This document shows positions 1 to 64,000 of a stretch of DNA of 64,000 nt, one piece after another. A program made the position numbers and the translations under genes. The number at the start of each line of letters is the position of its first letter. Positions within the stretch are counted from its first letter, which is position 1. The notes under the pieces are model-generated. The model was not told the origin of the DNA. It worked only from the letters and a program-made list of their open reading frames with translations, and searched no databases. This stretch comes from Alphaproteobacteria bacterium (GTDB taxonomy: Bacteria > Pseudomonadota > Alphaproteobacteria > UBA7879), in assembly GCA_965178295.1 (NCBI GenBank), contig CBCXTT010000003.1, forward strand, positions 24,114 to 88,113. Reading direction: 5' to 3'.

Positions 1-1283
1 GTTTGAAGATATGTTTTGATCTCATCGCCAGTCATAAAACTGCCAATCTTGTCGCGCATAATACACTTAATATAGTGCGCAAACCTAGACGCTGCAAGCA
101 TATAGGTGAGTCGAGCAGAAATATTGGCATTAGAATTTGCCTCAGCCGTATTGTATATCTTCGGCTTTTGCGTTGTTTGTGCACCAAAGAACGCCGCTTT
201 GTCTGTTGCCTTTTCGTGACAGAGCGCGATAAACCCGAGATCACTTAACTCTTTTTCACGACGGTCCGTAATCGCGATTTCAGTTGGACATTTAAGGGCA
301 ATATCGCCATCTGTTGTGTGGAAAGTATAAACCGGTAGATCTTCAACCAAGCCACCGCCTTCAACACCACGAATCGCTGCAGTCCATCCAAACTCGAAGA
401 ATGCATTGGTAATACGTTGTCCTAACATGTAGCATGCGTTTGTCCATGTGAACGTGTTTTCCGTAGCGCCGTCAACAGTCTCTGTGTAAGCTAGACCTTC
501 AACCGGGTTGGTATCTGGACCGTATGGCTCACGAATCAAAACCCGTGGTAGCGTCATGATCATATAGCGAGAATCTTCTGTCTCACGGAAAGAGTTCCAC
601 TTTATTTTATCAAGTGAGTCAAACAAACTTGCAAGATCTCGTGGTTTCCCAAGATCTGTGAAGGCCTTCAAGTTAAACATGGAAGGATCTGGCGCCGTGA
701 TCATGGGAGCGTGTGCCGCTGCCGCTACGTTGGACAACTTTGAAACAATCTCCATGTCTGCAGGTGTCGGCTTAAAGTAGTAATCGGCAAGCAAACAAGA
801 ATAAGGGTGCCCACCAAACGTACCATACTCTTCTTCATATATGTGCTTAAAGAGTGTGCTTTGGTCAAATTCAACTGCTTTTTCAAGGTCGTCAGCAATT
901 TCTTGCTTGGAGGCGTTGAACAGACGAATTTTAAGCTCGGTACCGGTTTCTGTGTTCATTACGAGATAGTTAAGCCCGCGCCACGATCCTTCAAGTGCCC
1001 GGAATTTATCATGATGCAGTATTTCATCTAGTTGTTGGCCCAAAAGATTATCAATTTCTTGAATTTTTTGATTTATAAATGCAACAGCATCATTGCTCAC
1101 AACCCCACCTTGTGTATTCAAGACCTCTTGTACGAACGTGGAAACCAGATCTTTTGCGTACACTTCTTGAGATGGATCATGGACCAAGTTTCCTTGGGTT
1201 AAGATTGTGTCTAAAATTCCACCCGTTGGTGCAGCAGCCCCACCTTTTGCAGGTGTAGTTGGTGTCTGTGTTTGATCAGCCAT
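1..1283 (-). CDS. tssC: Type VI secretion sheath large subunit TssC/VipB, N-terminal ~427 aa; the gene runs off the left edge of the window
   Basis: Manual reverse-complement translation from ATG (complement of 1281-1283) gives MADQTQTPTT...LPRVLIREPYGPD...GGLVEDLPVYTFHT...ARLTYMLAASRFAHYIKCIMRDKIGSF, which is diagnostic of the TssC family. No stop in the window explains its absence from the ORF track. Confidence 0.9.
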   Translation of the reverse strand, partial: MADQTQTPTTPAKGGAAAPTGGILDTILTQGNLVHDPSQEVYAKDLVSTFVQEVLNTQGGVVSNDAVAFINQKIQEIDNLLGQQLDEILHHDKFRALEGSWRGLNYLVMNTETGTELKIRLFNASKQEIADDLEKAVEFDQSTLFKHIYEEEYGTFGGHPYSCLLADYYFKPTPADMEIVSKLSNVAAAAHAPMITAPDPSMFNLKAFTDLGKPRDLASLFDSLDKIKWNSFRETEDSRYMIMTLPRVLIREPYGPDTNPVEGLAYTETVDGATENTFTWTNACYMLGQRITNAFFEFGWTAAIRGVEGGGLVEDLPVYTFHTTDGDIALKCPTEIAITDRREKELSDLGFIALCHEKATDKAAFFGAQTTQKPKIYNTAEANSNANISARLTYMLAASRFAHYIKCIMRDKIGSFMTGDEIKTYLQ

Positions 1284-1310
1284 TATTTTTCTCCCTTGAA
1301 CCCTTAAGTC

Positions 1311-1876
1311 TTATGATTTTTTAGGTGGTGACGATGGTTTTGCATCCCCACCTGCTGCAGCACTACTTCCTGCTGGTGCAGCCCCAATATTAAGGGACTT
1401 CTTCAATTGATTTTGCGTGTCTGTGTTGGACAGCACATCTGTAAGTAACGTGTCCAAAGTATCGTTTCCATCTAATTTTGTCATCAAATCATTGAGCTGT
1501 GTGCGCATCTGGTAGAGCTTATTCATTGCAGGGATTTTCTTGATCACGTTTATAGGATCAAAATCATCAATGCTTTGGAATTCGAGCAACAAATTAAGTT
1601 GCGTATCGTCATCTGTTAATTTGTTGTCCACTTTGAATGCGAGGCGTGGCCGTTGTTTTGCCATAATAACATTAAAATTATCACGATCAATTTCAGCAAA
1701 TTTACGTTTTTTTACGGAGTCCATCGGGTTGTCAGGATCGCGATCCCCTGAAAGGTCTGAAATGACACCTACGACAAAGGGTAATTCTTTCATTTCAATT
1801 GCATCACCAATCTCTACATCATAAGTGATGTGTACACGTGGTGGACGGACTTTGTCCAGTAAGTGTTGAGTCTCCA
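1311..1876 (-). CDS. tssB: Type VI secretion sheath small subunit TssB/VipA
   Basis: The ORF track gives 1311..1898 from a GTG. The family-typical start METQHLLDKVRPPRVHITYDVEIGDAIEMKELPFVVGVISDLSG is at the ATG (complement of 1874-1876), preceded by AGGGAG. It lies immediately upstream of tssC as expected. The C-terminus carries an extra Ala/Gly/Ser/Pro-rich tail. Confidence 0.85.
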
Positions 1877-2174
1877 TTTTGATAACTCCCTGTTGCACAC
1901 TTGTTATTAACTTAACTTAACTTAAAACAAGGATGGCATGTTTTTTTTTACTTGTCAAAGGGGGAAGTGGAAGATTTTTTTATAAAAGGTAGGGATAACA
2001 GATAGAACGCTACAGCTATTGTTTAAAATACATATATTCCAAATAATTACATTTGCTCTATTAGGGAAACATATATGCAAAAAAGTATGCTGTGCGTTCT
2101 TCTATCCTTTTCATTTTTAACCTACCGGGTTACAATAGCATGTTGACCAATATATAGCTTGATGAGAGACCGAG

Positions 2175-2837
2175 ATGGGCATACGTTATCCAGAATTTGT
2201 AGAGAATCCAGAAAATCGCTGTCCAGTGATTTTGTTACTTGATACATCCGCATCCATGGCCGGTGATCCTATAATGGCGTTAAATGCAGGGCTTGCAAAT
2301 TTTAAATTTGATGTCGAACACGATGAATTAGCGCTGCTGAGGGTAGAGGTTGCAATTATAACGTTTGGGACAGAGGTGTCTATACTGCAAGATTTTACCA
2401 CGATTGATAACTTTACAGCACCCCAGTTGGACGCCGAGGGTAAAACACCCCTCGGCCACGCTTTGAAAACAGGGCTGGCGCTACTTGAGAAGCGCAAAAA
2501 AATCTATCGTGAGGTGGGTGTGCAGTATTATAGGCCATGGATATTTTTGATTACAGACGGCGCGCCCACAGACGTATGGGAGCAAGCTGCAACCAATATT
2601 CATCAAGCTGAAGCAGAGAATAAACTGAGTTTTTTTACGATTGCTGTTGAGGGTGCGGATATGGAGATATTGCAGCAGGTGGCACCACCGTCACGCCCAC
2701 CGTTTACGCTTCGAGATCTGGCCTTTGATGCCTTGTTTCGCTGGCTATCGGCATCGGTTCGACGTGTTTCTACGGGGACAGTTGGGGGTGATATGGTGGC
2801 CTTGCCAGCAGTTTCAAGCTGGGCTGTGGCACGCTGA
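2175..2837 (+). CDS. Free-standing von Willebrand factor A (vWA) domain protein, TerY-like, cytoplasmic
   Basis: MIDAS motif LLLDTSASM (DxSxS) plus downstream ITFGT and LITDG elements. No TM or signal peptide. First gene of a plus-strand cluster divergent from tssB. Confidence 0.8.
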   Translation: MGIRYPEFVENPENRCPVILLLDTSASMAGDPIMALNAGLANFKFDVEHDELALLRVEVAIITFGTEVSILQDFTTIDNFTAPQLDAEGKTPLGHALKTGLALLEKRKKIYREVGVQYYRPWIFLITDGAPTDVWEQAATNIHQAEAENKLSFFTIAVEGADMEILQQVAPPSRPPFTLRDLAFDALFRWLSASVRRVSTGTVGGDMVALPAVSSWAVAR

Positions 2838-2851
2838 ACGGAGATCTAGTC

Positions 2852-3568
2852 GTGTGGTATATTGGGCATAGTGTGTCGGGAAAGAAAAGAGCACCAGGCA
2901 CTTGTCAAGATGTGTTAAGAGTCATGACCTGTGACCAACAAGTGGTTGCGGTATTATCTGACGGCGCAGGGAGCGCGGCACATGGTGGATTGGGTGCAAA
3001 AGTTGTAGTGCAGGCGGCTTTCTCATTCCTTCTAGGCCAAAAAATGCCAGGCCTACCATTGTGTGAGATGGCCGATGACTTGATTGCGCATGTCCGACAG
3101 ATCTTAATGGAAAACGCACGCAGTGTTCAAGTGCCAATATATGCACTTGATGCAACAATCCTCGTCCTTGTGGCAAGTCCGTTTGGCTATCAGGTGTTGC
3201 AAGTCGGGGATGGATTTATTGTGATTCAAAGTCAGGGAGAGATTGAGCGCATTGGAGCACCGCAAAAGGGTGAATATGCTAATGAGACCGTTTTTATTAC
3301 AGAAGATGGTGCGCAACCTGCGCTTTATGATAGTAAAGTGCCCGTACACTACTGGGCAATATCTAGCGATGGTCTGGAGCCAGTTGCAATTGAGGCAAGC
3401 GCTGGAACACCCCATGCGGCTTTCTTTCGACCGTTTTGGGAGTATTTAGACACAACGCCCGATATTGAGGAGGCAAACCAGGAGTTGCATAGATTTTTAA
3501 CATCCAGCCCTCTTCAGTCACGGATCCACGATGATGTATCTCTAGCGATAGGACATTGGCATGCATAA
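2852..3568 (+). CDS. PP2C-family Ser/Thr protein phosphatase (PppA/TagG-like)
   Basis: AVLSDGAGSAAHGGLGAKVV and VGDGFIV motifs typical of bacterial PP2C (SpoIIE-like) phosphatases. GTG start 15 nt after the vWA stop. The 3' end overlaps the next gene by 8 nt. Confidence 0.8.
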   Translation: MWYIGHSVSGKKRAPGTCQDVLRVMTCDQQVVAVLSDGAGSAAHGGLGAKVVVQAAFSFLLGQKMPGLPLCEMADDLIAHVRQILMENARSVQVPIYALDATILVLVASPFGYQVLQVGDGFIVIQSQGEIERIGAPQKGEYANETVFITEDGAQPALYDSKVPVHYWAISSDGLEPVAIEASAGTPHAAFFRPFWEYLDTTPDIEEANQELHRFLTSSPLQSRIHDDVSLAIGHWHA

Positions 3569-6353
3569 GGTATATAAAGCATCGGGTAGTGCTATTGTGC
3601 TCAAGGCAATTCTTGCGCGTGGAGGCGAAGGAGAAATTTGGCAGACGGATAACCCAGACGTTGTAACAAAGATATATCATGCGCAAGAGGCGATGCCGCT
3701 GGAGAAACTGGAGACCATGATTGCATCACCCCCCCATGATCCAACAATGGAGGCTCATCATGTCTCGATCTCATGGCCGCAGGAAGTGATATATGATGTG
3801 AATCAAGTGCCCATTGGTTTTTTGATGCCACGTGTGTCTGGCTCTCTAACGCTCAGCAACATTTACAACCCTAAGTTGCGACGGAACAAGGCGCCTGGGT
3901 TTAATTTTTATTACCTGCATACAGCGGCCCATAATATTGCGGCGATTATGGATTCTCTGCATGCACGTGGATATGTTCTGGGCGATGTTACGACAGAAAA
4001 CTTTCTTGTAAATGATCGGGCTTTGTGCGCCCTAAGCGATACTGATTCTATGCAAGTTCCGCATGGTAATAAAGTCTTTCGGTGTACAGTGGGATCCGAA
4101 GGCTTTACCCCACCAGAGCTTATCGGACAAGATTTTTATGCAATTGATCGAACGGCATATCACGACCGCTTTGGTTTGGCTATTCTTATACATCTTCTGC
4201 TTTTGGGCAGACATCCCTTTACGGGAACATGGCCTGCAGGGGAGGAACCCCTGTCTCTGGATCAGGCGATTAAAAATGGAATATGGCCTTATGCTACGGG
4301 AAAGAGACTGCAACCATCCATGCTTTCTGTTTCGTTAGATGTGATAGCGCCTCCGTTAAAAGCAGCATTCTTGAGCGCATTTAATGGAGAACCGGAATTG
4401 CGACCGACAGCGGCTGATTGGAAAAAGGTTCTGAGTGCTGCACGGGATGATTTGAGCGCTTGCGCGAAAAATAGCAATCATTATTACGATCACCATTTGA
4501 ATACATGCCCTTGGTGCGCGAGAGCGGAGGAAATGGGCCTTGATATTTATTCTGCTGTTTCAAATGACGTCATTGAGCACAAGGTGCGCTTTAACAAAGC
4601 TGTAAAAACAGACGATCAACGCTTGATGACACAATTATGGCAAGCGCATGAAACACTTCGTGCAGATGCTGCGTATCTGAATTTACGCGGGAGAATGCAA
4701 AAAATTGATAGAGATGTTCGGCTTTTGGATCGATTTAAAGCAGCTTGTCAGGAAGGCGTAGACGATGCAGCGCTGTTCCAGATGATTGCAGATAATCCTC
4801 GTCTTGAGACGCTCTCTGCATTTCTCCATGAAAAAATAAATGGGCAATCATTGGCTGTATTTTTTCAACAGCTTGATGCTCGCCGGAAGGCAATCGTGCG
4901 TGCTCAAGATGCAATTCGCCTAGCTGATCAATATTTTTCAGCAGTCTCTGCAACGCCGGCTCATGAGCAAGCCATCATTGATACTTCTAGGGCGTTAGAA
5001 GATATTCTGGAGACGCAAGGGCGTGCTGTTCCAGGTAATATGAGCGCGCGCTGGGCTATAGCTAAACAGCGCTTAGAATCGTGGAGAATATTTCAGCATG
5101 CACTGGATAAAAATGATTTCACGCTGCATAAAACATGGGTCGTACACGCAGAAAAACTCAAAGGTTTTCTGTTTCCAGATGACGTTCGCATGCACTTAGA
5201 GCAGGTGCAAAAACAAGATAAAATTCATGCAATATTTATGTCTCAGATTCGCAAGCAACCTTATGAAGATGCAGCTTTGATTGCGCTATGGGCCCAATAT
5301 CCCGCATTTCAAAAGACAATCTTTGCAAAAGAAAAGGTGTTTCGCGATAGATCTATTGAAGATTTTGTGTCGGATGCACAGAAACGACAGTTTCTGCTGC
5401 CTCTTTTAGATCACGCTTATGCGACATCTGATGTACACGGTATTTTGAATGCCTGGGATAAAAATGTGTGCGGGTATCATCCAGACTTCAAAAAATTTAA
5501 AAGCTATGCAGAAAAGTCTTTTGATGCTCAAAAGCGCTGGCATAAAGTACGGCGCTACATCTTAGAAGATGATCATGTGCAGATTGTGACGTTGTGGCAT
5601 GATAGTTTTACTACTCAGGCTATGCGAGAAGGATTGGGGCATAAGGTGCGTAATAGCTTTCGCCATCAAGAAACGCGCCGTTCCTCTTTTTCGTCTATGT
5701 ATTTTCCAAGAATGCGATTGCTTGAAAATTATATAGATGTATTGTTTCCCTGGCCTGTTTTGATCGATAGAACAGAAAAACGTGTGCGCACATCCTATGT
5801 TGTGGGCGTGGCTCAATCAACGTATGCAACCCCAGATCTAGAGAGGTGCAAGAGTGCGCTGAATATGCGTTATATATCGGCGGATAAATGTGGAGAAATT
5901 GGCCGATTAATATTACCTAGAACAATGCCAAAACCCCATATATTTATATGGGCGGCAGATTTTACAGCAGGGGGGGTGAGGCCTATAGGTTCTCACTTAT
6001 ATGTAACACACAATCAGAACTTGCCAACGATATCATATGATATTTTCGTTCAATCCTTTTGGAAAAGGGGCCGTACAACCATTGGCGTGCATATAGATGT
6101 AAATCAGGATATGCATTTACCATCGTTAGACGTTGTTGCAACGCATGGTCGCTTCCCTATTTTTCAGGATCCAGAAGCCATTGTTCTTGCTACTCTGCCA
6201 CCGTGTTGTTTAAAGATGGGGGGGCGTCACAAGATTATGATTTCCTCGAAACATCCGATCGAACGTGATATGATATTTCGCCTACAGTCACAGGAGAAAT
6301 TTTTCATGGACAACGTGACATTCGTTTACAATAGGCCACAGAAATATGCATAA
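3561..6353 (+). CDS. Divergent Hanks-type Ser/Thr protein kinase (PpkA/TagE-like) with ~600-aa C-terminal region of unknown function
   Basis: Recognisable kinase subdomains in the N-terminal ~330 aa: GGEGEIW (G-loop), VTKIY (Lys), HARGYVLGDVTTENFLV (catalytic loop D...N), LSDTDS (DFG-like), GFTPPEL (APE-like), DRFGLAILIHLLLLG. Residues ~330-930 are helical with a CPWC pair and no family I can assign. No TM segment. Overlaps the PP2C stop in an ATGCATAA arrangement. Confidence 0.75.
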   Translation: MHKVYKASGSAIVLKAILARGGEGEIWQTDNPDVVTKIYHAQEAMPLEKLETMIASPPHDPTMEAHHVSISWPQEVIYDVNQVPIGFLMPRVSGSLTLSNIYNPKLRRNKAPGFNFYYLHTAAHNIAAIMDSLHARGYVLGDVTTENFLVNDRALCALSDTDSMQVPHGNKVFRCTVGSEGFTPPELIGQDFYAIDRTAYHDRFGLAILIHLLLLGRHPFTGTWPAGEEPLSLDQAIKNGIWPYATGKRLQPSMLSVSLDVIAPPLKAAFLSAFNGEPELRPTAADWKKVLSAARDDLSACAKNSNHYYDHHLNTCPWCARAEEMGLDIYSAVSNDVIEHKVRFNKAVKTDDQRLMTQLWQAHETLRADAAYLNLRGRMQKIDRDVRLLDRFKAACQEGVDDAALFQMIADNPRLETLSAFLHEKINGQSLAVFFQQLDARRKAIVRAQDAIRLADQYFSAVSATPAHEQAIIDTSRALEDILETQGRAVPGNMSARWAIAKQRLESWRIFQHALDKNDFTLHKTWVVHAEKLKGFLFPDDVRMHLEQVQKQDKIHAIFMSQIRKQPYEDAALIALWAQYPAFQKTIFAKEKVFRDRSIEDFVSDAQKRQFLLPLLDHAYATSDVHGILNAWDKNVCGYHPDFKKFKSYAEKSFDAQKRWHKVRRYILEDDHVQIVTLWHDSFTTQAMREGLGHKVRNSFRHQETRRSSFSSMYFPRMRLLENYIDVLFPWPVLIDRTEKRVRTSYVVGVAQSTYATPDLERCKSALNMRYISADKCGEIGRLILPRTMPKPHIFIWAADFTAGGVRPIGSHLYVTHNQNLPTISYDIFVQSFWKRGRTTIGVHIDVNQDMHLPSLDVVATHGRFPIFQDPEAIVLATLPPCCLKMGGRHKIMISSKHPIERDMIFRLQSQEKFFMDNVTFVYNRPQKYA

Positions 6354-7362
6354 TATATTTTCTAAATCATTGTGTCCGTACTGCTACAAGTCTTTTTATC
6401 CGTGGGAAAAAATGTATCGATGTCAGGCCCTGACGCAGGTATGCAAGCCTGTTGAAGATACAGTATATCATCGTCATTTTGGTACAAAAAAAATCATGGG
6501 GCATGTTGTGACACCTTCTATTCGAGGGTTTTCTGATTTGATGCGCTTTTTAAGCAAGGAGTTGGCAACACGTTGTACGAGCTGTGCATCTTTGGTGACA
6601 CAACCAATTTGTCCAGGGTGTCATGGGCATTTGCCTAAGCGACAAGGTAAGACACCTGTCGTACCTATTTTGCTTGCAGGAGCCAGTATTAGCGCTCTTA
6701 AAACGTATCGTTCAGCGCTTCTGCATCAACTCCAGGCGGCTGAAGGGCATATAGCTGGTATGATTGTTGAAGATTTAGCTGAGGGTGACGGCATTATTAT
6801 CTCTTTTGAGATTGCTCAAGGGCGGCGGACCAGGCTACCATGTTTTATCTCCACATTTCCGATGGTAACATGGAAGGACTTGGCGCGTCTCCCTCGTGCG
6901 TTTGATATAAACAAGTTATCTGGTGTGATCGCGGTATTGTCTGGAAAGGCGCTAGGTGATATAGGTCATCAGTATGCGATGACAAGCCTAAAGGCGTTAC
7001 TGGATGTGGCGGATGAGGAAAGAAGCTTTTGGCAGAAAACGCCACTTGCTATTGCCCTAGATGACATGGAAAAGTGGCAGGCTTGTGTTCCTGGCGGGAG
7101 TGTGCTGTGGGGGCGAGGTCAACATACCAAAGGGTATGACGTACAAGATGGATCCAGCGTTTCTGCTGAAGTGCGTGCCTGTTTTGGCTATTGGGCTGGG
7201 TTAAATGTACTGCAGTTTTTAAAGAAAAATTTTAAAACTTATAGTTTTTTTGGTATTTCAAAAGAGCGATATAGTACGGGCCGTGTTGCGCCTTATGCTC
7301 GTGTTGAGGATCCTTATTTTTGGCTGCTCTATCGGCAAAAAATACTTGAAAAAATGCTTTAG
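6346..7362 (+). CDS. Cys-rich double zinc-ribbon protein of unknown function (338 aa)
   Basis: N-terminus has CPYC...(~10 aa)...C...C and then C..C...CPGC, i.e. two zinc-ribbon-like Cys4 clusters in the first ~95 aa. The remainder is unassignable. Start overlaps the kinase stop by 8 nt (ATGCATAA), implying translational coupling. Confidence 0.6.
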   Translation: MHNIFSKSLCPYCYKSFYPWEKMYRCQALTQVCKPVEDTVYHRHFGTKKIMGHVVTPSIRGFSDLMRFLSKELATRCTSCASLVTQPICPGCHGHLPKRQGKTPVVPILLAGASISALKTYRSALLHQLQAAEGHIAGMIVEDLAEGDGIIISFEIAQGRRTRLPCFISTFPMVTWKDLARLPRAFDINKLSGVIAVLSGKALGDIGHQYAMTSLKALLDVADEERSFWQKTPLAIALDDMEKWQACVPGGSVLWGRGQHTKGYDVQDGSSVSAEVRACFGYWAGLNVLQFLKKNFKTYSFFGISKERYSTGRVAPYARVEDPYFWLLYRQKILEKML

Positions 7363-7457
7363 GCATTTTCAATGTAGTATGATGTTGTTACAATATCCTG
7401 GACTGGGCTATCTTCAGGCAGGGAAAGCGATGCAATATTGGAAGAGCGTATAGGAAT

Positions 7458-8303
7458 ATGATTGTTGGTCTGGTCGTCTTGACAGGCATTATTGTGGCTC
7501 TATCAGTATCTCTCTGGCTTAAACAGGATCACCATCAAGCTGCGCTCACACCGTATACAGTGTATTTTTCTGAGACCGTATCAGGCCTGCCTATTGGCAG
7601 TGCTGTAAAATATCGCGGCATTCGCGTGGGGTCAATTTCTGATATTCATATTCCTAGGAAAAATTCAGAATCCATTGCTGTAAGTGTGATGATTGATAAA
7701 AACACACCTGTTGGAATGGGGAGAAGAGCTTCTTTGCAAATGGCAGGCATTACAGGCGAGTCATATCTGGAGATTAGCGGCGCTGTCCATGATGACGGGC
7801 CTGTATCGCCTCCTGCTGGTGAGTCTGTTCCTGTTATTCCATCTGAAGAATCTTCTATTCAAAAAATTGTATCGACAACCCCTGCGCTTCTAACTCATGC
7901 AGATCAGCTGATTCAGAGAACCGCTACAGTAGTCTCGGTCGAAAACCGTGCAAAATTCTCAAAAATACTTGAAAATGTGCAAGATATTACACAGGCACTT
8001 TCAGATAGTCGGAGTGATTATAGCAATCTGATGTCAAATTTTCGTGTGATCAGTGAAGAAATGCGTACAACACTTCAGTCAATAAATGGCGCTATGGAGA
8101 GCCTAAATTTTGCAGGGAAAAATATTGATCATTTTGTTCAGGATGTGCGCCCCCATATTGCCAGTTTTGCAGAGAATGAGTTGCCTAACTTTGTCCTTTT
8201 AACAGATAAGCTTATGGCAACATTAGGTGATCTTAGGGACGTTTTGAGAACGATCGAGCCTAAGATAGAGTATTTTACCAGATGCGGGCGAAAGGAGTTA
8301 TAA
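7458..8303 (+). CDS. MCE/MlaD-family protein (single MCE domain, N-terminal TM anchor, C-terminal helical region)
   Basis: N-terminal TM MIVGLVVLTGIIVALSVSLWL. MCE domain signature YTVYFSETVSGLPIGSAVKYRGIRVGSISDI...AGITGESYLEISGA. Confidence 0.8.
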   Translation: MIVGLVVLTGIIVALSVSLWLKQDHHQAALTPYTVYFSETVSGLPIGSAVKYRGIRVGSISDIHIPRKNSESIAVSVMIDKNTPVGMGRRASLQMAGITGESYLEISGAVHDDGPVSPPAGESVPVIPSEESSIQKIVSTTPALLTHADQLIQRTATVVSVENRAKFSKILENVQDITQALSDSRSDYSNLMSNFRVISEEMRTTLQSINGAMESLNFAGKNIDHFVQDVRPHIASFAENELPNFVLLTDKLMATLGDLRDVLRTIEPKIEYFTRCGRKEL

Positions 8304-8309
8304 GCTTAT

Positions 8310-8924
8310 ATGAGATGGGTTTTACTATGCTGCCTACCCTTTTTCTTGACTGGGTGCGTTCATATCTTTCCGGAGCAGCCCTCTGGGGTGAAAACAATCG
8401 TCATTCGAGCGGAAGGATGTTCAGCGGTTGAAGGACCAGAGGTAGAATCGCAGTTAATTGTTGAACGTCCTACCACAAGCTCGGAGTTGGATAAAAATAT
8501 CATTGCTGTTATGGGTGAGACAGATACACTTCTGTATATTTCGGATACAGTTTTGTCCGATGACTTGACCGAGGTAATTGAGCGCGCGACAATTGAGGCT
8601 TTTTTGGAGAGTAAAAAAATAAAAGGTGTTGGAGGAAATGGGAGCGGTATTAGCGCAGATTATATTTTGCTGAGCGATATCGACTCTTTTGGTCTATACG
8701 TACCACATAAAGGCGCAACACCAGAAGCACGCTTTGAGATGGTAGGCCAGTTGGTGGATGTTAAAACGCGGAAAGTTGTTTCTAAAAAACGCTTCAGTGC
8801 GATGGTTCCCGTACCAGCAAAGACAGTATCTGTAGTTGCAAACGCACTGAATGATGTTGTTTCGCACGTGCTCAGGGATGTTTTGACCTGGGTGCTTTCT
8901 GCAGGGCATGTGGCGCTAAAATAA
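8310..8924 (+). CDS. Lipoprotein, likely ABC-transport auxiliary component (DUF330/PqiC/YmbA-like)
   Basis: Signal peptide with lipobox FFLTGC. ~200 aa, immediately downstream of the MlaD-like gene, as is typical for DUF330 partners of MCE proteins. Confidence 0.6.
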   Translation: MRWVLLCCLPFFLTGCVHIFPEQPSGVKTIVIRAEGCSAVEGPEVESQLIVERPTTSSELDKNIIAVMGETDTLLYISDTVLSDDLTEVIERATIEAFLESKKIKGVGGNGSGISADYILLSDIDSFGLYVPHKGATPEARFEMVGQLVDVKTRKVVSKKRFSAMVPVPAKTVSVVANALNDVVSHVLRDVLTWVLSAGHVALK

Positions 8925-9340
8925 CACACGAAGTGGCGTAAGATATCTTGCCTGTATTGCATCATGTTTTGCAGGAAGCGCGAATCGAGATATATATGTC
9001 GAGTAGCGCATGCTCGATACCCCCAGTATGGCGAGCAATCATCGTGCTGTTGACTCTTGCGTAAAACAACAATATGTATTGCATTTTCCTTGAGTTTTTT
9101 CTGACCTGAAGGAGCAATCCTACGTGTCTTCATGAGATAGAGTTCTGCTGTACAGTCTGTAATTTATTTAATTTTTCAGTCGAGAGTGTGCGTGAAGACG
9201 CTCTTGGCGCAACAAAAATTTGCGATAGTGCGTCAAGTAACTGCATCAGATAGAAATATGTGAGTGATGCCTTTCCCAGGATACACTGACATCATACGGT
9301 AGCTATTGCATGCACATTGAGGACGTTTTTTCCATATCCT

Positions 9341-10174
9341 TCACTGTTTGTTGATGTGGCGATGATAACAATGGGGGCAGGAAAAATTTTCTTCGTATAG
9401 AACACTTGATTCATCTTCTTTTGTGAGGGGGGCGCGACACCTGTAACACTGCTTCATGCCGGTCTCCTGGAGTTTGAAATTCAGAGCGACACGCTTGTCA
9501 AAAACAAAGCAATCTCCTTCATAGTGTGCGCCACCACATTTTTCAAAGTATTTTAAAATGCCTCCCTCTAGTTGTACTACATTATGGAATCCATTCTGTT
9601 GCATATATGGCGCAGCTTTTTCACAACGAATGCCGCCAGTGCAAAACGTGACAATAGGGATTGTTGGACTAATGTTGCGTAAGTTTTGTATTGCATCTGC
9701 AAATTCTTTGAAATGGGTCATCTGAAAATGAATCGAATTTTTAAAGGTGCCGACACGGACTTCATAGTCATTTCGTGTATCTATGATAATAAAGTTTTTT
9801 CCAGAGTCGTACCAACTCTTGAGTGCCTCTGGCGTGATGTAGGGAGCTGGGTTGGATGCTGGGTCAAGGGTGCGCTGGCTAAACGGAATGGTTTCCCGCT
9901 TAATCCGTACAAGCATGCGGGTAAAAGGCTGGGCGCTGCTGTAGCTCTCTTTCCCTTCTAAATGCTCAAGTCCATCTATTTGATGCACACACTCTAGAAA
10001 GGCGTAGACATTTTCTTTGTAACCTGCAATAAAGAAGTTAATGCCTTCAGGAGCTAAGAGCACGGTACCTTTTAAATTCTCAGAACGAGCTTTGGACAGT
10101 AGTGCTTCTTTATGCGCTTTAAGTCCATTAAGGTGTAAAAATTTATAAGTCGATATATTTAGATATTGTTGCAT
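9341..10174 (-). CDS. trhO: Rhodanese-domain tRNA U34 hydroxylase TrhO (YceA/UPF0176)
   Basis: N-terminal UPF0176 region followed by a rhodanese domain with active-site CTGGIRCEK and a C-terminal Cys pair (CYRC...CPHC). Confidence 0.85.
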   Translation of the reverse strand: MQQYLNISTYKFLHLNGLKAHKEALLSKARSENLKGTVLLAPEGINFFIAGYKENVYAFLECVHQIDGLEHLEGKESYSSAQPFTRMLVRIKRETIPFSQRTLDPASNPAPYITPEALKSWYDSGKNFIIIDTRNDYEVRVGTFKNSIHFQMTHFKEFADAIQNLRNISPTIPIVTFCTGGIRCEKAAPYMQQNGFHNVVQLEGGILKYFEKCGGAHYEGDCFVFDKRVALNFKLQETGMKQCYRCRAPLTKEDESSVLYEENFSCPHCYHRHINKQ

Positions 10175-10245
10175 TTGTTCAACATTTCCCTTGAATTTAC
10201 AGCATTATATACTATAGTTTACTGTAGTTCACAAGACGTTTGTGA

Positions 10246-10554
10246 ATGCAAAAGGCGCTTTTATGCTACTACCTAAAAAGATCATATTGTAATCAGATAG
10301 CGAAGGAGGCGCGTCGTCTACTTGAATCAGCGATTAAAGGATTCCAATTTGATGTCAAAGAGCCCGATATGTTTTATCGATCGTACGATCTGTTTTTTCA
10401 GGGCATGACAGAAATTATGACACATGATTCACAAAAGATTGCACCTGATGTAATGGCAGCGGAGACGATACCTTCTTGTCATGATAACAGTATTCACAGT
10501 CTCTTGATTATCGTCTCGTCTTGTGTTTCTGAGGGCATTTTAGCTGGAATATGA
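10246..10554 (+). CDS. Hypothetical small protein (102 aa); may be non-coding
   Basis: ORF only. No family recognised. Sits in the trhO-lptC intergenic region. Confidence 0.2.
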   Translation: MQKALLCYYLKRSYCNQIAKEARRLLESAIKGFQFDVKEPDMFYRSYDLFFQGMTEIMTHDSQKIAPDVMAAETIPSCHDNSIHSLLIIVSSCVSEGILAGI

Positions 10555-10586
10555 TTATGAATGAAGGTATCTATGCTTAACATCGA

Positions 10587-11261
10587 ATGAATGATCTTCA
10601 TAAAAAAAAGCAGCATATTGCATCGCAAAAAGCTTTGTCGCGCAAGCGCTCTGTTCATTTAGCGTCAGTTTTTATTACTTTGAGCGCTGTCTTTGTTGCT
10701 ATTGTTGTATCTTGGCCGCATATTGTTCGTTTCTTTGCAGAGACGGATGATGCCGCTGCCCTCAATGCTTTCGAGCAAAATGTTATTACAGCGCAGTCTA
10801 AGGCTTTATCGCGTGTGAAACCGAGCGAAGTGCATGGAGCAAAGTTTTTTCATTCTGGGCCAGATAAAACGCTTATTACAATAAAATCTGAGCGAGTTGC
10901 GCGTCCCGAAGATGATGGGTCTGTGCATTTAGAACATGTGTCGGGGAGTGCGCAGCTTACGGATGGGAGTTCTGTTTTTATCACGGCAGATAAAGGGGAA
11001 GTGGTGCCGGATACAGCAGGCCACTTCTCGCTTGAGGGCAGTGTCAATATTATGCAAGAGCAGGGCCATGAATTGCTCACAGAGATGGCCAATATTGACT
11101 TTCCGTCACAAAAAATTGTCGTCCCTAATCAAATTGACATCATCTCGCCGATGGGAAAAATGAAAGGAGAAAGTGGTGTGATTGATTATAAAAATCATAC
11201 ATTGGCAATGGCTGGAAAATCTAAGATCATATTTAATAGAGAGAAAGGGAGCGGTCATTGA
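10587..11261 (+). CDS. lptC: LPS export protein LptC (membrane-anchored)
   Basis: 224 aa with an N-terminal TM anchor (LASVFITLSAVFVAIVV). Immediately upstream of lptA with a 4-nt overlap, consistent with the lptCAB arrangement. Confidence 0.7.
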   Translation: MNDLHKKKQHIASQKALSRKRSVHLASVFITLSAVFVAIVVSWPHIVRFFAETDDAAALNAFEQNVITAQSKALSRVKPSEVHGAKFFHSGPDKTLITIKSERVARPEDDGSVHLEHVSGSAQLTDGSSVFITADKGEVVPDTAGHFSLEGSVNIMQEQGHELLTEMANIDFPSQKIVVPNQIDIISPMGKMKGESGVIDYKNHTLAMAGKSKIIFNREKGSGH

Positions 11262-12067
11262 GCAAGATAATAGTGTTTGCATTTCTCTCTATGCTCTCAT
11301 GCTGTGTGGCATGTGAAACGATTGTCACATGTGACAATGGCCTCACAGTGTATGAAGCAGAAAATTATTTTACAGCTCACGGTAATGTGTCTGTAGAGCA
11401 TGAGCATATTAAAGCACGTGCGGATAGGGGGCGGGGCGTTGTCAGGCAGAATAAGAAAATGCGGACGGTAGAGACATTGAGTCTTGATGGGCACTTAGAG
11501 GTTGAATCGAACGGCCTCCATATTGCAGCAGACAAAGGTATATATGACCTACTACACAATAGGTTGACGCTGCACGGTAATGTGATTCGTGTTAACGCTC
11601 AGGATATAAGGGCGGAGACTCATGGGGAGGTGGTATATTTACCCAATAGATCTCTATTGAAAGGTCGGCAGCGTACAATATTGAAAAAAGATGACGCAAT
11701 TTTTTCTGGTGATAAATTTGATGTTGTATTTTTAAAGCCGGACTCTCGTGTGCAGAAACAAGCCATAGAAGATGTATCCTACATATATGTTCGCGGTGAT
11801 TTGACATTTTTTTGTGGTGAGGCTATTATGTTTGCGTCTCATGCTTTATACGATGTTCCATCAGACAAGATTTATGCGTTTGGTGAGGTGCGAGTGAGTC
11901 TAGAGACACACCAACTGGAGGCCCCGTTTGTTTTAATGGATCGATCCCAAGGGACAGTTGAGTTAGGCGACACTATTCCACAGGGTATGAAGGCACAATA
12001 TCCATATGTAAGCGCGTTGCATGCAGATTCCATGCATGAGCACGATGGTATTCGGGTGTTATTTTAA
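11258..12067 (+). CDS. lptA: LPS export periplasmic protein LptA (OstA-like)
   Basis: Signal peptide. OstA-like beta-jellyroll repeats (GNV motifs: AHGNVSVEH, LHGNVIRVN, AFGEVRV). Position between lptC and lptB. Confidence 0.8.
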   Translation: MSKIIVFAFLSMLSCCVACETIVTCDNGLTVYEAENYFTAHGNVSVEHEHIKARADRGRGVVRQNKKMRTVETLSLDGHLEVESNGLHIAADKGIYDLLHNRLTLHGNVIRVNAQDIRAETHGEVVYLPNRSLLKGRQRTILKKDDAIFSGDKFDVVFLKPDSRVQKQAIEDVSYIYVRGDLTFFCGEAIMFASHALYDVPSDKIYAFGEVRVSLETHQLEAPFVLMDRSQGTVELGDTIPQGMKAQYPYVSALHADSMHEHDGIRVLF

Positions 12068-12077
12068 ATAGAGGGCT

Positions 12078-12815
12078 ATGTTGATGATCAATAATGCACT
12101 GGCTTTAGAGCATATTGGGAAGTCATTTAAAGATCGGCCAGTGCTGCGTGATGTGAGCCTGTGCGTGCAACCAGGCGAAGTTGTAGGGCTCTTGGGACCG
12201 AATGGGGCGGGTAAAACAACCTGTTTCTATATCATGTCGGGTTTGATAAAACCGGACTATGGAAAAATAATTCTTTACGGTGAAGATATTTCGCGCCTGC
12301 CACTTTACAGACGATCAAGGCTCGGTATTGGGTATTTGCCTCAAGAAACATCTGTTTTTCGAGGACTGACGGTTGAGGATAATCTTCAGGCTGTTTTAGA
12401 GATTATGGAACCAGTACCAGAGAAGCGTGAATCGATGCTAGAAGATCTGTTGGGTGAGTTTTCCATCAGTCACTTGCGCCATACATCCTCTATTGCATTG
12501 TCTGGTGGAGAGCGGCGACGGCTAGAAATTGCTCGGGCATTGGCTCTTCAGCCCAAGTTTATTATGCTTGACGAGCCCTTAGCGGGCATTGATCCTATTG
12601 CAATCGAGGATATTCGTGAGTTAATCGGGCGCTTAAAGATTCATGATATTGGAGTATTAATTACAGATCATAATGTGCGAGATACGTTAAGTGTTGTGGA
12701 TCGCGCATACATTTTAAATGACGGCGTTGTTCTGGCTGAAGGCTCTCCGCAATCTATTGTGGGACACAAAGAGGTACGGCGTGTCTATTTGGGCGAGAGC
12801 TTTACCTCTTTTTAA
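12078..12815 (+). CDS. lptB: LPS export ABC transporter ATPase LptB
   Basis: Walker A GPNGAGKTT, ABC signature LSGGERRRLEIARAL, Walker B IMLDEP. Family-typical length (245 aa). Confidence 0.9.
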   Translation: MLMINNALALEHIGKSFKDRPVLRDVSLCVQPGEVVGLLGPNGAGKTTCFYIMSGLIKPDYGKIILYGEDISRLPLYRRSRLGIGYLPQETSVFRGLTVEDNLQAVLEIMEPVPEKRESMLEDLLGEFSISHLRHTSSIALSGGERRRLEIARALALQPKFIMLDEPLAGIDPIAIEDIRELIGRLKIHDIGVLITDHNVRDTLSVVDRAYILNDGVVLAEGSPQSIVGHKEVRRVYLGESFTSF

Positions 12816-12912
12816 GTTTTTTTCTCTTTTATATTGAGCACACCTATTGCCTTTATTGAATAATGTTTGTATAAGAGATTAACTTCTGTTGTAGCCTAAT
12901 AGGAAGATACCA

Positions 12913-13476
12913 TTGTTTATTAAGACCGCTGATACACCAAATCCAAATACGATGCAGTTTTTTCCGGGACGTGTTCTGGTAGAAACAGGCCGTGGTGTAG
13001 ATTTTCCCCGGCGTGAAGCAGCGTTGAATTGCCCGTTGGCCTTAAAGCTATTTTCTGTTGAAGGCGTGGAAGAGATTTTTATTGGCCATGACTTTATCAG
13101 TGTGACCAAGACAGAAACATGGGATTGGTACGTTCTAAAACCACTGGTTTTAGGCTCTATAATGGATATTCTAGTGTTGGATCGGCCACTTTTCAAAGAT
13201 GCGGGAGAAGTAGTATCCTCGCCCCCTGTTGAAGACGCAGATGAAGATCCTCTAATTCTGCAGATAAAAGATTTGTTGGACACACGTATTCGGCCATCTG
13301 TTGCTATGGACGGAGGAGACATTACCTTTGTCCGTTTTGAAGATGGAATTGTGTATTTAGAGATGAAAGGGGCGTGTTCGGGATGTCCTAGCTCTGCTGT
13401 GACACTGAAATCAGGTATTGAAAATATGCTGAAGCATTATGTGCCTGAGGTTGTAGGAGTTGAATCTATAGAATAA
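12913..13476 (+). CDS. Nfu/NifU-like Fe-S cluster scaffold protein (Nfu_N domain plus C-terminal NifU CxxC domain)
   Basis: TTG start. MFIKTADTPNPNTMQFFPG matches the Nfu N-terminal domain. C-terminal GACSGCPSS motif (CxxC) of the NifU-like domain. Confidence 0.8.
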   Translation: MFIKTADTPNPNTMQFFPGRVLVETGRGVDFPRREAALNCPLALKLFSVEGVEEIFIGHDFISVTKTETWDWYVLKPLVLGSIMDILVLDRPLFKDAGEVVSSPPVEDADEDPLILQIKDLLDTRIRPSVAMDGGDITFVRFEDGIVYLEMKGACSGCPSSAVTLKSGIENMLKHYVPEVVGVESIE

Positions 13477-13526
13477 TTTTCTATTTTATATGTTGCGACG
13501 AGTGATAGGGGAGGGGATGAAAGTGT

Positions 13527-14138
13527 ATGACAACACTGGCTGTCTATAAGATAAAATTTTTTTATGGCGCTCTTGCACTTGTTTCACTGACTTGCATTTT
13601 AGTGAAAATGGACTATACGATGGCACCACAAGTGGTATCGCCATTCCGAAATATCGATATTATTGTAGTTAAGGCTGCGAAGAAACCTCACCTATTTCAG
13701 GGTTATAATGATCGCTGCGATCCGACTCAGCAGGTTTGTTCGGCAACAGAAGAAGATATCGATACGCTGGCACGTACGATTTGGGCTGAAGCGCGTGGCG
13801 ATGGTTATGAAGGCATGCGTGCTGTTGCTGAAGTGATCGTGAACAGAGCGCTAGATCCTAAGCGTTGGCCATCTTCTATCTCCGAGGTCGCAAAGCAGAA
13901 CCGCCAGTTTTCTTGCTGGAATAAGCGTGATCCAAATCGTCGTAAACTTTTGAATGTAACAGAATCTGATAAAGATTTTTGCTTGGCTATGGAAAGCGCA
14001 CGGGATGCCGTAGAAGGGAACAGCCCTATTCGGCGGAGCAATATAACACACTTTCACACACACCGTGTGGCTCCGCAGTGGGCTCAAGGTCAGACGCCTG
14101 ACATGACCATCGGCGGACATGTTTTTTACACGCTGTAA
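13527..14138 (+). CDS. Cell-wall hydrolase of the SleB/CwlJ (Hydrolase_2) family
   Basis: LARTIWAEARGDGYEGMRAVAEVIVNRA...QFSCWN... motifs. N-terminal hydrophobic segment. Confidence 0.8.
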   Translation: MTTLAVYKIKFFYGALALVSLTCILVKMDYTMAPQVVSPFRNIDIIVVKAAKKPHLFQGYNDRCDPTQQVCSATEEDIDTLARTIWAEARGDGYEGMRAVAEVIVNRALDPKRWPSSISEVAKQNRQFSCWNKRDPNRRKLLNVTESDKDFCLAMESARDAVEGNSPIRRSNITHFHTHRVAPQWAQGQTPDMTIGGHVFYTL

Positions 14139-15362
14139 ATAGGTCCTGTTTGAACGGGTGACTCGTTAGACGTTTGTCTCCATCTAACATACAGTAATTA
14201 AAATCTCTTCCTAGAGCTTTACTTCAATCACATTTTGCAATATTTTTCTCTATATTGCGCAACAGATTCTCTGTCCATTGTGTCTTTTGTTCACCCAATC
14301 TATCCGTCGGGATGAATGATAATAACACTGTAGCATATGTTGCGTTATCTGCAACTTTTGCAATAGGGGGAGCATGAATCTCTTTTTCAGTATTTCTGGC
14401 GCAGGCGATGCAAGAATCATCATATGATTATAGGTGATAGATTTTATCTCTGCACCTGGTTTCTAGCAACTATGCTAGAATTTTTTTTGATACATATTAC
14501 ACAAAGGGGATATTTTTTCTAGACACCATACGTACGCTACGTGCGCTCAGTTGTCAGGACATTTTTTCAGAGGGGCGTGATACCAGGATCGTGGTCAGTA
14601 TACTGATAGTGTGTCCACATACTCCGCATAACCGGCGCGCACTTATATGCAAAGTTATCGAAGGTATCTGACTACGCTGTCTGTGATAGGTGCTATGAAT
14701 AGGACCGCATGTTTGCAGATACCCATTCTGTTTTTTTTGGCGTATCGCATAATGTAGTTACAAAATAAACATGAGATTATCACTGTTTTTTCCCTGTTGA
14801 CGCCCATCAATGCACTTGCAGTGTATGCCTGACCGAAAGTTAAGCAATGTTTGACAAAAGGCAAAGTGGTATTATTTCTGGTTTACAGCACATATTTGTG
14901 TGATAGTACCTGACTAGACTATATGGAGACTCTTCGGCGAACAATCCCTTGCGTTTGTGCACAGGCTCAGATGCAAATCAGTTGATTGTTTGTGAAACAA
15001 TGAATAAATCCCATGAGGATAGCATCTGTATATTGGAACGCAGGGAGAAAGATGGGGGGATGTCTTGAGAACGGGTGTATGCACCCCCGGGCCTTGGAGC
15101 GGTGAGTATGGCGCATATCTTTTATGCCTCATACGGCAATCAGGAGGGAGAAGCACCACGTGCGAAGAAATTTTGATACCCAAGATCCCCTGCATCATTG
15201 CCTATACTAGGTATAGATATTCTGTGTTTCTCCATTCTATTATATGGATATAAATTGATTGTTATTTTCCTGGAATTTCATTAATAATTGTAGCATTAAT
15301 GAGGAGATTGCATGAAGAATCTCCACTGTTCCCATATTTGCAAGAAGGTTTTGATATAACTT

Positions 15363-16778
15363 ATGACGAAGAGATATATAACTATATTTTCTGTATTTTT
15401 GTTAGGAGGTATTCTATGGCATATACCCCATCCAGAGGCGTTAACAGATAGGGCGTGGCATTTATTTATTGTGTTTTTTATGACGCTTTCTTGTGTTATT
15501 TTACGTCCCGTGCCTATGAGCGTGACCGCTCTTACCGCGATTGCAGTGTGCACTTTGTCAGGTATCATGCCTCTGTCCAATGCGCTTGATAGTTATAGCA
15601 CCCCAGTGGTATGGCTAGTTTTTTGCGCATTTTTAATCGCGCGCGGACTTAGCGTAACAGGTTTAGGGACACGTCTTGCCTACTTCTTTATGCGTTTATG
15701 TGGTCAAAGTGTCGTCGGTATGGGGTATGGTTTTGTGTTGACAGATCTTGTTCTGGCTCCTGCAATACCGAGTAATACTGCCCGTGGCGCAGGCCTTATT
15801 TTTCCTGTACTGCAGTCACTTGTTGCAGAATTTAAGAACAAATTTAATACGTCGATGCAGCACAAAAAATTTGGTGCGTACTTGGCTACTGTCTCTTTTC
15901 ATGGCAACCTTGTCACATCTAGCATGTTTCTAACAGCAGTTGCAGCCAATCCACTTTCGGCCGCATTAGCACAATCTGCAGACGTGGATATAACGTGGGG
16001 TATTTGGGCCTTGGCCGCTAGTGTTCCAGGTGTTGTGTGTCTTGCAGCTGTGCCCCTTCTTTTGTATACAGTGCATCGCCCAGAACTACCGTTGGGTGAG
16101 GATGCGCGTGTATTCGCTATGCAGTGCTTAGAAGACATGGGACCCATGACACGCAAAGAGTGGATTATGGCCGCGACATTCATGGGATTGCTTGTGTTAT
16201 GGGTTGGTGGTGCCTTTTTTAGTGTGAGCGCCGCTGCTTCAGCTATTCTGGGCATTGTGATTTTACTCTGGACAAATGTGTTGACGTGGGAAGATGTTTT
16301 GTCAGAGCACGCAGCCTGGAACACCTTCATTTGGTTTGGAGCGCTTTTAATGTTGGCGACTGAGTTGCAAAAATCAGGATTTGTGGCATGGTTTGGGGAC
16401 CAAATGCTTTTAGCGATGCAGGCATTTTCTTGGAAGCAAACATTCTTGGTTGGTGCGGCTACTTATTGCTTAGTACAGTATTTTTATGCAGGCATTACAG
16501 CACTTGTAAGTTCCTTGTATGCTATTTTTCTTCAAGTGATGATTATGACGGGAGTGCCACCATTTTTGGCTGCAATGATGTTATGTGCGCAAAGCTCTCT
16601 TGTGGCGGGTGTTACCCATTATGGTACGGGCTCTTCTCCTGTGTTTTATGGCGCTCGTTATGTGTCCATGGCACAATGGTGGAGAATTGGTGGAGGAATG
16701 GCTTTATTTTATCTGACTATATTTTGTTTTATTGGAGGCGCTTGGTGGTTTTTTCTTGGGTTGTGGGATTGGCCATAA
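15363..16778 (+). CDS. DASS-family (SLC13-like) anion/dicarboxylate transporter
   Basis: 471 aa polytopic membrane protein with the DASS signature PSNTARGAG and a repeated-domain architecture. Confidence 0.85.
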   Translation: MTKRYITIFSVFLLGGILWHIPHPEALTDRAWHLFIVFFMTLSCVILRPVPMSVTALTAIAVCTLSGIMPLSNALDSYSTPVVWLVFCAFLIARGLSVTGLGTRLAYFFMRLCGQSVVGMGYGFVLTDLVLAPAIPSNTARGAGLIFPVLQSLVAEFKNKFNTSMQHKKFGAYLATVSFHGNLVTSSMFLTAVAANPLSAALAQSADVDITWGIWALAASVPGVVCLAAVPLLLYTVHRPELPLGEDARVFAMQCLEDMGPMTRKEWIMAATFMGLLVLWVGGAFFSVSAAASAILGIVILLWTNVLTWEDVLSEHAAWNTFIWFGALLMLATELQKSGFVAWFGDQMLLAMQAFSWKQTFLVGAATYCLVQYFYAGITALVSSLYAIFLQVMIMTGVPPFLAAMMLCAQSSLVAGVTHYGTGSSPVFYGARYVSMAQWWRIGGGMALFYLTIFCFIGGAWWFFLGLWDWP

Positions 16779-17743
16779 TTATATATTAGCACATACGCCA
16801 ACAAGACCGATAAGGGCTTTGAGTATTGCGTTATGGAGTGTTGCACTAAACTTATTGGAGCTATTTTTGTACCGCAAAATTTTTTTCAGGATAATACAGG
16901 TGTATACCTTACGCTTGACTTGTCCACCCTGTTTTTTTGTTCATGAGTCTTGCTGTATTGTTTAGATGTGGTCCTTTAATATCTAAGAGGGTGACAAAAT
17001 CTAAGACGCACTTTTACCCATACACTGAGTAGGAGTACTATATTGCCCGCAGTGCAAGAGAGACGTGTAGAACGCGTGAGATAACTGAAAAAGTTCGAGT
17101 AATCTAGTAGGCACATCGTGCCTATTGCTGCAAGGCGTCTTATCCCTAGATGCCTACCTCTAGCGCTTTGTCATCATACATCCTTTTTATGCTACAACTG
17201 TGCACACGTTGCTAGAATGTAAGTTAGGACCCGGTCCTTTGGTGACCCAAGAGCAATCATGCTGCACAGGGTGAGCGATATAGGAATTGTGAGTTAGCAT
17301 GCATTTCTTAAGGTACGCCTTGTCTTTTTAAAAATTCTGGCAGATATCATAACGTGTGGAAATCCCATGTGTTCGTTCCTTTATAAAGTAGTAGATCCCT
17401 CTTTTCCCCAGTCTCCTGCTGATCATTCAACTGAGCCAAAAAGTGTTCCCGTGATGTTCAAGTGACGTTTTGAAATATTATTCCAGCCTAGTGTACAAGA
17501 CGTCGTCCAGGGAAACGACTAATAAAAAATGCAGGAGGGATTTGCGCATGAATCTGCTTCAGCGTGCAATGTTCAAAATGCATTGCATCAGTACAATACT
17601 GCCCCCCGATACGCCGCGCCCTCAAATCTATACACTTTTCTCACTACTGTAGGAGATTTTCGCGCTCAACGGTACGCAAGTTATATCGAAGGCATTCCAT
17701 CCTAGACTTCTTGGTCTATTTTCGATAAAATTCTCTAAAGTTT

Positions 17744-18265
17744 ATGGGATGGCGGATAATGGTTAAGAAAAAAAGCTTGGGGCTTTGGATACAATATATA
17801 ATGAGTGGATTGGTAATAGGTTACCCCTCTTATTTTTTTTTTGCTGGTGGCATCTTCACTCAAGAGACGCAAGATGTTGAGAGCTTAGTCCGCAATAGAA
17901 AGATAGAGAAGTCGTCCCCAAAAGCACGCAAACACCGATGGTATATTCACCAAGACATTGAATCGCCTTATGCACAAGTCTTCACCGCTCTTTCCCCTGC
18001 GGATGTGCGCCACCACTTGCTGAAGATTGCGGCCGAACATCATGACAAAGCGCCTGAACTTGGTGAGCATTACTATGAGTGGATTGCTCATTTGCCAAAG
18101 AAACATGCGCAAGCGTTACTCAGGCTGCTGAACGGTACTGCACCGGTTGATTGGGAATCTCGCATTGTGAAAGTGCAGAAATTGAGGCCACATGATCGGA
18201 TGCGTTATTTATTCTCAAAAAAAATCCACAGCTGTGAAGTAGATGATCCTAACTGTCTGGAGTAG
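17744..18265 (+). CDS. Hypothetical membrane-anchored protein (173 aa)
   Basis: ORF with an N-terminal TM (LWIQYIMSGLVIGYPSYFFFAGGIF). No family recognised. Confidence 0.4.
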   Translation: MGWRIMVKKKSLGLWIQYIMSGLVIGYPSYFFFAGGIFTQETQDVESLVRNRKIEKSSPKARKHRWYIHQDIESPYAQVFTALSPADVRHHLLKIAAEHHDKAPELGEHYYEWIAHLPKKHAQALLRLLNGTAPVDWESRIVKVQKLRPHDRMRYLFSKKIHSCEVDDPNCLE

Positions 18266-18268
18266 TGA

Positions 18269-18979
18269 GTGATGATCGTCATTTATAGTGGCATTGGCGT
18301 TGGACAGTTTTCTTTATACCATGTGCAAAGAATGTGCGCTGCCTTGTTCCCGAATGTGACGCAAATACTTGCTACAGCCCATCATATTCAAAAAGGCTGT
18401 CTCAAAAATGCTCGTCTTTTTATCATGCCAGGTGGTGCTGATATGCAGTACATGCAGGCACTGTCTGGGTCTGGGAACGCGCACATTAAGGACTTTGTCT
18501 ATAGTGGAGGAACATATTTAGGTATTTGTGCTGGAAGCTATTATGCCGCACGCGATATTAGGTGGGCCGTTGGGACAGCTGATGAAATTATTGAAAAGCG
18601 CGAATTGGAATTTTATGGCGGCACAGTAGTCGGCCCTATGTACTCACCTTATGACTCCCATTCTTTGAAGGGTGTTCGTGTGGTTAAGATTGATGTGCAT
18701 TGGCAGATCATCCCTCTTTACTATAATGGCGGAGGATATTTCATGGAACCGAAATCTAAAAATGAAAAAATCATTGGGATATATACACCAGAAAAGTACT
18801 CTGCTCTCGTGGATAGAGCGATAGGAATTGGTCGTTCCGTGTTAAGCGGGGTTCATTTAGAAGTAGATCCGTACATGTTGGATGTAAAAAAGCAAGCTTT
18901 TTCTGCTATTGCTCCTGTATTAAAAAAGCACAACGATGAACGCCTGCAGTTTCTCCATGGGTTAAAATTGCTGGATTAG
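18269..18979 (+). CDS. BPL_N-like / class-I glutamine-amidotransferase-like domain protein
   Basis: LFIMPGGADMQYMQ...GGTYLGICAGSYYA resembles the biotin-protein-ligase N-terminal (GATase1-like) fold. Standalone, 236 aa. Confidence 0.5.
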   Translation: MMIVIYSGIGVGQFSLYHVQRMCAALFPNVTQILATAHHIQKGCLKNARLFIMPGGADMQYMQALSGSGNAHIKDFVYSGGTYLGICAGSYYAARDIRWAVGTADEIIEKRELEFYGGTVVGPMYSPYDSHSLKGVRVVKIDVHWQIIPLYYNGGGYFMEPKSKNEKIIGIYTPEKYSALVDRAIGIGRSVLSGVHLEVDPYMLDVKKQAFSAIAPVLKKHNDERLQFLHGLKLLD

Positions 18980-19926
18980 CACAAGCCTTGACCCATCTTT
19001 AAAAACTTATTGCGGCGCTGGTAGTAAAGCTCATCGCCCCGCATTTTTTGTATAGTAGTAAGAGTATTTTCCAAAATATCTCCGATTGTGCCTATGGCGG
19101 ATTTGTGGTCTCGATGCGCTCCACCTAGCGGCTCTGGGACAATTTGATCTATTATCTTTAAGCGCATCAGGTCTTGGGCTGTGAGTTTTTGTGCTGCTGC
19201 GGCATGTTTCTTCATGTCTGCATTGCGCCACAAAATAGAGGCACATCCTTCCGGGGAAATGACAGAATAGACAGCATATTCCATCATAAGGACTGCATTC
19301 GAGGCCGCAATGGCAATCGCCCCCCCAGAGCCACCTTCACCTAAGACTAATGTGACCACAGGTACTTTTAAGCCTAAACTCACATCCATAGAGCGTGCAA
19401 TAGCTTCAGCTTGACCACGTTCTTCGGCATCAAGTCCAGGGTATGCGCCAGATGTATCCACCACAGTCAAAACAGGAAGCTGGTAATGATCGGCCAGTTT
19501 CATGAGACGCTGTGCTTTTCGGTATCCTTCGGGACGTGGCATGCCAAAATTGTGTCGCATTCGTGTTTCGGTGTCATGACCTTTTTCCTGTCCAATAAAG
19601 ACAGCACTTACCCCCCTAAAGGACCCAAGTCCACCAACGATTGCGGGGTCGTCCCCAAACACTCTATCACCTGCAAGCGGTACAAAATCTTTCACCAGCT
19701 CATTTAAGAGGTGCCTATAGTGGGGGCGTTCAGGATGGCGGGCAACTTGCACTACTTGCCACGGGGTCAATTTTTCATAGATAGTCTTGAGTAGGCGATC
19801 GCGCTTTCTTTGCAAGCTGGAAATATCTTGCATAATATTCAGCCCATTATGGCTCGTCATGTGCTGCAGCTCTCCAATCTTTTGGTCAAGCGCATGCACC
19901 TGTTGTTCGAAATCCAAATGCTGCAT
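18976..19926 (-). CDS. accA: Acetyl-CoA carboxylase carboxyltransferase alpha subunit
   Basis: Full-length AccA similarity (LTPWQVVQVARHPERP..., GGSGGAIAIA...). The ORF track start at 19953 is likely an upstream extension; the ATG at 19926 (MQHLDFEQQ) fits the family N-terminus. Confidence 0.9.
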   Translation of the reverse strand: MQHLDFEQQVHALDQKIGELQHMTSHNGLNIMQDISSLQRKRDRLLKTIYEKLTPWQVVQVARHPERPHYRHLLNELVKDFVPLAGDRVFGDDPAIVGGLGSFRGVSAVFIGQEKGHDTETRMRHNFGMPRPEGYRKAQRLMKLADHYQLPVLTVVDTSGAYPGLDAEERGQAEAIARSMDVSLGLKVPVVTLVLGEGGSGGAIAIAASNAVLMMEYAVYSVISPEGCASILWRNADMKKHAAAAQKLTAQDLMRLKIIDQIVPEPLGGAHRDHKSAIGTIGDILENTLTTIQKMRGDELYYQRRNKFLKMGQGLC

Positions 19927-22246
19927 AACATTAATCCTTATATTCACGAACACATGTATACATATATGTCTATTACTTGACGATATTTGTCAAGATTGAG
20001 TTGAGAAGAGTTATATGCAATTGAGTCAGTCTACCTGCCTAGGATATTAGTCTACAGAATAAGAAATGCACTCTATGAATTCATGGAAGAGTTTCTTGTG
20101 AGGAATGCATTCCTACTTCTTTTGCGCTTGATCGTCTCAATCCTTTTTTGGTCTTTGGCAGAACAGAAAAAACTTCTATAGAGTGACAGTGTCACAAAAG
20201 TGCTAATATTCTTAGTGTGTATATGTCATTCCGCGCGTTATAAGTGATTTGGCGCACGAAACGCTAAAAATAACAATTAGCTTGTGATTTTTTGAAGAGG
20301 AAATACGTGCAACGTATCTGTTAATAATGGATTATGTTCATTACATCTTGTAAGGAATCGTTTGTGGCTGAGCAATAGAAAAAGCACCGAAGAACATGAA
20401 AAATGGACGCCTCACTGGAATCGAAATCGCAGCATAGACACCTTCAAGAGACAGAGTAGAAAGGAAATTTAATAAAACTTTACAATTGTGATGATAGTGT
20501 CATGGCCGACAACAGGAGAGGGGGGAGGAGAGGTGCGGGTCACTCAGGAAAAGCTTTGGACAGCGAATATAAGGGGAATCTGTACACACATTACATAGCC
20601 TGAGCTCGACACTCAATAGATTCATTCATTTGGTTTCGCTGCACCTGAGGCGCTAACGTCAGTAGGCACAAATTTAAGCGCAACGATAAGAAGAACACAC
20701 CTTCATCAGATAGTAGGATTGTGCAGTGAGCCTCCCCACTTTTGAGTGTCATCATAACGCAATCAGCAATTAAACAATATATGCGTAGCCTCGTATTACT
20801 GAGATCAAGTAACACCATAAGCAGATTTCTGTAGATGCAGGGTGAATCCTTAAAAAGTTGTCTGCGGGATCAAGAAATTATAATGCTCCTTAGAGAGAGT
20901 GTAAGCACAGTCTAATATCTTCACGTGTCTTACAATCCGCTTGAACCACTTTCCACTAAAGAAGAATATCTTGGTCAGAAGGAATTCTTTAAAACATTGC
21001 TTCTCCCTACATTCCTAGCATTAAAAAACCCAATATCTGTTTACAATCCTAACCCCCCCTTGTGCATTGGACGCGCACGGCCACTGTACATCCCCATGAT
21101 GAGATTTGTGTGGTATCAAAATGCGTAGACACTTCTTGTGTACATATGCTGCACGCATTTATATGCAACAGAAAGTTGTGAGCATGCCCGTGAATATACC
21201 TATTATTCTACTACCGTAGAGGAATGTGTCAGAACCTCATCTTTTGTTGGAGAGATGATATATAAATTAGTTCATAGGTTTTCTTGCTCTCTGTGCTTCA
21301 TGCCAGCACAATAAAAAGTCTTTATCTCAAAACGTGGTGCTATGTGAATGCATAAAAATCATCGGGAAAGTACGCAAAGCAATAAGCATATTCTATATGT
21401 CACGCGCACATGGAGCGCAAGTATTATTATTCACGGTAACGCGTTGCTACCTGCAAAATATCACACAATTTTCCACGCCCTACTTTTATTGTCCGTCAGA
21501 TGCAACAGTCTTGAGAGATACACTGATATGTAAGTTAAAAAACATGAGCCGCATGTATACACTAAACACACGCACCTATTGCAGGCGTGGAGCGGGCGGC
21601 GTTTGTGCAATGTGCACCTGAACTGGGCAGAAGTGAATGGAGGGATGCGTCGTACACTGCGCAACGCATTATACAGCCCGCCCTTTCTCCGATCATCACT
21701 AGGCCCGCATTGGATGACCATATGAAATTGCGCAAGAAGTACAACGGCATTTTCTGTCACGAGACAAGGATGTAGAGCATTCAAAATCGAGCGTTCATCA
21801 GATCGACGTTTGGTGACAGCATAACATTGATGTATCAGGAAACGACCCAGGAGTAGGCAGGGAAAAACATATATTGCCATTATGGGGTGAGGACTCTAAT
21901 AATGATTCGGGAATTTATGGTCATGTATTTGAGTATTAGTGCAGAGCGTTTCTCGGTCGCAAATTTCTAGGTAGCATATAAGTAAAAAAGTAAAATGTAT
22001 GGTGTATTTAGTTCTTATGATTGATATAACGTTGTGATATATTGTAATGAACATGAAGGTTATGCGTAGTACTCTCTGCTCGAATTTTTCTTCTATTGCA
22101 TAGAATCGTTTGTACCAGTAGATGAGTGAGATGGATGTTTGGAATCAAGCGATCATGCATGGACTTACTGTTTCCCTGCCCCTGGTAGATTGTTTTATGG
22201 ACAAACACCTGTTACTATACACCCATAATAATATGGAGGCTACAGC

Positions 22247-22786
22247 ATGCACGTCGCACTTTTTTTGATTTCTTTTTTACCTTCTATCGCCCTGAATGCA
22301 GGGGGGTGGGGCACAGATAATCGTGTCGGCGAGAGAGCTGTGAGTCAACGGAATGCACCACCGACACTGCAAACTGCGCATGCGGAGTGTCGTATCTGGC
22401 AGCGTCTGCAACAAAAAATAAACAGTGGAAAAATCACACTTGACCCAGATGCGGAGAAGCTTTTAGAGGGTGTAATGGATAGCTGTTCGGATATCAATGA
22501 GACATATACACAAACGACGCGCGCTCTTAATCATTACAATGCCGATGTCAATGACATTTTAGTGGGGCAAGATCCCGATCAACAAATTTTGAGGCAAACC
22601 TATAATAATTTTTCAGATGATGCGCTTGGTCGGACTCGGGCGTCCCCAGCTAGAGCTCAGGGGATTGCGCAAGGAAGCAGTCGTATCGCACGGCAAGACA
22701 CAACTAATAATAGAAGTGATCTTCTGGACCGGCAAATGGAAAGAGTAGGAGCAAAGGTGTTAAATAATTTTCTGAGTACGGTATAA
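22247..22786 (+). CDS. Hypothetical secreted protein (179 aa, signal peptide)
   Basis: N-terminal signal-like segment MHVALFLISFLPSIALNAGG. No family recognised. Confidence 0.4.
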   Translation: MHVALFLISFLPSIALNAGGWGTDNRVGERAVSQRNAPPTLQTAHAECRIWQRLQQKINSGKITLDPDAEKLLEGVMDSCSDINETYTQTTRALNHYNADVNDILVGQDPDQQILRQTYNNFSDDALGRTRASPARAQGIAQGSSRIARQDTTNNRSDLLDRQMERVGAKVLNNFLSTV

Positions 22787-23730
22787 CTAGAACGCTCGGA
22801 TTGAGTACACACCTGGAATGTCAGAGAAGAATTCCAGCACTGTGCCCTGAAGGAGAGGGGGGTGCTGGTGTTGAAAGTGCTCCTCCCAGTGCAGTCGCCC
22901 TCTTTTTCTTTTGGTGTAGCAACAGACTTATCCAGAGTGTGTTGTCGAATCAATCTATTTATTGTTCATGTCACACAAACATAAGCCCACCTGCGTTTAC
23001 AATAGAGTCCGGCGGCATACACTGAAACAACTCAGTAGTTGGCGGTTATGTCATGATAATGATCTTGTGAACAGATATTACTCACATTGAGAAGAGACCG
23101 CATTATTGTGCCGAGTGCATACGGAGCATAATTTTCCGCTTTTCTTTTGTATAGGTTACGCTTTCTGAAAGCGGTGTGGCATTAATCATCCTAAGGTAGG
23201 AGGATTGCGGGGGGCACAGTGCATATGCTGTTGATATTGCACGAGGCTTTTTAAAACAAGGGGGGAGAGAGGGATTACTGAGCCCCACGATGTTGTTGGG
23301 TGCGGTGTTTGGTGAGTAAGGTGGTATATCGTCTGCATTCACACCAACTCTTCAGCTATCGCACATCAGTCATCTACGCTATTCATAAACCACCCGATCT
23401 CATAGAACATTTCTTCTGTTTTTTTATACATCCCGTGGATTTGTCAAGACACTCATTTTCCACCATCTGGGTCTAGCTAGGGTTGAGAGAGTGGATTGAT
23501 ATGTTATATTAAAAGGGAAGGGGTCGCGAGCAAACTCATACACAGCTTCTGATTCTATGTGGGTACAAAATCCCTTATAAACGACATCCATCAAGAAGCG
23601 GGGGGGGGGGCTAGTCTATGTTGTGAATGGCAGGAATTTTCTTTCGATCTAGTTTGGGATCACAGAAACAAGCACTGCTTCGTACCGACCAACATCATGA
23701 GTTCTAAGCTATACTCATGAATCGCTCCTA

Positions 23731-24795
23731 TTAGACCGTCATCTGTTTAAGAGACAGCATGTGCGCCCCACCGCGCCCCTTTTTTTTCGCAGTAAGCACA
23801 GGCCTAATAGTGCGATGCAAGCGCTTTAATCGCACCATGGCGGTCGTTAAAGAGCTCCGTGCATCTTCTGTCAGATCAGGATGTGTAAGCATGTCATTTA
23901 AAAACAGAAATACTTTCTTATATCTATCGTCCATATTTTCTAAGAGCACCTCAGTAAACTTATTGCTTGCGATTATTTGTGAAAATTTTCCTTCAATGTA
24001 GGTGTTAGGCACTAAGTCAAGCAAGCTCAAAAATTCATTAACCGCTAGCTTCTGCACAAAGTAAAGGCTTGCGCGCTCCTTGTCCCAATCTTTTAACAGC
24101 GCAGTCATTCCTGCATCGCCTGTTATGGAAAGGGCCTCAATTTTCTTAAGACGTTCAAATACCTCGGGTGGTTCAGTGTCCTTTGATGCCCCTGTTTCTG
24201 CAATTTTTATAATTTTTCGCATGCGTGGCAAATATTTTGTTTTCACATCACGTGTGAGGGTTTTAGGCGAGTCTGGATGAGCCAGTATTTGGGCGAGAAA
24301 CATTGCAATACCTCTATATGTACCAACATTCTTTGCAAGTATTGCAGTGGGCAGACCGGCTATTTGACGTGCGTCAACGGCGTCCAGAATCGCCTTAATT
24401 TGCCAAGCAGTATGTTGCTCTATTTCTTCTCGCTGCTTGATGATTTTATCAATAGCTTCCCGTGCCGCTTGCTCTGTCCTGGGTTTGTCTGTTACATAGA
24501 TATGTCCATGTTGTTTTTGGGTTATGTGATGCGTTCTTCCCTCTTGGAGACCCCTTTGTTGTGCAGCCTGTTTGCGTGCCTCTTTTTTTTGTTTACGCTG
24601 CTTGCTTATTGCGCGCGTGGTTTCCGATACCATCTGCTGAGATTTTTTTGAGGTGTGAACCGACTGTGTAGTGCTCTCGGGCTGGGTTGCGCTCGTGACT
24701 GGAGAGGATATTCTTCCTTCATTTTTATGTGCTACGGCAGTAGCAATCCAAGCAATACAGGAAAGCGCTACAACATACAATTTTACAAAGCTCAC
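23731..24795 (-). CDS. Hypothetical secreted protein (354 aa) with Lys/Gln-rich low-complexity region
   Basis: Signal peptide MSFVKLYVVALSCIAWIATAVAHK, followed by KQRKQKKEARKQAAQQ low complexity and a helical C-terminal region. No family recognised. Confidence 0.55.
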   Translation of the reverse strand: MSFVKLYVVALSCIAWIATAVAHKNEGRISSPVTSATQPESTTQSVHTSKKSQQMVSETTRAISKQRKQKKEARKQAAQQRGLQEGRTHHITQKQHGHIYVTDKPRTEQAAREAIDKIIKQREEIEQHTAWQIKAILDAVDARQIAGLPTAILAKNVGTYRGIAMFLAQILAHPDSPKTLTRDVKTKYLPRMRKIIKIAETGASKDTEPPEVFERLKKIEALSITGDAGMTALLKDWDKERASLYFVQKLAVNEFLSLLDLVPNTYIEGKFSQIIASNKFTEVLLENMDDRYKKVFLFLNDMLTHPDLTEDARSSLTTAMVRLKRLHRTIRPVLTAKKKGRGGAHMLSLKQMTV

Positions 24796-24937
24796 AACAG
24801 ATCTCCCCCTAACATGTTTCTATCATCATACCATGCTCCCGTGATCAAAAGCAATGCTGTTGAATAATTAGAGAAACTTTTAAGAAAACGCTGGACGGGA
24901 TCGTCTGAACTATGGTAAGACGTCAACTAACTATTAA

Positions 24938-25015
<78 letters not shown>

Positions 25016-25284
25016 AGTTGAGTATTAAGCTATGAAGATTGTAAACTCTTTGAAAACAATAAAAAAACGGGACAAAAACTGTCGTGTAATTCGTAGGTGT
25101 GGACGTGTGTATATCATTAACAAGCTGAAACCACGTTTTAAAGCGCGTCAAGGATAATCCGCCGTGGGATGCCTTTTTCTTAGAGGACGCTTCTTTTGTT
25201 TCTAATATTTTCTACAAAACCCCTGTACATGACCAATGGGATTGCGTTACTTTTTCTGGAGCACTGATTTTATCTGGAGGTGAT

Positions 25285-26511
25285 GTGTCTACCCTAAAAT
25301 CTATCATTGCGCCTCTAATAAGCATGCTCTTCTGTATGATGGCAAATGGTTTTTTTGCAACGCTTATGGGCGTTCGAATCAAAGAGCTTGGCCTGAGTAA
25401 TATGATGATTGGCCTTATAACAGCGTCTTTCTATGCGGGCATAATACTGGGTTCTTTTAAAGTAGAACGTTTTATTAAACACGTGGGCTACATTAGAGCC
25501 TATATGGGCTACGCAGCAGTGTGTACACTTTTTACGCTCCTGCAAGGCTTTTACCTCGAAGATCCTTGGACATCTGTTGTGATGAGATTTTTTGTGGGGT
25601 ATTGCATTGGTGGATTTTTTATCACATTAGAGGGTTGGGCCATGTGCGTTACGACCACAAAGAACCGTGGGCTTATTATGGCGTTAATGATGATCACGCT
25701 GTATTTAGGTTATTCACTTGGACAATTTTTTATTGCACTCGACATGTCCAATGATCTTGCTGCGTTTAATATTGTAGCGCTTCTTTTAGTGCTGTCTCTG
25801 TTGCCGATGGTTGTGACACGGAGTACGGCGCCAGCAATTAAAGACACTTCGCTTTTAGGGCTTGAAACTCTTTATAAAGCCTCGCCCACGGGTGTGATCG
25901 GGTGCTTCTTAGTGGGGTGTTTAACAGCAACCATTTATGGGATGTTTCCTGTCTTATTTAAGGCACTATCCTACAGTAGCTTTGATATTTCCCTTGCGAT
26001 GTTTTTAGTTGTGTTTGGAGGGATGTTTGGGCAGTATCCATTAGGAAAAATGTCAGATCGTGTAGGGCGTCGACCTATACTTTTGTGGGGCAGTGTTGCA
26101 GCATTAGTACTTTTATTGCTTATTATCCTGCTATATAAATCTTTGAGCGCGCCTCTCCTTGGCCTATTTTTTTTATTTGGCTTTTTCTGTTACCCCATGT
26201 ATCCACTGGTTTTAGCCCATACGTGCGATGTTGTGCAGCCCAAAGATTTTACAGCCGCTATGCAGAGATTGATTTTAGTCTTTGGCACAGGATCTGCTAT
26301 AGCGCCCATTTTTTCTGCAATTATGCTGGATATTTTTGGGAATTTAGGTATTTTATTGACAGTTTTAAACATTTTATTGGCCATGATTACCCTTTTCATT
26401 TGGCGTCACAATATAGACTCACAGATTGCAGTTGATGACCAAAGGAAATTTGAAGGCGTGTTAAGCCCGATGCCGATTACAGGCATTAAGCGCTTTAAAA
26501 ATAAGCGATGA
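25285..26511 (+). CDS. Major facilitator superfamily transporter
   Basis: 408 aa, ~12 TM segments. MFS motif GKMSDRVGRRPILL between TM halves. GTG start directly after GGAGGTGAT. Confidence 0.85.
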   Translation: MSTLKSIIAPLISMLFCMMANGFFATLMGVRIKELGLSNMMIGLITASFYAGIILGSFKVERFIKHVGYIRAYMGYAAVCTLFTLLQGFYLEDPWTSVVMRFFVGYCIGGFFITLEGWAMCVTTTKNRGLIMALMMITLYLGYSLGQFFIALDMSNDLAAFNIVALLLVLSLLPMVVTRSTAPAIKDTSLLGLETLYKASPTGVIGCFLVGCLTATIYGMFPVLFKALSYSSFDISLAMFLVVFGGMFGQYPLGKMSDRVGRRPILLWGSVAALVLLLLIILLYKSLSAPLLGLFFLFGFFCYPMYPLVLAHTCDVVQPKDFTAAMQRLILVFGTGSAIAPIFSAIMLDIFGNLGILLTVLNILLAMITLFIWRHNIDSQIAVDDQRKFEGVLSPMPITGIKRFKNKR

Positions 26512-26939
26512 CCGCTCCCTTACACGCGCGACTATCAGCACTTCTTTTGCTTATGGAAAAATTAGATGCGTGATCTCAATGGATTGCTGTGATGATTTCT
26601 ATCCCCTCCCTGTTTTTTTTGACAAGCATGGGCAGTCGAAGGATATGGAGAATATACGCCTTTTATCCTTTTTGATTCATTCTTATGCTCGCACAGATGG
26701 AGATCCATGTTCTACATAGCTCGCGCGCATATGATTTCTCATGACTTGCATTTTCTATGCATATAAAAAGAGTATGTGAGTTGGCTATTTGATGTATTGA
26801 TCTCTACTAAACAATCCCTCAAAAAACCGGCTGTGGTGCGTGAGGAATAACGCAGAGGCCAATATTTGGGAGTGAATTGATCCTGATCGTTAATAGAGTG
26901 TGTGTGACATCAATATGTGGGATGCTCATAATTGAGCAC

Positions 26940-29030
26940 TTTTAGTGTATCGACGTTTATTGAGTTGATACGGGGGGTAGTAAGTTAAGAATAATAGCTA
27001 TAACGCCTATTAGGAAGAGCGAGAAAAATTCTTCTCCTGTTATGTGTGATGGTCATGGCCCTGTTTCTTTACCGGTTTTGAAAAGGCAACATCCATATAT
27101 TCTTCGCGCTCTTTTTGAACCCTTTTGTCTTCCAGGCGCACGTTTTGGAACTGGAGTGGTATTTTATTGCATCCTCTGCATCGTTTAATCCTGTTGCTGG
27201 CGCGATATAGAGGTACCTGCTCTTATAGAATTCAAAGCATGCGACTCATTATCCAAACACCTATTTTGTATAGGCGCGTGACGTATATCATGGACCGGAC
27301 TGTTTTCAATTGTACTGCTGCAATTTGAGCCACAACCCCTTTCTTGCAGAGCGATATAAAATAGCCATAGTCTCCTTGGTCACTGGATTAGGAATGTTAA
27401 GTTGTACGCTGCTCAAGGAATTAAAATGAAAAGGTCATCATAGCCACATGGCGCATCAAAGACCTTTATCGCTGAATCTACAAATGCATAAACCGCAACT
27501 TACCTATCTACTTACCTACCTATTATGTATTTTTACACCGTATGACATGGGGGTGTGTATCGTTCATTCGGGATTTTGGTGTTTTGTTGGTTGTGCGTGC
27601 TACTGGAGGATGTAATGCTCATAAATATGCTGCATACAATATTTTGGCGCTCTTGTGCTACAGTAGACTGCACAGGACATGATATTGTGCATACACTTAC
27701 CAAACAATCTATCAAACAACAGATTTAGTTCTTTATTGAGCATTGCGCCCTTGATTTAAGTATGGATAAAGATTGCGTATGTCGCGGTTGGGTAGTACGT
27801 GGAATCTTGAAGACGGTATCTTGCAATCCATTGCGTTCAAGAACACCCAGTCGTTCTAAAAACATGGGGGAGTATGATGTGGTATGGACGCGCCTGTTTA
27901 TACTGTATATACATGCAAGGGAGATGGAAATGCTATGCTTTTGCGGTCAGGACTTTTGCTTCAGGGCTGCGAATGTATGCAATTTCACCTATCTGGAATT
28001 TATGGGTTTGGATGGTTGATTTCAGAAGGTGCGCGTGGCAAGGAAGAGGGTATACCTTCACCAACTCTTAAGGCGAACGGTTTATGGCGTGATATGGACC
28101 ATCTGCCAACGGTCTAGCATATCGAGATGTCATGAGTCGTGCTATGGCAATTGAAATGCAAGAAGGACGAGATTTTTGGCCTGGAAAAGATCATATCCTG
28201 GTTACATCGTGCGTATCTCTCCCCAACGTTGTTGGAAGAGCAGGTTACCTGGTATTTCTGAAAAAGCTAAAATTTTGCAGGCGCTGCTGTAGCGCGTGAA
28301 CCAATCCCTTGTGTTGCCAATATTGTATTATAACATGTGGGGTGTGCCAATAAACTCTCATGGAGAGAAGTGCTGAATCCAGAAAAATTAGATATAGAGG
28401 CATTGGTTCCGAGTTTACTGGAAATTGGAGAAACTGCATGTGTGCCTATTCATGGAGCGAATCGCGTGGGTGTAAACTCTTGAGTTGATCTTGTGGTTTT
28501 GGGCGTGCCGTGGGCTATGGCTGCAAAGGCAATCCACATGACATCTCTATGGGGGTGTCACAACACCCAGAGTTGACCCCCGATGCAATGGTTAACACGC
28601 CATACACAGACTAGATATAATGTGGTACTCAAAGGGTGCAGAAAGTGTTCATGATATCCGCTTTTCCATGCACAAGGTTATGCCGCAGAATTGTGCTGTT
28701 TTTAGAGATGCGTATATGCTCCAGAAAGAGTGCGAAGAACTTGCGAAAGTCCTTGCACGTATGAAACGCGTGCACGGAATACGGATCTGGTGGAAGTCCT
28801 CGATCTTGAGAATTTGATGGTGCAGTCGTTGGTGACGATACATAGCGCGCTTGGAAATTCGTGGCGTTCATGCCCACGCAGATTGCAGAGTAGCGATGAC
28901 GAGCATTAGCTAACGCATACATAACATGGATTGATGCGGCAGGAAACGTAAGTCGACCCGTGCCATTCAAAAAGGCCGGTACTTTCCAGGATTTGAGCGC
29001 ACGATAAACATTATAAAAGGTGCATATATA
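26940..29030 (+). pseudogene. sdhA: Succinate dehydrogenase flavoprotein subunit (sdhA) relic, broken by frameshifts and stops
   Basis: SdhA-like pieces spread across frames: VDTGGSKLRIIAI (cf. VGAGGAGLRAA), LPVLKRQHPY (cf. LSKVFPTRSHT), ELEWY (cf. NWEWHMY), DCTGHDIVHTL (cf. DRTGHALLHTL), RDVMSRAMAIEMQEGRDFWPGKDHI (cf. RDVVSRAMTIEIREGRG..KDHI), ILYYNMWGVP (cf. TVHYNMGGIP). Only ORFs <=152 aa are present. Confidence 0.65.
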
Positions 29031-29032
29031 AG

Positions 29033-29760
29033 TTGCATATATATCGTTACGACTCAGTCTTAGGAGACAATCCACTATTGGATACATATGAAGTCGACCG
29101 CGATATGTGCGGTCTTATGATGTTGGATCTTGTCATAAAAATCAAAAATGAGATTGATCCAACGTTAACGTTTTGGTCGGCTCATGTCGTGAGGGGATTT
29201 TCGGTAGTTGTGCTATGAATATCGATGGTATTAATATTTTAGTCTGCATTACTCCTATAGAAAGCCTTCAAGGAGGAGGTTAAGATTTATCCCTTGTCAC
29301 ACTACCATAATATGCCCATCATGAAGTACTTGGTTCTGGACTTGACCTTGACCCTGGCCTTATGTGCAATATGCCTCTATGCAGCCGTGGTTAAGAAGTA
29401 ATACATTATCCTGCCGGAGATCGTTCAAGCCTTCAAAGCCCAGAAGAACGGCAAAAATAGGATAGTCTTTGGGAGGGGGGTGCATTTTACGTTTCGCCTG
29501 TTTTACAAGTTGTCCTAATTACTGGTGGAGTGGTGGTGGATATTTAGCCCCGCACCATTTTTCTTCAGTCCTGTCGTTGACTGCAAGATCCATGTGCTGA
29601 TCATACGGGGGAGTGCTTAGATGCATTGGAAGATTCTTTTAACTATACCATATGTCATACGATTATGCACTGTACAAAAACATGTCCGTAAGGGTTGAAT
29701 CCCGCACAAGCTATCTTAGAGACAAAAAATGCTCGCGGAACGACACTAGTCCTGTTTGTA
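29033..29760 (+). pseudogene. sdhB: Succinate dehydrogenase iron-sulfur subunit (sdhB) relic with frameshifts
   Basis: [46 protein letters not shown] (cf. [43 protein letters not shown]), then stop. [16 protein letters not shown] in another frame. CPNYWWSGGGYLAP (cf. CPSYWWNGDRYLGP). [23 protein letters not shown] (cf. [23 protein letters not shown]). Confidence 0.7.
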
Positions 29761-32294
29761 AAAATTCTTCTAGTGGAAGCATGCCATGCTCTATTCCAGA
29801 AATTTTTTGGATTAGTCTTTAAGATGCTCATGCGTGCGTTCTTGACCCATTCTTCTGAGAGTGTTGGTCGAGGAAAATATCACTAGATGGATCCTGTGAT
29901 CATAACCCAAAATATGCCCGAAGAAACATGCATGCTCTCACGTTTTTATGCAAGAAACCCAAAAAACTTTATATATGATTAGGCGTCAAGCAGGCTAGAC
30001 GATATTCATTGAGCAGTTTGCTGATCACATGACGCGCTCGCTTTTTGATATTTTTCTTGTTCAACATGTTAGGGCGGTGCGATGTTACTCAAGTGTCTTG
30101 TTGAAAGGATAGTATGTCGCAAAGGTTTTGATAGTGACAACAATCACATACTAATTGTGCCCGATTTTTTCCACGTTGAAAAAAGATGCGCCCCCTTTTT
30201 AATTGGTGTGCAGTACAAGCGTGGTGCACACCAATATCGCCGTTCTGGTGGGGCAGGTGCGAGAAAACGGTTGATTTGAGTGCATGCTGCTCTTAAATCG
30301 CATAAGAAATATGGAAGTCATGCATGTCTTGCTAAAGTAAGGGGGGTCGGAATATCTTATACGTAAAAGAGCAGGCTATTGTTGCGCTCATTTAAGATCG
30401 ATGTGCCACATAGACTGCCCGGTACAGAGAAAGGGGTTTAAGACATAGTTGATTCTGGATGTATAGATGGTGACGGTAGGTCAGAATCGATGCCATTTCA
30501 AGTGCTGATATTAATGTTGTGCATAACAAGAATTTTATCCTATATATGAATATGTCTGTATATATGCATACGGAGATATATGGCAGCTCATGCGCATTCA
30601 TACTGTTATTGACAGGTGTTTACAAGATAAGCACATTATATCCTTACAATGCGGGCACGTCGTCTTCTGGGTACGTTAAGGCAATGAAGCAATGAAACAA
30701 GGATGAGTGGCGCGATATTAATGCCATGCATTCCATGCTTGATGATGTTTAGAAGTGCATGCAAGGTATGTAGATAGGGCCATTATTATGTGGTCTGAGT
30801 ATGCTGAGAGGGGCCGCTCCCAACGTGAAAAAAGAGCGTTATACAGTTGAAATGGATCCGTGTTTTTTGCAAAAAACGCTCTGTTGGATAGGACATGTGC
30901 CGCTGGTGTCGCCCTCTTTTGACTTCAAGACGCTCCCTGCTAAGGTGGTAATGTTGTTGGTGGGATTTTGTATGAGCGTGCGTCTTTAGCAGCATTCATG
31001 CAATTTAGATGTGGATGCGAGACTGGAACTCCCTATTCCTGCCTAATAGTAAGGACAAGTGCATGATGGTATTCTAGGGAAGAATCAGAGAGCATATCGT
31101 TGACAATGTTCTGTGTTGTATTTTCGGCTTTTTTTGAGATGTTTCATTGCTTCAGACCTTTGGTGATATTTGGTGCGGGAAGTGGGAAGAAGAATGGAGC
31201 GCAAGCATCTTTATTGCAGAAGTGAATAGAATTATGTCTGTTCGAATCCATTAAACATTTTAGTCAAATATAGTATGAAATTTGGGTGCGTATTACAGCA
31301 GTCCACTGAGGGTGGAATATGCAGTTTCTTGTCTATCAGCGTTTTGCATCATTTTTTGGAAAACATGATGCAGCTTTTAGAAAAATTTCTATGATTGTCT
31401 CATACCTTCTTTATGTGTTGCAATGAAAACGTTTTTGATAGCCAGTGGTGTATGGGTTGAATACAACACGTATTACTGCTGCACATTGCCTTCGATAGGC
31501 GGATTCTTGGTAAGGTGATTCAATGTGGCGATCACACTGCAGAACGTAATAGAATTGTTGCTGAGTATTAGCGATGTATGTGGAACTTGATAGAGATGGC
31601 CTACTGGGTGCTGGACAAAATAGGAAACCAAAAAAAGAACAGCGTACTGTTGATGGCGGTGAGATGTATTATGCTGCCGATGTAAAACTACCCTTGTCTT
31701 TTACGTATAAGCGAGTGTGCGGGCTGTCATATGCATGAATACGATGTAATTTATTTATGCATAATGTTGAGCCATTCGTGCTATATGTGAACAAGGTGCT
31801 CTCCCCCTTCTAGACTCTACAAGTTTGAAATGAGCAACAGACTACGCGCGATGTTTGTGCAAGATTATTCAACATGAGCAGACGTATACCGATTGTTAGA
31901 GCCTCAATATCGAAGAAGAACGGTATTAGCTTCAATGATTTCTGTGTATCGCATAGATTGTCTTCCAGTGTTGAGACCAACGTGTGTATCAATCTCTAAA
32001 GCGTAATCTATTCAAACAATGATCAGTATCGGTGCTATGTATCGTTCTATTGCCAACGATATAGGCTCGTAGATTAATCATTGAGAACATGCGAGCACTT
32101 TATGGACCAAATTCATAGAAGAGGTCGCCCTGTCATCGCTGTCCTACAATACCAGAAAGAAACCTTATATACATATAGCGGTGAAGGGTTTTCTGTTTTT
32201 CCTAGAAAAGTGTTTTTGATACGATATATGAGGTGCGCGTAGCATTTTTTTTGATGCGTGCATTTTTGGTGCATAAAAAACATAAAAACAGTTC

Positions 32295-32323
32295 TTGACG
32301 AACAGTCGATGACAGCATAATAT
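32295..32323 (+). promoter_or_regulatory. Putative sigma70 promoter of the str/ribosomal operon (TTGACG-17 nt-TAATAT)
   Basis: TTGACG at 32295-32300, a 17-nt spacer, TAATAT at 32318-32323. ~80 nt upstream of the rpsL ATG (RBS AAGGA at 32388-32392). Confidence 0.5.
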
Positions 32324-32400
32324 GCAGCTCACAACTAATGTTATTGAGAGCTCCTGTCCCGTGTGGGATAAGAACTTATTTGGGTAAAAAGGACCGGATT

Positions 32401-33257
<857 letters not shown>

Positions 33258-33265
33258 GTATAACA

Positions 33266-35341
33266 ATGTCAAAACAAACATCATTATCTTTCTACCGTAA
33301 TATCGGTATTATGGCCCATATTGATGCGGGGAAAACAACAACAACTGAGCGTGTTTTATATTACACAGGCCGTTCCCATAAAATTGGTGAGGTGCATGAC
33401 GGTGCGGCTACAATGGACTGGATGGCGCAAGAGCAAGAGCGCGGTATTACAATAACATCTGCAGCAACGACATGTTTTTGGAATGGTCATCGGATTAATA
33501 TTATTGACACACCTGGACACGTTGATTTTACAATTGAAGTTGAGCGTGCATTACGGGTTTTGGATGGTGCCGTTGCTGTTTTTGATAGCGTTGCTGGTGT
33601 CGAGCCTCAGTCAGAAACTGTATGGCGCCAAGCAGATAAATATCGTGTCCCGCGCATTTGTTTTGTGAACAAGATGGACCGTACAGGTGCTGATTTCTAT
33701 CGTTGTGTGGAGATGATGGTTGATCGTTTAGGCGCATCGCCTTTGGTCGTTCATCTTCCTATTGGTTCTGAGGCCGACTTTGAAGGTGTGATAGATCTAG
33801 TATCTATGAAGGCAATGATTTGGAAAGAAGAATCCCTAGGTGCTAAATATGAAATTGTAGATATTCCGGAAGCTAATAAAGACCACGCAAATGAGTATAG
33901 AGAGAAATTAGTAGAGTGTGCTGTTGAGCAAGATGACCAGATTATGGAAGCCTACTTGAGTGGTGCAGAAGTTACAGAAGAGCAATTGAAGATGTGCCTG
34001 CGTCGGGGCGTGTTAAATTTATCTTTTGTTCCCGTTCTTTGCGGAACAGCTTTTAAAAACAAGGGTATTCAGCCCTTGCTGGATGCTGTGATTGACTTTT
34101 TGCCATCCCCATTGGATGTGGGTGTTGTTGAAGGAAGCGATATAACAGGTGAACAAGAAATGGTGCGTGAGCCGGATGCTAAAGAACCGCTTTCTGGACT
34201 AGCTTTTAAAATTATGACGGACCCCTTTGTCGGTACACTAACTTTTGTTCGCTTGTACTCAGGTACACTTGAAACAGGATCCACAATTTATAATTCTGTC
34301 AAAGAAAAAAAGGAACGCGTTGGGCGCATGTTGTTGATGCATGCAAATAGCCGAGAAGACATAAAAATAGCGCATGCTGGAGATATCGTGGCGATTTGTG
34401 GCCTTAAAGATACCACCACAGGTGACACACTTTGTGATTCGCTTAAACCAATTATCCTTGAGCGCATGGAATTTCCTGATCCTGTTATTGAAGTCGCTGT
34501 TGAGCCTAAGACAAAATCTGACCAAGAGAAAATGGGCGTTGCACTCAGCCGCTTAGCGGCAGAAGATCCTTCGTTCCGAGTGAGCATGGATGCAGAATCT
34601 GGACAAACTGTTATTAAAGGGATGGGCGAGCTGCATTTGGAAATATTGGTGGATCGAATGAAACGCGAATTCAAGGTTGAGGCGAATGTTGGGGCACCAC
34701 AGGTGGCCTATCGCGAGACAATAACAAAGTCCGCAAATATTGACTATATTCACAAGAAGCAAAGCGGAGGTGCAGGACAATTTGCGCGTGTTAAGTTGTT
34801 GCTTGAACCAATTAAACCGGGTGAATCATATGAATTTATCAACAAAATTGTTGGTGGTAACGTACCAAAAGAATATATTCCGGGCGTTGAAAAAGGGCTG
34901 CTTTCGGCAATGCAGAGCGGCCCCATTGCTGGATTCCCTGTGATTGACCTTCAGGTGACACTTTTTGATGGCGCCTATCACGATGTTGACTCTAGTGCGC
35001 TTGCCTTTGAAATTGCCGCACGTGCGGCCTTCCGCGAGGGTGTTCAAAAGGCTTCGCCAAAACTTCTTGAGCCAATGATGAAGGTTGAAGTTGTGACGCC
35101 TGAGGAATACATGGGTGATATTATTGGAGATCTGAATAGCCGACGTGGTCAGGTGAGTGGTATGGATCAGCGAGGCAATGCACGTGTAATTACAGCGCTG
35201 GTTCCATTGGCAAAAATGTTTGGTTATGTGAATACGCTGCGTTCTATGAGCCAGGGACGCGCCCAATTTACGATGCAATTTGCACATTACGAACAGGTGC
35301 CTCAAGCCGTTGCAGACGAAGTTCGGGAAAAAATTTCTTGA
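33266..35341 (+). CDS. fusA: Elongation factor G
   Basis: [20 protein letters not shown]..., DTPGHVDF. 691 aa. Confidence 0.95.
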
Positions 35342-35387
35342 AGTTAGATTGAATTTTCGTGCATAGGACATAAGGAGAAGAGGAAAG

Positions 35388-36581
35388 ATGGGAAAGGAAA
35401 AATTTGAGAGGAATAAGCCACACTGTAATATCGGGACGATTGGGCATGTAGATCATGGAAAAACATCCCTGACAGCAGCGATTACAAAGGTATTATCTGA
35501 AAAAGGTGGGGCAGAGTTTAAAGAATATGGAGATATTGATGGGGCTCCAGAAGAGCGCGCACGTGGAATTACGATTTCAACTGCACACGTAGAGTACGAA
35601 ACAGACAACCGTCACTATGCACACGTTGATTGCCCAGGACACGCGGACTATGTGAAAAACATGATTACAGGTGCTGCACAAATGGATGGTGCCATTTTGG
35701 TTGTGTCTGCTGCAGATGGTCCAATGCCACAAACACGTGAACATATTTTGTTGGCGCGTCAGGTTGGTGTTCCAGCAATCACAGTATTTTTGAATAAGGT
35801 GGACCAAGTTGATGATCCTGAGATTTTGGAATTGGTAGAAATGGAAGTGCGTGAGTTGCTGTCCAGCTATGACTTTCCAGGTGACGATATTCCCATCATT
35901 TATGGGTCTGCTTTGAACGCCCTTGAAGGCAACGATGCTGAAAAGAGTGGAGCACAAGCGATTACAGAGTTGATGGAAGCAGTGGATCGATATATTCCAC
36001 AGCCAGAGCGTGAAGTAGACAAGCCATTTTTGATGCCCATTGAGGACGTATTTTCAATTTCCGGTCGCGGTACAGTTGTAACAGGTCGTATTGAAAGCGG
36101 CGTGATTAATGTTGGTTCAGAAGTAGAGATTGTTGGAATAAAAGATACAGAAAAGACAACCGTAACCGGTGTTGAGATGTTTCGTAAATTGCTTGACCGC
36201 GGTGAAGCAGGCGACAACATTGGGGCGTTATTGCGTGGAACAAAGCGTGAAGATGTTGAACGTGGCCAAGTGTTAGCGGCGCCAGGGACCATTACGCCAC
36301 ATACAGAGTTTGAATGTGAGTGCTATATTTTAAAAAAAGAAGAAGGTGGACGACATACACCATTCTTCAGCAACTATCGTCCGCAATTTTACTTTCGGAC
36401 GACAGACGTAACAGGAACGATTGAACTGCCGGACGGTGTTGAGATGGTTATGCCAGGAGATAACATTGCGATGAAGGTAAGGTTGATTGCTCCCATTGCG
36501 ATGAATGACGGTTTGCGTTTTGCGATACGTGAAGGTGGTCGTACAGTTGGAGCTGGTGTGGTCGCGAAGATCATAAAATAG
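35388..36581 (+). CDS. tuf: Elongation factor Tu
   Basis: [14 protein letters not shown]..., [16 protein letters not shown]. 397 aa. Confidence 0.95.
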
Positions 36582-36663
36582 CTTGCAAGTTCCCATCTCT
36601 GAGGGTATACAGACTGGGTAGGTTTGTTAAAAAGCGTTATATAAAAAGTAAAGAAGAAGTGTT

Positions 36664-36972
36664 ATGGATGGACAAGTAATACGCATACGGTTAAAAGCAT
36701 TTGATAATCGAATTTTAGATCAATCGACACATGAGATTGTCAATACAGCAAAGCGTACAGGTGGCATTATTCGTGGTCCTATTCCTTTGCCAACGCGTAT
36801 TAAACGGTTTACTGTTAACCGCTCACCTCACATAGATAAAAAATCTCGTGAGCAATTTGAAATGCGCACACATAAGCGTGTTATTGATATTGTAGAGTGG
36901 ACCCCTCAAACAGTTGATGCATTGATGAAGCTAGAACTTTCATCAGGTGTCGACGTTGAAATTAAGCTTTAA
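36664..36972 (+). CDS. rpsJ: 30S ribosomal protein S10
   Basis: [29 protein letters not shown]... Confidence 0.95.
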
Positions 36973-36985
36973 GGAGTTTTGAAAA

Positions 36986-37627
36986 ATGAGAACAGGTCTT
37001 ATTGCAGAAAAAGTAGGTATGACCCGGCTCTTTACTGAGGATGGAAATCATATACCTATTACAGTCCTTAAAGTGGATGGCTGTCAGGTTATCGGGCATA
37101 AAACGCAAGGACAGAATGGGTACACAGCGCTTCAAGTTGGAGCCGGAAAAAAACGTTCAAGCTTGATTAAAAAGCCAATGCGCGGTGTATTTGCAAAAGC
37201 AAAAGTTGAGCCAAAACGTAAAATTGCAGAATTTCGCGTGGATGAAGACGCTTTACTTGATGTTGCGACAGAAATTAAAGCCGATCATTTTGAAATTGGT
37301 GCGTTTGTAGATGTTTCCGGCCTTTCTATTGGTAAAGGCTTTGCTGGCGCTATGAAGCGTTGGAACTTTTTGGGCTTGCGTGCGAGCCATGGTGTCTCAA
37401 TTTCTCATCGTTCACATGGTTCGACAGGTCAATGCCAAGATCCTGGAAAGGTCTTCAAAGGTAAGAAGATGGCAGGACAGATGGGAAATAAGTGTATCAC
37501 GATGCAGAACTTGAAAGTTGTGCGTCATGATTCTGCGCGAGGCCTCTTGATGATAAAGGGGGCTGTACCAGGAGCAAAAGGCACATTTTTGAAAGTTCAA
37601 GATGCTGTGAAAAAAATAAAGAGTTAA
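36986..37627 (+). CDS. rplC: 50S ribosomal protein L3
   Basis: [30 protein letters not shown]... Confidence 0.95.
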
Positions 37628-37640
37628 GTGGTTTTAGAAA

Positions 37641-38264
37641 ATGAAGTTTTCTGTACAAAATTTAGAAACTAGCAAAAAGGTCAGCGATCTTGAGCTTTTA
37701 GAGAGTGTATTTAATGCGCCAGTTCGGCGTGACCTCTTGCACCGTGTGGTGAATTGGCAACTTGCGCGCCGTCGTGCGGGCACCCATTCTACAAAAACAG
37801 TGGCTGAAGTGAGTGGGACAGGCAAGAAACCCTTTCGTCAGAAAGGGACTGGAAATGCACGTCAGGGAAACAAAAGATCTCCTTTGCAACGTACAGGCGG
37901 TGTTTCTCATGGTCCAAAGCCACGTGATTATGGATTTAATATTTTGAAAAAAGTACGCAAATTTGCCTTGCGTTCTGCCCTCTCTTCCAAGTATAAGGGT
38001 GGTAACTTGTTTATTGTTGAATCTTTGGATCTAAAAACAGTAAAGACAAAAGATCTTATAAGAATCCTAGATAAAAATAACTGGAAGAAGGTTTTGTTTA
38101 TCGATGGAGAGCGTGTTCCGACCAATTTCGCGTACGCTTCCTCTAATATTATTGGGGTTGATCTGCTACCACAACAAGGAGCGAATGTGTATAGTATTTT
38201 GAGGTCTGAGAAACTTGTTTTGACTAAAGATGCTGCGCGCCATTTAGAAGAACGATTAAAGTGA
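37641..38264 (+). CDS. rplD: 50S ribosomal protein L4
   Basis: L4/L1e family. Position after rplC. Confidence 0.9.
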   Translation: MKFSVQNLETSKKVSDLELLESVFNAPVRRDLLHRVVNWQLARRRAGTHSTKTVAEVSGTGKKPFRQKGTGNARQGNKRSPLQRTGGVSHGPKPRDYGFNILKKVRKFALRSALSSKYKGGNLFIVESLDLKTVKTKDLIRILDKNNWKKVLFIDGERVPTNFAYASSNIIGVDLLPQQGANVYSILRSEKLVLTKDAARHLEERLK

Positions 38265-38270
38265 GATTGA

Positions 38271-38585
38271 GTGATGAGAAATCAAAAATTATTATCTGAC
38301 GAAAGACTGTATGATCTTCTCCTGCGCCCTGTTGTAACAGAAAAGTCAACAGAGCAAGGGACTTTCAATAAATATACCTTTGTGGTACCGCTTGATGCAG
38401 CGAAGCCTCAGGTTAAGCAAGCGGTGGAAAAGCTTTTTAATGTGACAGTGGAAGCAGTACACACGATTAAGTTACCTGGTAAAGTGAAACGTTTTCGTGG
38501 TCGCTTGGGCCAACGTTCTGACGTAAAAAAAGCGATTATTACTGTAAAAAAAGATCAAACAATTGATGTAAGCGTGAGTATATAG
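38271..38585 (+). CDS. rplW: 50S ribosomal protein L23
   Basis: [13 protein letters not shown]... Position. Confidence 0.9.
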
Positions 38586-38589
38586 AACC

Positions 38590-39429
38590 ATGTCCTTAAA
38601 ATATTTCAAACCTGTTACATCTTCTACGCGCCAATTAGTTCTAGTGGATCGTGCTGATCTATGGAAAGGGCAACCCCTCAAGTCATTGACGAAAGGGCTG
38701 ACGAAGTCTGGTGGGCGCAATAACAAAGGGCGCATAACAACACGTCACCGGGGTGGTGGGCATAAGCGTTCTTATCGTCTTATCGATTTCAAACGTAAAA
38801 AATTTGATATACTTGCAACGGTTGAACGCTTAGAATTTGATCCAAACAGGACAGCGTTTATTGCCTTGGTGCGTTATGACGATGGTGAGAAATCCTATGT
38901 TTTAGCGCCACAGCGCCTGGTCGTTGGAGATAAAATCCTTTCTGCACGAAAGGCAGACGTTAAGCCTGGCAATGCGATGCTTCTTGAAAGCATTCCTGTT
39001 GGAACAATTGTGCACAACGTTGAAATGAAACCAGGGAAGGGTGGGCAAATTGCACGCTCTGCTGGGGCGTATGCACAATATGTTGGACGTGATTCCGGTC
39101 ATGCCTTACTTCGGTTAAACTCTGGTGAGTTGCGTATGATCCCTCTTGAATGTATTGCAACTGTTGGCGCTGTGTCAAATCCAGATCAGAAAAACATTAG
39201 CCTCTCTAAGGCTGGTCGTAACCGTTGGCTTGGACGCCGCCCTTCTGTGCGCGGTGTTGCTATGAATCCGGTTGATCATCCACACGGTGGCGGTGAGGGA
39301 AAAAGCTCTGGTGGCCGTCACCCTGTCACACCATGGGGTGTGCCGACTAAGGGCAAGAAAACACGGATGAAAAAAAAATCATCGGATAATTATATTGTGA
39401 CGCGTCGTAAAGCGCGTAAAAAAAGATAA
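38590..39429 (+). CDS. rplB: 50S ribosomal protein L2
   Basis: [22 protein letters not shown]..., [11 protein letters not shown]. Confidence 0.95.
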
Positions 39430-39445
39430 AAAGGAGACACTGTAA

Positions 39446-39724
39446 GTGGCACGTTCGGTTTGGAAAGGACCTTTTATTGATCCTAATTTGTTTCGAAAAG
39501 CAGAGAAGGTGCGTGAATCTGGTCGTAATAATATAATTAAAACATGGTCTAGACGCTCGACTATTGTTCCGCAATTTGTGGGTCTGAATTTTGCTGTATA
39601 TAACGGTAAAAAATTTGTTCCTGTTTTTGTAACAGAAGATATGGTTGGGCATAAATTTGGCGAATTTTCAGTGACGAGGACATATTATGGTCACGGTGCT
39701 GATAAAAAAGCGAAAAGAGGTTAG
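39446..39724 (+). CDS. rpsS: 30S ribosomal protein S19
   Basis: [15 protein letters not shown]..., GHKFGEF. Confidence 0.95.
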
Positions 39725-39726
39725 TA

Positions 39727-40107
39727 ATGGGTAAAAATTCAACCCCACGCATGCTGAAAGAAAATGCGGCATTAGCCGTACATCCAATGTTGCGCGTATC
39801 TCCCCAAAAGCTCAACTTAGTTGCGGGGCTGATTCGTGGGAAAACGATAGAAAAGGCTTTGGCTAATTTAATGAATTGCAGCCGCCGCATTTCTGACGAA
39901 GTAAAAAAGGTTGTGGGAGCAGCTGTTTCCAATGCTGAAAATAATCATAATTTGGATATTGACAGATTGTATGTAGCTGAGGCGTCTGTCGGCAAGGCTG
40001 TGGTGATGAAGCGTTTTCGCCCTCGGGCACGTGGCCGATCTGGTAAGATTTTAAAACCATTTAGCCGTTTGAGGATTATAGTTCAAGAGCTCGAGGAGAC
40101 TAAATAA
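39727..40107 (+). CDS. rplV: 50S ribosomal protein L22
   Basis: L22 family, 126 aa. Position. Confidence 0.9.
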
Positions 40108-40784
40108 TGGGTCAAAAGGCCAACCCTATTGGATTACGTCTAGGTGTCAATCGTACATGGGATTCCCGTTGGTATGCGGAGAGAGACTATGCAAAGAATC
40201 TACAGCAAGATATTGAAATCCGTAGATATATTATGAAAAACTTGAAGCAAGCGATGGTTTCTCAGGTGATTATTGAACGTGCAGGAAAAAACCCACGCAT
40301 CAATATCCGTGCAGGACGCCCTGGCGTGGTGATTGGTAAAAAGGGTGTGGACATTGAGAATTTAAAGAAGAAACTTTCTCAAATTGCAGGAAAAGAAGTT
40401 TTTTTAAATATTTTAGAGGTTAGAAAGCCTGATATTGACGCTGTCTTGGTGGCTGAAAATATTGCAAGCCAGCTAGAGCGCCGTGTTTCTTTTCGCCGTG
40501 CGATGAAAAAAGCTGTCCAATCCGCATTGCGTGGCGGAGCTGAGGGCATTCGCATTAATTGCTCTGGTCGTCTTGGTGGAGCAGAGATTGCTCGCATGGA
40601 GTGGTATCGCGAGGGGCGTGTCCCATTGCACACATTGCGCGCAGATATTGAGTATGGTGTTGCAACATCATTTACAACATATGGAACAATTGGCATTAAA
40701 GTGTGGATCTACAAAGGCGAGATCATGGGACACGATGCTATGGCGCAAGATAAGAAAAAATCTGCGGATTTGGTGTCACGTTAA
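40107..40784 (+). CDS. rpsC: 30S ribosomal protein S3
   Basis: [24 protein letters not shown]... Confidence 0.95.
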
Positions 40785-40799
40785 AGATAGAGAAGTAGT

Positions 40800-41210
40800 A
40801 TGTTAGCTCCAAGGAAAACAAAATTTAGAAAAGCCTTCAAAGGAAGAATTCATGGGAATGCTAAAGGTGGAACAACGCTGAATTTTGGGAATTATGGTTT
40901 GAAGGCGACTACGCCTGGCCGTGTGACAGCACGTCAGATTGAGGCAGCACGTCGCGCCATTACGCGCCACTTACGCCGTTCTGGTCGTGTATGGATTCGT
41001 ATTTTTCCAGATCTTCCTGTATCCCAGAAGCCTGCTGAAGTGCGTCAGGGAAAAGGTAAGGGCGCGGTTGAATATTGGGCAGCACGGGTGCATCCTGGTC
41101 GCATCATGTTTGAAATTGAAGGCGCTGAACTAGAATTAGCCGAGCGCGCTTTTGAGCTTGCGGCTGCCAAGCTGTCTGTTCACACACGTTTCGTGATGCG
41201 TCAAGGGTAG
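40800..41210 (+). CDS. rplP: 50S ribosomal protein L16
   Basis: [19 protein letters not shown]... Confidence 0.95.
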
Positions 41211-41222
41211 AGAGGGTTAGAA

Positions 41223-41423
41223 ATGATCGCTGTTAAAGAATTAAAAAAGAAAAGTGCTCAAGATCTCCAAAAAATGGTTCTTGAGCACAAGAAAGAGCTT
41301 TTAAATTTGCGCTTTCAAAAATCAGGTGCACAATTAACAAATACAGCGCGTGTGCGTGAGGTGCGTCGTCAAGTGGCACGGGTTAAAACAATTTTGACAG
41401 AAATGTCGAACGAGAAGAAGTAG
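41223..41423 (+). CDS. rpmC: 50S ribosomal protein L29
   Basis: 66 aa. Position between rplP and rpsQ. Confidence 0.85.
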   Translation: MIAVKELKKKSAQDLQKMVLEHKKELLNLRFQKSGAQLTNTARVREVRRQVARVKTILTEMSNEKK

Positions 41424-41433
41424 AGGTTAAAAA

Positions 41434-41697
41434 ATGCCACGTCGAGTGCTGAAAGGAACAGTTGTAAGTGATAGATGCAACAAAACAATTACAGTAAAGG
41501 TTGAGCGCCGCATTATGCATCCAATCTATAAAAAATACATTGCTCGCTCTAAAAAATACGCAGCACATGATGAGCAGAATACTTTTAAGGTTGGGGATAC
41601 TGTGCGAATTTGTGAATCTAATCCAGTATCTAGGTGTAAGCGCTGGACAGTTTTACATGATTCTGCGGGTACCATGGATTTGGAGAGAGGATTGTAA
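41434..41697 (+). CDS. rpsQ: 30S ribosomal protein S17
   Basis: [21 protein letters not shown]... Confidence 0.9.
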
Positions 41698-41699
41698 CC

Positions 41700-42068
41700 A
41701 TGATACAAATGCAATCAAAAATGGAAGTTGCGGACAATTCAGGAGCCCGTCTTGTGCAGTGCATAAAAGTTTTGGGTGGATCACATCATAATGAAGCTAG
41801 TGTGGGCGATGTTGTGGTTGTTTCGGTTAAGGAGGCGATTCCACGCAGCAAAGCAAAGAAGGGATCTATCCACAAGGCAGTGATTGTGCGCACTGCAGCA
41901 CCTGTAAAACGTAGAGATGGGACTGTGATTCGCTTTGATAAGAATGCGGTAGTACTCTTATCTGGTCAAGGTGAGCCTATCGGTACACGTATATTTGGCC
42001 CCGTAACACGCGAACTGCGACAAAAGAATTTTATGAAAATTGTTTCTCTTGCTCCTGAGGTATTGTAA
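41700..42068 (+). CDS. rplN: 50S ribosomal protein L14
   Basis: [17 protein letters not shown]... Confidence 0.95.
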
Positions 42069-42391
42069 TGGCTGAGCGTTGGCGTATTAAAAAAGGTGAC
42101 AAAGTTGTTGTTATCATTGGTAAAGACAAAGGGAAAACAGGTGAAGTTGTATCTGTTATGCGTGAAAAACGTCGTGTTGTTGTAAAGGGAATCAATATCG
42201 CAAAGCGCCATAGACGTCCCTCTGCTGAAAATGCGGGCGGGGTTGTGGAAAAAGAGCTTTCTATACATGCATCAAATGTTATGCATGTTGATCCTGAGAC
42301 GGGTAGCCCAACACGGATTGGTATAAAAATAACAGAGAAAGGTGGAAAAGTCCGTTTTGCTAAAGCCTCTGGTAAAGTGATTGATAAGTAG
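42068..42391 (+). CDS. rplX: 50S ribosomal protein L24
   Basis: [20 protein letters not shown]..., KOW motif. Confidence 0.9.
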
Positions 42392-42399
42392 GTGGAATA

Positions 42400-42939
42400 A
42401 TGTCACGATTTTCTGATTTATATAAAAACATACTGCGAGAAAAGCTCAAAGAAGACTTAGCTCTTGAAAATGATATGCAGATTCCAAAAATTAAAAAAAT
42501 CGTTGTCAATATGGGTGTTGGTGAGGGTGCACGCGATTCTAAAAAAGTTGAAGAGGCAAGTCGAGAGCTTGAAAAAATTACAGGACAGAAGTCGGTCACT
42601 ACGCTCGCTCGTCAGTCTATTGCAGGATTTAAGTTGCGCGATGGAATGAAGGTGGGTGCAAAAGTGACTTTGCGCAAAGAAGTGATGTATGAATTTTTAG
42701 ATCGCTTGATTACTATTGCATTGCCACGTGTACGTGATTTTAGAGGAGTTGCCTCTAAATCGTTTGATGGAAATGGCAACTATGCACTAGGCATCAAAGA
42801 GCAGACAATTTTTCCGGAGATTGACTTTGGAGCCATTAGTGAAACTCGTGGAATGGACATTTCCATTGTGACAACAGCCACCACAAACAAGGCAGGTAAA
42901 GCATTGCTTAGAGCATTTGGAATGCCCTTTGCGCAATAA
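42400..42939 (+). CDS. rplE: 50S ribosomal protein L5
   Basis: L5 family, 179 aa. Position. Confidence 0.9.
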
Positions 42940-42960
42940 AGATTTGGAGATAAAAACGAT

Positions 42961-43266
42961 ATGTCAAAGAAAAGCTCAATTCAGAAAAATATAAGACGAA
43001 CACGCATGTCTCAGCGTGATGCGGAAAAGCGTCAGGTTTTGCGTGATGTTATAAAATGCAAGGCGGTATCGCCTGAAGAGCGCTTTCAAGCTGTTTTGAA
43101 ACTGTCTAAGTTGCCAAGAAACGGAGCAAAAAATCGTGTGCGCAATAGATGTGTGCTTACAGGCCGTCCTCGTGGTTTTTATCGTAAATTGAATTTGTCC
43201 AGAATTGCTCTACGCACAATGGCGTCAGAGGGTCTAATTCCGGGTATGGTCAAGGCCAGTTGGTAG
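42961..43266 (+). CDS. rpsN: 30S ribosomal protein S14
   Basis: 101 aa, C-terminal ...ALRTMASEGLIPGMVKASW. Confidence 0.9.
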   Translation: MSKKSSIQKNIRRTRMSQRDAEKRQVLRDVIKCKAVSPEERFQAVLKLSKLPRNGAKNRVRNRCVLTGRPRGFYRKLNLSRIALRTMASEGLIPGMVKASW

Positions 43267-43282
43267 AAAGGGTGGAAATAAA

Positions 43283-43681
43283 ATGACAATGAGTGATCCC
43301 ATATCTGATTTTCTGTCGCGCATTCGAAATGCGCATATGGCAGGGCACACGCAGGTAGAATGCTTAGCTTCCCGCATGGGTGAGCGTATTCTTAACGTTC
43401 TTCAGGATGAGGGATATATTCTAGGATTTAAGCGCGAGAACGTACGTGAAGGTGTTAATAAAATTATTGTGGACCTGAAATATTTTGAGGGGCTGCCTGC
43501 AATTAAAGAGATGCGTCGGGTTTCACGACCGGGGCGTCGCACATATTCGCCGATTCAAGGTTTGGCAAAAAACCATCATGGCTTGGGAACTGTTGTGCTT
43601 TCCACCTCTCACGGCGTTCTTTCTGATGCGAAGGCGCGTGAGCTTAATGTTGGTGGTGAAATTTTATTTGAGATCTTTTAA
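43283..43681 (+). CDS. rpsH: 30S ribosomal protein S8
   Basis: MSDPISDFLSRIRNA... Confidence 0.9.
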   Translation: MTMSDPISDFLSRIRNAHMAGHTQVECLASRMGERILNVLQDEGYILGFKRENVREGVNKIIVDLKYFEGLPAIKEMRRVSRPGRRTYSPIQGLAKNHHGLGTVVLSTSHGVLSDAKARELNVGGEILFEIF

Positions 43682-43693
43682 GGGTAGAAGATA

Positions 43694-44227
43694 ATGTCGA
43701 GAGTTGGAAGAAAACCTATTCAAATTCCTGCAGGGGTTACCCTGGAATATTCAGGTAATATCTTGAAGGCAATGGGAAGGCTAGGTGAGCTAACGGTGCC
43801 AGTTTCAAGCTATGTTACTGTTTCTATAAATGCTACCACAGTATCTGTAACACCTATTAACGACAGTAAAGAATCGCGTATGATGTGGGGTACAGCCCGA
43901 AATTTGATTGCAAATCTTGTGAATGGAGCTGATACAGGATTTACTGTTGAATTGGAAATTCATGGTGTTGGGTATCGTGCAAACGTGCAAGATAACACAC
44001 TTGTTTTGGCTTTGGGCTTTAGCCATGATGTGCATTTTCCTATTCCGTGCAGTATTACGATTAAGTGCCCAAAGCCTACAGAGATTGTTATTCATGGAGC
44101 GGATCGCCAGTTAGTTGGACAAGTTGCCGCGAAAATTCGCTCATATAGGCCGCCTGAACCGTATAAGGGTAAAGGGGTGCAATACAAGGGTTCAGTCATC
44201 CTACGTAAAGAAGGTAAAAAGAAGTAA
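43694..44227 (+). CDS. rplF: 50S ribosomal protein L6
   Basis: MSRVGRKPIQIPAGV... Confidence 0.9.
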   Translation: MSRVGRKPIQIPAGVTLEYSGNILKAMGRLGELTVPVSSYVTVSINATTVSVTPINDSKESRMMWGTARNLIANLVNGADTGFTVELEIHGVGYRANVQDNTLVLALGFSHDVHFPIPCSITIKCPKPTEIVIHGADRQLVGQVAAKIRSYRPPEPYKGKGVQYKGSVILRKEGKKK

Positions 44228-44231
44228 CATC

Positions 44232-44594
44232 ATGTCAAATAGAGCTTTAAAATTGCGTCGTGCACGGCGTGTACACAATAAAATGCGTAAGCTAGCAAGT
44301 GCTGGTCAGCCTCGTTTGAGCATTTTCCGATCAAATCAGCACATTTATGCACAAATTATTAATGATGTTGAGGGCGTTACATTGTGCTCTATGTCCACAA
44401 TTAGTAAAGATTTGAGGCCAAAGCTCGAGAGCACAACAAACATGAATGCCGCTGAAGCAGTTGGAAAGTATTTAGCGCGTGCGGCAAAAAAAGTAGGTGT
44501 ATCTAAGGTAGTTTTTGATCGTGGACCCTATTTGTATCATGGCCGAATCAAGGCATTAGCCTCTGGCGCACGCGCTGAAGGATTAGAGTTTTAG
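44232..44594 (+). CDS. rplR: 50S ribosomal protein L18
   Basis: The ORF track 44115..44594 starts inside rplF. The family-typical start MSNRALKLRRARRVHNKMRK is at the ATG 44232. Confidence 0.85.
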   Translation: MSNRALKLRRARRVHNKMRKLASAGQPRLSIFRSNQHIYAQIINDVEGVTLCSMSTISKDLRPKLESTTNMNAAEAVGKYLARAAKKVGVSKVVFDRGPYLYHGRIKALASGARAEGLEF

Positions 44595-44619
44595 GCTCCG
44601 TTAAGTTGAAAGGAAGACA

Positions 44620-45201
44620 ATGTCTAAGCAGCAAAAAAATTCTAAGACAGCCCGAGAAGAGAGCCCATACATCGAAAAGCTCGTTGCTGTAAACCGTGTA
44701 GCCAAAGTTGTAAAGGGCGGTAAAAACTTTTCTTTTGCATCACTTGTTGTGGTTGGAGATGGAAAAGGACGCGTTGGCTTTGGAACGGGAAAGGCGCGTG
44801 AAGTGCCCGAAGGTATTCGTAAAGCGACAGAGCGTGCAACACGTTCTATGATACGTGTACCCTTGAAAGAAGGGCGAACATTTCATCATGATGTCATAGG
44901 ACATTTTGGCGCAGGACGTGTAGTGCTTCGTTCAGCGCCGCCAGGTACGGGGGTAATTGCAGGTGGGCCGGCTCGTGCAATTTTTGAAGCACTTGGCGTT
45001 CATGACGTTGTTTGCAAATCAACCGGCACATCGAACCCACACAATATGGTGCGTGCGGTTTTTGATGCGTTTGAACATACATATTCGCCGAGACAGGTTG
45101 CCGCACGTCGCGGTAAAAAGGTAAGCGATATTTTGGGGAGCCGGAGTAATGAGAAAACGCGGGTGAATGCATCAGATATTCATGAAGAGGGTGCTGCGTG
45201 A
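44620..45201 (+). CDS. rpsE: 30S ribosomal protein S5
   Basis: [19 protein letters not shown]... Confidence 0.9.
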
Positions 45202-45389
45202 TGTCAAAATCATCTAAAAAGATTACAGTAACACAAAGTGCAAGTCCTATTCGTCGTCAAACCTATCAAGCGGAGTGTTTGAAAGGATTAGGCCTTGGCA
45301 AGATCAATCGTGTACGTGAATTGGAAGATAATGCAACGGTGCGTGGCCTGATTAAGAAAGTACAGCATCTGTTGCGTGTTGAGGAATAA
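45198..45389 (+). CDS. rpmD: 50S ribosomal protein L30
   Basis: 63 aa. Position between rpsE and rplO. Confidence 0.85.
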
Positions 45390-45407
45390 CAGGAGGAGCA
45401 TTCGGTT

Positions 45408-45887
45408 ATGCGTTTAAATGAACTGCGTGATAATATTGGCGCGACACGCGCTCGGACACGTGTGGGGCGTGGAAAAGGGTCGGGAAAAGGGAAGACTTGC
45501 GGTCATGGATATAAAGGACAAAAAGCTCGTTCTGGTGTTGCTATAGATGGTTTTGAAGGTGGTCAAATGCCATTGCATATACGCTTACCCAAACGTGGGT
45601 TTAATCCGCACAAAAAAATAGAGCATGCTGTTGTGAATGTAGGACGTCTACAAGAGGCTATTGATGCAAAGAAGCTAAATGAGAACGTGGATGTGACAGT
45701 TGATGTCTTGCACGCAGCCGGCCTGATTCGCGATACGAAAAGTCCTGTGCGTTTACTTGCCAAAGGTAATCTTAGGTCAAAACTTAACATAAGCGTGCAC
45801 CATTCCTCCAAGAAGGCTGAAGAACTTGTTAAGCATGCAGGTGGTTCAGTGACGATTATAGGTGTAAGTCAAGCGAACAAAACTTAA
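45408..45887 (+). CDS. rplO: 50S ribosomal protein L15
   Basis: MRLNELRDNIGATRARTRVGRGKGSGKGKT... Confidence 0.9.
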   Translation: MRLNELRDNIGATRARTRVGRGKGSGKGKTCGHGYKGQKARSGVAIDGFEGGQMPLHIRLPKRGFNPHKKIEHAVVNVGRLQEAIDAKKLNENVDVTVDVLHAAGLIRDTKSPVRLLAKGNLRSKLNISVHHSSKKAEELVKHAGGSVTIIGVSQANKT

Positions 45888-45935
45888 CGCTTTAAAAGTT
45901 ATTTTTTAAATCTTATAAGAAGGGATATCAGAATT

Positions 45936-47264
45936 ATGTCTTCAGCTGCTGAGCAACTTGCTGAGAATTTAGATTTAAGTGTATTCTCAAAAGCAAAAGA
46001 GCTTAAAAAGAGGATATGGTTTACCTTAGGCGCTTTGATCGTCTATCGTTTGGGCACATATATTCCTCTTCCAGGTGTGGATCCTCAGGTGATGGCGGAT
46101 ATTACAAAAAGTACTTCAGGCGGTATTCTAGGAATGGTCAATATGTTCTCTGGTGGAGCGCTGGGACGTATGACCATTTTTGCGATTAATGTTATCCCTT
46201 ACATCTCAGCTAGCATTATCGTGCAGCTCATGTCTTCTGTCTATCCACCTTTTGAGGCACTGAGAAAGGAAGGGGAAAGTGGTCGTCTAAAACTCAACCA
46301 ATATACACGCTATGGAACGGTTTTATTGGCAACATTTCAAGGTTTTGCTGTTGCAGTGAGTTTAATGCGACAGGGGGCTGTTGATATGAACCCCATGATT
46401 TTTCAGGTGTCGACAGTTATTATTTTGGTGGGTGGTACCGTATTCCTCATGTGGCTTGGCGAACAGATTACCGCACGTGGTATTGGAAATGGTATCTCTC
46501 TAATAATTTTCTCAGGTATTATTGCAAACTTACCGCAATCTGCTCTTAGCATGCTTGAAATGGGGAAAGATGGCACGTTTCCGTTTACTTTTATATTAGG
46601 TATTGTGGTTCTTATTGCAGCTGTCATCTGTTTTATTGTTTTTGTAGAACGATCCTATCGCAAGGTGCTGGTACAATATCCTAAACGCCAAAAAGGCAAC
46701 AAGATGTATGGTGGGGAAACATCCCACATTCCCTTGAAGCTCAATGCTTCTGGTGTTATACCCCCAATTTTTGCGAGCTCTATCTTGCTCTTACCGTTAA
46801 CGGTTGCTAGTTTTGCAGCGGAGAATGGTCCCGAATGGGCGCAGACGCTCATGTTCTATCTGGGTCACGGGCGACCTCTGTATATGGTTTTGTTTAGTGT
46901 CCTTATTGTTTTTTTTGCTTTTTTCTATACAGGCATTGTTTTTAACCCTACTGAGACAGCAGAAAATCTTAAGAAATCTGGTGGGTTTATCCCCGGCATT
47001 CGCCCTGGTGTTAATACAGCTGAGTACTTTGACTATCTGTTGACACGGCTAACAGTTATGGGAGCGGCGTATCTCGTGTTTATTTGTATCTTACCAGAGT
47101 TTTTGATGGTCAAATACTCTCTTCCATTTTACTTTGGCGGGACCAGCTTATTGATTGTTGTGAGTGTAACCATGGATACAATTGGCCAGGTTCATTCTCA
47201 CCTGCTTGCGCACCAGTACGATAGCCTTTTGAAGAAAGCGAACCTGAAAGGGAATCGTCGATGA
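45936..47264 (+). CDS. secY: Preprotein translocase subunit SecY
   Basis: 442 aa, 10 TM. Position after rplO. Confidence 0.95.
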   Translation: MSSAAEQLAENLDLSVFSKAKELKKRIWFTLGALIVYRLGTYIPLPGVDPQVMADITKSTSGGILGMVNMFSGGALGRMTIFAINVIPYISASIIVQLMSSVYPPFEALRKEGESGRLKLNQYTRYGTVLLATFQGFAVAVSLMRQGAVDMNPMIFQVSTVIILVGGTVFLMWLGEQITARGIGNGISLIIFSGIIANLPQSALSMLEMGKDGTFPFTFILGIVVLIAAVICFIVFVERSYRKVLVQYPKRQKGNKMYGGETSHIPLKLNASGVIPPIFASSILLLPLTVASFAAENGPEWAQTLMFYLGHGRPLYMVLFSVLIVFFAFFYTGIVFNPTETAENLKKSGGFIPGIRPGVNTAEYFDYLLTRLTVMGAAYLVFICILPEFLMVKYSLPFYFGGTSLLIVVSVTMDTIGQVHSHLLAHQYDSLLKKANLKGNRR

Positions 47265-47914
47265 ACATCATACTTCTTGGCCCTCCAGGCTCTGGGAAAG
47301 GGACGCAGGCTCAGTTCTTAAAAGAACAGTATGGGTTGTTGCATCTTTCAACAGGCGATATGCTGCGCCATGAGGTATCGATGGGCACTTCTTTAGGGCT
47401 GAAGGCCAAGGATTTAATTGATTCGGGGCAATTTGTTTCTGATGCCCTGATTTTAAAAATGATCGGGCAATATTTGGATCAACCAGATTATAGCGTAGGC
47501 ATTATTTTAGATGGATTTCCACGAACGCCAACACAGGCAAGCGCATTAGATGCCATGTTAAAGGATAAAGATACGACGCTTGATCATGTAATCGAACTTC
47601 AGGTTGAGGAAAAAGTTTTAGCGAAGCGCATTATTGGGCGTTATAGTTGCCAGCAATGTGGCGCAGGGTACAATGAGTATTTTAAGCTACAACAAGAGCC
47701 GGGTGTTTGTGATGTGTGTGGTGGGCATGAGTTTAAACGTCGTGCTGATGATGAAGCAGAAAAATTAAGGACACGCTTAAAATTGTACCGTGAGCAAACC
47801 GAGCCTATTCTCCCGTATTACATGGGGAAGGGGATTTTTAAAAAGGTGGATGCGGCACAAGACATTAGTGATGTCTCTTCAGATATTACCAGGATTATTG
47901 AGGGTCCAGCATAA
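47261..47914 (+). CDS. adk: Adenylate kinase (with zinc-binding lid)
   Basis: MNIILLGPPGSGKGTQ... Lid CQQCG...CDVCGG. Confidence 0.95.
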   Translation: MNIILLGPPGSGKGTQAQFLKEQYGLLHLSTGDMLRHEVSMGTSLGLKAKDLIDSGQFVSDALILKMIGQYLDQPDYSVGIILDGFPRTPTQASALDAMLKDKDTTLDHVIELQVEEKVLAKRIIGRYSCQQCGAGYNEYFKLQQEPGVCDVCGGHEFKRRADDEAEKLRTRLKLYREQTEPILPYYMGKGIFKKVDAAQDISDVSSDITRIIEGPA

Positions 47915-47983
47915 AAGGCTTGACGAACGCAGTGACTCTAGATAGAACAACAACTAACCAATTGTAAGAAGGAGTATAAAATA

Positions 47984-48352
47984 GTGGCTCGTATTGCTGG
48001 TGTCAACATACCCGCTCAAAAGAATGTTGAAATTGCGCTAACATATGTTTATGGTATTGGGCGTAAGATGGCCGGTGATATTTGTCGACGTGCAAGTATT
48101 GATCCAACGTGCCGTGTCCATGTGTTAACGGATGAGGAGGTTGCACGTATTCGCCATGTCATTGATGAAAGGCATCAAGTGGAAGGAGCGCTAAGAAGCG
48201 TCGTTACACGTAACATTAAACGTTTGATTGATCTTGGTTGTTATCGTGGATTGCGTCATCGCAAGGGATTGCCTGTGAATGGGCAACGTACACATACAAA
48301 CGCACGTACACGTAAAGGTAAAGCAAAACCAATCGCTGGTAAGAAGAAATAG
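47984..48352 (+). CDS. rpsM: 30S ribosomal protein S13
   Basis: GTG start. ARIAGVNIP... C-terminal basic tail. Confidence 0.9.
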
Positions 48353-48364
48353 TAGTAGGATAAA

Positions 48365-48757
48365 ATGGCTCAAAAGCAAACAGGAAAAGTACGCCGTCGC
48401 GAGAAGAAAAACATTTCTTCTGGCATTGCGCATGTCAATGCAACATTCAATAACACGTTGGTAACGATTACAGACCTTCAAGGCAATACCATTTCCTGGT
48501 CATCTGCAGGCGCACAAGGGTTTAAGGGATCACGTAAGTCGACCCCATTCGCTGCACAAATTGCCGCAGAAGTGGCTGGTGAAAAAGCGAAAGAACATGG
48601 TATGAAAACACTTGTGGTGTATGTCACTGGCCCGGGCTCAGGTCGCGAATCTGCTTTGCGTGCATTGATGGCAGCGGGATTTGAAATTACGATTATTAGA
48701 GATGTGACGCCTGTACCGCATAATGGTGTGCGTCCACCTAAGCGTCGTCGTGTATAA
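48365..48757 (+). CDS. rpsK: 30S ribosomal protein S11
   Basis: [18 protein letters not shown]... Confidence 0.9.
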
Positions 48758-48768
48758 TTGAACGGAAT

Positions 48769-49794
48769 TTGGGGGAAACTGTGCTACAAGATAACTGGCA
48801 AAAACTAATTCAACCTTCAGAAGTGACCTTAAAAATTGAAGGCTCTAATTTAAACAAAGCTCATCTCGTTGCAGAGCCTTTTGAACGCGGGTTTGGCTTG
48901 ACTATTGGGAACGCGCTACGTCGTGTTTTACTTTCCTCCATTCGTGGGGCGGCTGTTACATCCATAAAAATCGAAGGTGTTACACATGAGTTTACGGCTG
49001 TTCCTGGCGTTTTAGAGGACGTGACAGACATTATTTTGAATGTTAAAAATCTAGCGCTTAAGATAAACAGCGAAGGTATTAAGCATATTAGTGTTGCGTT
49101 CAAAGGACCTGGTGCTGTTAAGGCGTCTGATATAGAAACAGGTTCTGAAGTTGAGGTATTAAATCCTGATCTAGTGCTCTGTCATTTAGACAAAGAGGCC
49201 CAGTTTATGATGTCTATGGTTGTTGAATCGGGTTGTGGCTATGTGCCTGCGAGTCAAAACCGAAAAGAAGGTTTACCTATTGGTACAATTCCTGTTGATG
49301 CGCTTTACAGCCCAGTGCGCCGCGTATCCTATAAAGTGGAAGATACGCGTATTGGGCAGGTAACTGACTATGATAAATTGATCTTGGATGTTGAGACTGA
49401 TGGATCGCTTACCTCTGAAGATGCAATAGCCTTGGCTAGCCGAATTTTGCAAGATCAATTTCGCCCCTTTGTAAATTTTAAAGACCCAATTGATCTGCCT
49501 GTAGCGTATGAAGGAGTTGAAGATATTGTTCCGAAAAATCTTTTGAGACGTGTTTCTGAGCTTGAGCTTTCTGTGCGTGCTGCAAACTGCCTGAAGAATG
49601 ATAATATTATTTATATTGGCGACCTTGTTCAACGCACAGAAGCGGAAATGCTGAAAACACCAAACTTTGGTCGTAAATCACTGAATGAAATAAAGCAAGT
49701 TCTGTCGGATATGAATTTTCATCTTGGTATGGAGGTTGACTGGCCACCGGAGAACATGGAAGATTTAGTAAAGAAACTTGACGACCCTTATTGA
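48769..49794 (+). CDS. rpoA: DNA-directed RNA polymerase alpha subunit
   Basis: The ORF starts at TTG 48769. The true start may be the GTG at 48781 ([12 protein letters not shown]...), which follows GGGGGA. Full-length RpoA, 337-341 aa. Confidence 0.9.
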
Positions 49795-49817
49795 GCTAGA
49801 AGGAAAGGAAAAGACAC

Positions 49818-50231
49818 ATGCGACACTTAGTGCATGGACGTAAGTTAAGCAGAACAGCGAGTCATCGTAAGGCTTTGTTCATGAATATGGCACGGGAATT
49901 AATCACGCATGAGCAAATTAAGACAACGTTGCCTAAGGCAAAAGAGTTGCGTGCGGTTGTTGAGAAACTTGTGACGCTGGGAAAAAAGGGAACGCTGCAC
50001 CATAAGCGTCAGATTTTATCACGCCTGAATAATGATAATACTGTTTCAAAAAAACTGCTAGGAGAAATAGCTACGCGTTATAAAGATCGTTCTGGTGGAT
50101 ATACACGGGTTTTGAAAGCTGGTTTCCGCTATGGAGATAATGCACCGATGGCAATCATTGAATTTGTGGCGCGCCCGGATCCTGTAATTGGCGGGGGTGC
50201 TGCTGATAAAGAAATTGACAAAAAATCTTAA
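49818..50231 (+). CDS. rplQ: 50S ribosomal protein L17
   Basis: [21 protein letters not shown]... Confidence 0.9.
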
Positions 50232-51027
50232 GGCCTCTTTTGAAGAAAAGATCAATTAAAGATATTGCTTCACTAGTAAACGTGCCTATATTTTTTCGTG
50301 CGCAGAGAGGAAGTCTTGAGGAGAAGTTTTTCTCTTTTTTTACTGTTCGATAAAGCGTGCCCATGCTTTTTTTATGTTCAAGGGGGTGTGTGCATGGACA
50401 TACACGATGATGGGTGATTCCCGGTTAAGAGCGTTGAAAAAAGTATGGGGTGGATTTTCTCTTAAGGCATTTTTTCTCAGCCATAAAGGTGTAGCTGTAT
50501 TCTGCGTCTAAGGCGCTAACACGATGCTATGTACAAAAATATCAATCGATCGCATAGGCTTTATCTCGTTCTCTCGCGGCGTAGATATAAGAAACATTAC
50601 CTGATTATATTCTTGAATTTACACAAGTGATACTTAGACACGGGATTGTCATTCAAGTGATCAAGGTCCCCAATCGATTCATTGAAGAGCATTCATCGAG
50701 CGTAATCGCAATTAGAAGTCAACCATTTTGTTGAATACGCTGACCTATACCACTACACGGGTACGGCGAGTAGTTTTGGGTTGCTTGATGCGGTTAGAAT
50801 GTATCCGAATACCATACAAGAAGCGCACGAGGGTGTGCGCGGAGCGTACTGTATGGGGGCTTCCTGGCTCTTTAAGGATGCATGCGGGAGCTTATGTGCT
50901 GAAAGAGAGTAAGATTGTCTTAAGCACATCTTGCAATACCACGACATGTGGGAAGTAAAAGTTATATAGGGTTGCGCATGTGCTATGGTAGTTTTAGTGC
51001 ACAGGAGATAAAAGGAGTTTTTGCATT

Positions 51028-51603
51028 ATGTCTCATAATCTGATTGAAATTACAGAAATAAGCCACGATGTTGTTTTAGATATTGTGTATGCAACAAAAA
51101 ATAATTTTATGGGGCAGGTAATTTACAAGGAACCACGCTGTTTTTTGCATAAGGATATGGTGCCTCAATTAGAGCGTTCAATTGATTATTGTGCGCAAGC
51201 TGGATACAAGCTAAAAATATTTGATGGCTATCGCCCCATGGGCGCAGTCCAAGTTTTTTGGGATGCAGTACAAGATCCTCGCTATGTCGCGCATCCCAAA
51301 AAAGGATCTATGCACTCGCGTGGTGTTGCCCTGGATGTGACGTTGGTTGAGGTGAAAACAGATATGCAGTTAGATATGGGATCAGGATTTGATGTGTTTT
51401 CTGATGCATCTCATCACTTTAATTGTGATGTGTCGGCGATAGCACAGCGAAATCGCTTGATGCTATTAGAGATTATGTTGTCTGCTGGATGGGATAAACT
51501 ATCAACAGAGTGGTGGCATTATCAGGCTTTCAATGCTGAGTCATATCCGTTAATTTCTGATGATATGCTATCATCGTCCATGCATTTGATTGCAGACGCA
51601 TAA
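51028..51603 (+). CDS. ddpX: D-alanyl-D-alanine dipeptidase (VanX/DdpX family, peptidase M15D)
   Basis: SMHSRGVALDVTLV (SxHxxGxAxD) and EWWHY motifs. 191 aa. Confidence 0.8.
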   Translation: MSHNLIEITEISHDVVLDIVYATKNNFMGQVIYKEPRCFLHKDMVPQLERSIDYCAQAGYKLKIFDGYRPMGAVQVFWDAVQDPRYVAHPKKGSMHSRGVALDVTLVEVKTDMQLDMGSGFDVFSDASHHFNCDVSAIAQRNRLMLLEIMLSAGWDKLSTEWWHYQAFNAESYPLISDDMLSSSMHLIADA

Positions 51604-51843
51604 AGTTTGAGCATGTATTTAAGGAATTATATTCTATTTTCATAGAATGTGTCTTTGATAACGCTTGTTGTCTGAACGCCCTTGGGTGTACGTTTGTTGT
51701 GACGCTTCGCCCGTGTTAGTGGGGAGAAAAAATTGAAAATTAGCTCCATGTTGCTTGTATTGTCTCCTATCTATGATACTCATCTAGTCTTTTTTATGCA
51801 TAGATCGCTTGCTTTTATATCGTGATATTCTTACCATCTTTCT

Positions 51844-53991
51844 ATGTACATTGCGGCACTCAAAGACAAAGTATCACATTACACTGTTGCAGAGAGAGAG
51901 TTGATTGAACACGCCTTCTGTTTTGCGGACGAGGCGCACGGTGGGCAAAAGCGTCAGTCTGGTGAACGCTATATAATGCACCCTGTGGCTGTTGCAATAC
52001 TCTTAGCGGACATGAAATTAGATGCAGCCTCTGTTGTGACGGGGTTGCTGCATGATACGGTCGAAGATACACGCATCACTGTCAAAGATATAGAAAAACA
52101 GTTTGGAATAGAAATTGCGCATTTAGTCCGTGGTGTGACCAAATTATCCAAGATTGAGCTTCGATCGAAGCAGAGCACACAGGCGGAGAATTTTCGCAAG
52201 CTTGTTTTAGCTATGTCGGATGATATTCGAGTGCTTTTGGTAAAGCTTATTGATCGCCTTCACAATATGCGCACGATACACTTCATGCATTCCAAAGACT
52301 CACAAAAGCGTATCGCCTTAGAAACAATGGAGATATATGCACCTTTAGCAGAGCGTATTGGTATGCGGCGCGTAATGGACGAGCTGCATAATTTGGCTTT
52401 TAAAACACTGCATCTGGAAGCTTATGAGTCAATTGATATGCGTCTAAAGCGTATTGAAGTGGAAGGGGAAGGGCAGCTTCAATCTATCATTCAGAGATTG
52501 GAAACAACTTTGCAATACGCAGGTATTCGCGGAAAGGTTTTTGGGCGCAGGAAAACCCCATACTCCATATGGCGTAAAACTCAGCGAAAAAGTATCTCTT
52601 TTGAGCAAATCTCAGATGTACATGCTTTTCGAGTGGTGCTCCACTCTGTGGCGGATTGCTATCAAGCGTTGGGGGCGATTCACAATGAGTATCTTGTAGT
52701 GCCTGGGCGTTTTAAGGATTATGTTTCCACACCTAAGCCCAATCACTATCAGTCGCTTCATACAACTGTTATATCGAGTAATCAGTGTCGTATTGAGGTT
52801 CAGATTCGTACACAGGAAATGGAGGCTATTGCAAAATATGGCGTTGCCGCTCATTGGGAATATAAACAAGAAGGTGTATCTTCAAAGGATGGACGGCAGT
52901 ATAAATGGCTGCAAGGCTTGCTAGAGATTTTAAATCATGCACCCACACCAGATGAATTTCTAGAACACACAAAGTTGGAAATGTTTCAAGATCAGGTATT
53001 TTGTTTTACGCCCGCAGGAGACTTGATTGCATTACCGTGTGGCGCGACATGTATTGATTTTGCATATGCGGTACACTCGGATATTGGCAACCGATGTACA
53101 GGCGCTAAAATTAATCTTCGCTTAATGCCACTAAGAACAGAGCTCAAAAATGGAGATCAGATAGAAATCATAACGTCTCCTAGTCATGAACCATCACCTA
53201 CGTGGGAACGGTTTGTCGTGACAGGAAAAGCGCGTGCCAGCATCAGGCGATATATTCGCGGACAGCAACAATCGGAGTTCTTCGAACTTGGTTTAGCGAT
53301 TGTAAAAAAAGCATGTCGTCAGCACGATATGTTGTTTTCGAAAAAGCTTTTTGAGGGCAATTTTGAGTCCTTGAATTGTGAAGATTTTGATGAGCTATGC
53401 ATTGCTGTTGGCCGTGGCGAATACACGGCGCATGATGTGGCAAGAAAATTTTTTCCAAAGAATGCGATTCCCCAGCTCAATGAAGAAAAAGAAGAGAGGT
53501 TTAATTTGCCTCTTCCAAAAGCACGGGCTACTAAAAAACAAGGAAATTCATCTGGCATCATGATCCAGGGATTGGTACCTGGTATGGCAATACACTATGC
53601 GGCGTGTTGTCACCCATTGCCAGGCGATAGAGTAACAGGTGTTGTTATTACGGGTAAGGGAATTACGATTCATACAGCTGAATGCGAAACACTAGCACAA
53701 TACCAAGATCAGCCAGAGCGTTTGCTCGATCTATCCTGGGATGAGGCCGGTAATGATATTTTTGTTGGTCGGATATTTATGATTTTGCGCAACCAACCTG
53801 GGGCGCTTGGGAAGATTTCTGCTATTATAGGAGTAGCACCGGCAAATATTGTGAATTTAAAAATAACGCGTCGGGCAGATGATTTTTTTGACTTATATGT
53901 AGATATAAATGTACAAAATTCAGATGCATTATATAAAATAATGGCAACATTACGAGGCTCACCTATTGTGAGTTATGTGGAGCGTCGCTAA
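51844..53991 (+). CDS. rsh: Bifunctional (p)ppGpp synthetase/hydrolase, RelA/SpoT homologue
   Basis: HD domain (HPVAVAILLADMKLD...HDTVEDT), synthetase, TGS and C-terminal ACT-like regions. 715 aa. Confidence 0.9.
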   Translation: MYIAALKDKVSHYTVAERELIEHAFCFADEAHGGQKRQSGERYIMHPVAVAILLADMKLDAASVVTGLLHDTVEDTRITVKDIEKQFGIEIAHLVRGVTKLSKIELRSKQSTQAENFRKLVLAMSDDIRVLLVKLIDRLHNMRTIHFMHSKDSQKRIALETMEIYAPLAERIGMRRVMDELHNLAFKTLHLEAYESIDMRLKRIEVEGEGQLQSIIQRLETTLQYAGIRGKVFGRRKTPYSIWRKTQRKSISFEQISDVHAFRVVLHSVADCYQALGAIHNEYLVVPGRFKDYVSTPKPNHYQSLHTTVISSNQCRIEVQIRTQEMEAIAKYGVAAHWEYKQEGVSSKDGRQYKWLQGLLEILNHAPTPDEFLEHTKLEMFQDQVFCFTPAGDLIALPCGATCIDFAYAVHSDIGNRCTGAKINLRLMPLRTELKNGDQIEIITSPSHEPSPTWERFVVTGKARASIRRYIRGQQQSEFFELGLAIVKKACRQHDMLFSKKLFEGNFESLNCEDFDELCIAVGRGEYTAHDVARKFFPKNAIPQLNEEKEERFNLPLPKARATKKQGNSSGIMIQGLVPGMAIHYAACCHPLPGDRVTGVVITGKGITIHTAECETLAQYQDQPERLLDLSWDEAGNDIFVGRIFMILRNQPGALGKISAIIGVAPANIVNLKITRRADDFFDLYVDINVQNSDALYKIMATLRGSPIVSYVERR

Positions 53992-54059
53992 GAAAGCAGC
54001 GATTTTCTTTGACTGAACAGCATGTTATGCGTTAGTAAGGGGGTAACTTATGTGTTACG

Positions 54060-54476
54060 GTGTGTGGTGTGATTTTAGGTATTGGAAGTGACGTTGTAAA
54101 TATTGAGCGAATTCAGCACTTGTTGGATGTGTATGGAGATCGTTTTATAGATAAAGTGTTTACAGCTGATGAGAAAAAACGTGCGGATATACAAGATTCA
54201 GGAGCGCGTGCTGGAATTTTTGCGAAGCGATATGCCGCGAAAGAGGCTATGGCAAAAGCTTTGGGCACAGGAGTATCCAGTGGAATTTTGCTCCGTCATA
54301 TCGGTGTTAAAAATCTTGGGAATGGCCGACCGGTTGTACGATTAACAGATGTTGCAGCGCGCTGTCTAGTAGAGATGACACCTGATGGTATGGAGTCAAA
54401 AGTAGAATTGAGCTTGAGTGATGATCCGCCTGTTGCGCAGGCGTTTGTGATTATTTCGGCCGTTCCTAGAAAGTAG
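54060..54476 (+). CDS. acpS: Holo-[acyl-carrier-protein] synthase
   Basis: ILGIGSDVVNIERI... The ORF begins at GTG 54060. The family-typical start MILGIG corresponds to GTG 54069. Confidence 0.85.
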   Translation: MCGVILGIGSDVVNIERIQHLLDVYGDRFIDKVFTADEKKRADIQDSGARAGIFAKRYAAKEAMAKALGTGVSSGILLRHIGVKNLGNGRPVVRLTDVAARCLVEMTPDGMESKVELSLSDDPPVAQAFVIISAVPRK

Positions 54477-54500
54477 TGAGTATTAAGAACAGGTTGATAG

Positions 54501-55271
54501 ATGCATAAAAAATTTCCCCAATCAAAAATTATAAAAGAAATATCCTCTCTCGCCCTTGCTATTATTTTTGCGTTGACGCTTCGGACATTTTGGGCGGAAC
54601 CATTCTCTATTCCATCAGGGTCTATGATTCCAACAATGCTTATTGGAGATTATTTGTATGTGGCAAAATATGGATACGGATATAGTCGGTACTCTTTTCC
54701 CTTTTGGCCGAATGTCACACGCGGACGTTTTTTGGACACGAAACCTAATCGTGGTGACGTTGTTGTCTTTGTAGGCCCTCCTGCAGGAGGTACAGGTCAA
54801 GCAACACCAGACACCCGTTATATTAAACGATTAATCGGTCTGCCGGGAGAAAAGGTTCAGATCATTAAGGGGGTCCTGTCTATAAACGATGTGCCAGTAA
54901 CGCTAGAGCGTTTAGAGGATTATGAAGAAAAGAGCTCGACAGGCCGGATGCGCAAGACCCCGCGGTACCTTGAAACACTGCCGAATGGCGTGGCCCATCC
55001 AATTTTAAGAGAAGATACTGATGGCTTTGGCTTTGGAGATAATACCGACCCGTACATCATTCCAGCAGACCATTATTTTATGTTAGGTGATAATCGCAAT
55101 CATTCAGGCGATAGTCGTTTTCCCAGTATGGGTCACATTCATTATGATCAGCTTATTGGACCTGCTAAGTTCAGTTTCTTTTCCATTGATTCAAGCATTA
55201 TGGATTTATGGAAGGTCTGGAAATGGAATGAAATCATTCGCTTAGACCGGATTATAAAATGGATTCACTAG
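54501..55271 (+). CDS. lepB: Signal peptidase I
   Basis: IPSGSMIPTLL-type catalytic Ser box (SGSMIPTML) and GDNRNHSGDSR box. Confidence 0.9.
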   Translation: MHKKFPQSKIIKEISSLALAIIFALTLRTFWAEPFSIPSGSMIPTMLIGDYLYVAKYGYGYSRYSFPFWPNVTRGRFLDTKPNRGDVVVFVGPPAGGTGQATPDTRYIKRLIGLPGEKVQIIKGVLSINDVPVTLERLEDYEEKSSTGRMRKTPRYLETLPNGVAHPILREDTDGFGFGDNTDPYIIPADHYFMLGDNRNHSGDSRFPSMGHIHYDQLIGPAKFSFFSIDSSIMDLWKVWKWNEIIRLDRIIKWIH

Positions 55272-55942
55272 ACTTGAACGCGCTTGAGTCAACACTAGGT
55301 TATTCATTTCAGGATGAGATCTATTTGGTGCGCGCACTTACACATCCTGGTATGGCCCGGCGCCCCGAAGAATCTTACCAGCGGTATGAGTTTTTGGGAG
55401 ATCGTGTTTTAGGTTTGGCGATTGCTCACATTCTTTTCCAAAAATATCCTCGCATGTCAGAGGGAGGGTTATCGCGAGCACTGGCGCATTTTGTCTGTCG
55501 CGAAGCATTGGCAGTAATTGCAGAGCGTATCGGCTTGCCGGATTATATCATTTTGACGCAGGGTGAAAGGCGTGGTGGTGCTGCGCACAATGCATCTGTT
55601 TTGGCAGATAGCATGGAGGCTGTTTTGGCAGCCGTGTATATGGATGGCGGTATGGATACTGCTCAACAAGTGGTGCTCGCGCTCTGGACAGAAAAATTTC
55701 TTGAGTGGTCCAAGGCAATATTTGACGGAGATTCTAAGTCGCGATTGCAAGAATGGGCGCAATCCTCGGGCAAAGGGATCCCCGTATATGCTGTGTGTTC
55801 CAGCAATGGACCGGACCATGCACCTCAGTTTGTCATGGAGGTGCAAGTGCCTGGTATGACTCCAGTGCAGGCACAGGGGACTTCCAAGAAGGATGCTTCA
55901 CAACGTGCGGCGCAAGGGATGTTGAATGCGGTCGAGCAATAG
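55259..55942 (+). CDS. rnc: Ribonuclease III
   Basis: RNase III signature ERYEFLGDRVLGL. C-terminal dsRBD. Confidence 0.9.
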   Translation: MDSLDLNALESTLGYSFQDEIYLVRALTHPGMARRPEESYQRYEFLGDRVLGLAIAHILFQKYPRMSEGGLSRALAHFVCREALAVIAERIGLPDYIILTQGERRGGAAHNASVLADSMEAVLAAVYMDGGMDTAQQVVLALWTEKFLEWSKAIFDGDSKSRLQEWAQSSGKGIPVYAVCSSNGPDHAPQFVMEVQVPGMTPVQAQGTSKKDASQRAAQGMLNAVEQ

Positions 55943-55951
55943 AGACGTAGT

Positions 55952-56839
55952 ATGACAAAATTCGGATATGTGACTTTGCTAGGTATGCCAAATGCTGGAA
56001 AATCCACCTTATTAAACCAGCTTATGCAGGAAAAAATCTCCATTGTATCACGAAAAGCTCAAACAACGCGTATGAACATTTCAGGCATTTTAACAGTGGA
56101 TGAGACGCAAATTGTTTTTATGGATACGCCTGGTATATTTCAGCCAAAAGGTCAGCTTGGAAAATCCATGGTACGTGCAGCATGGAAAGCGGTAGATAGT
56201 GCAGATATTGTTGTGTTAGTGGCGGATGCCTCACAGAACGGTGTTGTCAATAAGATAGCGCATCTGATTGATGCGCTTGCGCGCAGGGAGCGTAAAGTGA
56301 TTGTTGCGCTCAACAAGATTGATAAAGTAAAGCGCACCTCCTTGTTGCCAATTGCACAAGAGTTGATGGTGGCCCCGTGTGTATCGGATATTTTTATGGT
56401 GTCTTCTACAAAAGATGATGGTGTACAGGATTTGAGTCAGTACTTGATTCAGCATATGCCAGGTGGGAAATGGTTGTATGATGCGGATCAATTGTCTGAT
56501 ATATCGGCACGTATCTTGGTTGCAGAGTTAACACGCGAGCAGGTATTCCATTTTATGCATGATGAAATTCCTTATGGTGTCATTGTTGTGACGGATACAT
56601 GGAATCTCCTGGAGAACAAGAGCCTCTATATTGCACAAACTGTTTTTGTGACACGAGAGCAGCACAGGGCAATTGTTTTAGGGAATCAAGGTGCATCACT
56701 CAAGAATATTGGCACAGCGGCCCGCCAAGAAATACAAAATATGCTTGAGCAAAAAGTGCATTTGGATTTATATGTCAAGGTAGATCCAAATTGGCAGGAG
56801 AAGCCCGAGTACTACAACAATCTTGGATTGGAGTTTTAA
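55952..56839 (+). CDS. era: GTPase Era
   Basis: GMPNAGKSTLLN, DTPG. C-terminal KH domain. Confidence 0.9.
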   Translation: MTKFGYVTLLGMPNAGKSTLLNQLMQEKISIVSRKAQTTRMNISGILTVDETQIVFMDTPGIFQPKGQLGKSMVRAAWKAVDSADIVVLVADASQNGVVNKIAHLIDALARRERKVIVALNKIDKVKRTSLLPIAQELMVAPCVSDIFMVSSTKDDGVQDLSQYLIQHMPGGKWLYDADQLSDISARILVAELTREQVFHFMHDEIPYGVIVVTDTWNLLENKSLYIAQTVFVTREQHRAIVLGNQGASLKNIGTAARQEIQNMLEQKVHLDLYVKVDPNWQEKPEYYNNLGLEF

Positions 56840-56845
56840 TGTTCT

Positions 56846-57571
56846 ATGGAGTGGCGAGATGAAGCTCTGATTTTGCACGTAAAGCCTTTGGGGGAATGCA
56901 AAGTCATATTGGATTTAATGACAAAATGCCATGGTCGCCATATGGGAGTGACAGCTGTTTCTAAAAAAGGTCCGAGTCGTGGTACTATGCAGCCAGGGAA
57001 TAAGGTGCATGTGTGCTGGAAGGCTCGTGTGTCTGAGCAGTTAGGACATTTTTCTGTGGAGCTTTTGGCTGCATCAGGCGCACTGCTCATCATGCATCCT
57101 CTGGGGATGCAGGTTTTTCGGCTTTCTAGTTTAAGTTTGCGCTTGTTTTTGCCCGAGCGTGCAGCTTATTTTTCTTTATATGCACATTTTGATATATTAA
57201 CCGTACTGTGTTCGAAGGGAGGGATAGAATGTGCATATGCACATTTTGAAATGAGATTATTGGAGGCATTAGGGTTTTCCTTAGACTTAGAGACTTGTGT
57301 AGTGACAGGTGCTCGGGAGCATTTACGATATGTGTCACCAAAGTCAGGATGTGCTGTTAGTGTAGGGGCGGCAGCACCTTATGTTAAAAAGTTACTTCGT
57401 TTGCCAGAGTTTTTAGTATATAATTCTTGTGCAACGCCCGTTGACCTTAGGGATTCCTATAAGTTGACGGGATATTTTTTGGAAAAGAACTTATCTGATC
57501 TTCCGCGATTTTCCTTATGGAGGACTGTGCGGAATGATGTAATACAAGCATTATTGAATGACGAAAATTGA
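56846..57571 (+). CDS. recO: DNA repair protein RecO
   Basis: RecO family, 241 aa. Position after era, as in the conserved rnc-era-recO block. Confidence 0.85.
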   Translation: MEWRDEALILHVKPLGECKVILDLMTKCHGRHMGVTAVSKKGPSRGTMQPGNKVHVCWKARVSEQLGHFSVELLAASGALLIMHPLGMQVFRLSSLSLRLFLPERAAYFSLYAHFDILTVLCSKGGIECAYAHFEMRLLEALGFSLDLETCVVTGAREHLRYVSPKSGCAVSVGAAAPYVKKLLRLPEFLVYNSCATPVDLRDSYKLTGYFLEKNLSDLPRFSLWRTVRNDVIQALLNDEN

Positions 57572-59765
57572 AAGCATAAATTTTAGAAAGGCCCTGAGTG
57601 ACAGATATTTGTCATATGCTTTATCAACCATAATGTCGCGGTCTTTGCCTGATGTCAGAGATGGGCTCAAGCCAGTTAATCGTCGTTTGTTGTACGCGAT
57701 GCAACAATTGAAGCTTTCCCCTGCGGGAATGACGAAGAAATCAGCCCGTATTATTGGTGATGTAATTGGTAAATTTCATCCACATGGTGAGGCGGCTATA
57801 TACGATGCACTTGTTCGGTTGGCGCAGGACTTTACACTCCGATACCCATTGATTGAAGGACAGGGGAACTTTGGAAATATAGACGGGGATAATGCAGCGT
57901 CTATGCGTTACACAGAAGCAAAAATGACAGATGTTTCAGAAGCGCTTTTAGATGGTATTCGTCAAAATGCTGTGGACTTTAAAGCCACATATGATGGCGA
58001 CGAACAAGAACCTGTGGTATTGCCTGCGAACTTTCCCAATTTATTAGCAAACGGGGCCATGGGTATTGCTGTGGGAATGGCTACAAGCATTCCGCCACAT
58101 AATTTGGATGAACTGTGCCAAGCGATTCTACATATGGTTGACCATCCACATTCATCAGTTAAACAGCTATTATGTTTTGTGCAAGGGCCTGATTTTCCAA
58201 CTGGTGGAACAATTGTAGACAGTCCAGATGTTATTCAGCGGGCATACGAAACAGGTCGAGGAAATTTTCGTGTGCGTGCAAAATATACAGTGGAGAATCT
58301 TCAAAGCGGACAATGGCAGATTGTTGTAACAGAGATGCCATATCATGTTCAAAAGGGAAAGCTTATTGAGAGAATGGCAGATCTTCTCTTGGAAAAGAAA
58401 TTACCTCTTTTGGGCGATATTCAAGATGAATCAACTGAAAAAGTTCGCCTTGTCTTGACGCCTAAATCGCGTGCAATCGATCCCAATATGTTGATGGCAA
58501 CCCTATTTAAGCACACAGATTTAGAGGCGCGATTTTCTCTCAACATGAATGTTGTAGATAAAAAAAACGTGCCACAAGTGATGAATTTACAGGAAGCGCT
58601 TCGTGCATTTCTGGACCACCGATTTGAGTCCCTTATGCGTTGCACCCAGTTTCGTTTGGGGCAGATCACTCGCCGTTTGGAAATTTTAGATGGATACAGT
58701 ATTGCGTTTATTCATCTGGATGAAGTAATTCGCATTATTCGTTACGAAGCTAACCCCGAAAGCATTATCAAAGAACAATGGGGGCTTACAGATACACAGG
58801 CTGAAGCCATTTTAAATATGCGGCTACGGGCGCTTCAAAAACTAGAAGAGATTTCCATTGCTGCAGAGCACGCAACATTATCAGACGAGCAACGCATGCT
58901 GAATGCACTGTTGATCGATAAGTCGTTACAAGGAAAACATGTGAAGGACCAGTTGCGTGCCCTGCAGAAAAAATTTGGCAAAAAGACGACGTTGGGCGCA
59001 CGCAGAACCCAATTTTCAGATGCAGGTGATGTGCAAGATATAGTGATTGAAGATGGGATGGAACGAGAGGCTGTGACCATTATTTGTTCTGAAAAAGGAT
59101 GGGTGCGTATAGCGAAAGGAACGCTTAAAAGTCCAGATGATGTGAAATATAAAGCTGGTGATGCAGAACGGCTGCTCATGGCTGCTGAAACAGTGGATAA
59201 ATTATTGATTTTTGTTTCAACGGGAAAAGTATATACATTACCGGTGCATACATTGCCTGGTGGGCGTGGATTCGGGGAACCTTTGAGCGTCTTATTGTCT
59301 TTAGATCGTGGGGTGAGTGTAGTGGCATTTTTGTTGTTTACACCACAAGATGATCGACGTATTTTTCTTGCCGCATCTGATGGGCGTGGGTTTGTCACCC
59401 CGATTGCAAATTTAGTTGCGCAAACTAAAAATGGTAAACAAATTTTAAATGTACCTGACAAATTGCGGGCGCAAGTGTGCATGCCTGTTGCAGGCGATTA
59501 TATAGCCATTGTTGGTGAAAATCGATGTCTGCTTGTTTTTGAGACCAAGCTTTTGCCTGAGATGACTCGAGGGCGTGGTGTAATTCTCCAAAAATATCGT
59601 GGGGGGTTTCTATCTGATATTGCCTTTTTTTCCCATGAGAGTGGCCTATCTTGGAAAAAAGGCACGCGCACATACTATGAACCTGAATGGGAAAAGTGGA
59701 TTGGTAAGCGTGGTGCTCCCGGGCGCTTTGTTCCACCAGGATTTTCAAGATCCAATAAATTTTAG
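57558..59765 (+). CDS. parC: DNA topoisomerase IV subunit A
   Basis: GyrA/ParC N-terminal breakage-reunion domain (RSLPDVRDGLKPVNRR..., active-site region). 735 aa favours ParC over GyrA. Confidence 0.8.
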   Translation: MTKIESINFRKALSDRYLSYALSTIMSRSLPDVRDGLKPVNRRLLYAMQQLKLSPAGMTKKSARIIGDVIGKFHPHGEAAIYDALVRLAQDFTLRYPLIEGQGNFGNIDGDNAASMRYTEAKMTDVSEALLDGIRQNAVDFKATYDGDEQEPVVLPANFPNLLANGAMGIAVGMATSIPPHNLDELCQAILHMVDHPHSSVKQLLCFVQGPDFPTGGTIVDSPDVIQRAYETGRGNFRVRAKYTVENLQSGQWQIVVTEMPYHVQKGKLIERMADLLLEKKLPLLGDIQDESTEKVRLVLTPKSRAIDPNMLMATLFKHTDLEARFSLNMNVVDKKNVPQVMNLQEALRAFLDHRFESLMRCTQFRLGQITRRLEILDGYSIAFIHLDEVIRIIRYEANPESIIKEQWGLTDTQAEAILNMRLRALQKLEEISIAAEHATLSDEQRMLNALLIDKSLQGKHVKDQLRALQKKFGKKTTLGARRTQFSDAGDVQDIVIEDGMEREAVTIICSEKGWVRIAKGTLKSPDDVKYKAGDAERLLMAAETVDKLLIFVSTGKVYTLPVHTLPGGRGFGEPLSVLLSLDRGVSVVAFLLFTPQDDRRIFLAASDGRGFVTPIANLVAQTKNGKQILNVPDKLRAQVCMPVAGDYIAIVGENRCLLVFETKLLPEMTRGRGVILQKYRGGFLSDIAFFSHESGLSWKKGTRTYYEPEWEKWIGKRGAPGRFVPPGFSRSNKF

Positions 59766-59789
59766 AACTAGAATATAGGATTTTGCAGT

Positions 59790-62700
59790 GTGTCCATGAT
59801 ACGTGAGTTTCCCACAAAAATATCACAATTGATGGCGTCTGAAATATGGGGCGGGGTGTGTCAGGGGTTTGATGCATATTTAGTTGCACAGTTTATTGAA
59901 CGCACTGGCGGCGTTGGAGTGTTTGTGGCTCGAGATGCCTGTCGAGCAGATGCATTCATTGAATGTTTTCGCTTTTTTAGGCCGAAAGTAGAAGTATTAT
60001 TTTTCCCAGACTGGAATACACGGCCGTATGATCGGTTAGACCCTAAAACAGATATCATGGCCGCGCGTTTGAATGTGTTGGCGCAACTCAAGGCACCATC
60101 CTCTAAACACTTTCTTCTTGTTACAACAGTTTCCGCCATCGTCCAAGTAGTGCCGCCGCGATCTGCTATCGACGGACATTTATTAAACTTATCTGTTGGA
60201 GCAGTCCTAAGTCGAGATGTTTTTTTAAATTTTGCCGCCCATCATGGTTACTATCGTCTGGAGACGGTAAGAGCACCAGGTGAATTTGAGATACGCGGCG
60301 ATATTATTGACATTTTTCCAGCATCTTTTGAACGACCGATCAGAATATATTTTCTGGAGGACACCATAGAACGTGTGCGTTTTTTTGATCCTATATCTCA
60401 AAAAAGTACTTCAGATCTCCTGAAAAAAATTATGCTTGTTCCAGCAAATGAGGTTTTCTTGACACACGAAACCATCGAAAATTTTTTACATCGATATCGC
60501 AATGCTTTTGGGGCTTCATCGTTACATGACCCTTTGTATAAAAGTATTGAGCAGGGGCGCTCATATCCTGGAATGACACACTGGCTACCATTTTTCTATG
60601 ATCAGTCTACGTATCTTAAGGACTATCTTCAGGATGCCACATATTTTTTTGATCACCAAGCCTCTGAAGTCTTTAATACACTGACTCTGCAAATAGCTGA
60701 TCATTATCAGGCGCGCATTTTTCAGTTGCAATCCAGTGAATATGTATCGTGTCGCCCTGTAACACCAGGGGATTTTTATATGGCACAAGAACAATGGAGC
60801 GACATGAAGGGTGTGCATTTCTCTCCTTTTGCCACTCCCGAAGATACCAGAACATTCGAGAGCAAGGCAGCACCACAATTTATGCCACGCAAAAACATGG
60901 AGCAAGAGATTGTGTATGCGCACATTAAGGAATTTTGCTCTACATGCAACAGCCCCATTTTATTTTCTGGAGAGACGACCGGTGATGTCGAGCGCGTGTC
61001 CCATTTTTTGGAAGGGCATGCTAGCATAAGCGTCACAACATGTTCTTCACTATCAGAGATGTCGCGCTCTAAAAGAGGTTTAGCGGTTTTAAAAATTGCG
61101 AATGGTTTTCAAAGCCCGTCTCTAACAATTTTATCTTCATTCAATTTATTTGGTGAACGTTTCAAGAGATCCGTGAAGCGCCGTTTAACGCATAAAATGC
61201 TCACACTTGAGACATCTGGATTTGAGGTGGAGGATCTTTTGGTACACCGCGACCATGGTGTGGGGAGATATGATGGCCTTGTAACGCTTGACACTGGACA
61301 GGGGCCGCACGATTACTTGCGTCTATGTTACGCTGGAGATGACCGCCTGTATGTGCCTGTGGAGCATATAGGCGTGTTGTCAAATTTTGGTAGGGCTAGA
61401 GATGTGGTGCTGGATAAGCTTGGGGCATCCGCATGGAAAAAACGTAAAGAAAATGTAGAAAAACGCATATTTGCTATTGCTGAAAAACTTATGTCTATTG
61501 CAGCAAAGCGTGCACTTGAAGTGGGTGAGGTATTAGAGCCACCCGAAGGAGCGTATCAAGAATTTTGCGACCAGTTTCCCTATACTGAAACAGACGATCA
61601 GTTGAGAGCAATGGAGGAGATTTCTAGAGACCTTGCTTGTGGAAAGCCCATGGAGCGGCTGGTATGTGGCGATGTTGGATTTGGAAAAACGGAAGTTGCA
61701 ATGCGTGCGGCCTTTATCTCTATTGCGTCTGGTGGTCAGGTAGCGGTTGTTGTGCCAACAACACTTCTTGCGCGCCAGCACTACCAAACCTTTAAAGAAC
61801 GTTTTCAGGGGTTTGCATTTGAGGTAGGACATCTCTCGCGCATAGTGAGCGGTCAGACACGAAAAAAAACCTTAGAAGGGCTCAAAGATGGGCGCATTCA
61901 AATTGTCATCGGGACGCACGCAGTTTTTGCAAAAAATATTTCTTTTCAGCACTTAAGTCTCATCGTTATAGATGAAGAACAGCATTTTGGTGTTGGACAG
62001 AAGGAGCGACTTAAAAATCTACATCCTGGTGTACATATGTTAAGCCTGTCTGCAACACCCATTCCGAGGACACTGCAAATGGCGATGACTGGTATTAAAG
62101 CAATGAGTCTCATTGCAACACCACCGGCGAATCGTTTGGCGATTCAGTCATTTGTTCTGCCCTATGATAGCGTGATTATTCGGGAAGCTGTGTTACGCGA
62201 ATATTATCGCGGAGGACAGGTCTATTATGTGTGTCCACGTTTGTCAGACATAGATAGTGTGTATCATGCCTTGACAACGCTTGTTCCTGAAGTGACTGTT
62301 GTGATAGCGCATGGCCAACTTCCTACAGCGCAACTTGAAAAAGTGATTACAGATTTTGCAAATGGGATATATCAGGTTCTGTTATCAACAAGTATCGTTG
62401 AGTCTGGCCTTGATATTCCCTCAGCCAATACATTGATTGTGCATCGATCAGACATGTTTGGGTTGTCTCAGTTGTATCAGCTGCGTGGCCGTGTGGGTCG
62501 TACTACAACTCGTAGTTACGCGTATTTTACGCTGCCACCATATCGTTATTTGGCAGAAAAGGCACAAAAACGTCTTGAAGCACTGCAAGTGTTAGACGGT
62601 TTGGGCGCTGGATTTTCTGTTGCAACGCATGATATGGAGATTCGGGGGACGGGCAATCTTGTAGGTGCAGAGCAATCGGGTTACATAAAGGAAGTAGGAC

Positions 62701-63224
62701 TAGAGCTTTACCAAAGCATGCTACAAGATGCAATTCAATCCCAAACCAAGGACGCAGTCCCTGCTGAAAAAAGGGATTGGCATCCACAAATTAATATAGT
62801 GATGGAAGTACGCATTCCTGAGAACTATGTTTCTGATTTGGGGATGCGCCTGGGCTTGTATCGGCGGATTGCGAATCTTCAAGGTACAAGTATGATAGAT
62901 GATTTTCGGGTAGAGTTAATTGATCGTTTTGGCTCGTTACCAGAATCGGTTGAGAATCTGCTAAAGATTGTGGTGTTGAAAAAACTATGCCTGTCCCTGT
63001 ATATTGAAAAAATTGATGCGGGGGATAGAGGTGCTGTGTTTACCTTTTACAAAAATCATTTTCCAAATCCCGAACAGTTGATACAATTTGTGACAGAACA
63101 CAAAGATTTTCTAAAGTTGCGTCCAGATCAAAAGCTTGTTTTATTGAGGGATTGGCCTGATGTGGATGCGTCACTTGAAGGGATAAAGTCATTTTTAGAA
63201 ACATTTTCTTCCTCTGTATTATAA
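59790..63224 (+). CDS. mfd: Transcription-repair coupling factor
   Basis: 1144 aa. UvrB-homology, RNAP-interacting and superfamily-2 translocase domains (GDVGFGKTEVA, DEEQHFG). Confidence 0.9.
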   Translation: MSMIREFPTKISQLMASEIWGGVCQGFDAYLVAQFIERTGGVGVFVARDACRADAFIECFRFFRPKVEVLFFPDWNTRPYDRLDPKTDIMAARLNVLAQLKAPSSKHFLLVTTVSAIVQVVPPRSAIDGHLLNLSVGAVLSRDVFLNFAAHHGYYRLETVRAPGEFEIRGDIIDIFPASFERPIRIYFLEDTIERVRFFDPISQKSTSDLLKKIMLVPANEVFLTHETIENFLHRYRNAFGASSLHDPLYKSIEQGRSYPGMTHWLPFFYDQSTYLKDYLQDATYFFDHQASEVFNTLTLQIADHYQARIFQLQSSEYVSCRPVTPGDFYMAQEQWSDMKGVHFSPFATPEDTRTFESKAAPQFMPRKNMEQEIVYAHIKEFCSTCNSPILFSGETTGDVERVSHFLEGHASISVTTCSSLSEMSRSKRGLAVLKIANGFQSPSLTILSSFNLFGERFKRSVKRRLTHKMLTLETSGFEVEDLLVHRDHGVGRYDGLVTLDTGQGPHDYLRLCYAGDDRLYVPVEHIGVLSNFGRARDVVLDKLGASAWKKRKENVEKRIFAIAEKLMSIAAKRALEVGEVLEPPEGAYQEFCDQFPYTETDDQLRAMEEISRDLACGKPMERLVCGDVGFGKTEVAMRAAFISIASGGQVAVVVPTTLLARQHYQTFKERFQGFAFEVGHLSRIVSGQTRKKTLEGLKDGRIQIVIGTHAVFAKNISFQHLSLIVIDEEQHFGVGQKERLKNLHPGVHMLSLSATPIPRTLQMAMTGIKAMSLIATPPANRLAIQSFVLPYDSVIIREAVLREYYRGGQVYYVCPRLSDIDSVYHALTTLVPEVTVVIAHGQLPTAQLEKVITDFANGIYQVLLSTSIVESGLDIPSANTLIVHRSDMFGLSQLYQLRGRVGRTTTRSYAYFTLPPYRYLAEKAQKRLEALQVLDGLGAGFSVATHDMEIRGTGNLVGAEQSGYIKEVGLELYQSMLQDAIQSQTKDAVPAEKRDWHPQINIVMEVRIPENYVSDLGMRLGLYRRIANLQGTSMIDDFRVELIDRFGSLPESVENLLKIVVLKKLCLSLYIEKIDAGDRGAVFTFYKNHFPNPEQLIQFVTEHKDFLKLRPDQKLVLLRDWPDVDASLEGIKSFLETFSSSVL

Positions 63225-63238
63225 CCTTTTCTTGCACA

Positions 63239-64000
63239 TTGAATGGACATTCGGTGGACGACTGTATTGAAGGTATTTTTCCTCATTCCTTTGTAGGACT
63301 ATCTTTGATTGATCTTGAAACAGGAGAAGAAGTTGTGCAGCACAATAGTAATAAATTATTTTCTCCAGCGAGTACAATAAAAGTAGCAACCGCCATTTTT
63401 GCACTCAAACGTTTGGGTTCATCGTATCAGTTTACGACAGCACTGTATAAAAAGGGGCATGACATTTATGTGTACTTTTCGGGAGATCCTAATCTGCGCT
63501 TGAGGAATGTAGAACGCTTGTTTGAAAAATTTAAGGACGTTTATGGACTCAATATCCAGGGCGATATTTATATTGTAGAGCCCTCCTGGCCCTTTGCTCC
63601 ACACTCAGAAACGTGGGCAGTTGAGGATACACATTTTTGTTATGGAACTGCCGTTCGTCCCTTTACGGTGAATGAAAATGCATATAGATTTCATTACAAA
63701 AACCAAGGGAAGGGAAAGGAGCCACAACCTGTTGATCACACACATCCTTTAGGGTTTCACGTTGTGCATGAAGTGGTCACAGCCTTTTGCCCAGAGGGGG
63801 TCGCGGATGAAAATTGTGCTTTAGATCGAAAGGATGATCTTTATGGCACTCGGATTTTTGGTCATATGCCCCATACGCTGAAAGAACTGAATTTGTGCTT
63901 GCCACTCCTGAACAAAGAAAGGTTTGCTGATGGCGTAGTTCGCACAGCGCTCTACAGGACCCAACTATCATTCAATGGACGTATTAGTTTTGCTGATGCA
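63239..64000 (+). CDS. dacB: D-Ala-D-Ala carboxypeptidase/endopeptidase, PBP4 (DacB, peptidase S13) family; 5' portion, runs off the window
   Basis: Manual translation gives ...GLSLIDLETGEEVVQHNSNKLFSPASTIKVATAIFAL... (SxxK active-site motif STIK). No in-frame ATG. Possible TTG at 63239. No obvious signal peptide. Confidence 0.6.
   Translation, partial: MNGHSVDDCIEGIFPHSFVGLSLIDLETGEEVVQHNSNKLFSPASTIKVATAIFALKRLGSSYQFTTALYKKGHDIYVYFSGDPNLRLRNVERLFEKFKDVYGLNIQGDIYIVEPSWPFAPHSETWAVEDTHFCYGTAVRPFTVNENAYRFHYKNQGKGKEPQPVDHTHPLGFHVVHEVVTAFCPEGVADENCALDRKDDLYGTRIFGHMPHTLKELNLCLPLLNKERFADGVVRTALYRTQLSFNGRISFADA

What the first reader, a model, noticed from the sequence alone, without database searches (positions are those of the whole stretch)
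7458..8924. Orphan MlaD-like MCE protein and DUF330-like lipoprotein without permease or ATPase
MCE proteins normally sit in operons with an MlaE/YrbE permease and an MlaF ATPase, or with PqiA. Here the single-MCE protein and its lipoprotein partner sit instead at the end of the kinase/vWA cluster, 95 bp after the ZnR gene. No ABC components are within 8 kb on either side. Either the ABC genes were displaced or lost, or the envelope-spanning MCE pair is functionally coupled to the signalling or T6SS module.
Basis: partly seen in the sequence, partly recalled or inferred. Interest (0 to 1): 0.55.

Follow-up and report, generated by a model that had tools for sequence, protein, structure and literature searches.

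The report
Stranded, clipped half of a lipid transporter
These two genes are the periplasm-spanning half (MCE needle plus outer-membrane lipoprotein ring) of a known four-part lipid transporter, separated from its ABC motor genes in an eroding endosymbiont-type genome; they sit beside the kinase/T6SS cluster only in this narrow lineage, so the finding is mostly ordinary.

Summary
ORF 7458-8303 is a single-MCE protein (Pfam MlaD 6.8e-14; P. aeruginosa PA3213 1.3e-25). ORF 8310-8924 is a PqiC-like DUF330 lipoprotein (PF03886 just above cut-off; PA3214 2.3e-11). No MlaE or MlaF was detected anywhere in the 64-kb window, and no ORF scanned in 1-20 kb matched PqiA. One detail is wrong: an ABC ATPase lies 3.15 kb downstream, but it is LptB.

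The pair matches MpcD/MpcA of the Brucella Mpc system and PA3213/PA3214. In both, the ABC genes sit immediately upstream.

Comparative data argue against coupling to the kinase/T6SS module. vWA-PP2C-kinase modules, most followed by the ZnR gene, recur in about 15 alphaproteobacterial loci, eight of them beside T6SS genes. The MCE pair follows that module only here and in the closest relative.

The pair is under purifying selection and shows no rate acceleration. So it has worked for a long time without ABC genes in cis.

New here: this genome's MCE gene carries two terminal frameshifts. They remove the conserved N-terminal stub and the conserved C-terminal tail. By position, that tail corresponds to the lipoprotein-docking peptide of PA3213 and PqiB.

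Verdict: a new member of a known kind, in an unusual context and possibly starting to decay. Low to moderate interest.

The parts
7458..8303 (+). Single-MCE protein of the MpcD/PA3213 type, 281 aa: N-terminal TM helix, MCE beta-barrel, then about 140 residues of C-terminal helices (the 'needle').
   Evidence: Pfam MlaD 6.8e-14. PDB 13hr_I (PA3213) 1.3e-25 over residues 2-217. AF2 model: helix 2-26, strands 30-129 with pLDDT 70-84, helices 133-156, 161-212 and 216-274. 2225 library relatives at E<=1e-10. 57% identical to the L001 orthologue, pN 0.28 against pS 0.73.
7438..7461 (+). Remnant of the ancestral start of the MCE gene. TTG-GAA-GAG-CGT-ATA-GGA-ATA-TGA reads LEERIGI*, out of frame with the body because of a 1-nt deletion near 7455-7457. 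Its TGA overlaps the present ATG (ATGA).
   Evidence: DNA alignment with L001. Translation. L171 starts at the homologous TTG. Library relatives align query residue 2 to their residue 9.
8272..8313 (+). Ancestral C-terminal tail of the MCE protein, ILPDAGERSYKLI*, still encoded but out of frame after a 2-nt deletion near 8274-8278. Its TGA (8311-8313) overlaps the lipoprotein ATG, as in the orthologues.
   Evidence: DNA alignment with L001. Three-frame translation. Orthologue and relative tails end in R-[ST]-Y-K-L. The C-terminal peptide of PA3213 and PqiB is required for lipoprotein binding (PMC13631591).
8310..8924 (+). PqiC-like (DUF330, ABC_trans_aux) outer-membrane lipoprotein of the MpcA/PA3214 type, 204 aa, lipobox LTGC with Cys16.
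   Evidence: PF03886 3.1e-6, 27.3 bits against cut-off 26. PDB PA3214 2.3e-11, XCC0632 7.7e-11. 69% identical to the L001 orthologue and 66.5% to L171. 28% identical (7e-22) to the lipoprotein of the complete L066 operon.
7363..7457 (+). 95-nt spacer between the ZnR gene and the MCE ORF. No terminator-like site. One weak promoter-like match at 7366-7394.
   Evidence: number of matches no higher than in shuffles. Sequence.
2175..7362 (+). Context, not part of the MCE system: cytoplasmic quartet of vWA (2175-2837), PP2C phosphatase (2852-3568), 930-aa Ser/Thr kinase (3561-6353) and 338-aa zinc-ribbon protein (6346-7362).
   Evidence: Pfam. No TM segments. Quartet conserved in many loci without the MCE pair.
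3..1898 (-). Context: T6SS sheath genes tssC (partial, 3-1283) and tssB (1311-1898), divergent from the quartet.
   Evidence: VipA 2.2e-51. TssC tblastn 78% identity.
10587..12815 (+). Context: LptC-like gene, LptA-like gene and lptB. LptB is the only ABC ATPase near the pair and belongs to LPS export, not to an MCE system.
   Evidence: TIGR04406 1.8e-105, 351.5 bits against cut-off 240.

Best explanation
The two genes are the MpcD/MpcA (PA3213/PA3214) half of an Mla-Pqi chimeric MCE lipid transporter. This half consists of an inner-membrane-anchored MCE ring with a long helical needle, capped at the outer membrane by a PqiC-like lipoprotein ring. The known systems are MCE hexamers with lipoprotein octamers; that stoichiometry is inferred here, not shown.

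In the common ancestor of this genome and its closest relatives, the pair became separated from the mlaE/mlaF-type ABC genes that normally precede it. It ended up directly downstream of the T6SS-linked vWA-PP2C-kinase-ZnR quartet. That adjacency is a lineage-specific juxtaposition, not a component of the signalling or T6SS module.

The pair has been kept by purifying selection since that split. It has therefore been doing something useful, most simply lipid transport between the two membranes driven by an MlaE/MlaF-type module encoded elsewhere. That last step is inferred and could not be tested.

In this particular genome, which is visibly eroding, the MCE gene has recently acquired two terminal frameshifts. 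They remove its conserved cytoplasmic N-terminal stub and its conserved C-terminal tail. The tail corresponds by position to the lipoprotein-docking peptide of PA3213 and PqiB. The needle-to-ring connection is therefore probably weakened or lost here. This is either a first step towards loss of the system or a tolerated truncation.
For: Family identity
- MCE domain and PA3213 match.
- PqiC-like lipoprotein.
- TM helix, barrel and helices in the AF2 model.
- Full-length homology to the MCE and lipoprotein of complete MlaE(STAS)-MlaF-MCE-lipoprotein operons in L066 and L002.
- This is the architecture of Brucella MpcEFDA (PMC12436622) and PA3211-PA3214 (PMC13631591).

No ABC partner in cis
- No MlaE or MlaF in the window, L001 or L005, even at E<=5.

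Not part of the kinase/T6SS module
- vWA-PP2C-kinase modules were found in about 15 distinct loci, most with a ZnR homologue. Eight lie next to tssB/tssC.
- The MCE pair is present only in the window and L001.
- The synteny break lies right after ZnR in the other loci, and right after the lipoprotein in the window and L001.

Selection
- pN is far below a saturated pS: MCE 0.28 against 0.73, lipoprotein 0.21 against 0.81.
- GC content matches the neighbouring genes.
- Relative-rate tests show no acceleration in the window lineage.
- The pair is intact, with the ATGA overlap, in a third lineage, L171.

Frameshifts
- DNA alignments and translations.
- The out-of-frame tail differs from L001 by five synonymous changes and one non-synonymous change in the ancestral frame (read). 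The shift is therefore recent.
- The R-[ST]-Y-K-L tail is conserved in the relatives.
- The C-terminal peptide is required for MCE-lipoprotein binding in two homologous systems.

Erosion
- sdhA fragments are spread over three frames at 27645-28534.
- SdhB-like motifs were read by eye from the six-frame translation at about 29.2-29.9 kb.
- The 5.8 kb around them has no long ORF.
Against: - The rest of the genome could not be searched, so a trans-acting MlaE/MlaF is only inferred.
- The pair has stayed glued to the quartet in two lineages that differ by about 40% in protein sequence while everything downstream was rearranged. It shows no terminator-like site in the 95-nt spacer. Co-transcription and a local functional link therefore remain possible.
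- The two indels could be assembly errors. Both lie in short TA-rich runs, and together they sum to -3 nt.
- Both indels fall within the first ~25 and last ~35 nt of the gene. That is the pattern expected if the body is still under selection, so 'decaying' may be too strong.
- The docking role of this tail rests on its terminal position and its conservation. PA3213's key residues are E309, F310 and P312, a different sequence.
Confidence: 0.55

Rival explanations
1. The pair is a fully intact MpcD/MpcA module. The two indels are assembly artefacts, or the true protein is the 292-aa form. It works normally with MlaE/MlaF genes located elsewhere in the genome. On this view it is an ordinary split operon of the kind common in rearranged endosymbiont genomes.
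For: - The body ORF has no internal stop and evolves at the same rate as in L001.
- The head and tail remnants are perfectly readable in one common frame, and the indels sum to -3.
- Repairing them gives 292 aa, exactly the length of P0002.
- Both sites are TA-rich.
Against: - The ORFs in the ribosomal-protein/EF-G/EF-Tu block and beyond (about 32-64 kb) have the lengths expected of intact genes. None looks split by an indel. The assembly's indel error rate therefore appears low, and two errors in one 0.88-kb gene would be improbable (inference).
- The genome does contain genuine multi-frameshift pseudogenes.
Confidence: 0.2
2. In this sub-lineage the MCE needle and lipoprotein ring were recruited as an envelope-spanning accessory of the T6SS-linked kinase module. 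Possible roles are an envelope or lipid-stress sensor feeding the phosphorylation switch, analogous in logic to TagQRST-PpkA of P. aeruginosa, or a substitute for a missing outer-membrane T6SS part.
For: - Same strand, a 95-nt gap (55 nt in L001) and no terminator-like site.
- The whole block from tssB/tssC through the quartet to the lipoprotein gene is collinear between the window and L001, although the downstream flanks differ.
- A review states that Holosporineae T6SS lacks some standard envelope components (PMC11909080).
- In L006 an outer-membrane beta-barrel gene follows ZnR instead.
Against: - Only 2 of about 15 homologous vWA-PP2C-kinase loci, and 2 of 8 T6SS-adjacent ones, carry the pair.
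- The kinase, vWA, PP2C and ZnR proteins have no TM segment or signal peptide. There is thus no periplasmic part to contact the MCE system.
- Related Holosporales are reported to have TssL, TssM and a TssJ-like gene elsewhere (PMC8163844).
- The pair is an unremarkable member of a family of thousands of Mpc-type MCE proteins.
- The MCE termini are clipped in this genome.
Confidence: 0.1
3. The pair works as an ABC-independent passive lipid bridge: a TM-anchored MCE hexamer plus outer-membrane ring. It would no longer need any permease or ATPase.
For: - Long-term purifying selection without ABC genes in cis.
- A second pair without mlaEF upstream exists in an unrelated contig, L005.
- The PA3213-PA3214 subcomplex is stable and spans about 230 A even when the ABC part appears to have dissociated (PMC13631591).
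Against: - Every characterised MCE system has an inner-membrane partner: MlaFE, YrbE/MceG, PqiA or LetA (PMC13631591 introduction).
- In Brucella all four mpc genes are needed.
- Absence of a partner has not been shown, because the genome could not be searched.
Confidence: 0.1

Closest known systems
Brucella abortus MpcEFDA (Mla-Pqi chimeric system; PMC12436622)
   Same: - An alphaproteobacterial system.
- The MCE protein is long (MpcD 331 aa, against 281 aa here and 292-298 aa in the orthologues): one MCE domain followed by C-terminal helices.
- It is followed directly by a PqiC-like lipoprotein (MpcA).
- The complete L066 operon, whose MCE and lipoprotein are homologous to the window's, has the diagnostic STAS-MlaE fusion.
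   Different: - No mpcE or mpcF next to the pair, or anywhere in 64 kb.
- The pair follows a kinase cluster instead.
- The MCE termini are frameshifted in this genome.
- Sequence identity to Mpc-type relatives is only about 25-30%.
Pseudomonas aeruginosa PA3211-PA3214 (PA3213 MCE + PA3214 lipoprotein; PDB 13hr/13hs/13hq; PMC13631591)
   Same: - These are the best solved-structure matches for both proteins (1.3e-25 and 2.3e-11).
- Domain order and sizes are the same.
- Hand-reading the HMMER alignment, PA3214 groove residues V76 and V180 align with V67 and V173 of the window lipoprotein.
   Different: - PA3213 docks through its C-terminal peptide. The homologous conserved tail of this subfamily (R-S-Y-K-L) is out of frame in the window gene.
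- PA3214 R73 aligns with Ile here (hand-read).
- No ABC genes in cis.
E. coli PqiABC
   Same: A periplasm-spanning MCE needle plus an octameric DUF330 lipoprotein (PqiC), with no ATPase in the operon.
   Different: - PqiB has three MCE domains and needs PqiA.
- No PqiA-like ORF was seen near the pair.
E. coli MlaFEDB-MlaC-MlaA
   Same: An MCE domain with an N-terminal TM anchor (TIGR04430 partial match 1.4e-12, below cut-off).
   Different: - MlaD is short (183 aa) and has no needle.
- It uses soluble MlaC and MlaA rather than a PqiC-like lipoprotein.
Mycobacterial Mce1-4 / plant TGD systems (from my own knowledge)
   Same: A precedent for MCE components whose ATPase (MceG) or partner genes are encoded elsewhere in the genome and act in trans. 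The MCE proteins also have long helical needles.
   Different: - Heterohexamers of six Mce proteins.
- No DUF330 lipoprotein.
- A different envelope.
P. aeruginosa TagQRST-PpkA-PppA-Fha1 threonine-phosphorylation pathway of the H1-T6SS (from my own knowledge)
   Same: Only the logic is shared: envelope proteins, including an outer-membrane lipoprotein, encoded next to a T6SS kinase/phosphatase pair.
   Different: - No sequence relationship was found.
- The kinase here has no TM or periplasmic domain.
- The MCE pair is absent from most homologous clusters.

Membership tests
MCE superfamily (PF02470) | MCE beta-barrel domain | tested here: met
   Pfam 6.8e-14, 52.3 bits against cut-off 25.1. PDB hits to PA3213, LetB, Mce1 and MlaD. 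Strands 30-129 at pLDDT 70-84.
MCE superfamily (PF02470) | Inner-membrane anchor (single N-terminal TM helix) | tested here: met
   Hydrophobic window at residues 1-23, Kyte-Doolittle maximum 2.65. Helix 2-26. The conserved 7-8-residue cytoplasmic stub before the helix is missing.
MCE superfamily (PF02470) | Encoded with an inner-membrane partner (MlaE/MlaF, YrbE, PqiA or LetA) | tested here: not met
   No MlaE or MlaF by tblastn in the 64-kb window. No PqiA or MlaE Pfam hit among the ORFs scanned in 1-20 kb.
Mpc / PA3211-PA3214-type four-component system | Long single-MCE protein with a C-terminal helical needle | tested here: met
   Helices 133-274. Alignment to PA3213 over residues 2-217, plus a weak second stretch to residue 269. 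The nearest full-length relatives listed are mostly 280-340 aa.
Mpc / PA3211-PA3214-type four-component system | PqiC-like lipoprotein gene immediately downstream | tested here: met
   The ancestral ATGA stop/start overlap is preserved in the DNA.
Mpc / PA3211-PA3214-type four-component system | STAS-MlaE permease and MlaF ATPase immediately upstream | tested here: not met
   The upstream gene is the ZnR protein. There are no remnants. These genes are present in the homologous operons of L002 and L066.
Mpc / PA3211-PA3214-type four-component system | C-terminal peptide of the MCE protein that docks on the lipoprotein | tested here: not met
   The present ORF ends ...EYFTRCGRKEL. The conserved tail PDAGERSYKLI is encoded out of frame. 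It is conserved in P0002, P0003, P0134, P0135, P0137 and others. Its functional role is taken from PMC13631591. Equating this tail with that docking peptide rests on position and conservation, not on sequence.
PqiC-like / DUF330 lipoproteins (PF03886) | ABC_trans_aux domain over its full length | tested here: met
   27.3 bits against cut-off 26, profile positions 19-160 of 161. phmmer against PA3214 and XCC0632, about 1e-11. The L001 orthologue also hits PF03886.
PqiC-like / DUF330 lipoproteins (PF03886) | Lipoprotein signal peptide with a lipobox cysteine | tested here: met
   MRWVLLCCLPFFLTGC, with Cys16 and Val at +2. Read directly from the sequence.
PqiC-like / DUF330 lipoproteins (PF03886) | Octameric ring around the MCE needle | not testable with these tools
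   No multimer prediction is available. Known for PqiC, PA3214 and XCC0632 (PMC10897342 title; PMC13631591).
T6SS accessory / threonine-phosphorylation sensor module (TagQRST-like) | Consistent co-occurrence with the T6SS or kinase genes across relatives | tested here: not met
   The pair is present in 2 of about 15 vWA-PP2C-kinase loci, and in 2 of 8 T6SS-adjacent ones.

The most novel reading that the evidence does not exclude
In the small lineage formed by this genome and L001, an Mpc-type MCE needle and its PqiC-like ring may have been cut loose from their ABC motor. They would have been taken over as an envelope-spanning accessory, co-transcribed with the T6SS-linked vWA-PP2C-kinase-ZnR switch. 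A possible role is reporting outer-membrane lipid damage to a non-standard Holosporales T6SS.
Probability: 0.08. Interest if true: 0.7.

Novelty: new member of a known kind. Interest (0 to 1): 0.28.

Why it matters
As found, it matters little for mechanism. It is one more Mpc/PA3213-14-type MCE pair.

It is a clean natural example of the periplasmic half of such a system being kept by selection for a long time without its ABC genes in cis. That bears on whether MCE needles can share or dispense with a dedicated ABC motor.

The two terminal frameshifts also give a natural allele that lacks the conserved C-terminal tail, which could be compared with a repaired version.

The more interesting biology is next door. 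A vWA-PP2C-kinase-ZnR quartet is repeatedly placed head to head with tssB in Holosporales-like genomes.

Tried and rejected
- **Locating the source genome.** The look-up of encoding contigs found no record for the window's MCE protein. Genome contigs found no relative of the MCE protein. The listing of cluster members gave no names or accessions. The genome-wide mlaE/mlaF/pqiA search could therefore not be done.
- **Metagenome scan with the three-sequence MCE alignment.** Nothing found.
- **Homologue search with the ZnR protein.** Only the L001 orthologue was found. More distant ZnR homologues came only from tblastn on fetched loci.
- **PADLOC.** No defence-system match at E<=0.01 for the vWA or PP2C proteins, and only weak generic kinase-domain hits for the kinase. 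I had recalled a TerY-P-like triad but found no support for membership.
- **Aligning the C-terminal 56 residues to PA3213 through the PDB search.** Only chance hits. The tail comparison therefore rests on the orthologues and library relatives.
- **Ralstonia T6SS paper.** It was returned for 'DUF330' only because of prefix matching, and is irrelevant.
- **Rfam.** Only one tRNA in the window, so the ORF-poor 26.5-32.3 kb stretch is not an rRNA operon.
- **Pfam on the raw translation of the ORF-poor stretch.** Replaced by tblastn with L009 SdhA.
- **'MCE pair replaces the T6SS membrane complex'.** Considered and set aside. Related Holosporales are reported to encode TssL and TssM elsewhere, and the pair is missing from most T6SS-adjacent loci.
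- **'Kinase cluster inserted between mlaFE and the MCE gene'.** Rejected. Upstream of the quartet lie T6SS or unrelated genes in every locus examined.
- **L066.** The complete operon sits 4.9 kb upstream of a vWA-PP2C-kinase cluster. It keeps its MCE and lipoprotein attached, and five unrelated genes on the other strand lie between.
- **Promoter and terminator scans.** Hit counts were no higher than in shuffles, so they are uninformative.
Full report
**1. What is there**

ORF 7458-8303 (+, 281 aa) and ORF 8310-8924 (+, 204 aa) exist as described.

The first ORF is an MCE protein.
- It matches Pfam MlaD at 6.8e-14 over residues 32-107 and the MCE family model TIGR00996 at 9.4e-16.
- Among solved structures it matches the 312-aa 'Mce/MlaD domain-containing protein' of entry 13hr at 1.3e-25 over residues 2-217. 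Weaker hits are to LetB, Mce1, MlaD and PqiB.
- It has one hydrophobic helix at the very N-terminus.
- An AlphaFold2 model from a six-sequence alignment gives a TM helix at 2-26 and a beta-barrel at 30-129 (pLDDT 70-84). Three long helices follow, at 133-156, 161-212 and 216-274. Their confidence is low, as expected for a monomer of a hexameric needle.

The second ORF is a PqiC-like lipoprotein.
- It passes the Pfam cut-off for ABC_trans_aux/DUF330 narrowly (27.3 against 26 bits), but over almost the whole profile.
- It matches the solved lipoproteins of entries 13hr, 13hs and 13hq (2.3e-11) and XCC0632 (7.7e-11) over nearly its full length.
- It starts with a lipoprotein signal, MRWVLLCCLPFFLTG-C16.

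**2. Surroundings**

- Upstream, on the same strand, lie a vWA protein, a PP2C phosphatase, a 930-aa Ser/Thr kinase and a 338-aa zinc-ribbon protein with no Pfam family. None has a TM segment.
- Divergent from these are tssB and tssC.
- Downstream lie a convergent rhodanese-type gene, then LptC-like and LptA-like genes and an ABC ATPase at 12078-12815. That ATPase is LptB (TIGR04406 1.8e-105, above its cut-off).
- The statement 'no ABC components within 8 kb' is therefore literally wrong. The substance is right: no MlaE, MlaF or PqiA.
- tblastn with MlaE and MlaF from two complete operons finds nothing in the whole 64-kb window except LptB, even at E<=5.

**3. What family of system the pair comes from**

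- A 27%-identical MCE relative (P0004) sits in a four-gene operon: MlaE, ABC ATPase, MCE, ABC_trans_aux.
- Locus L066, from an uncultured alphaproteobacterium, has the same operon. Its permease carries an N-terminal STAS domain. Its MCE protein is 29% identical to the window's over the full length, and its lipoprotein is 28% identical (7e-22).
- This is the architecture of the Brucella abortus Mpc ('Mla-Pqi chimeric') system. MpcE is a STAS-MlaE fusion, MpcF is the ATPase, MpcD is a 331-aa MCE protein with a long helical C-terminus, and MpcA is a PqiC-like lipoprotein. All four co-purify, and all four are needed for deoxycholate resistance (PMC12436622).
- It is also the architecture of P. aeruginosa PA3211-PA3214. 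Cryo-EM shows an octameric PA3214 ring around the tip of a PA3213 needle, forming a subcomplex about 230 A long.
- In that system the last residues of PA3213 dock in a hydrophobic groove of PA3214. Deleting that C-terminal peptide, or mutating it, abolishes binding in both PA3213-PA3214 and PqiB-PqiC (PMC13631591).
- The window pair is thus the MpcD/MpcA half of such a system.
- An exhaustive HMMER search found 5567 relatives (2225 at E<=1e-10). The listed best hits are mostly 280-340 aa, and the best non-self hits are 38-40% identical. It is an ordinary member of a very large family.

**4. Is it part of the kinase/T6SS module?**

- The closest relative, L001, has the same block. It runs tssF-tssE-hcp-like-hcp-like-tssC-tssB, then divergently vWA-PP2C-kinase-ZnR-MCE-lipoprotein. 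Its protein identities to the window are vWA 83%, TssB 80%, TssC 78%, lipoprotein 69%, kinase 63%, ZnR 59%, MCE 57% and PP2C 52%. It then continues into unrelated genes.
- The kinase has many full-length homologues at 29-38% identity.
- I collected their contexts with the look-up of encoding contigs, a genome scan and a metagenome scan, then screened them with tblastn.
- About 15 distinct loci carry the homologous vWA-PP2C-kinase genes. Where the DNA extends far enough, most have a ZnR homologue (24-31% identity) directly after the kinase. L008, L066 and L093 have none.
- Their record titles point to Holosporales-like Alphaproteobacteria.
- Eight are head to head with tssB/tssC: the window, L001, L006, L007=L012, L011=L091, L014, L096 and L097. 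Others are not: L008, L010, L013=L016=L142, L020, L066 and L093=L094.
- The MCE-lipoprotein pair follows ZnR only in the window and L001.
- In L006 an outer-membrane beta-barrel gene follows instead. In L007, L009 and L010 unrelated genes follow.
- The pair is therefore a lineage-specific addition at the 3' edge of the cluster, not a conserved component.
- Published genome analyses of related Holosporales report tssK-tssL-tssM-tssA at other loci (PMC8163844). A review calls the T6SS of this group 'non-standard' (PMC11909080).
In L066 the complete operon lies 4.9 kb upstream of a vWA-PP2C-kinase cluster. There the MCE and lipoprotein genes stay attached to mlaEF, and five unrelated genes on the other strand lie between.

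**5. Is the pair alive?**

- Between the window and L001, non-synonymous differences are far below saturated synonymous differences. MCE has pN 0.28 against pS 0.73, and the lipoprotein 0.21 against 0.81. These values are similar to the neighbouring genes.
- GC and GC3 match the neighbours, so there is no sign of recent import.
- Relative-rate tests with outgroups show no acceleration in the window lineage for either gene.
- A third lineage (L171; lipoprotein 80.5% identical to L001's) has the pair intact, with the ATGA stop/start overlap.
- Another pair with no mlaEF upstream (the upstream gene is a divergent ribD) exists on the 5.5-kb contig L005.
- The pair has therefore been maintained for a long time without ABC genes in cis.

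**6. New observation: the window's MCE gene is clipped at both ends**

At the 5' end:
- L001 reads TTG GAA GAG CGT GTC GGA TAT ATC ATT GTT GGA (LEERVGYIIVG). L171 starts at the homologous TTG.
- The window reads TTG GAA GAG CGT ATA GGA -AT ATG ATT GTT GGT.
- One base is missing, so the ancestral frame gives LEERIGI and stops at 7459-7461. The ORF restarts at the overlapping ATG at 7458.
- This removes the 7-8-residue stub (consensus M-E-T/E-R-x-x-Y) that nearly all relatives carry. Library hits align query residue 2 to their residue 9.

At the 3' end:
- Two bases are missing near 8274-8278.
- The ORF now ends ...EYFTRCGRKEL.
- The ancestral tail ILPDAGERSYKLI*, whose TGA overlaps the lipoprotein ATG, is still encoded in another frame at 8272-8313.
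- Against L001, that out-of-frame tail shows five synonymous and one non-synonymous codon differences in the ancestral frame (read). The shift is therefore recent.
- The tail motif R-[ST]-Y-K-L, or more broadly G-[YF]-x-x, is conserved across the nearest relatives.
- By position it corresponds to the docking peptide of PA3213 and PqiB. That equivalence is an inference from position and conservation, not from sequence.

How to read this:
- ORF lengths across the 32-64 kb stretch (ribosomal-protein/EF-G/EF-Tu block and beyond) look intact, with nothing obviously split by an indel. Two assembly indels in one 0.88-kb gene would therefore be unlikely (inference).
- The genome does contain real decay. 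sdhA fragments lie in three frames at 27645-28534. SdhB-like motifs, read by eye from the six-frame translation, follow at about 29.2-29.9 kb. The 5.8 kb around them has no long ORF and no rRNA.
- Artefact is not excluded.
- Both indels fall within the first ~25 and last ~35 nt of the gene. That is the pattern expected if the body is still under selection.

**7. Mechanism**

Shown: the family assignments, the domain layout, the absence of ABC genes in cis, the restricted distribution, purifying selection, and the frameshifts.

Inferred from the homologous Mpc and PA3211-14 systems: the MCE protein forms an inner-membrane-anchored hexamer with a helical needle. The lipoprotein forms a ring at the outer membrane around its tip. 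Together they form a lipid conduit across the periplasm.

Inferred without a test: the energy source is an MlaE/MlaF-type module encoded elsewhere. From my own knowledge, there is precedent in mycobacterial MceG and the dispersed plant TGD genes.

In this genome the loss of the tail should weaken or abolish the needle-ring contact.

**8. Verdict**

The 'coupled to signalling/T6SS' branch is not, though it cannot be excluded for this small lineage.
- This is a new member of a known kind in an unusual genomic position, with a possibly decaying MCE allele.
- Interest is low to moderate.

Noticed in passing
window 3-7362; loci L001, L006, L007/L012, L011/L091, L014, L096, L097: A cytoplasmic quartet (vWA, PP2C phosphatase, ~930-aa Ser/Thr kinase, ~340-aa double-zinc-ribbon protein) lies head to head with tssB-tssC-hcp-tssE-tssF-tssG-clpV in eight distinct Holosporales-like loci. 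It occurs without T6SS genes in several others (L008, L010, L013, L020). It looks like a conserved, undescribed post-translational switch associated with this group's T6SS. There were no PADLOC hits for the vWA or PP2C proteins.
   Followed up: partly
window 26512-32337 (sdhA fragments 27645-28534; SdhB-like motifs about 29.2-29.9 kb): A 5.8-kb stretch has no ORF above 152 aa and no rRNA. It contains succinate dehydrogenase remnants. The SdhA pieces are 40-51% identical to L009 SdhA and are spread over three frames. SdhB-like cysteine motifs, read by eye from the translation, are interrupted by stops. The genome is losing its sdh genes, which is typical of endosymbiont-type erosion.
   Followed up: partly
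window 7438-7461: The ancestral TTG start of the MCE gene now heads an 7-codon mini-ORF (LEERIGI*). Its TGA overlaps the current ATG (ATGA), so the clipped MCE ORF could still be translated by termination-reinitiation.
   Followed up: no
L066 131-3619 and 8465-12403: An uncultured alphaproteobacterium has a complete STAS-MlaE / MlaF / MCE / PqiC-like operon 4.9 kb upstream of a vWA-PP2C-kinase cluster with a shorter, 816-aa kinase. Five unrelated genes on the opposite strand lie between them. This is a second case of proximity between an Mpc-type system and this kind of cluster, and is probably coincidental.
   Followed up: partly
L005 2926-4522 (GCA_041309485.1, contig JBFYZN010000136.1): Another MCE plus ABC_trans_aux pair has no mlaEF upstream. 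The upstream gene is a divergent ribD. It is followed by a 343-aa protein with no Pfam family. Stranded MCE-lipoprotein pairs may not be rare.
   Followed up: partly
L006 14021-14743; L014 15356-15886 (- strand): In L006 an outer-membrane beta-barrel gene (OMP_b-brl) directly follows the ZnR gene, where the window has the MCE pair. A homologue lies 1.6 kb downstream, on the opposite strand, in L014.
   Followed up: no
window 3561-4560 (kinase domain); one search hit list, loci L017-L090: The kinase domain (first ~330 residues) is 42-48% identical to kinase domains of many cyanobacterial multidomain proteins (WD40, TPR and FGE-sulfatase fusions). That is higher than the 29-38% full-length identity to its own alphaproteobacterial family beyond the closest relative. 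This suggests a shared or transferred kinase module.
   Followed up: no
L013 and L016; L012 and L014: L013 (labelled Verrucomicrobiales MAG) gave the same match coordinates and statistics as L016 (Holosporaceae bacterium UBA7879) in every search. L012 and L014 carry Holosporales-type T6SS-quartet loci but are labelled Rhizobiaceae / Rhizobium sp. The MAG taxonomic labels are probably unreliable.
   Followed up: no
window 6346-7362: The ZnR protein has two CxxC...CxxC zinc ribbons followed by a ~220-residue domain. A degenerate P-loop-like stretch (LLAGASISALKT) sits at the start of that domain. It has no Pfam, NCBIfam or PADLOC match, and the word-indexed search found only one homologue.
   Followed up: partly

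Follow-up and report, generated by a model that had tools for sequence, protein, structure and literature searches.

Why does a stretch of 5.9 kb directly upstream of rpsL, within the 64-kb stretch of alphaproteobacterial DNA analysed here (the window), carry no long gene? In the ORF list with translations, the longest ORF of 26512-32337 encodes 152 residues, in agreement with the sequence-only reading, which had claimed that no ORF exceeds 152 aa upstream of rpsL. This ORF lies antisense (28629-29087) and has no Pfam match; antisense stop-free runs also reach 115 codons in the intact sdhAB genes of a relative. The rpsL ORF as listed begins 21 codons too early; its conserved start, MPTINQL, lies at 32401, which makes 26512-32400 the full non-coding stretch. 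Promoter-like sites are no more frequent in it than expected, with 12 found against 17.2 ± 4.6 in shuffles.

The closest intact example of sdhCDAB is located on the Logan metagenomic contig SRR29340332_32111 (L002), which served as the reference for mapping the relics. Its genes, all intact, are arranged in the order MFS transporter, sdhC (123 aa), sdhD (129 aa), sdhA (594 aa), sdhB (259 aa), AFG1 (347 aa, beginning 6 bp after sdhB), two outer-membrane-like genes of 224 and 232 aa, and the start of rpsL. Both flanks match those of the window, which places the intact orthologues of L002 at the syntenic position. The MFS proteins share 75% aa identity over the full length (73% at the nucleotide level, with about one indel), and window 32263-32550 shares 78% nucleotide identity with the rpsL leader and 5' end of L002 (8095-8381), a match that tblastx carries back to ~32165. 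Downstream of rpsL in the window, rpsG, fusA, tuf and the ribosomal protein operons are all intact. A scan of genome contigs with the window MFS protein found no relative; a scan with EF-G gave, among the matches listed, assorted Alphaproteobacteria MAGs as the best (69-75% identity), with no sdhA or zapE homologue in the retrieved loci. Mapped against L002, the locus reads as follows.

25285-26511, plus strand: intact MFS transporter gene, 408 aa, the left syntenic anchor
26512-27447, no strand: spacer of 936 bp with no ancestral gene matched (403 bp for the MFS-sdhC spacer of L002)
27448-27644, plus strand: sdhC relic, start codon and codons 2-60 of 123 (frameshift-aware alignment, tblastn, blastn)
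27645-27647, plus strand: junction of a 996-bp deletion (L002 2105-3100), with 27644 the last base of SdhC codon 60 and 27648 the first of SdhA codon 135
27648-28962, plus strand: sdhA relic, codons 135-575 of 594 (frameshift-aware alignment to L002 SdhA)
28941-29743, plus strand: sdhB relic, codons 5-258 of 259 (frameshift-aware alignment to L002 SdhB)
~29790-30142, plus strand: relic of the N-terminal half of zapE, an AFG1-like ATPase gene (~codons 40-163 of 347, Walker A to Walker B), with the best-supported core at 29863-30090
30143-32262, no strand: 2.1 kb of weak, partly conflicting signals (L002 counterpart: zapE 3' half and the 224-aa and 232-aa genes)
32263-32400, plus strand: conserved rpsL leader/promoter region, the right syntenic anchor
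32401-32772, plus strand: rpsL, 123 aa from MPTINQL (ORF list and translations)

The sdhA relic aligns to L002 SdhA with a frameshift-aware score of 1039, compared to at most 69 for shuffled proteins, and an identity of 60%. Searching the window by tblastn gave E values of 2e-17 and 5e-53 for the E. coli and L002 SdhA queries, respectively. Once stitched, the relic matches 4930 SdhA proteins; the best database matches are all alphaproteobacterial SdhA, headed by that of L002 (412 bits). The similarity extends across the FAD-binding, capping and C-terminal domains (PF00890 and PF02910), and the Pfam fragments FAD_binding_2, Succ_DH_flav_C and Fer2_3 occur in the expected order. The relic is interrupted by five in-frame stops (TAG, TAA, TGA, TGA and TAG) and ~15 frameshifts, with the motifs HYNMGG and HPSGI changed to YYNMWG and HLSGI, respectively, and no uninterrupted frame includes the dinucleotide-binding fold of the N-terminus and the histidine that binds FAD covalently.

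The sdhB relic is likewise recognizable over nearly its full length, with a frameshift-aware score of 757 (at most 57 in shuffles), 69% identity to L002 SdhB, and tblastn E values of 6e-19 (E. coli query) and 2e-38 (L002 query). Similarity covers both the 2Fe-2S and the 4Fe-4S/3Fe-4S domains (PF13085 Fer2_3 and Fer4; Pfam Fer2_3 E 4.4e-6). Three in-frame stops and eight frameshifts disrupt it, and no open frame contains the complete cysteine ligand sets: Fe-S ligand cysteines were lost in CREGICGSC, now CREGIFGSC, and in CVLCFSCSTSCP, now CILRFACFTSCP. Decayed sdhA and sdhB pseudogenes, as had been proposed from the sequence, are fully borne out, with the intact syntenic operon of L002 as an anchor. 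Five of the six Sdh peptides quoted for that proposal are exact and spread over the three plus-strand frames, namely RDVMSRAMAIEMQEGR (28123-28170), ILYYNMWGVP (28320-28349), HIYRYDS (29036-29056), DPTLTF (29156-29173) and CPNYWW (29511-29528); the sixth, CPKGLNPAQAI, actually reads CP*GLNPAQAI, the asterisk being a TAA stop at 29689 inside the CPKGLNP motif.

Upstream of sdhA, the sdhC relic scores 128 against L002 SdhC (shuffles at most 55), with 57% identity and two frameshifts. The L002 SdhC query gave a tblastn E value of 1.4e-5 against the window, and blastn pairs window 27453-27497 with the sdhC segment 1927-1971 of L002. The adjoining 996-bp deletion took sdhC codons 61-123, the entire sdhD and sdhA codons 1-134, the last including the FAD-binding N-terminus with the covalent-FAD histidine motif RSHTVAAQGG. 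Matches to SdhD or the SdhA N-terminus are absent from the whole window, and SdhD, the C-terminal half of SdhC and the N-terminal part of SdhA gave nothing significant in 26512-27900. Of the membrane anchor (PF01127), a pair of small hydrophobic subunits whose genes precede sdhA, only sdhC codons 1-60 survive. The earlier guess that sdhC/sdhD relics lie at 26.5-26.9 kb was therefore wrong: the sdhC relic is at 27448-27644, and sdhD is deleted. Two candidates were rejected here, an SdhD-like match at 26523-26757, with a non-significant score of 57 (shuffles reach 52), and an alignment of E. coli SdhA residues 103-134 to 27551-27647, because L002 SdhC aligns better to the same DNA. The 936-bp spacer has no similarity to the MFS-sdhC spacer of L002 (Smith-Waterman score 27, compared to a shuffle mean of 30), no Pfam match in any frame and no Rfam family.

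Downstream of sdhB, at the very position of AFG1 in L002, a zapE relic is supported by four independent scorings. It scores 106 against L002 AFG1 (shuffles at most 54) and 78 against an independent family PSSM built from 120 homologues (at most 54); nhmmer gave an E value of 0.0016; and the stitched relic matches PF03969 over profile positions 69-163 (E 1.2e-7, 31.5 bits, above the cut-off at 27), a match favoured by the stitching having been guided by the L002 AFG1 protein. On the short stop-free segments, an HMM search segment by segment with an AFG1 profile of 120 sequences was underpowered. Several frameshifts and stops are present, the Walker A sequence VGRGKT has become VGRGKYH*, and neither an intact Walker A (GxxGxGKT) nor a full-length ORF is found, the C-terminal half being without Pfam or PSSM confirmation. 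Of the relics previously suspected at 29.8-32.3 kb, the ZapE/AFG1 relic at ~29790-30142 stands, and the remaining ~2.1 kb is matched to no gene.

Mitochondrial Afg1/LACE1 has a reported role in the maintenance of respiratory complexes and TCA enzymes. In Mesorhizobium, an AFG1/ZapE gene lies directly upstream of mdh-sucCD-sucA. The position of the gene 6 bp past sdhB in L002, its co-decay with sdhCDAB in the window and its neighbours in Mesorhizobium would fit a bacterial AFG1/ZapE that is tied to the upkeep of respiratory complexes or TCA enzymes, rather than being a general cell-division factor, and that became dispensable after the loss of complex II; we regard this reading as improbable. 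A simpler reading would be that zapE merely died from the polar loss of operon transcription.

With homology, synteny, disabling lesions and an accelerated branch all observed at the locus, we are highly confident that 26512-32400 is the neutral wreck of one transcription unit, sdhC-sdhD-sdhA-sdhB-zapE, which lay between the MFS gene and rpsL in an ancestor common with the organism of L002. The ancestral unit probably also held the two outer-membrane protein genes. Counting against the whole-operon picture, ~3 kb (26512-27447 and 30143-32262) is matched to no ancestral gene, and the spacer on the MFS side is 530 bp longer than that of L002. We propose that the operon ceased to be needed or expressed in the lineage of the window. 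The 996-bp deletion joined codon 60 of sdhC to codon 135 of sdhA, removing sdhD (membrane anchor, haem/quinone site) together with the SdhA FAD-binding N-terminus. The remainder has gathered premature stops, small indels by the dozen and substitutions at catalytic and Fe-S ligand residues, the operon presumably decaying as a unit after the first inactivating event. No functional product is predicted from the locus.

Judging from these relics, and barring a further locus that provides it, the organism would be without complex II. An incomplete TCA cycle and respiratory chain in a host-restricted organism undergoing genome erosion is plausible, as seen from 64 kb. The same pseudogenes could also reflect redundancy, with succinate:quinone oxidoreductase activity kept up from another sdh or frd locus in the genome and with neither a broken TCA cycle nor host restriction. 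We consider this rather unlikely, though it fits a view limited to 64 kb of a contig of at least 306 kb and an erosion that is not obviously pervasive: outside 26512-32400, no other gap has a recognizable relic, Pfam scans in six frames having found none in the five remaining gaps of the window that lack ORFs, and no more than 84% of the window beyond the sdh stretch is covered by ORFs of 70 aa or longer. Against it, the window has no other Sdh/Frd match, and the search with the stitched SdhA relic found no intact protein closer than that of L002 (52%), followed by a continuum of 44-48% from other sources. One or more proteins of the source genome are in the protein database searched (P0121, identical to the MFS transporter), and the searches of it returned no intact close SdhA or ZapE besides those of L002. 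That the neighbouring zapE decayed as well also speaks against mere redundancy of paralogues. The window also has an intact DASS-type dicarboxylate transporter and T6SS genes. If the genome is without another sdh/frd locus, complex II would be missing and the TCA cycle broken, and the DASS transporter and T6SS would fit a host-associated lifestyle.

For the 2.1 kb at 30143-32262, no Pfam match was found on either strand and no tblastn match in plasmids. A putative ZapE C-terminal part at ~31500-31750 scores 74, with 58 as the maximum of 100 shuffles (Gumbel p ~5e-4), and is confirmed by neither Pfam nor the family PSSM. It is not colinear with the N-terminal relic and partly conflicts with a possible relic of the 3' end of the 224-aa gene (nhmmer, L002 6938-7176 against window 31844-32094, E 0.0012). 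The L002 224-aa and 232-aa proteins gave no significant frameshift-aware match. Scans for tandem and dispersed repeats gave a single result, a perfect 15-nt inverted pair at 30356-30370 and 31697-31711. This pair, extendable to 28 nt at 82% (0.09 such matches expected per window), and the displacement of the weak ZapE C-terminal signal by ~1.25 kb from its colinear position would suit a decayed mobile element of ~1.36 kb with inverted repeats, inserted into zapE, in place of relics of the zapE 3' part or the outer-membrane genes. We find such an insertion improbable, since there is no transposase or other Pfam domain inside it on either strand, no plasmid match and no second copy in the window or L002, and splicing out 30356-31711 improves no alignment. 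The putative ZapE C-terminal core sits inside the segment, and the 15-mer is near-palindromic, so that the pair could equally represent two binding-site copies or chance.

The pattern of decay bears on whether the genes are truly broken. At the nucleotide level, the sdhA-sdhB relic shares 69.9% identity with L002 and carries 46 indels, which range from -27 to +12 bp. The locus keeps ~87% of its ancestral length, with a net change of -70 bp over 2.1 kb aligned, in addition to the 996-bp deletion. Across sdhA and sdhB there are eight in-frame stops, comprising all three types, and ~25 frameshifts. Differences at second codon positions amount to 0.196 in sdhA, compared to 0.083 in the adjacent functional MFS gene. 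In three-taxon comparisons with L003 as the outgroup, the branch lengths of the window and L002 are 0.45 and 0.06 for SdhA, and 0.37 and 0.017 for SdhB, the window branch being 7.5 times and 22 times longer, respectively, as befits relaxed constraint. That many of the lesions are indels of 1-2 bp could recall sequencing or assembly errors, such as those of long reads at homopolymers, in genes that are in fact intact. Such an artefact is highly improbable: a homopolymer of at least 5 adjoins only 6 of the 46 indels and is absent from the other 40, and neither their size range nor the 996-bp deletion fits it, nor do eight stops arising by substitution or the replacement of conserved Cys and His residues. 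The intact state of the flanking genes on the same contig (408, 691 and 1144 aa, all uninterrupted, as is the entire ribosomal operon), together with the long protein branches and the few homopolymer indels, rules against it. Expression of functional Sdh subunits by recoding (stop reassignment, programmed frameshifting or RNA editing), for which the retained overall similarity is the single argument, has a negligible chance, because TAA, TAG and TGA all stand in frame opposite unrelated residues, the more than 25 frameshifts run in both directions without a common motif, sdhD and the SdhA FAD-binding N-terminus are physically absent, and all neighbouring genes are normal under table 11.

The phenomenon itself is already known, being ordinary gene decay of textbook reductive evolution. 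The locus offers a base-pair record of an operon part-way through decay, with an intact syntenic reference, and is useful for the metabolic reconstruction of this alphaproteobacterium. In annotation, its genes are properly labelled as pseudogenes rather than as "hypothetical proteins" or sdh genes in pieces.

Compared to the alphaproteobacterial sdhCDAB operon of L002, the window shares the gene order and flanks, and its relics retain 57-69% protein identity to SdhC, SdhA and SdhB, whereas sdhD, the 3' half of sdhC and sdhA codons 1-134 are lost, a catalytic His and Fe-S cysteines are replaced and no ORF is left. Similarly, the relic assigned to the ZapE/AFG1 family (PF03969) spans the Walker A-Walker B part and is placed exactly as AFG1 of L002, but has a broken Walker A, frameshifts and stops, with a C-terminal half that is not securely detectable. 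Pseudogene-rich regions occur in genomes in reductive evolution, such as those of Rickettsia prowazekii, Mycobacterium leprae and Sodalis. As in these genomes, the metabolic operon of the window is a frameshifted, slowly shrinking relic between intact housekeeping genes, with small deletions slightly exceeding insertions; unlike in them, the sdh region is the sole recognizable relic within the window. Rickettsiales and Holosporales whose TCA cycle is incomplete or missing also belong here (PMC9992710). Among the latter, 'Ca. Hepatincola' keeps complex II (PMC9992710), and the loss of sdh is therefore not universal in such symbionts.

The locus between the MFS transporter gene and rpsL is a relic of the form sdhC'-(996-bp deletion)-'sdhA-sdhB-zapE', which we mapped against an intact syntenic reference; ~3 kb of it lies outside the map. 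Upstream of rpsL no long ORF was found, in agreement with the sequence-only reading, the longest between the MFS stop and rpsL being 152 aa. As the rpsL ORF listed from 32338 carries 21 spurious leading codons and the conserved MPTINQL start lies at 32401, the gene-free stretch spans 26512-32400. Its G+C content (0.40-0.47) and positive GC skew both match the remainder of the window, and neither tRNA genes nor Rfam families were found in it.

The reference, L002, is a contig of 8.4 kb from an assembly of SRA run SRR29340332, with the gene order MFS (409 aa), sdhC (123), sdhD (129), sdhA (594), sdhB (259), AFG1/ZapE ATPase (347), a 224-aa gene, a 232-aa gene and the start of rpsL. The 224-aa and 232-aa genes resemble outer-membrane β-barrels, with weak OmpA/autotransporter matches. 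The MFS proteins of L002 and the window share 75% identity over their full length. Given the matching MFS and rpsL flanks, L002 comes from a related but distinct species with conserved synteny and retains the genes that the gap contained ancestrally. Using L002 proteins as reference and shuffled proteins for comparison of the scores, the following features were mapped.

Relic map of the locus (identities to L002)
Stop at 26511: MFS transporter gene (408 aa), left edge of the gene-free stretch
27448: start codon of the sdhC relic, with codons 2-60 at 27454-27644; 57% identity, two frameshifts
Deletion of 996 bp, corresponding to L002 2105-3100
27648-28962: sdhA relic, codons 135-575; 60% identity, five in-frame stops, about 15 frameshifts
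28941-29743: sdhB relic, codons 5-258; 69% identity, three stops, eight frameshifts
About 29790-30142: zapE/AFG1 relic, from the L002 AFG1 alignment and three further scorings
32263-32550: rpsL leader and 5' end; 78% identity to the last 287 bases of L002

The sdhC, sdhA and sdhB relics scored 128, 1039 and 757, compared to at most 55, 69 and 57, respectively, for shuffled proteins. The core of the sequence-only reading, namely sdhA and sdhB pseudogenes, is thus correct, backed by the frameshift-aware alignments and the intact syntenic reference. These alignments, computed with a purpose-written protein-to-DNA dynamic programme, are colinear with Sdh and contain many frame changes. In tblastn searches of the window, SdhA and SdhB of E. 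coli K-12 (NC_000913) gave E-values of 2e-17 and 6e-19, respectively. Moreover, three-frame translations with stops masked matched the Pfam families FAD_binding_2, Succ_DH_flav_C and Fer2_3 in the expected order. The stitched SdhA relic as query retrieved 4930 SdhA proteins, among which the SdhA of L002 (P0001) is clearly the best match (52% identity, 412 bits). Below it, other alphaproteobacterial SdhA proteins form a continuum at 44-48% identity.

Codon 135 of sdhA (27648) lies directly 3' of sdhC codon 60. The deletion removed the 3' half of sdhC, the entire sdhD and sdhA codons 1-134, and with these codons the dinucleotide fold and the covalent-FAD histidine motif; no trace of these segments was found elsewhere in the window. 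Residues 103-134 of E. coli SdhA aligned to 27551-27647, but spuriously: the DNA there is sdhC. The remaining sdhA relic reads YYNMWG in place of HYNMGG. In the sdhB relic, the first and second clusters have lost cysteine ligands, and CPKGLNP is interrupted by TAA in place of the expected lysine. Five of the six peptides previously quoted as Sdh fragments are exact, in three different plus-strand frames, whereas the sixth, given as CPKGLNPAQAI, is actually CP*GLNPAQAI (asterisk, stop).

Assembly or sequencing artefacts were weighed against decay by comparing the locus with L002 and with its neighbours. Nucleotide alignment of the sdhA-sdhB relic against L002 showed 69.9% identity and 46 indels (-27 to +12 bp), only six of which adjoin a homopolymer of at least five; the adjacent MFS gene, at 73% nucleotide identity, is essentially free of indels. 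Differences at second codon positions amount to 0.196 in sdhA and 0.083 in the MFS gene; Sdh is normally much more conserved than an MFS protein. With the next-closest operon (L003) as outgroup, the protein branch lengths of the window and L002 are 0.45 versus 0.06 for SdhA and 0.37 versus 0.017 for SdhB, corresponding to 7.5-fold and 22-fold acceleration, respectively. In addition, the 691-aa EF-G, the 1144-aa Mfd and the whole ribosomal operon nearby are uninterrupted. As judged from these sequence comparisons, the sdh lesions are real decay and no artefact. Recoding is excluded, because in-frame TAA, TAG and TGA are all present and face unrelated residues.

The sequence-only reading had also expected further relics at 29.8-32.3 kb, which held for zapE. 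The segment 30240-31440 had no match in Pfam (both strands), in plasmids (tblastn), in L002 or elsewhere in the window. The AFG1 protein of L002 aligns to 29716-30142 with a score of 106 versus at most 54; as this alignment opens with ~25 codons that overlap the end of sdhB and are not credible, the relic was placed from about 29790. The stitched peptide matches PF03969 above the cut-off (E 1.2e-7), a PSSM built on 120 homologues scored 78 versus at most 54 at 29863-30090, and nhmmer gave an E-value of 0.0016. The Walker A motif VGRGKT has become VGRGKYH*, and FDEFLV of the Walker B region FDIFLV.

Residues 193-343 of L002 AFG1 also align at 31500-31946, with a score of 74, compared to a maximum of 58 among 100 shuffles (p about 5e-4); this site lies 1.25 kb off the colinear position and lacks Pfam and PSSM support, and its assignment to the C-terminal half of zapE is uncertain. 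The 3' end of the 224-aa gene has a weak nhmmer match at 31844-32094 (E 0.0012), and the 232-aa gene is undetectable in the region. Owing to its identity to L002, 32263-32400 represents a conserved promoter/leader region that survives beside the decayed operon. A perfect 15-nt near-palindrome, CTTATACGTAAAAGA, occurs as an inverted pair at 30356-30370 (+) and 31697-31711 (-), 1.34 kb apart, with only 0.09 such matches expected per window. No further copy was found in the window or in L002; no coding signal lies between the sites, and excising the segment between them neither improved nor restored any alignment. Candidate explanations for the pair are a decayed mobile element, a binding site and chance.

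Upstream, the MFS-sdhC spacer (26512-27447) measures 936 bp compared to 403 bp in L002, that is, 530 bp longer. The sdhC/sdhD relics suggested at 26.5-26.9 kb are unsupported, because the spacer has no detectable similarity to that of L002 and no Pfam or Rfam match, and its SdhD-like alignment is non-significant.

In L002, zapE/AFG1 (5279-6322) begins 6 bp after sdhB, and in a Mesorhizobium genome (L089 6001-7197) it is the gene immediately 5' of mdh-sucC-sucD-sucA; in three other alphaproteobacterial loci (L086, L088, L090) it does not adjoin TCA genes. Most simply, zapE decayed with sdh as a consequence of the loss of one transcription unit, and a functional link between zapE and TCA genes is speculative.

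The window further encodes the T6SS sheath protein TssB, a VWA-PP2C-kinase cluster, Mla and Lpt components, NifU, a DASS-type dicarboxylate transporter, AccA, SpoT, Era, RecO, ParC/GyrA-like proteins, Mfd and the str/S10/spc/alpha ribosomal operons.

Selected features of the window
1-1310 (-): ORF running off the window start, TssC/VipB-like by eye
1311-1898 (-): tssB/VipA (PF05591, E 2e-51)
2175-6353 (+): adjacent genes for a VWA-domain protein, a PP2C phosphatase and a protein of 930 aa that weakly matches protein kinases; a eukaryote-like Ser/Thr signalling trio beside the T6SS genes
15363-16778 (+): intact DASS-family di/tricarboxylate-type transporter (471 aa; Na_sulph_symp, E 1e-129)
23731-24795 (-): 354-aa ORF with a signal-peptide-like N-terminus, a lysine/glutamine-rich region and no Pfam family; possibly a lineage-specific secreted protein
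14139-14913, 16779-17743, 19954-21460, 22787-23730 and 50232-50727: other ORF-free gaps of 0.5-1.5 kb

Were the TCA cycle interrupted at succinate dehydrogenase, the DASS transporter could serve to take up dicarboxylates from the host. The lineage is isolated, given that only three homologues of the MFS protein exceed 40% identity in 5.8 billion proteins, the window's own copy included. EF-G reaches at most 75% identity to assorted Alphaproteobacteria MAGs among the matches listed. No more than 77% of the window is covered by ORFs of at least 70 aa; with the decayed sdh stretch set aside, the upper limit is 84%. Six-frame Pfam scans recognised no gene relics in the five other gaps, so that genome erosion is demonstrated at the sdh locus only; these gaps may be long spacers, or relics too decayed to be recognised. 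A decayed sdh operon is itself an ordinary, well-understood kind of feature. Short of proof, a host-restricted organism would be compatible with the pattern of Rickettsiales and Holosporales symbionts, in which TCA-cycle loss and reduced T6SS have both been described (PMC9992710).
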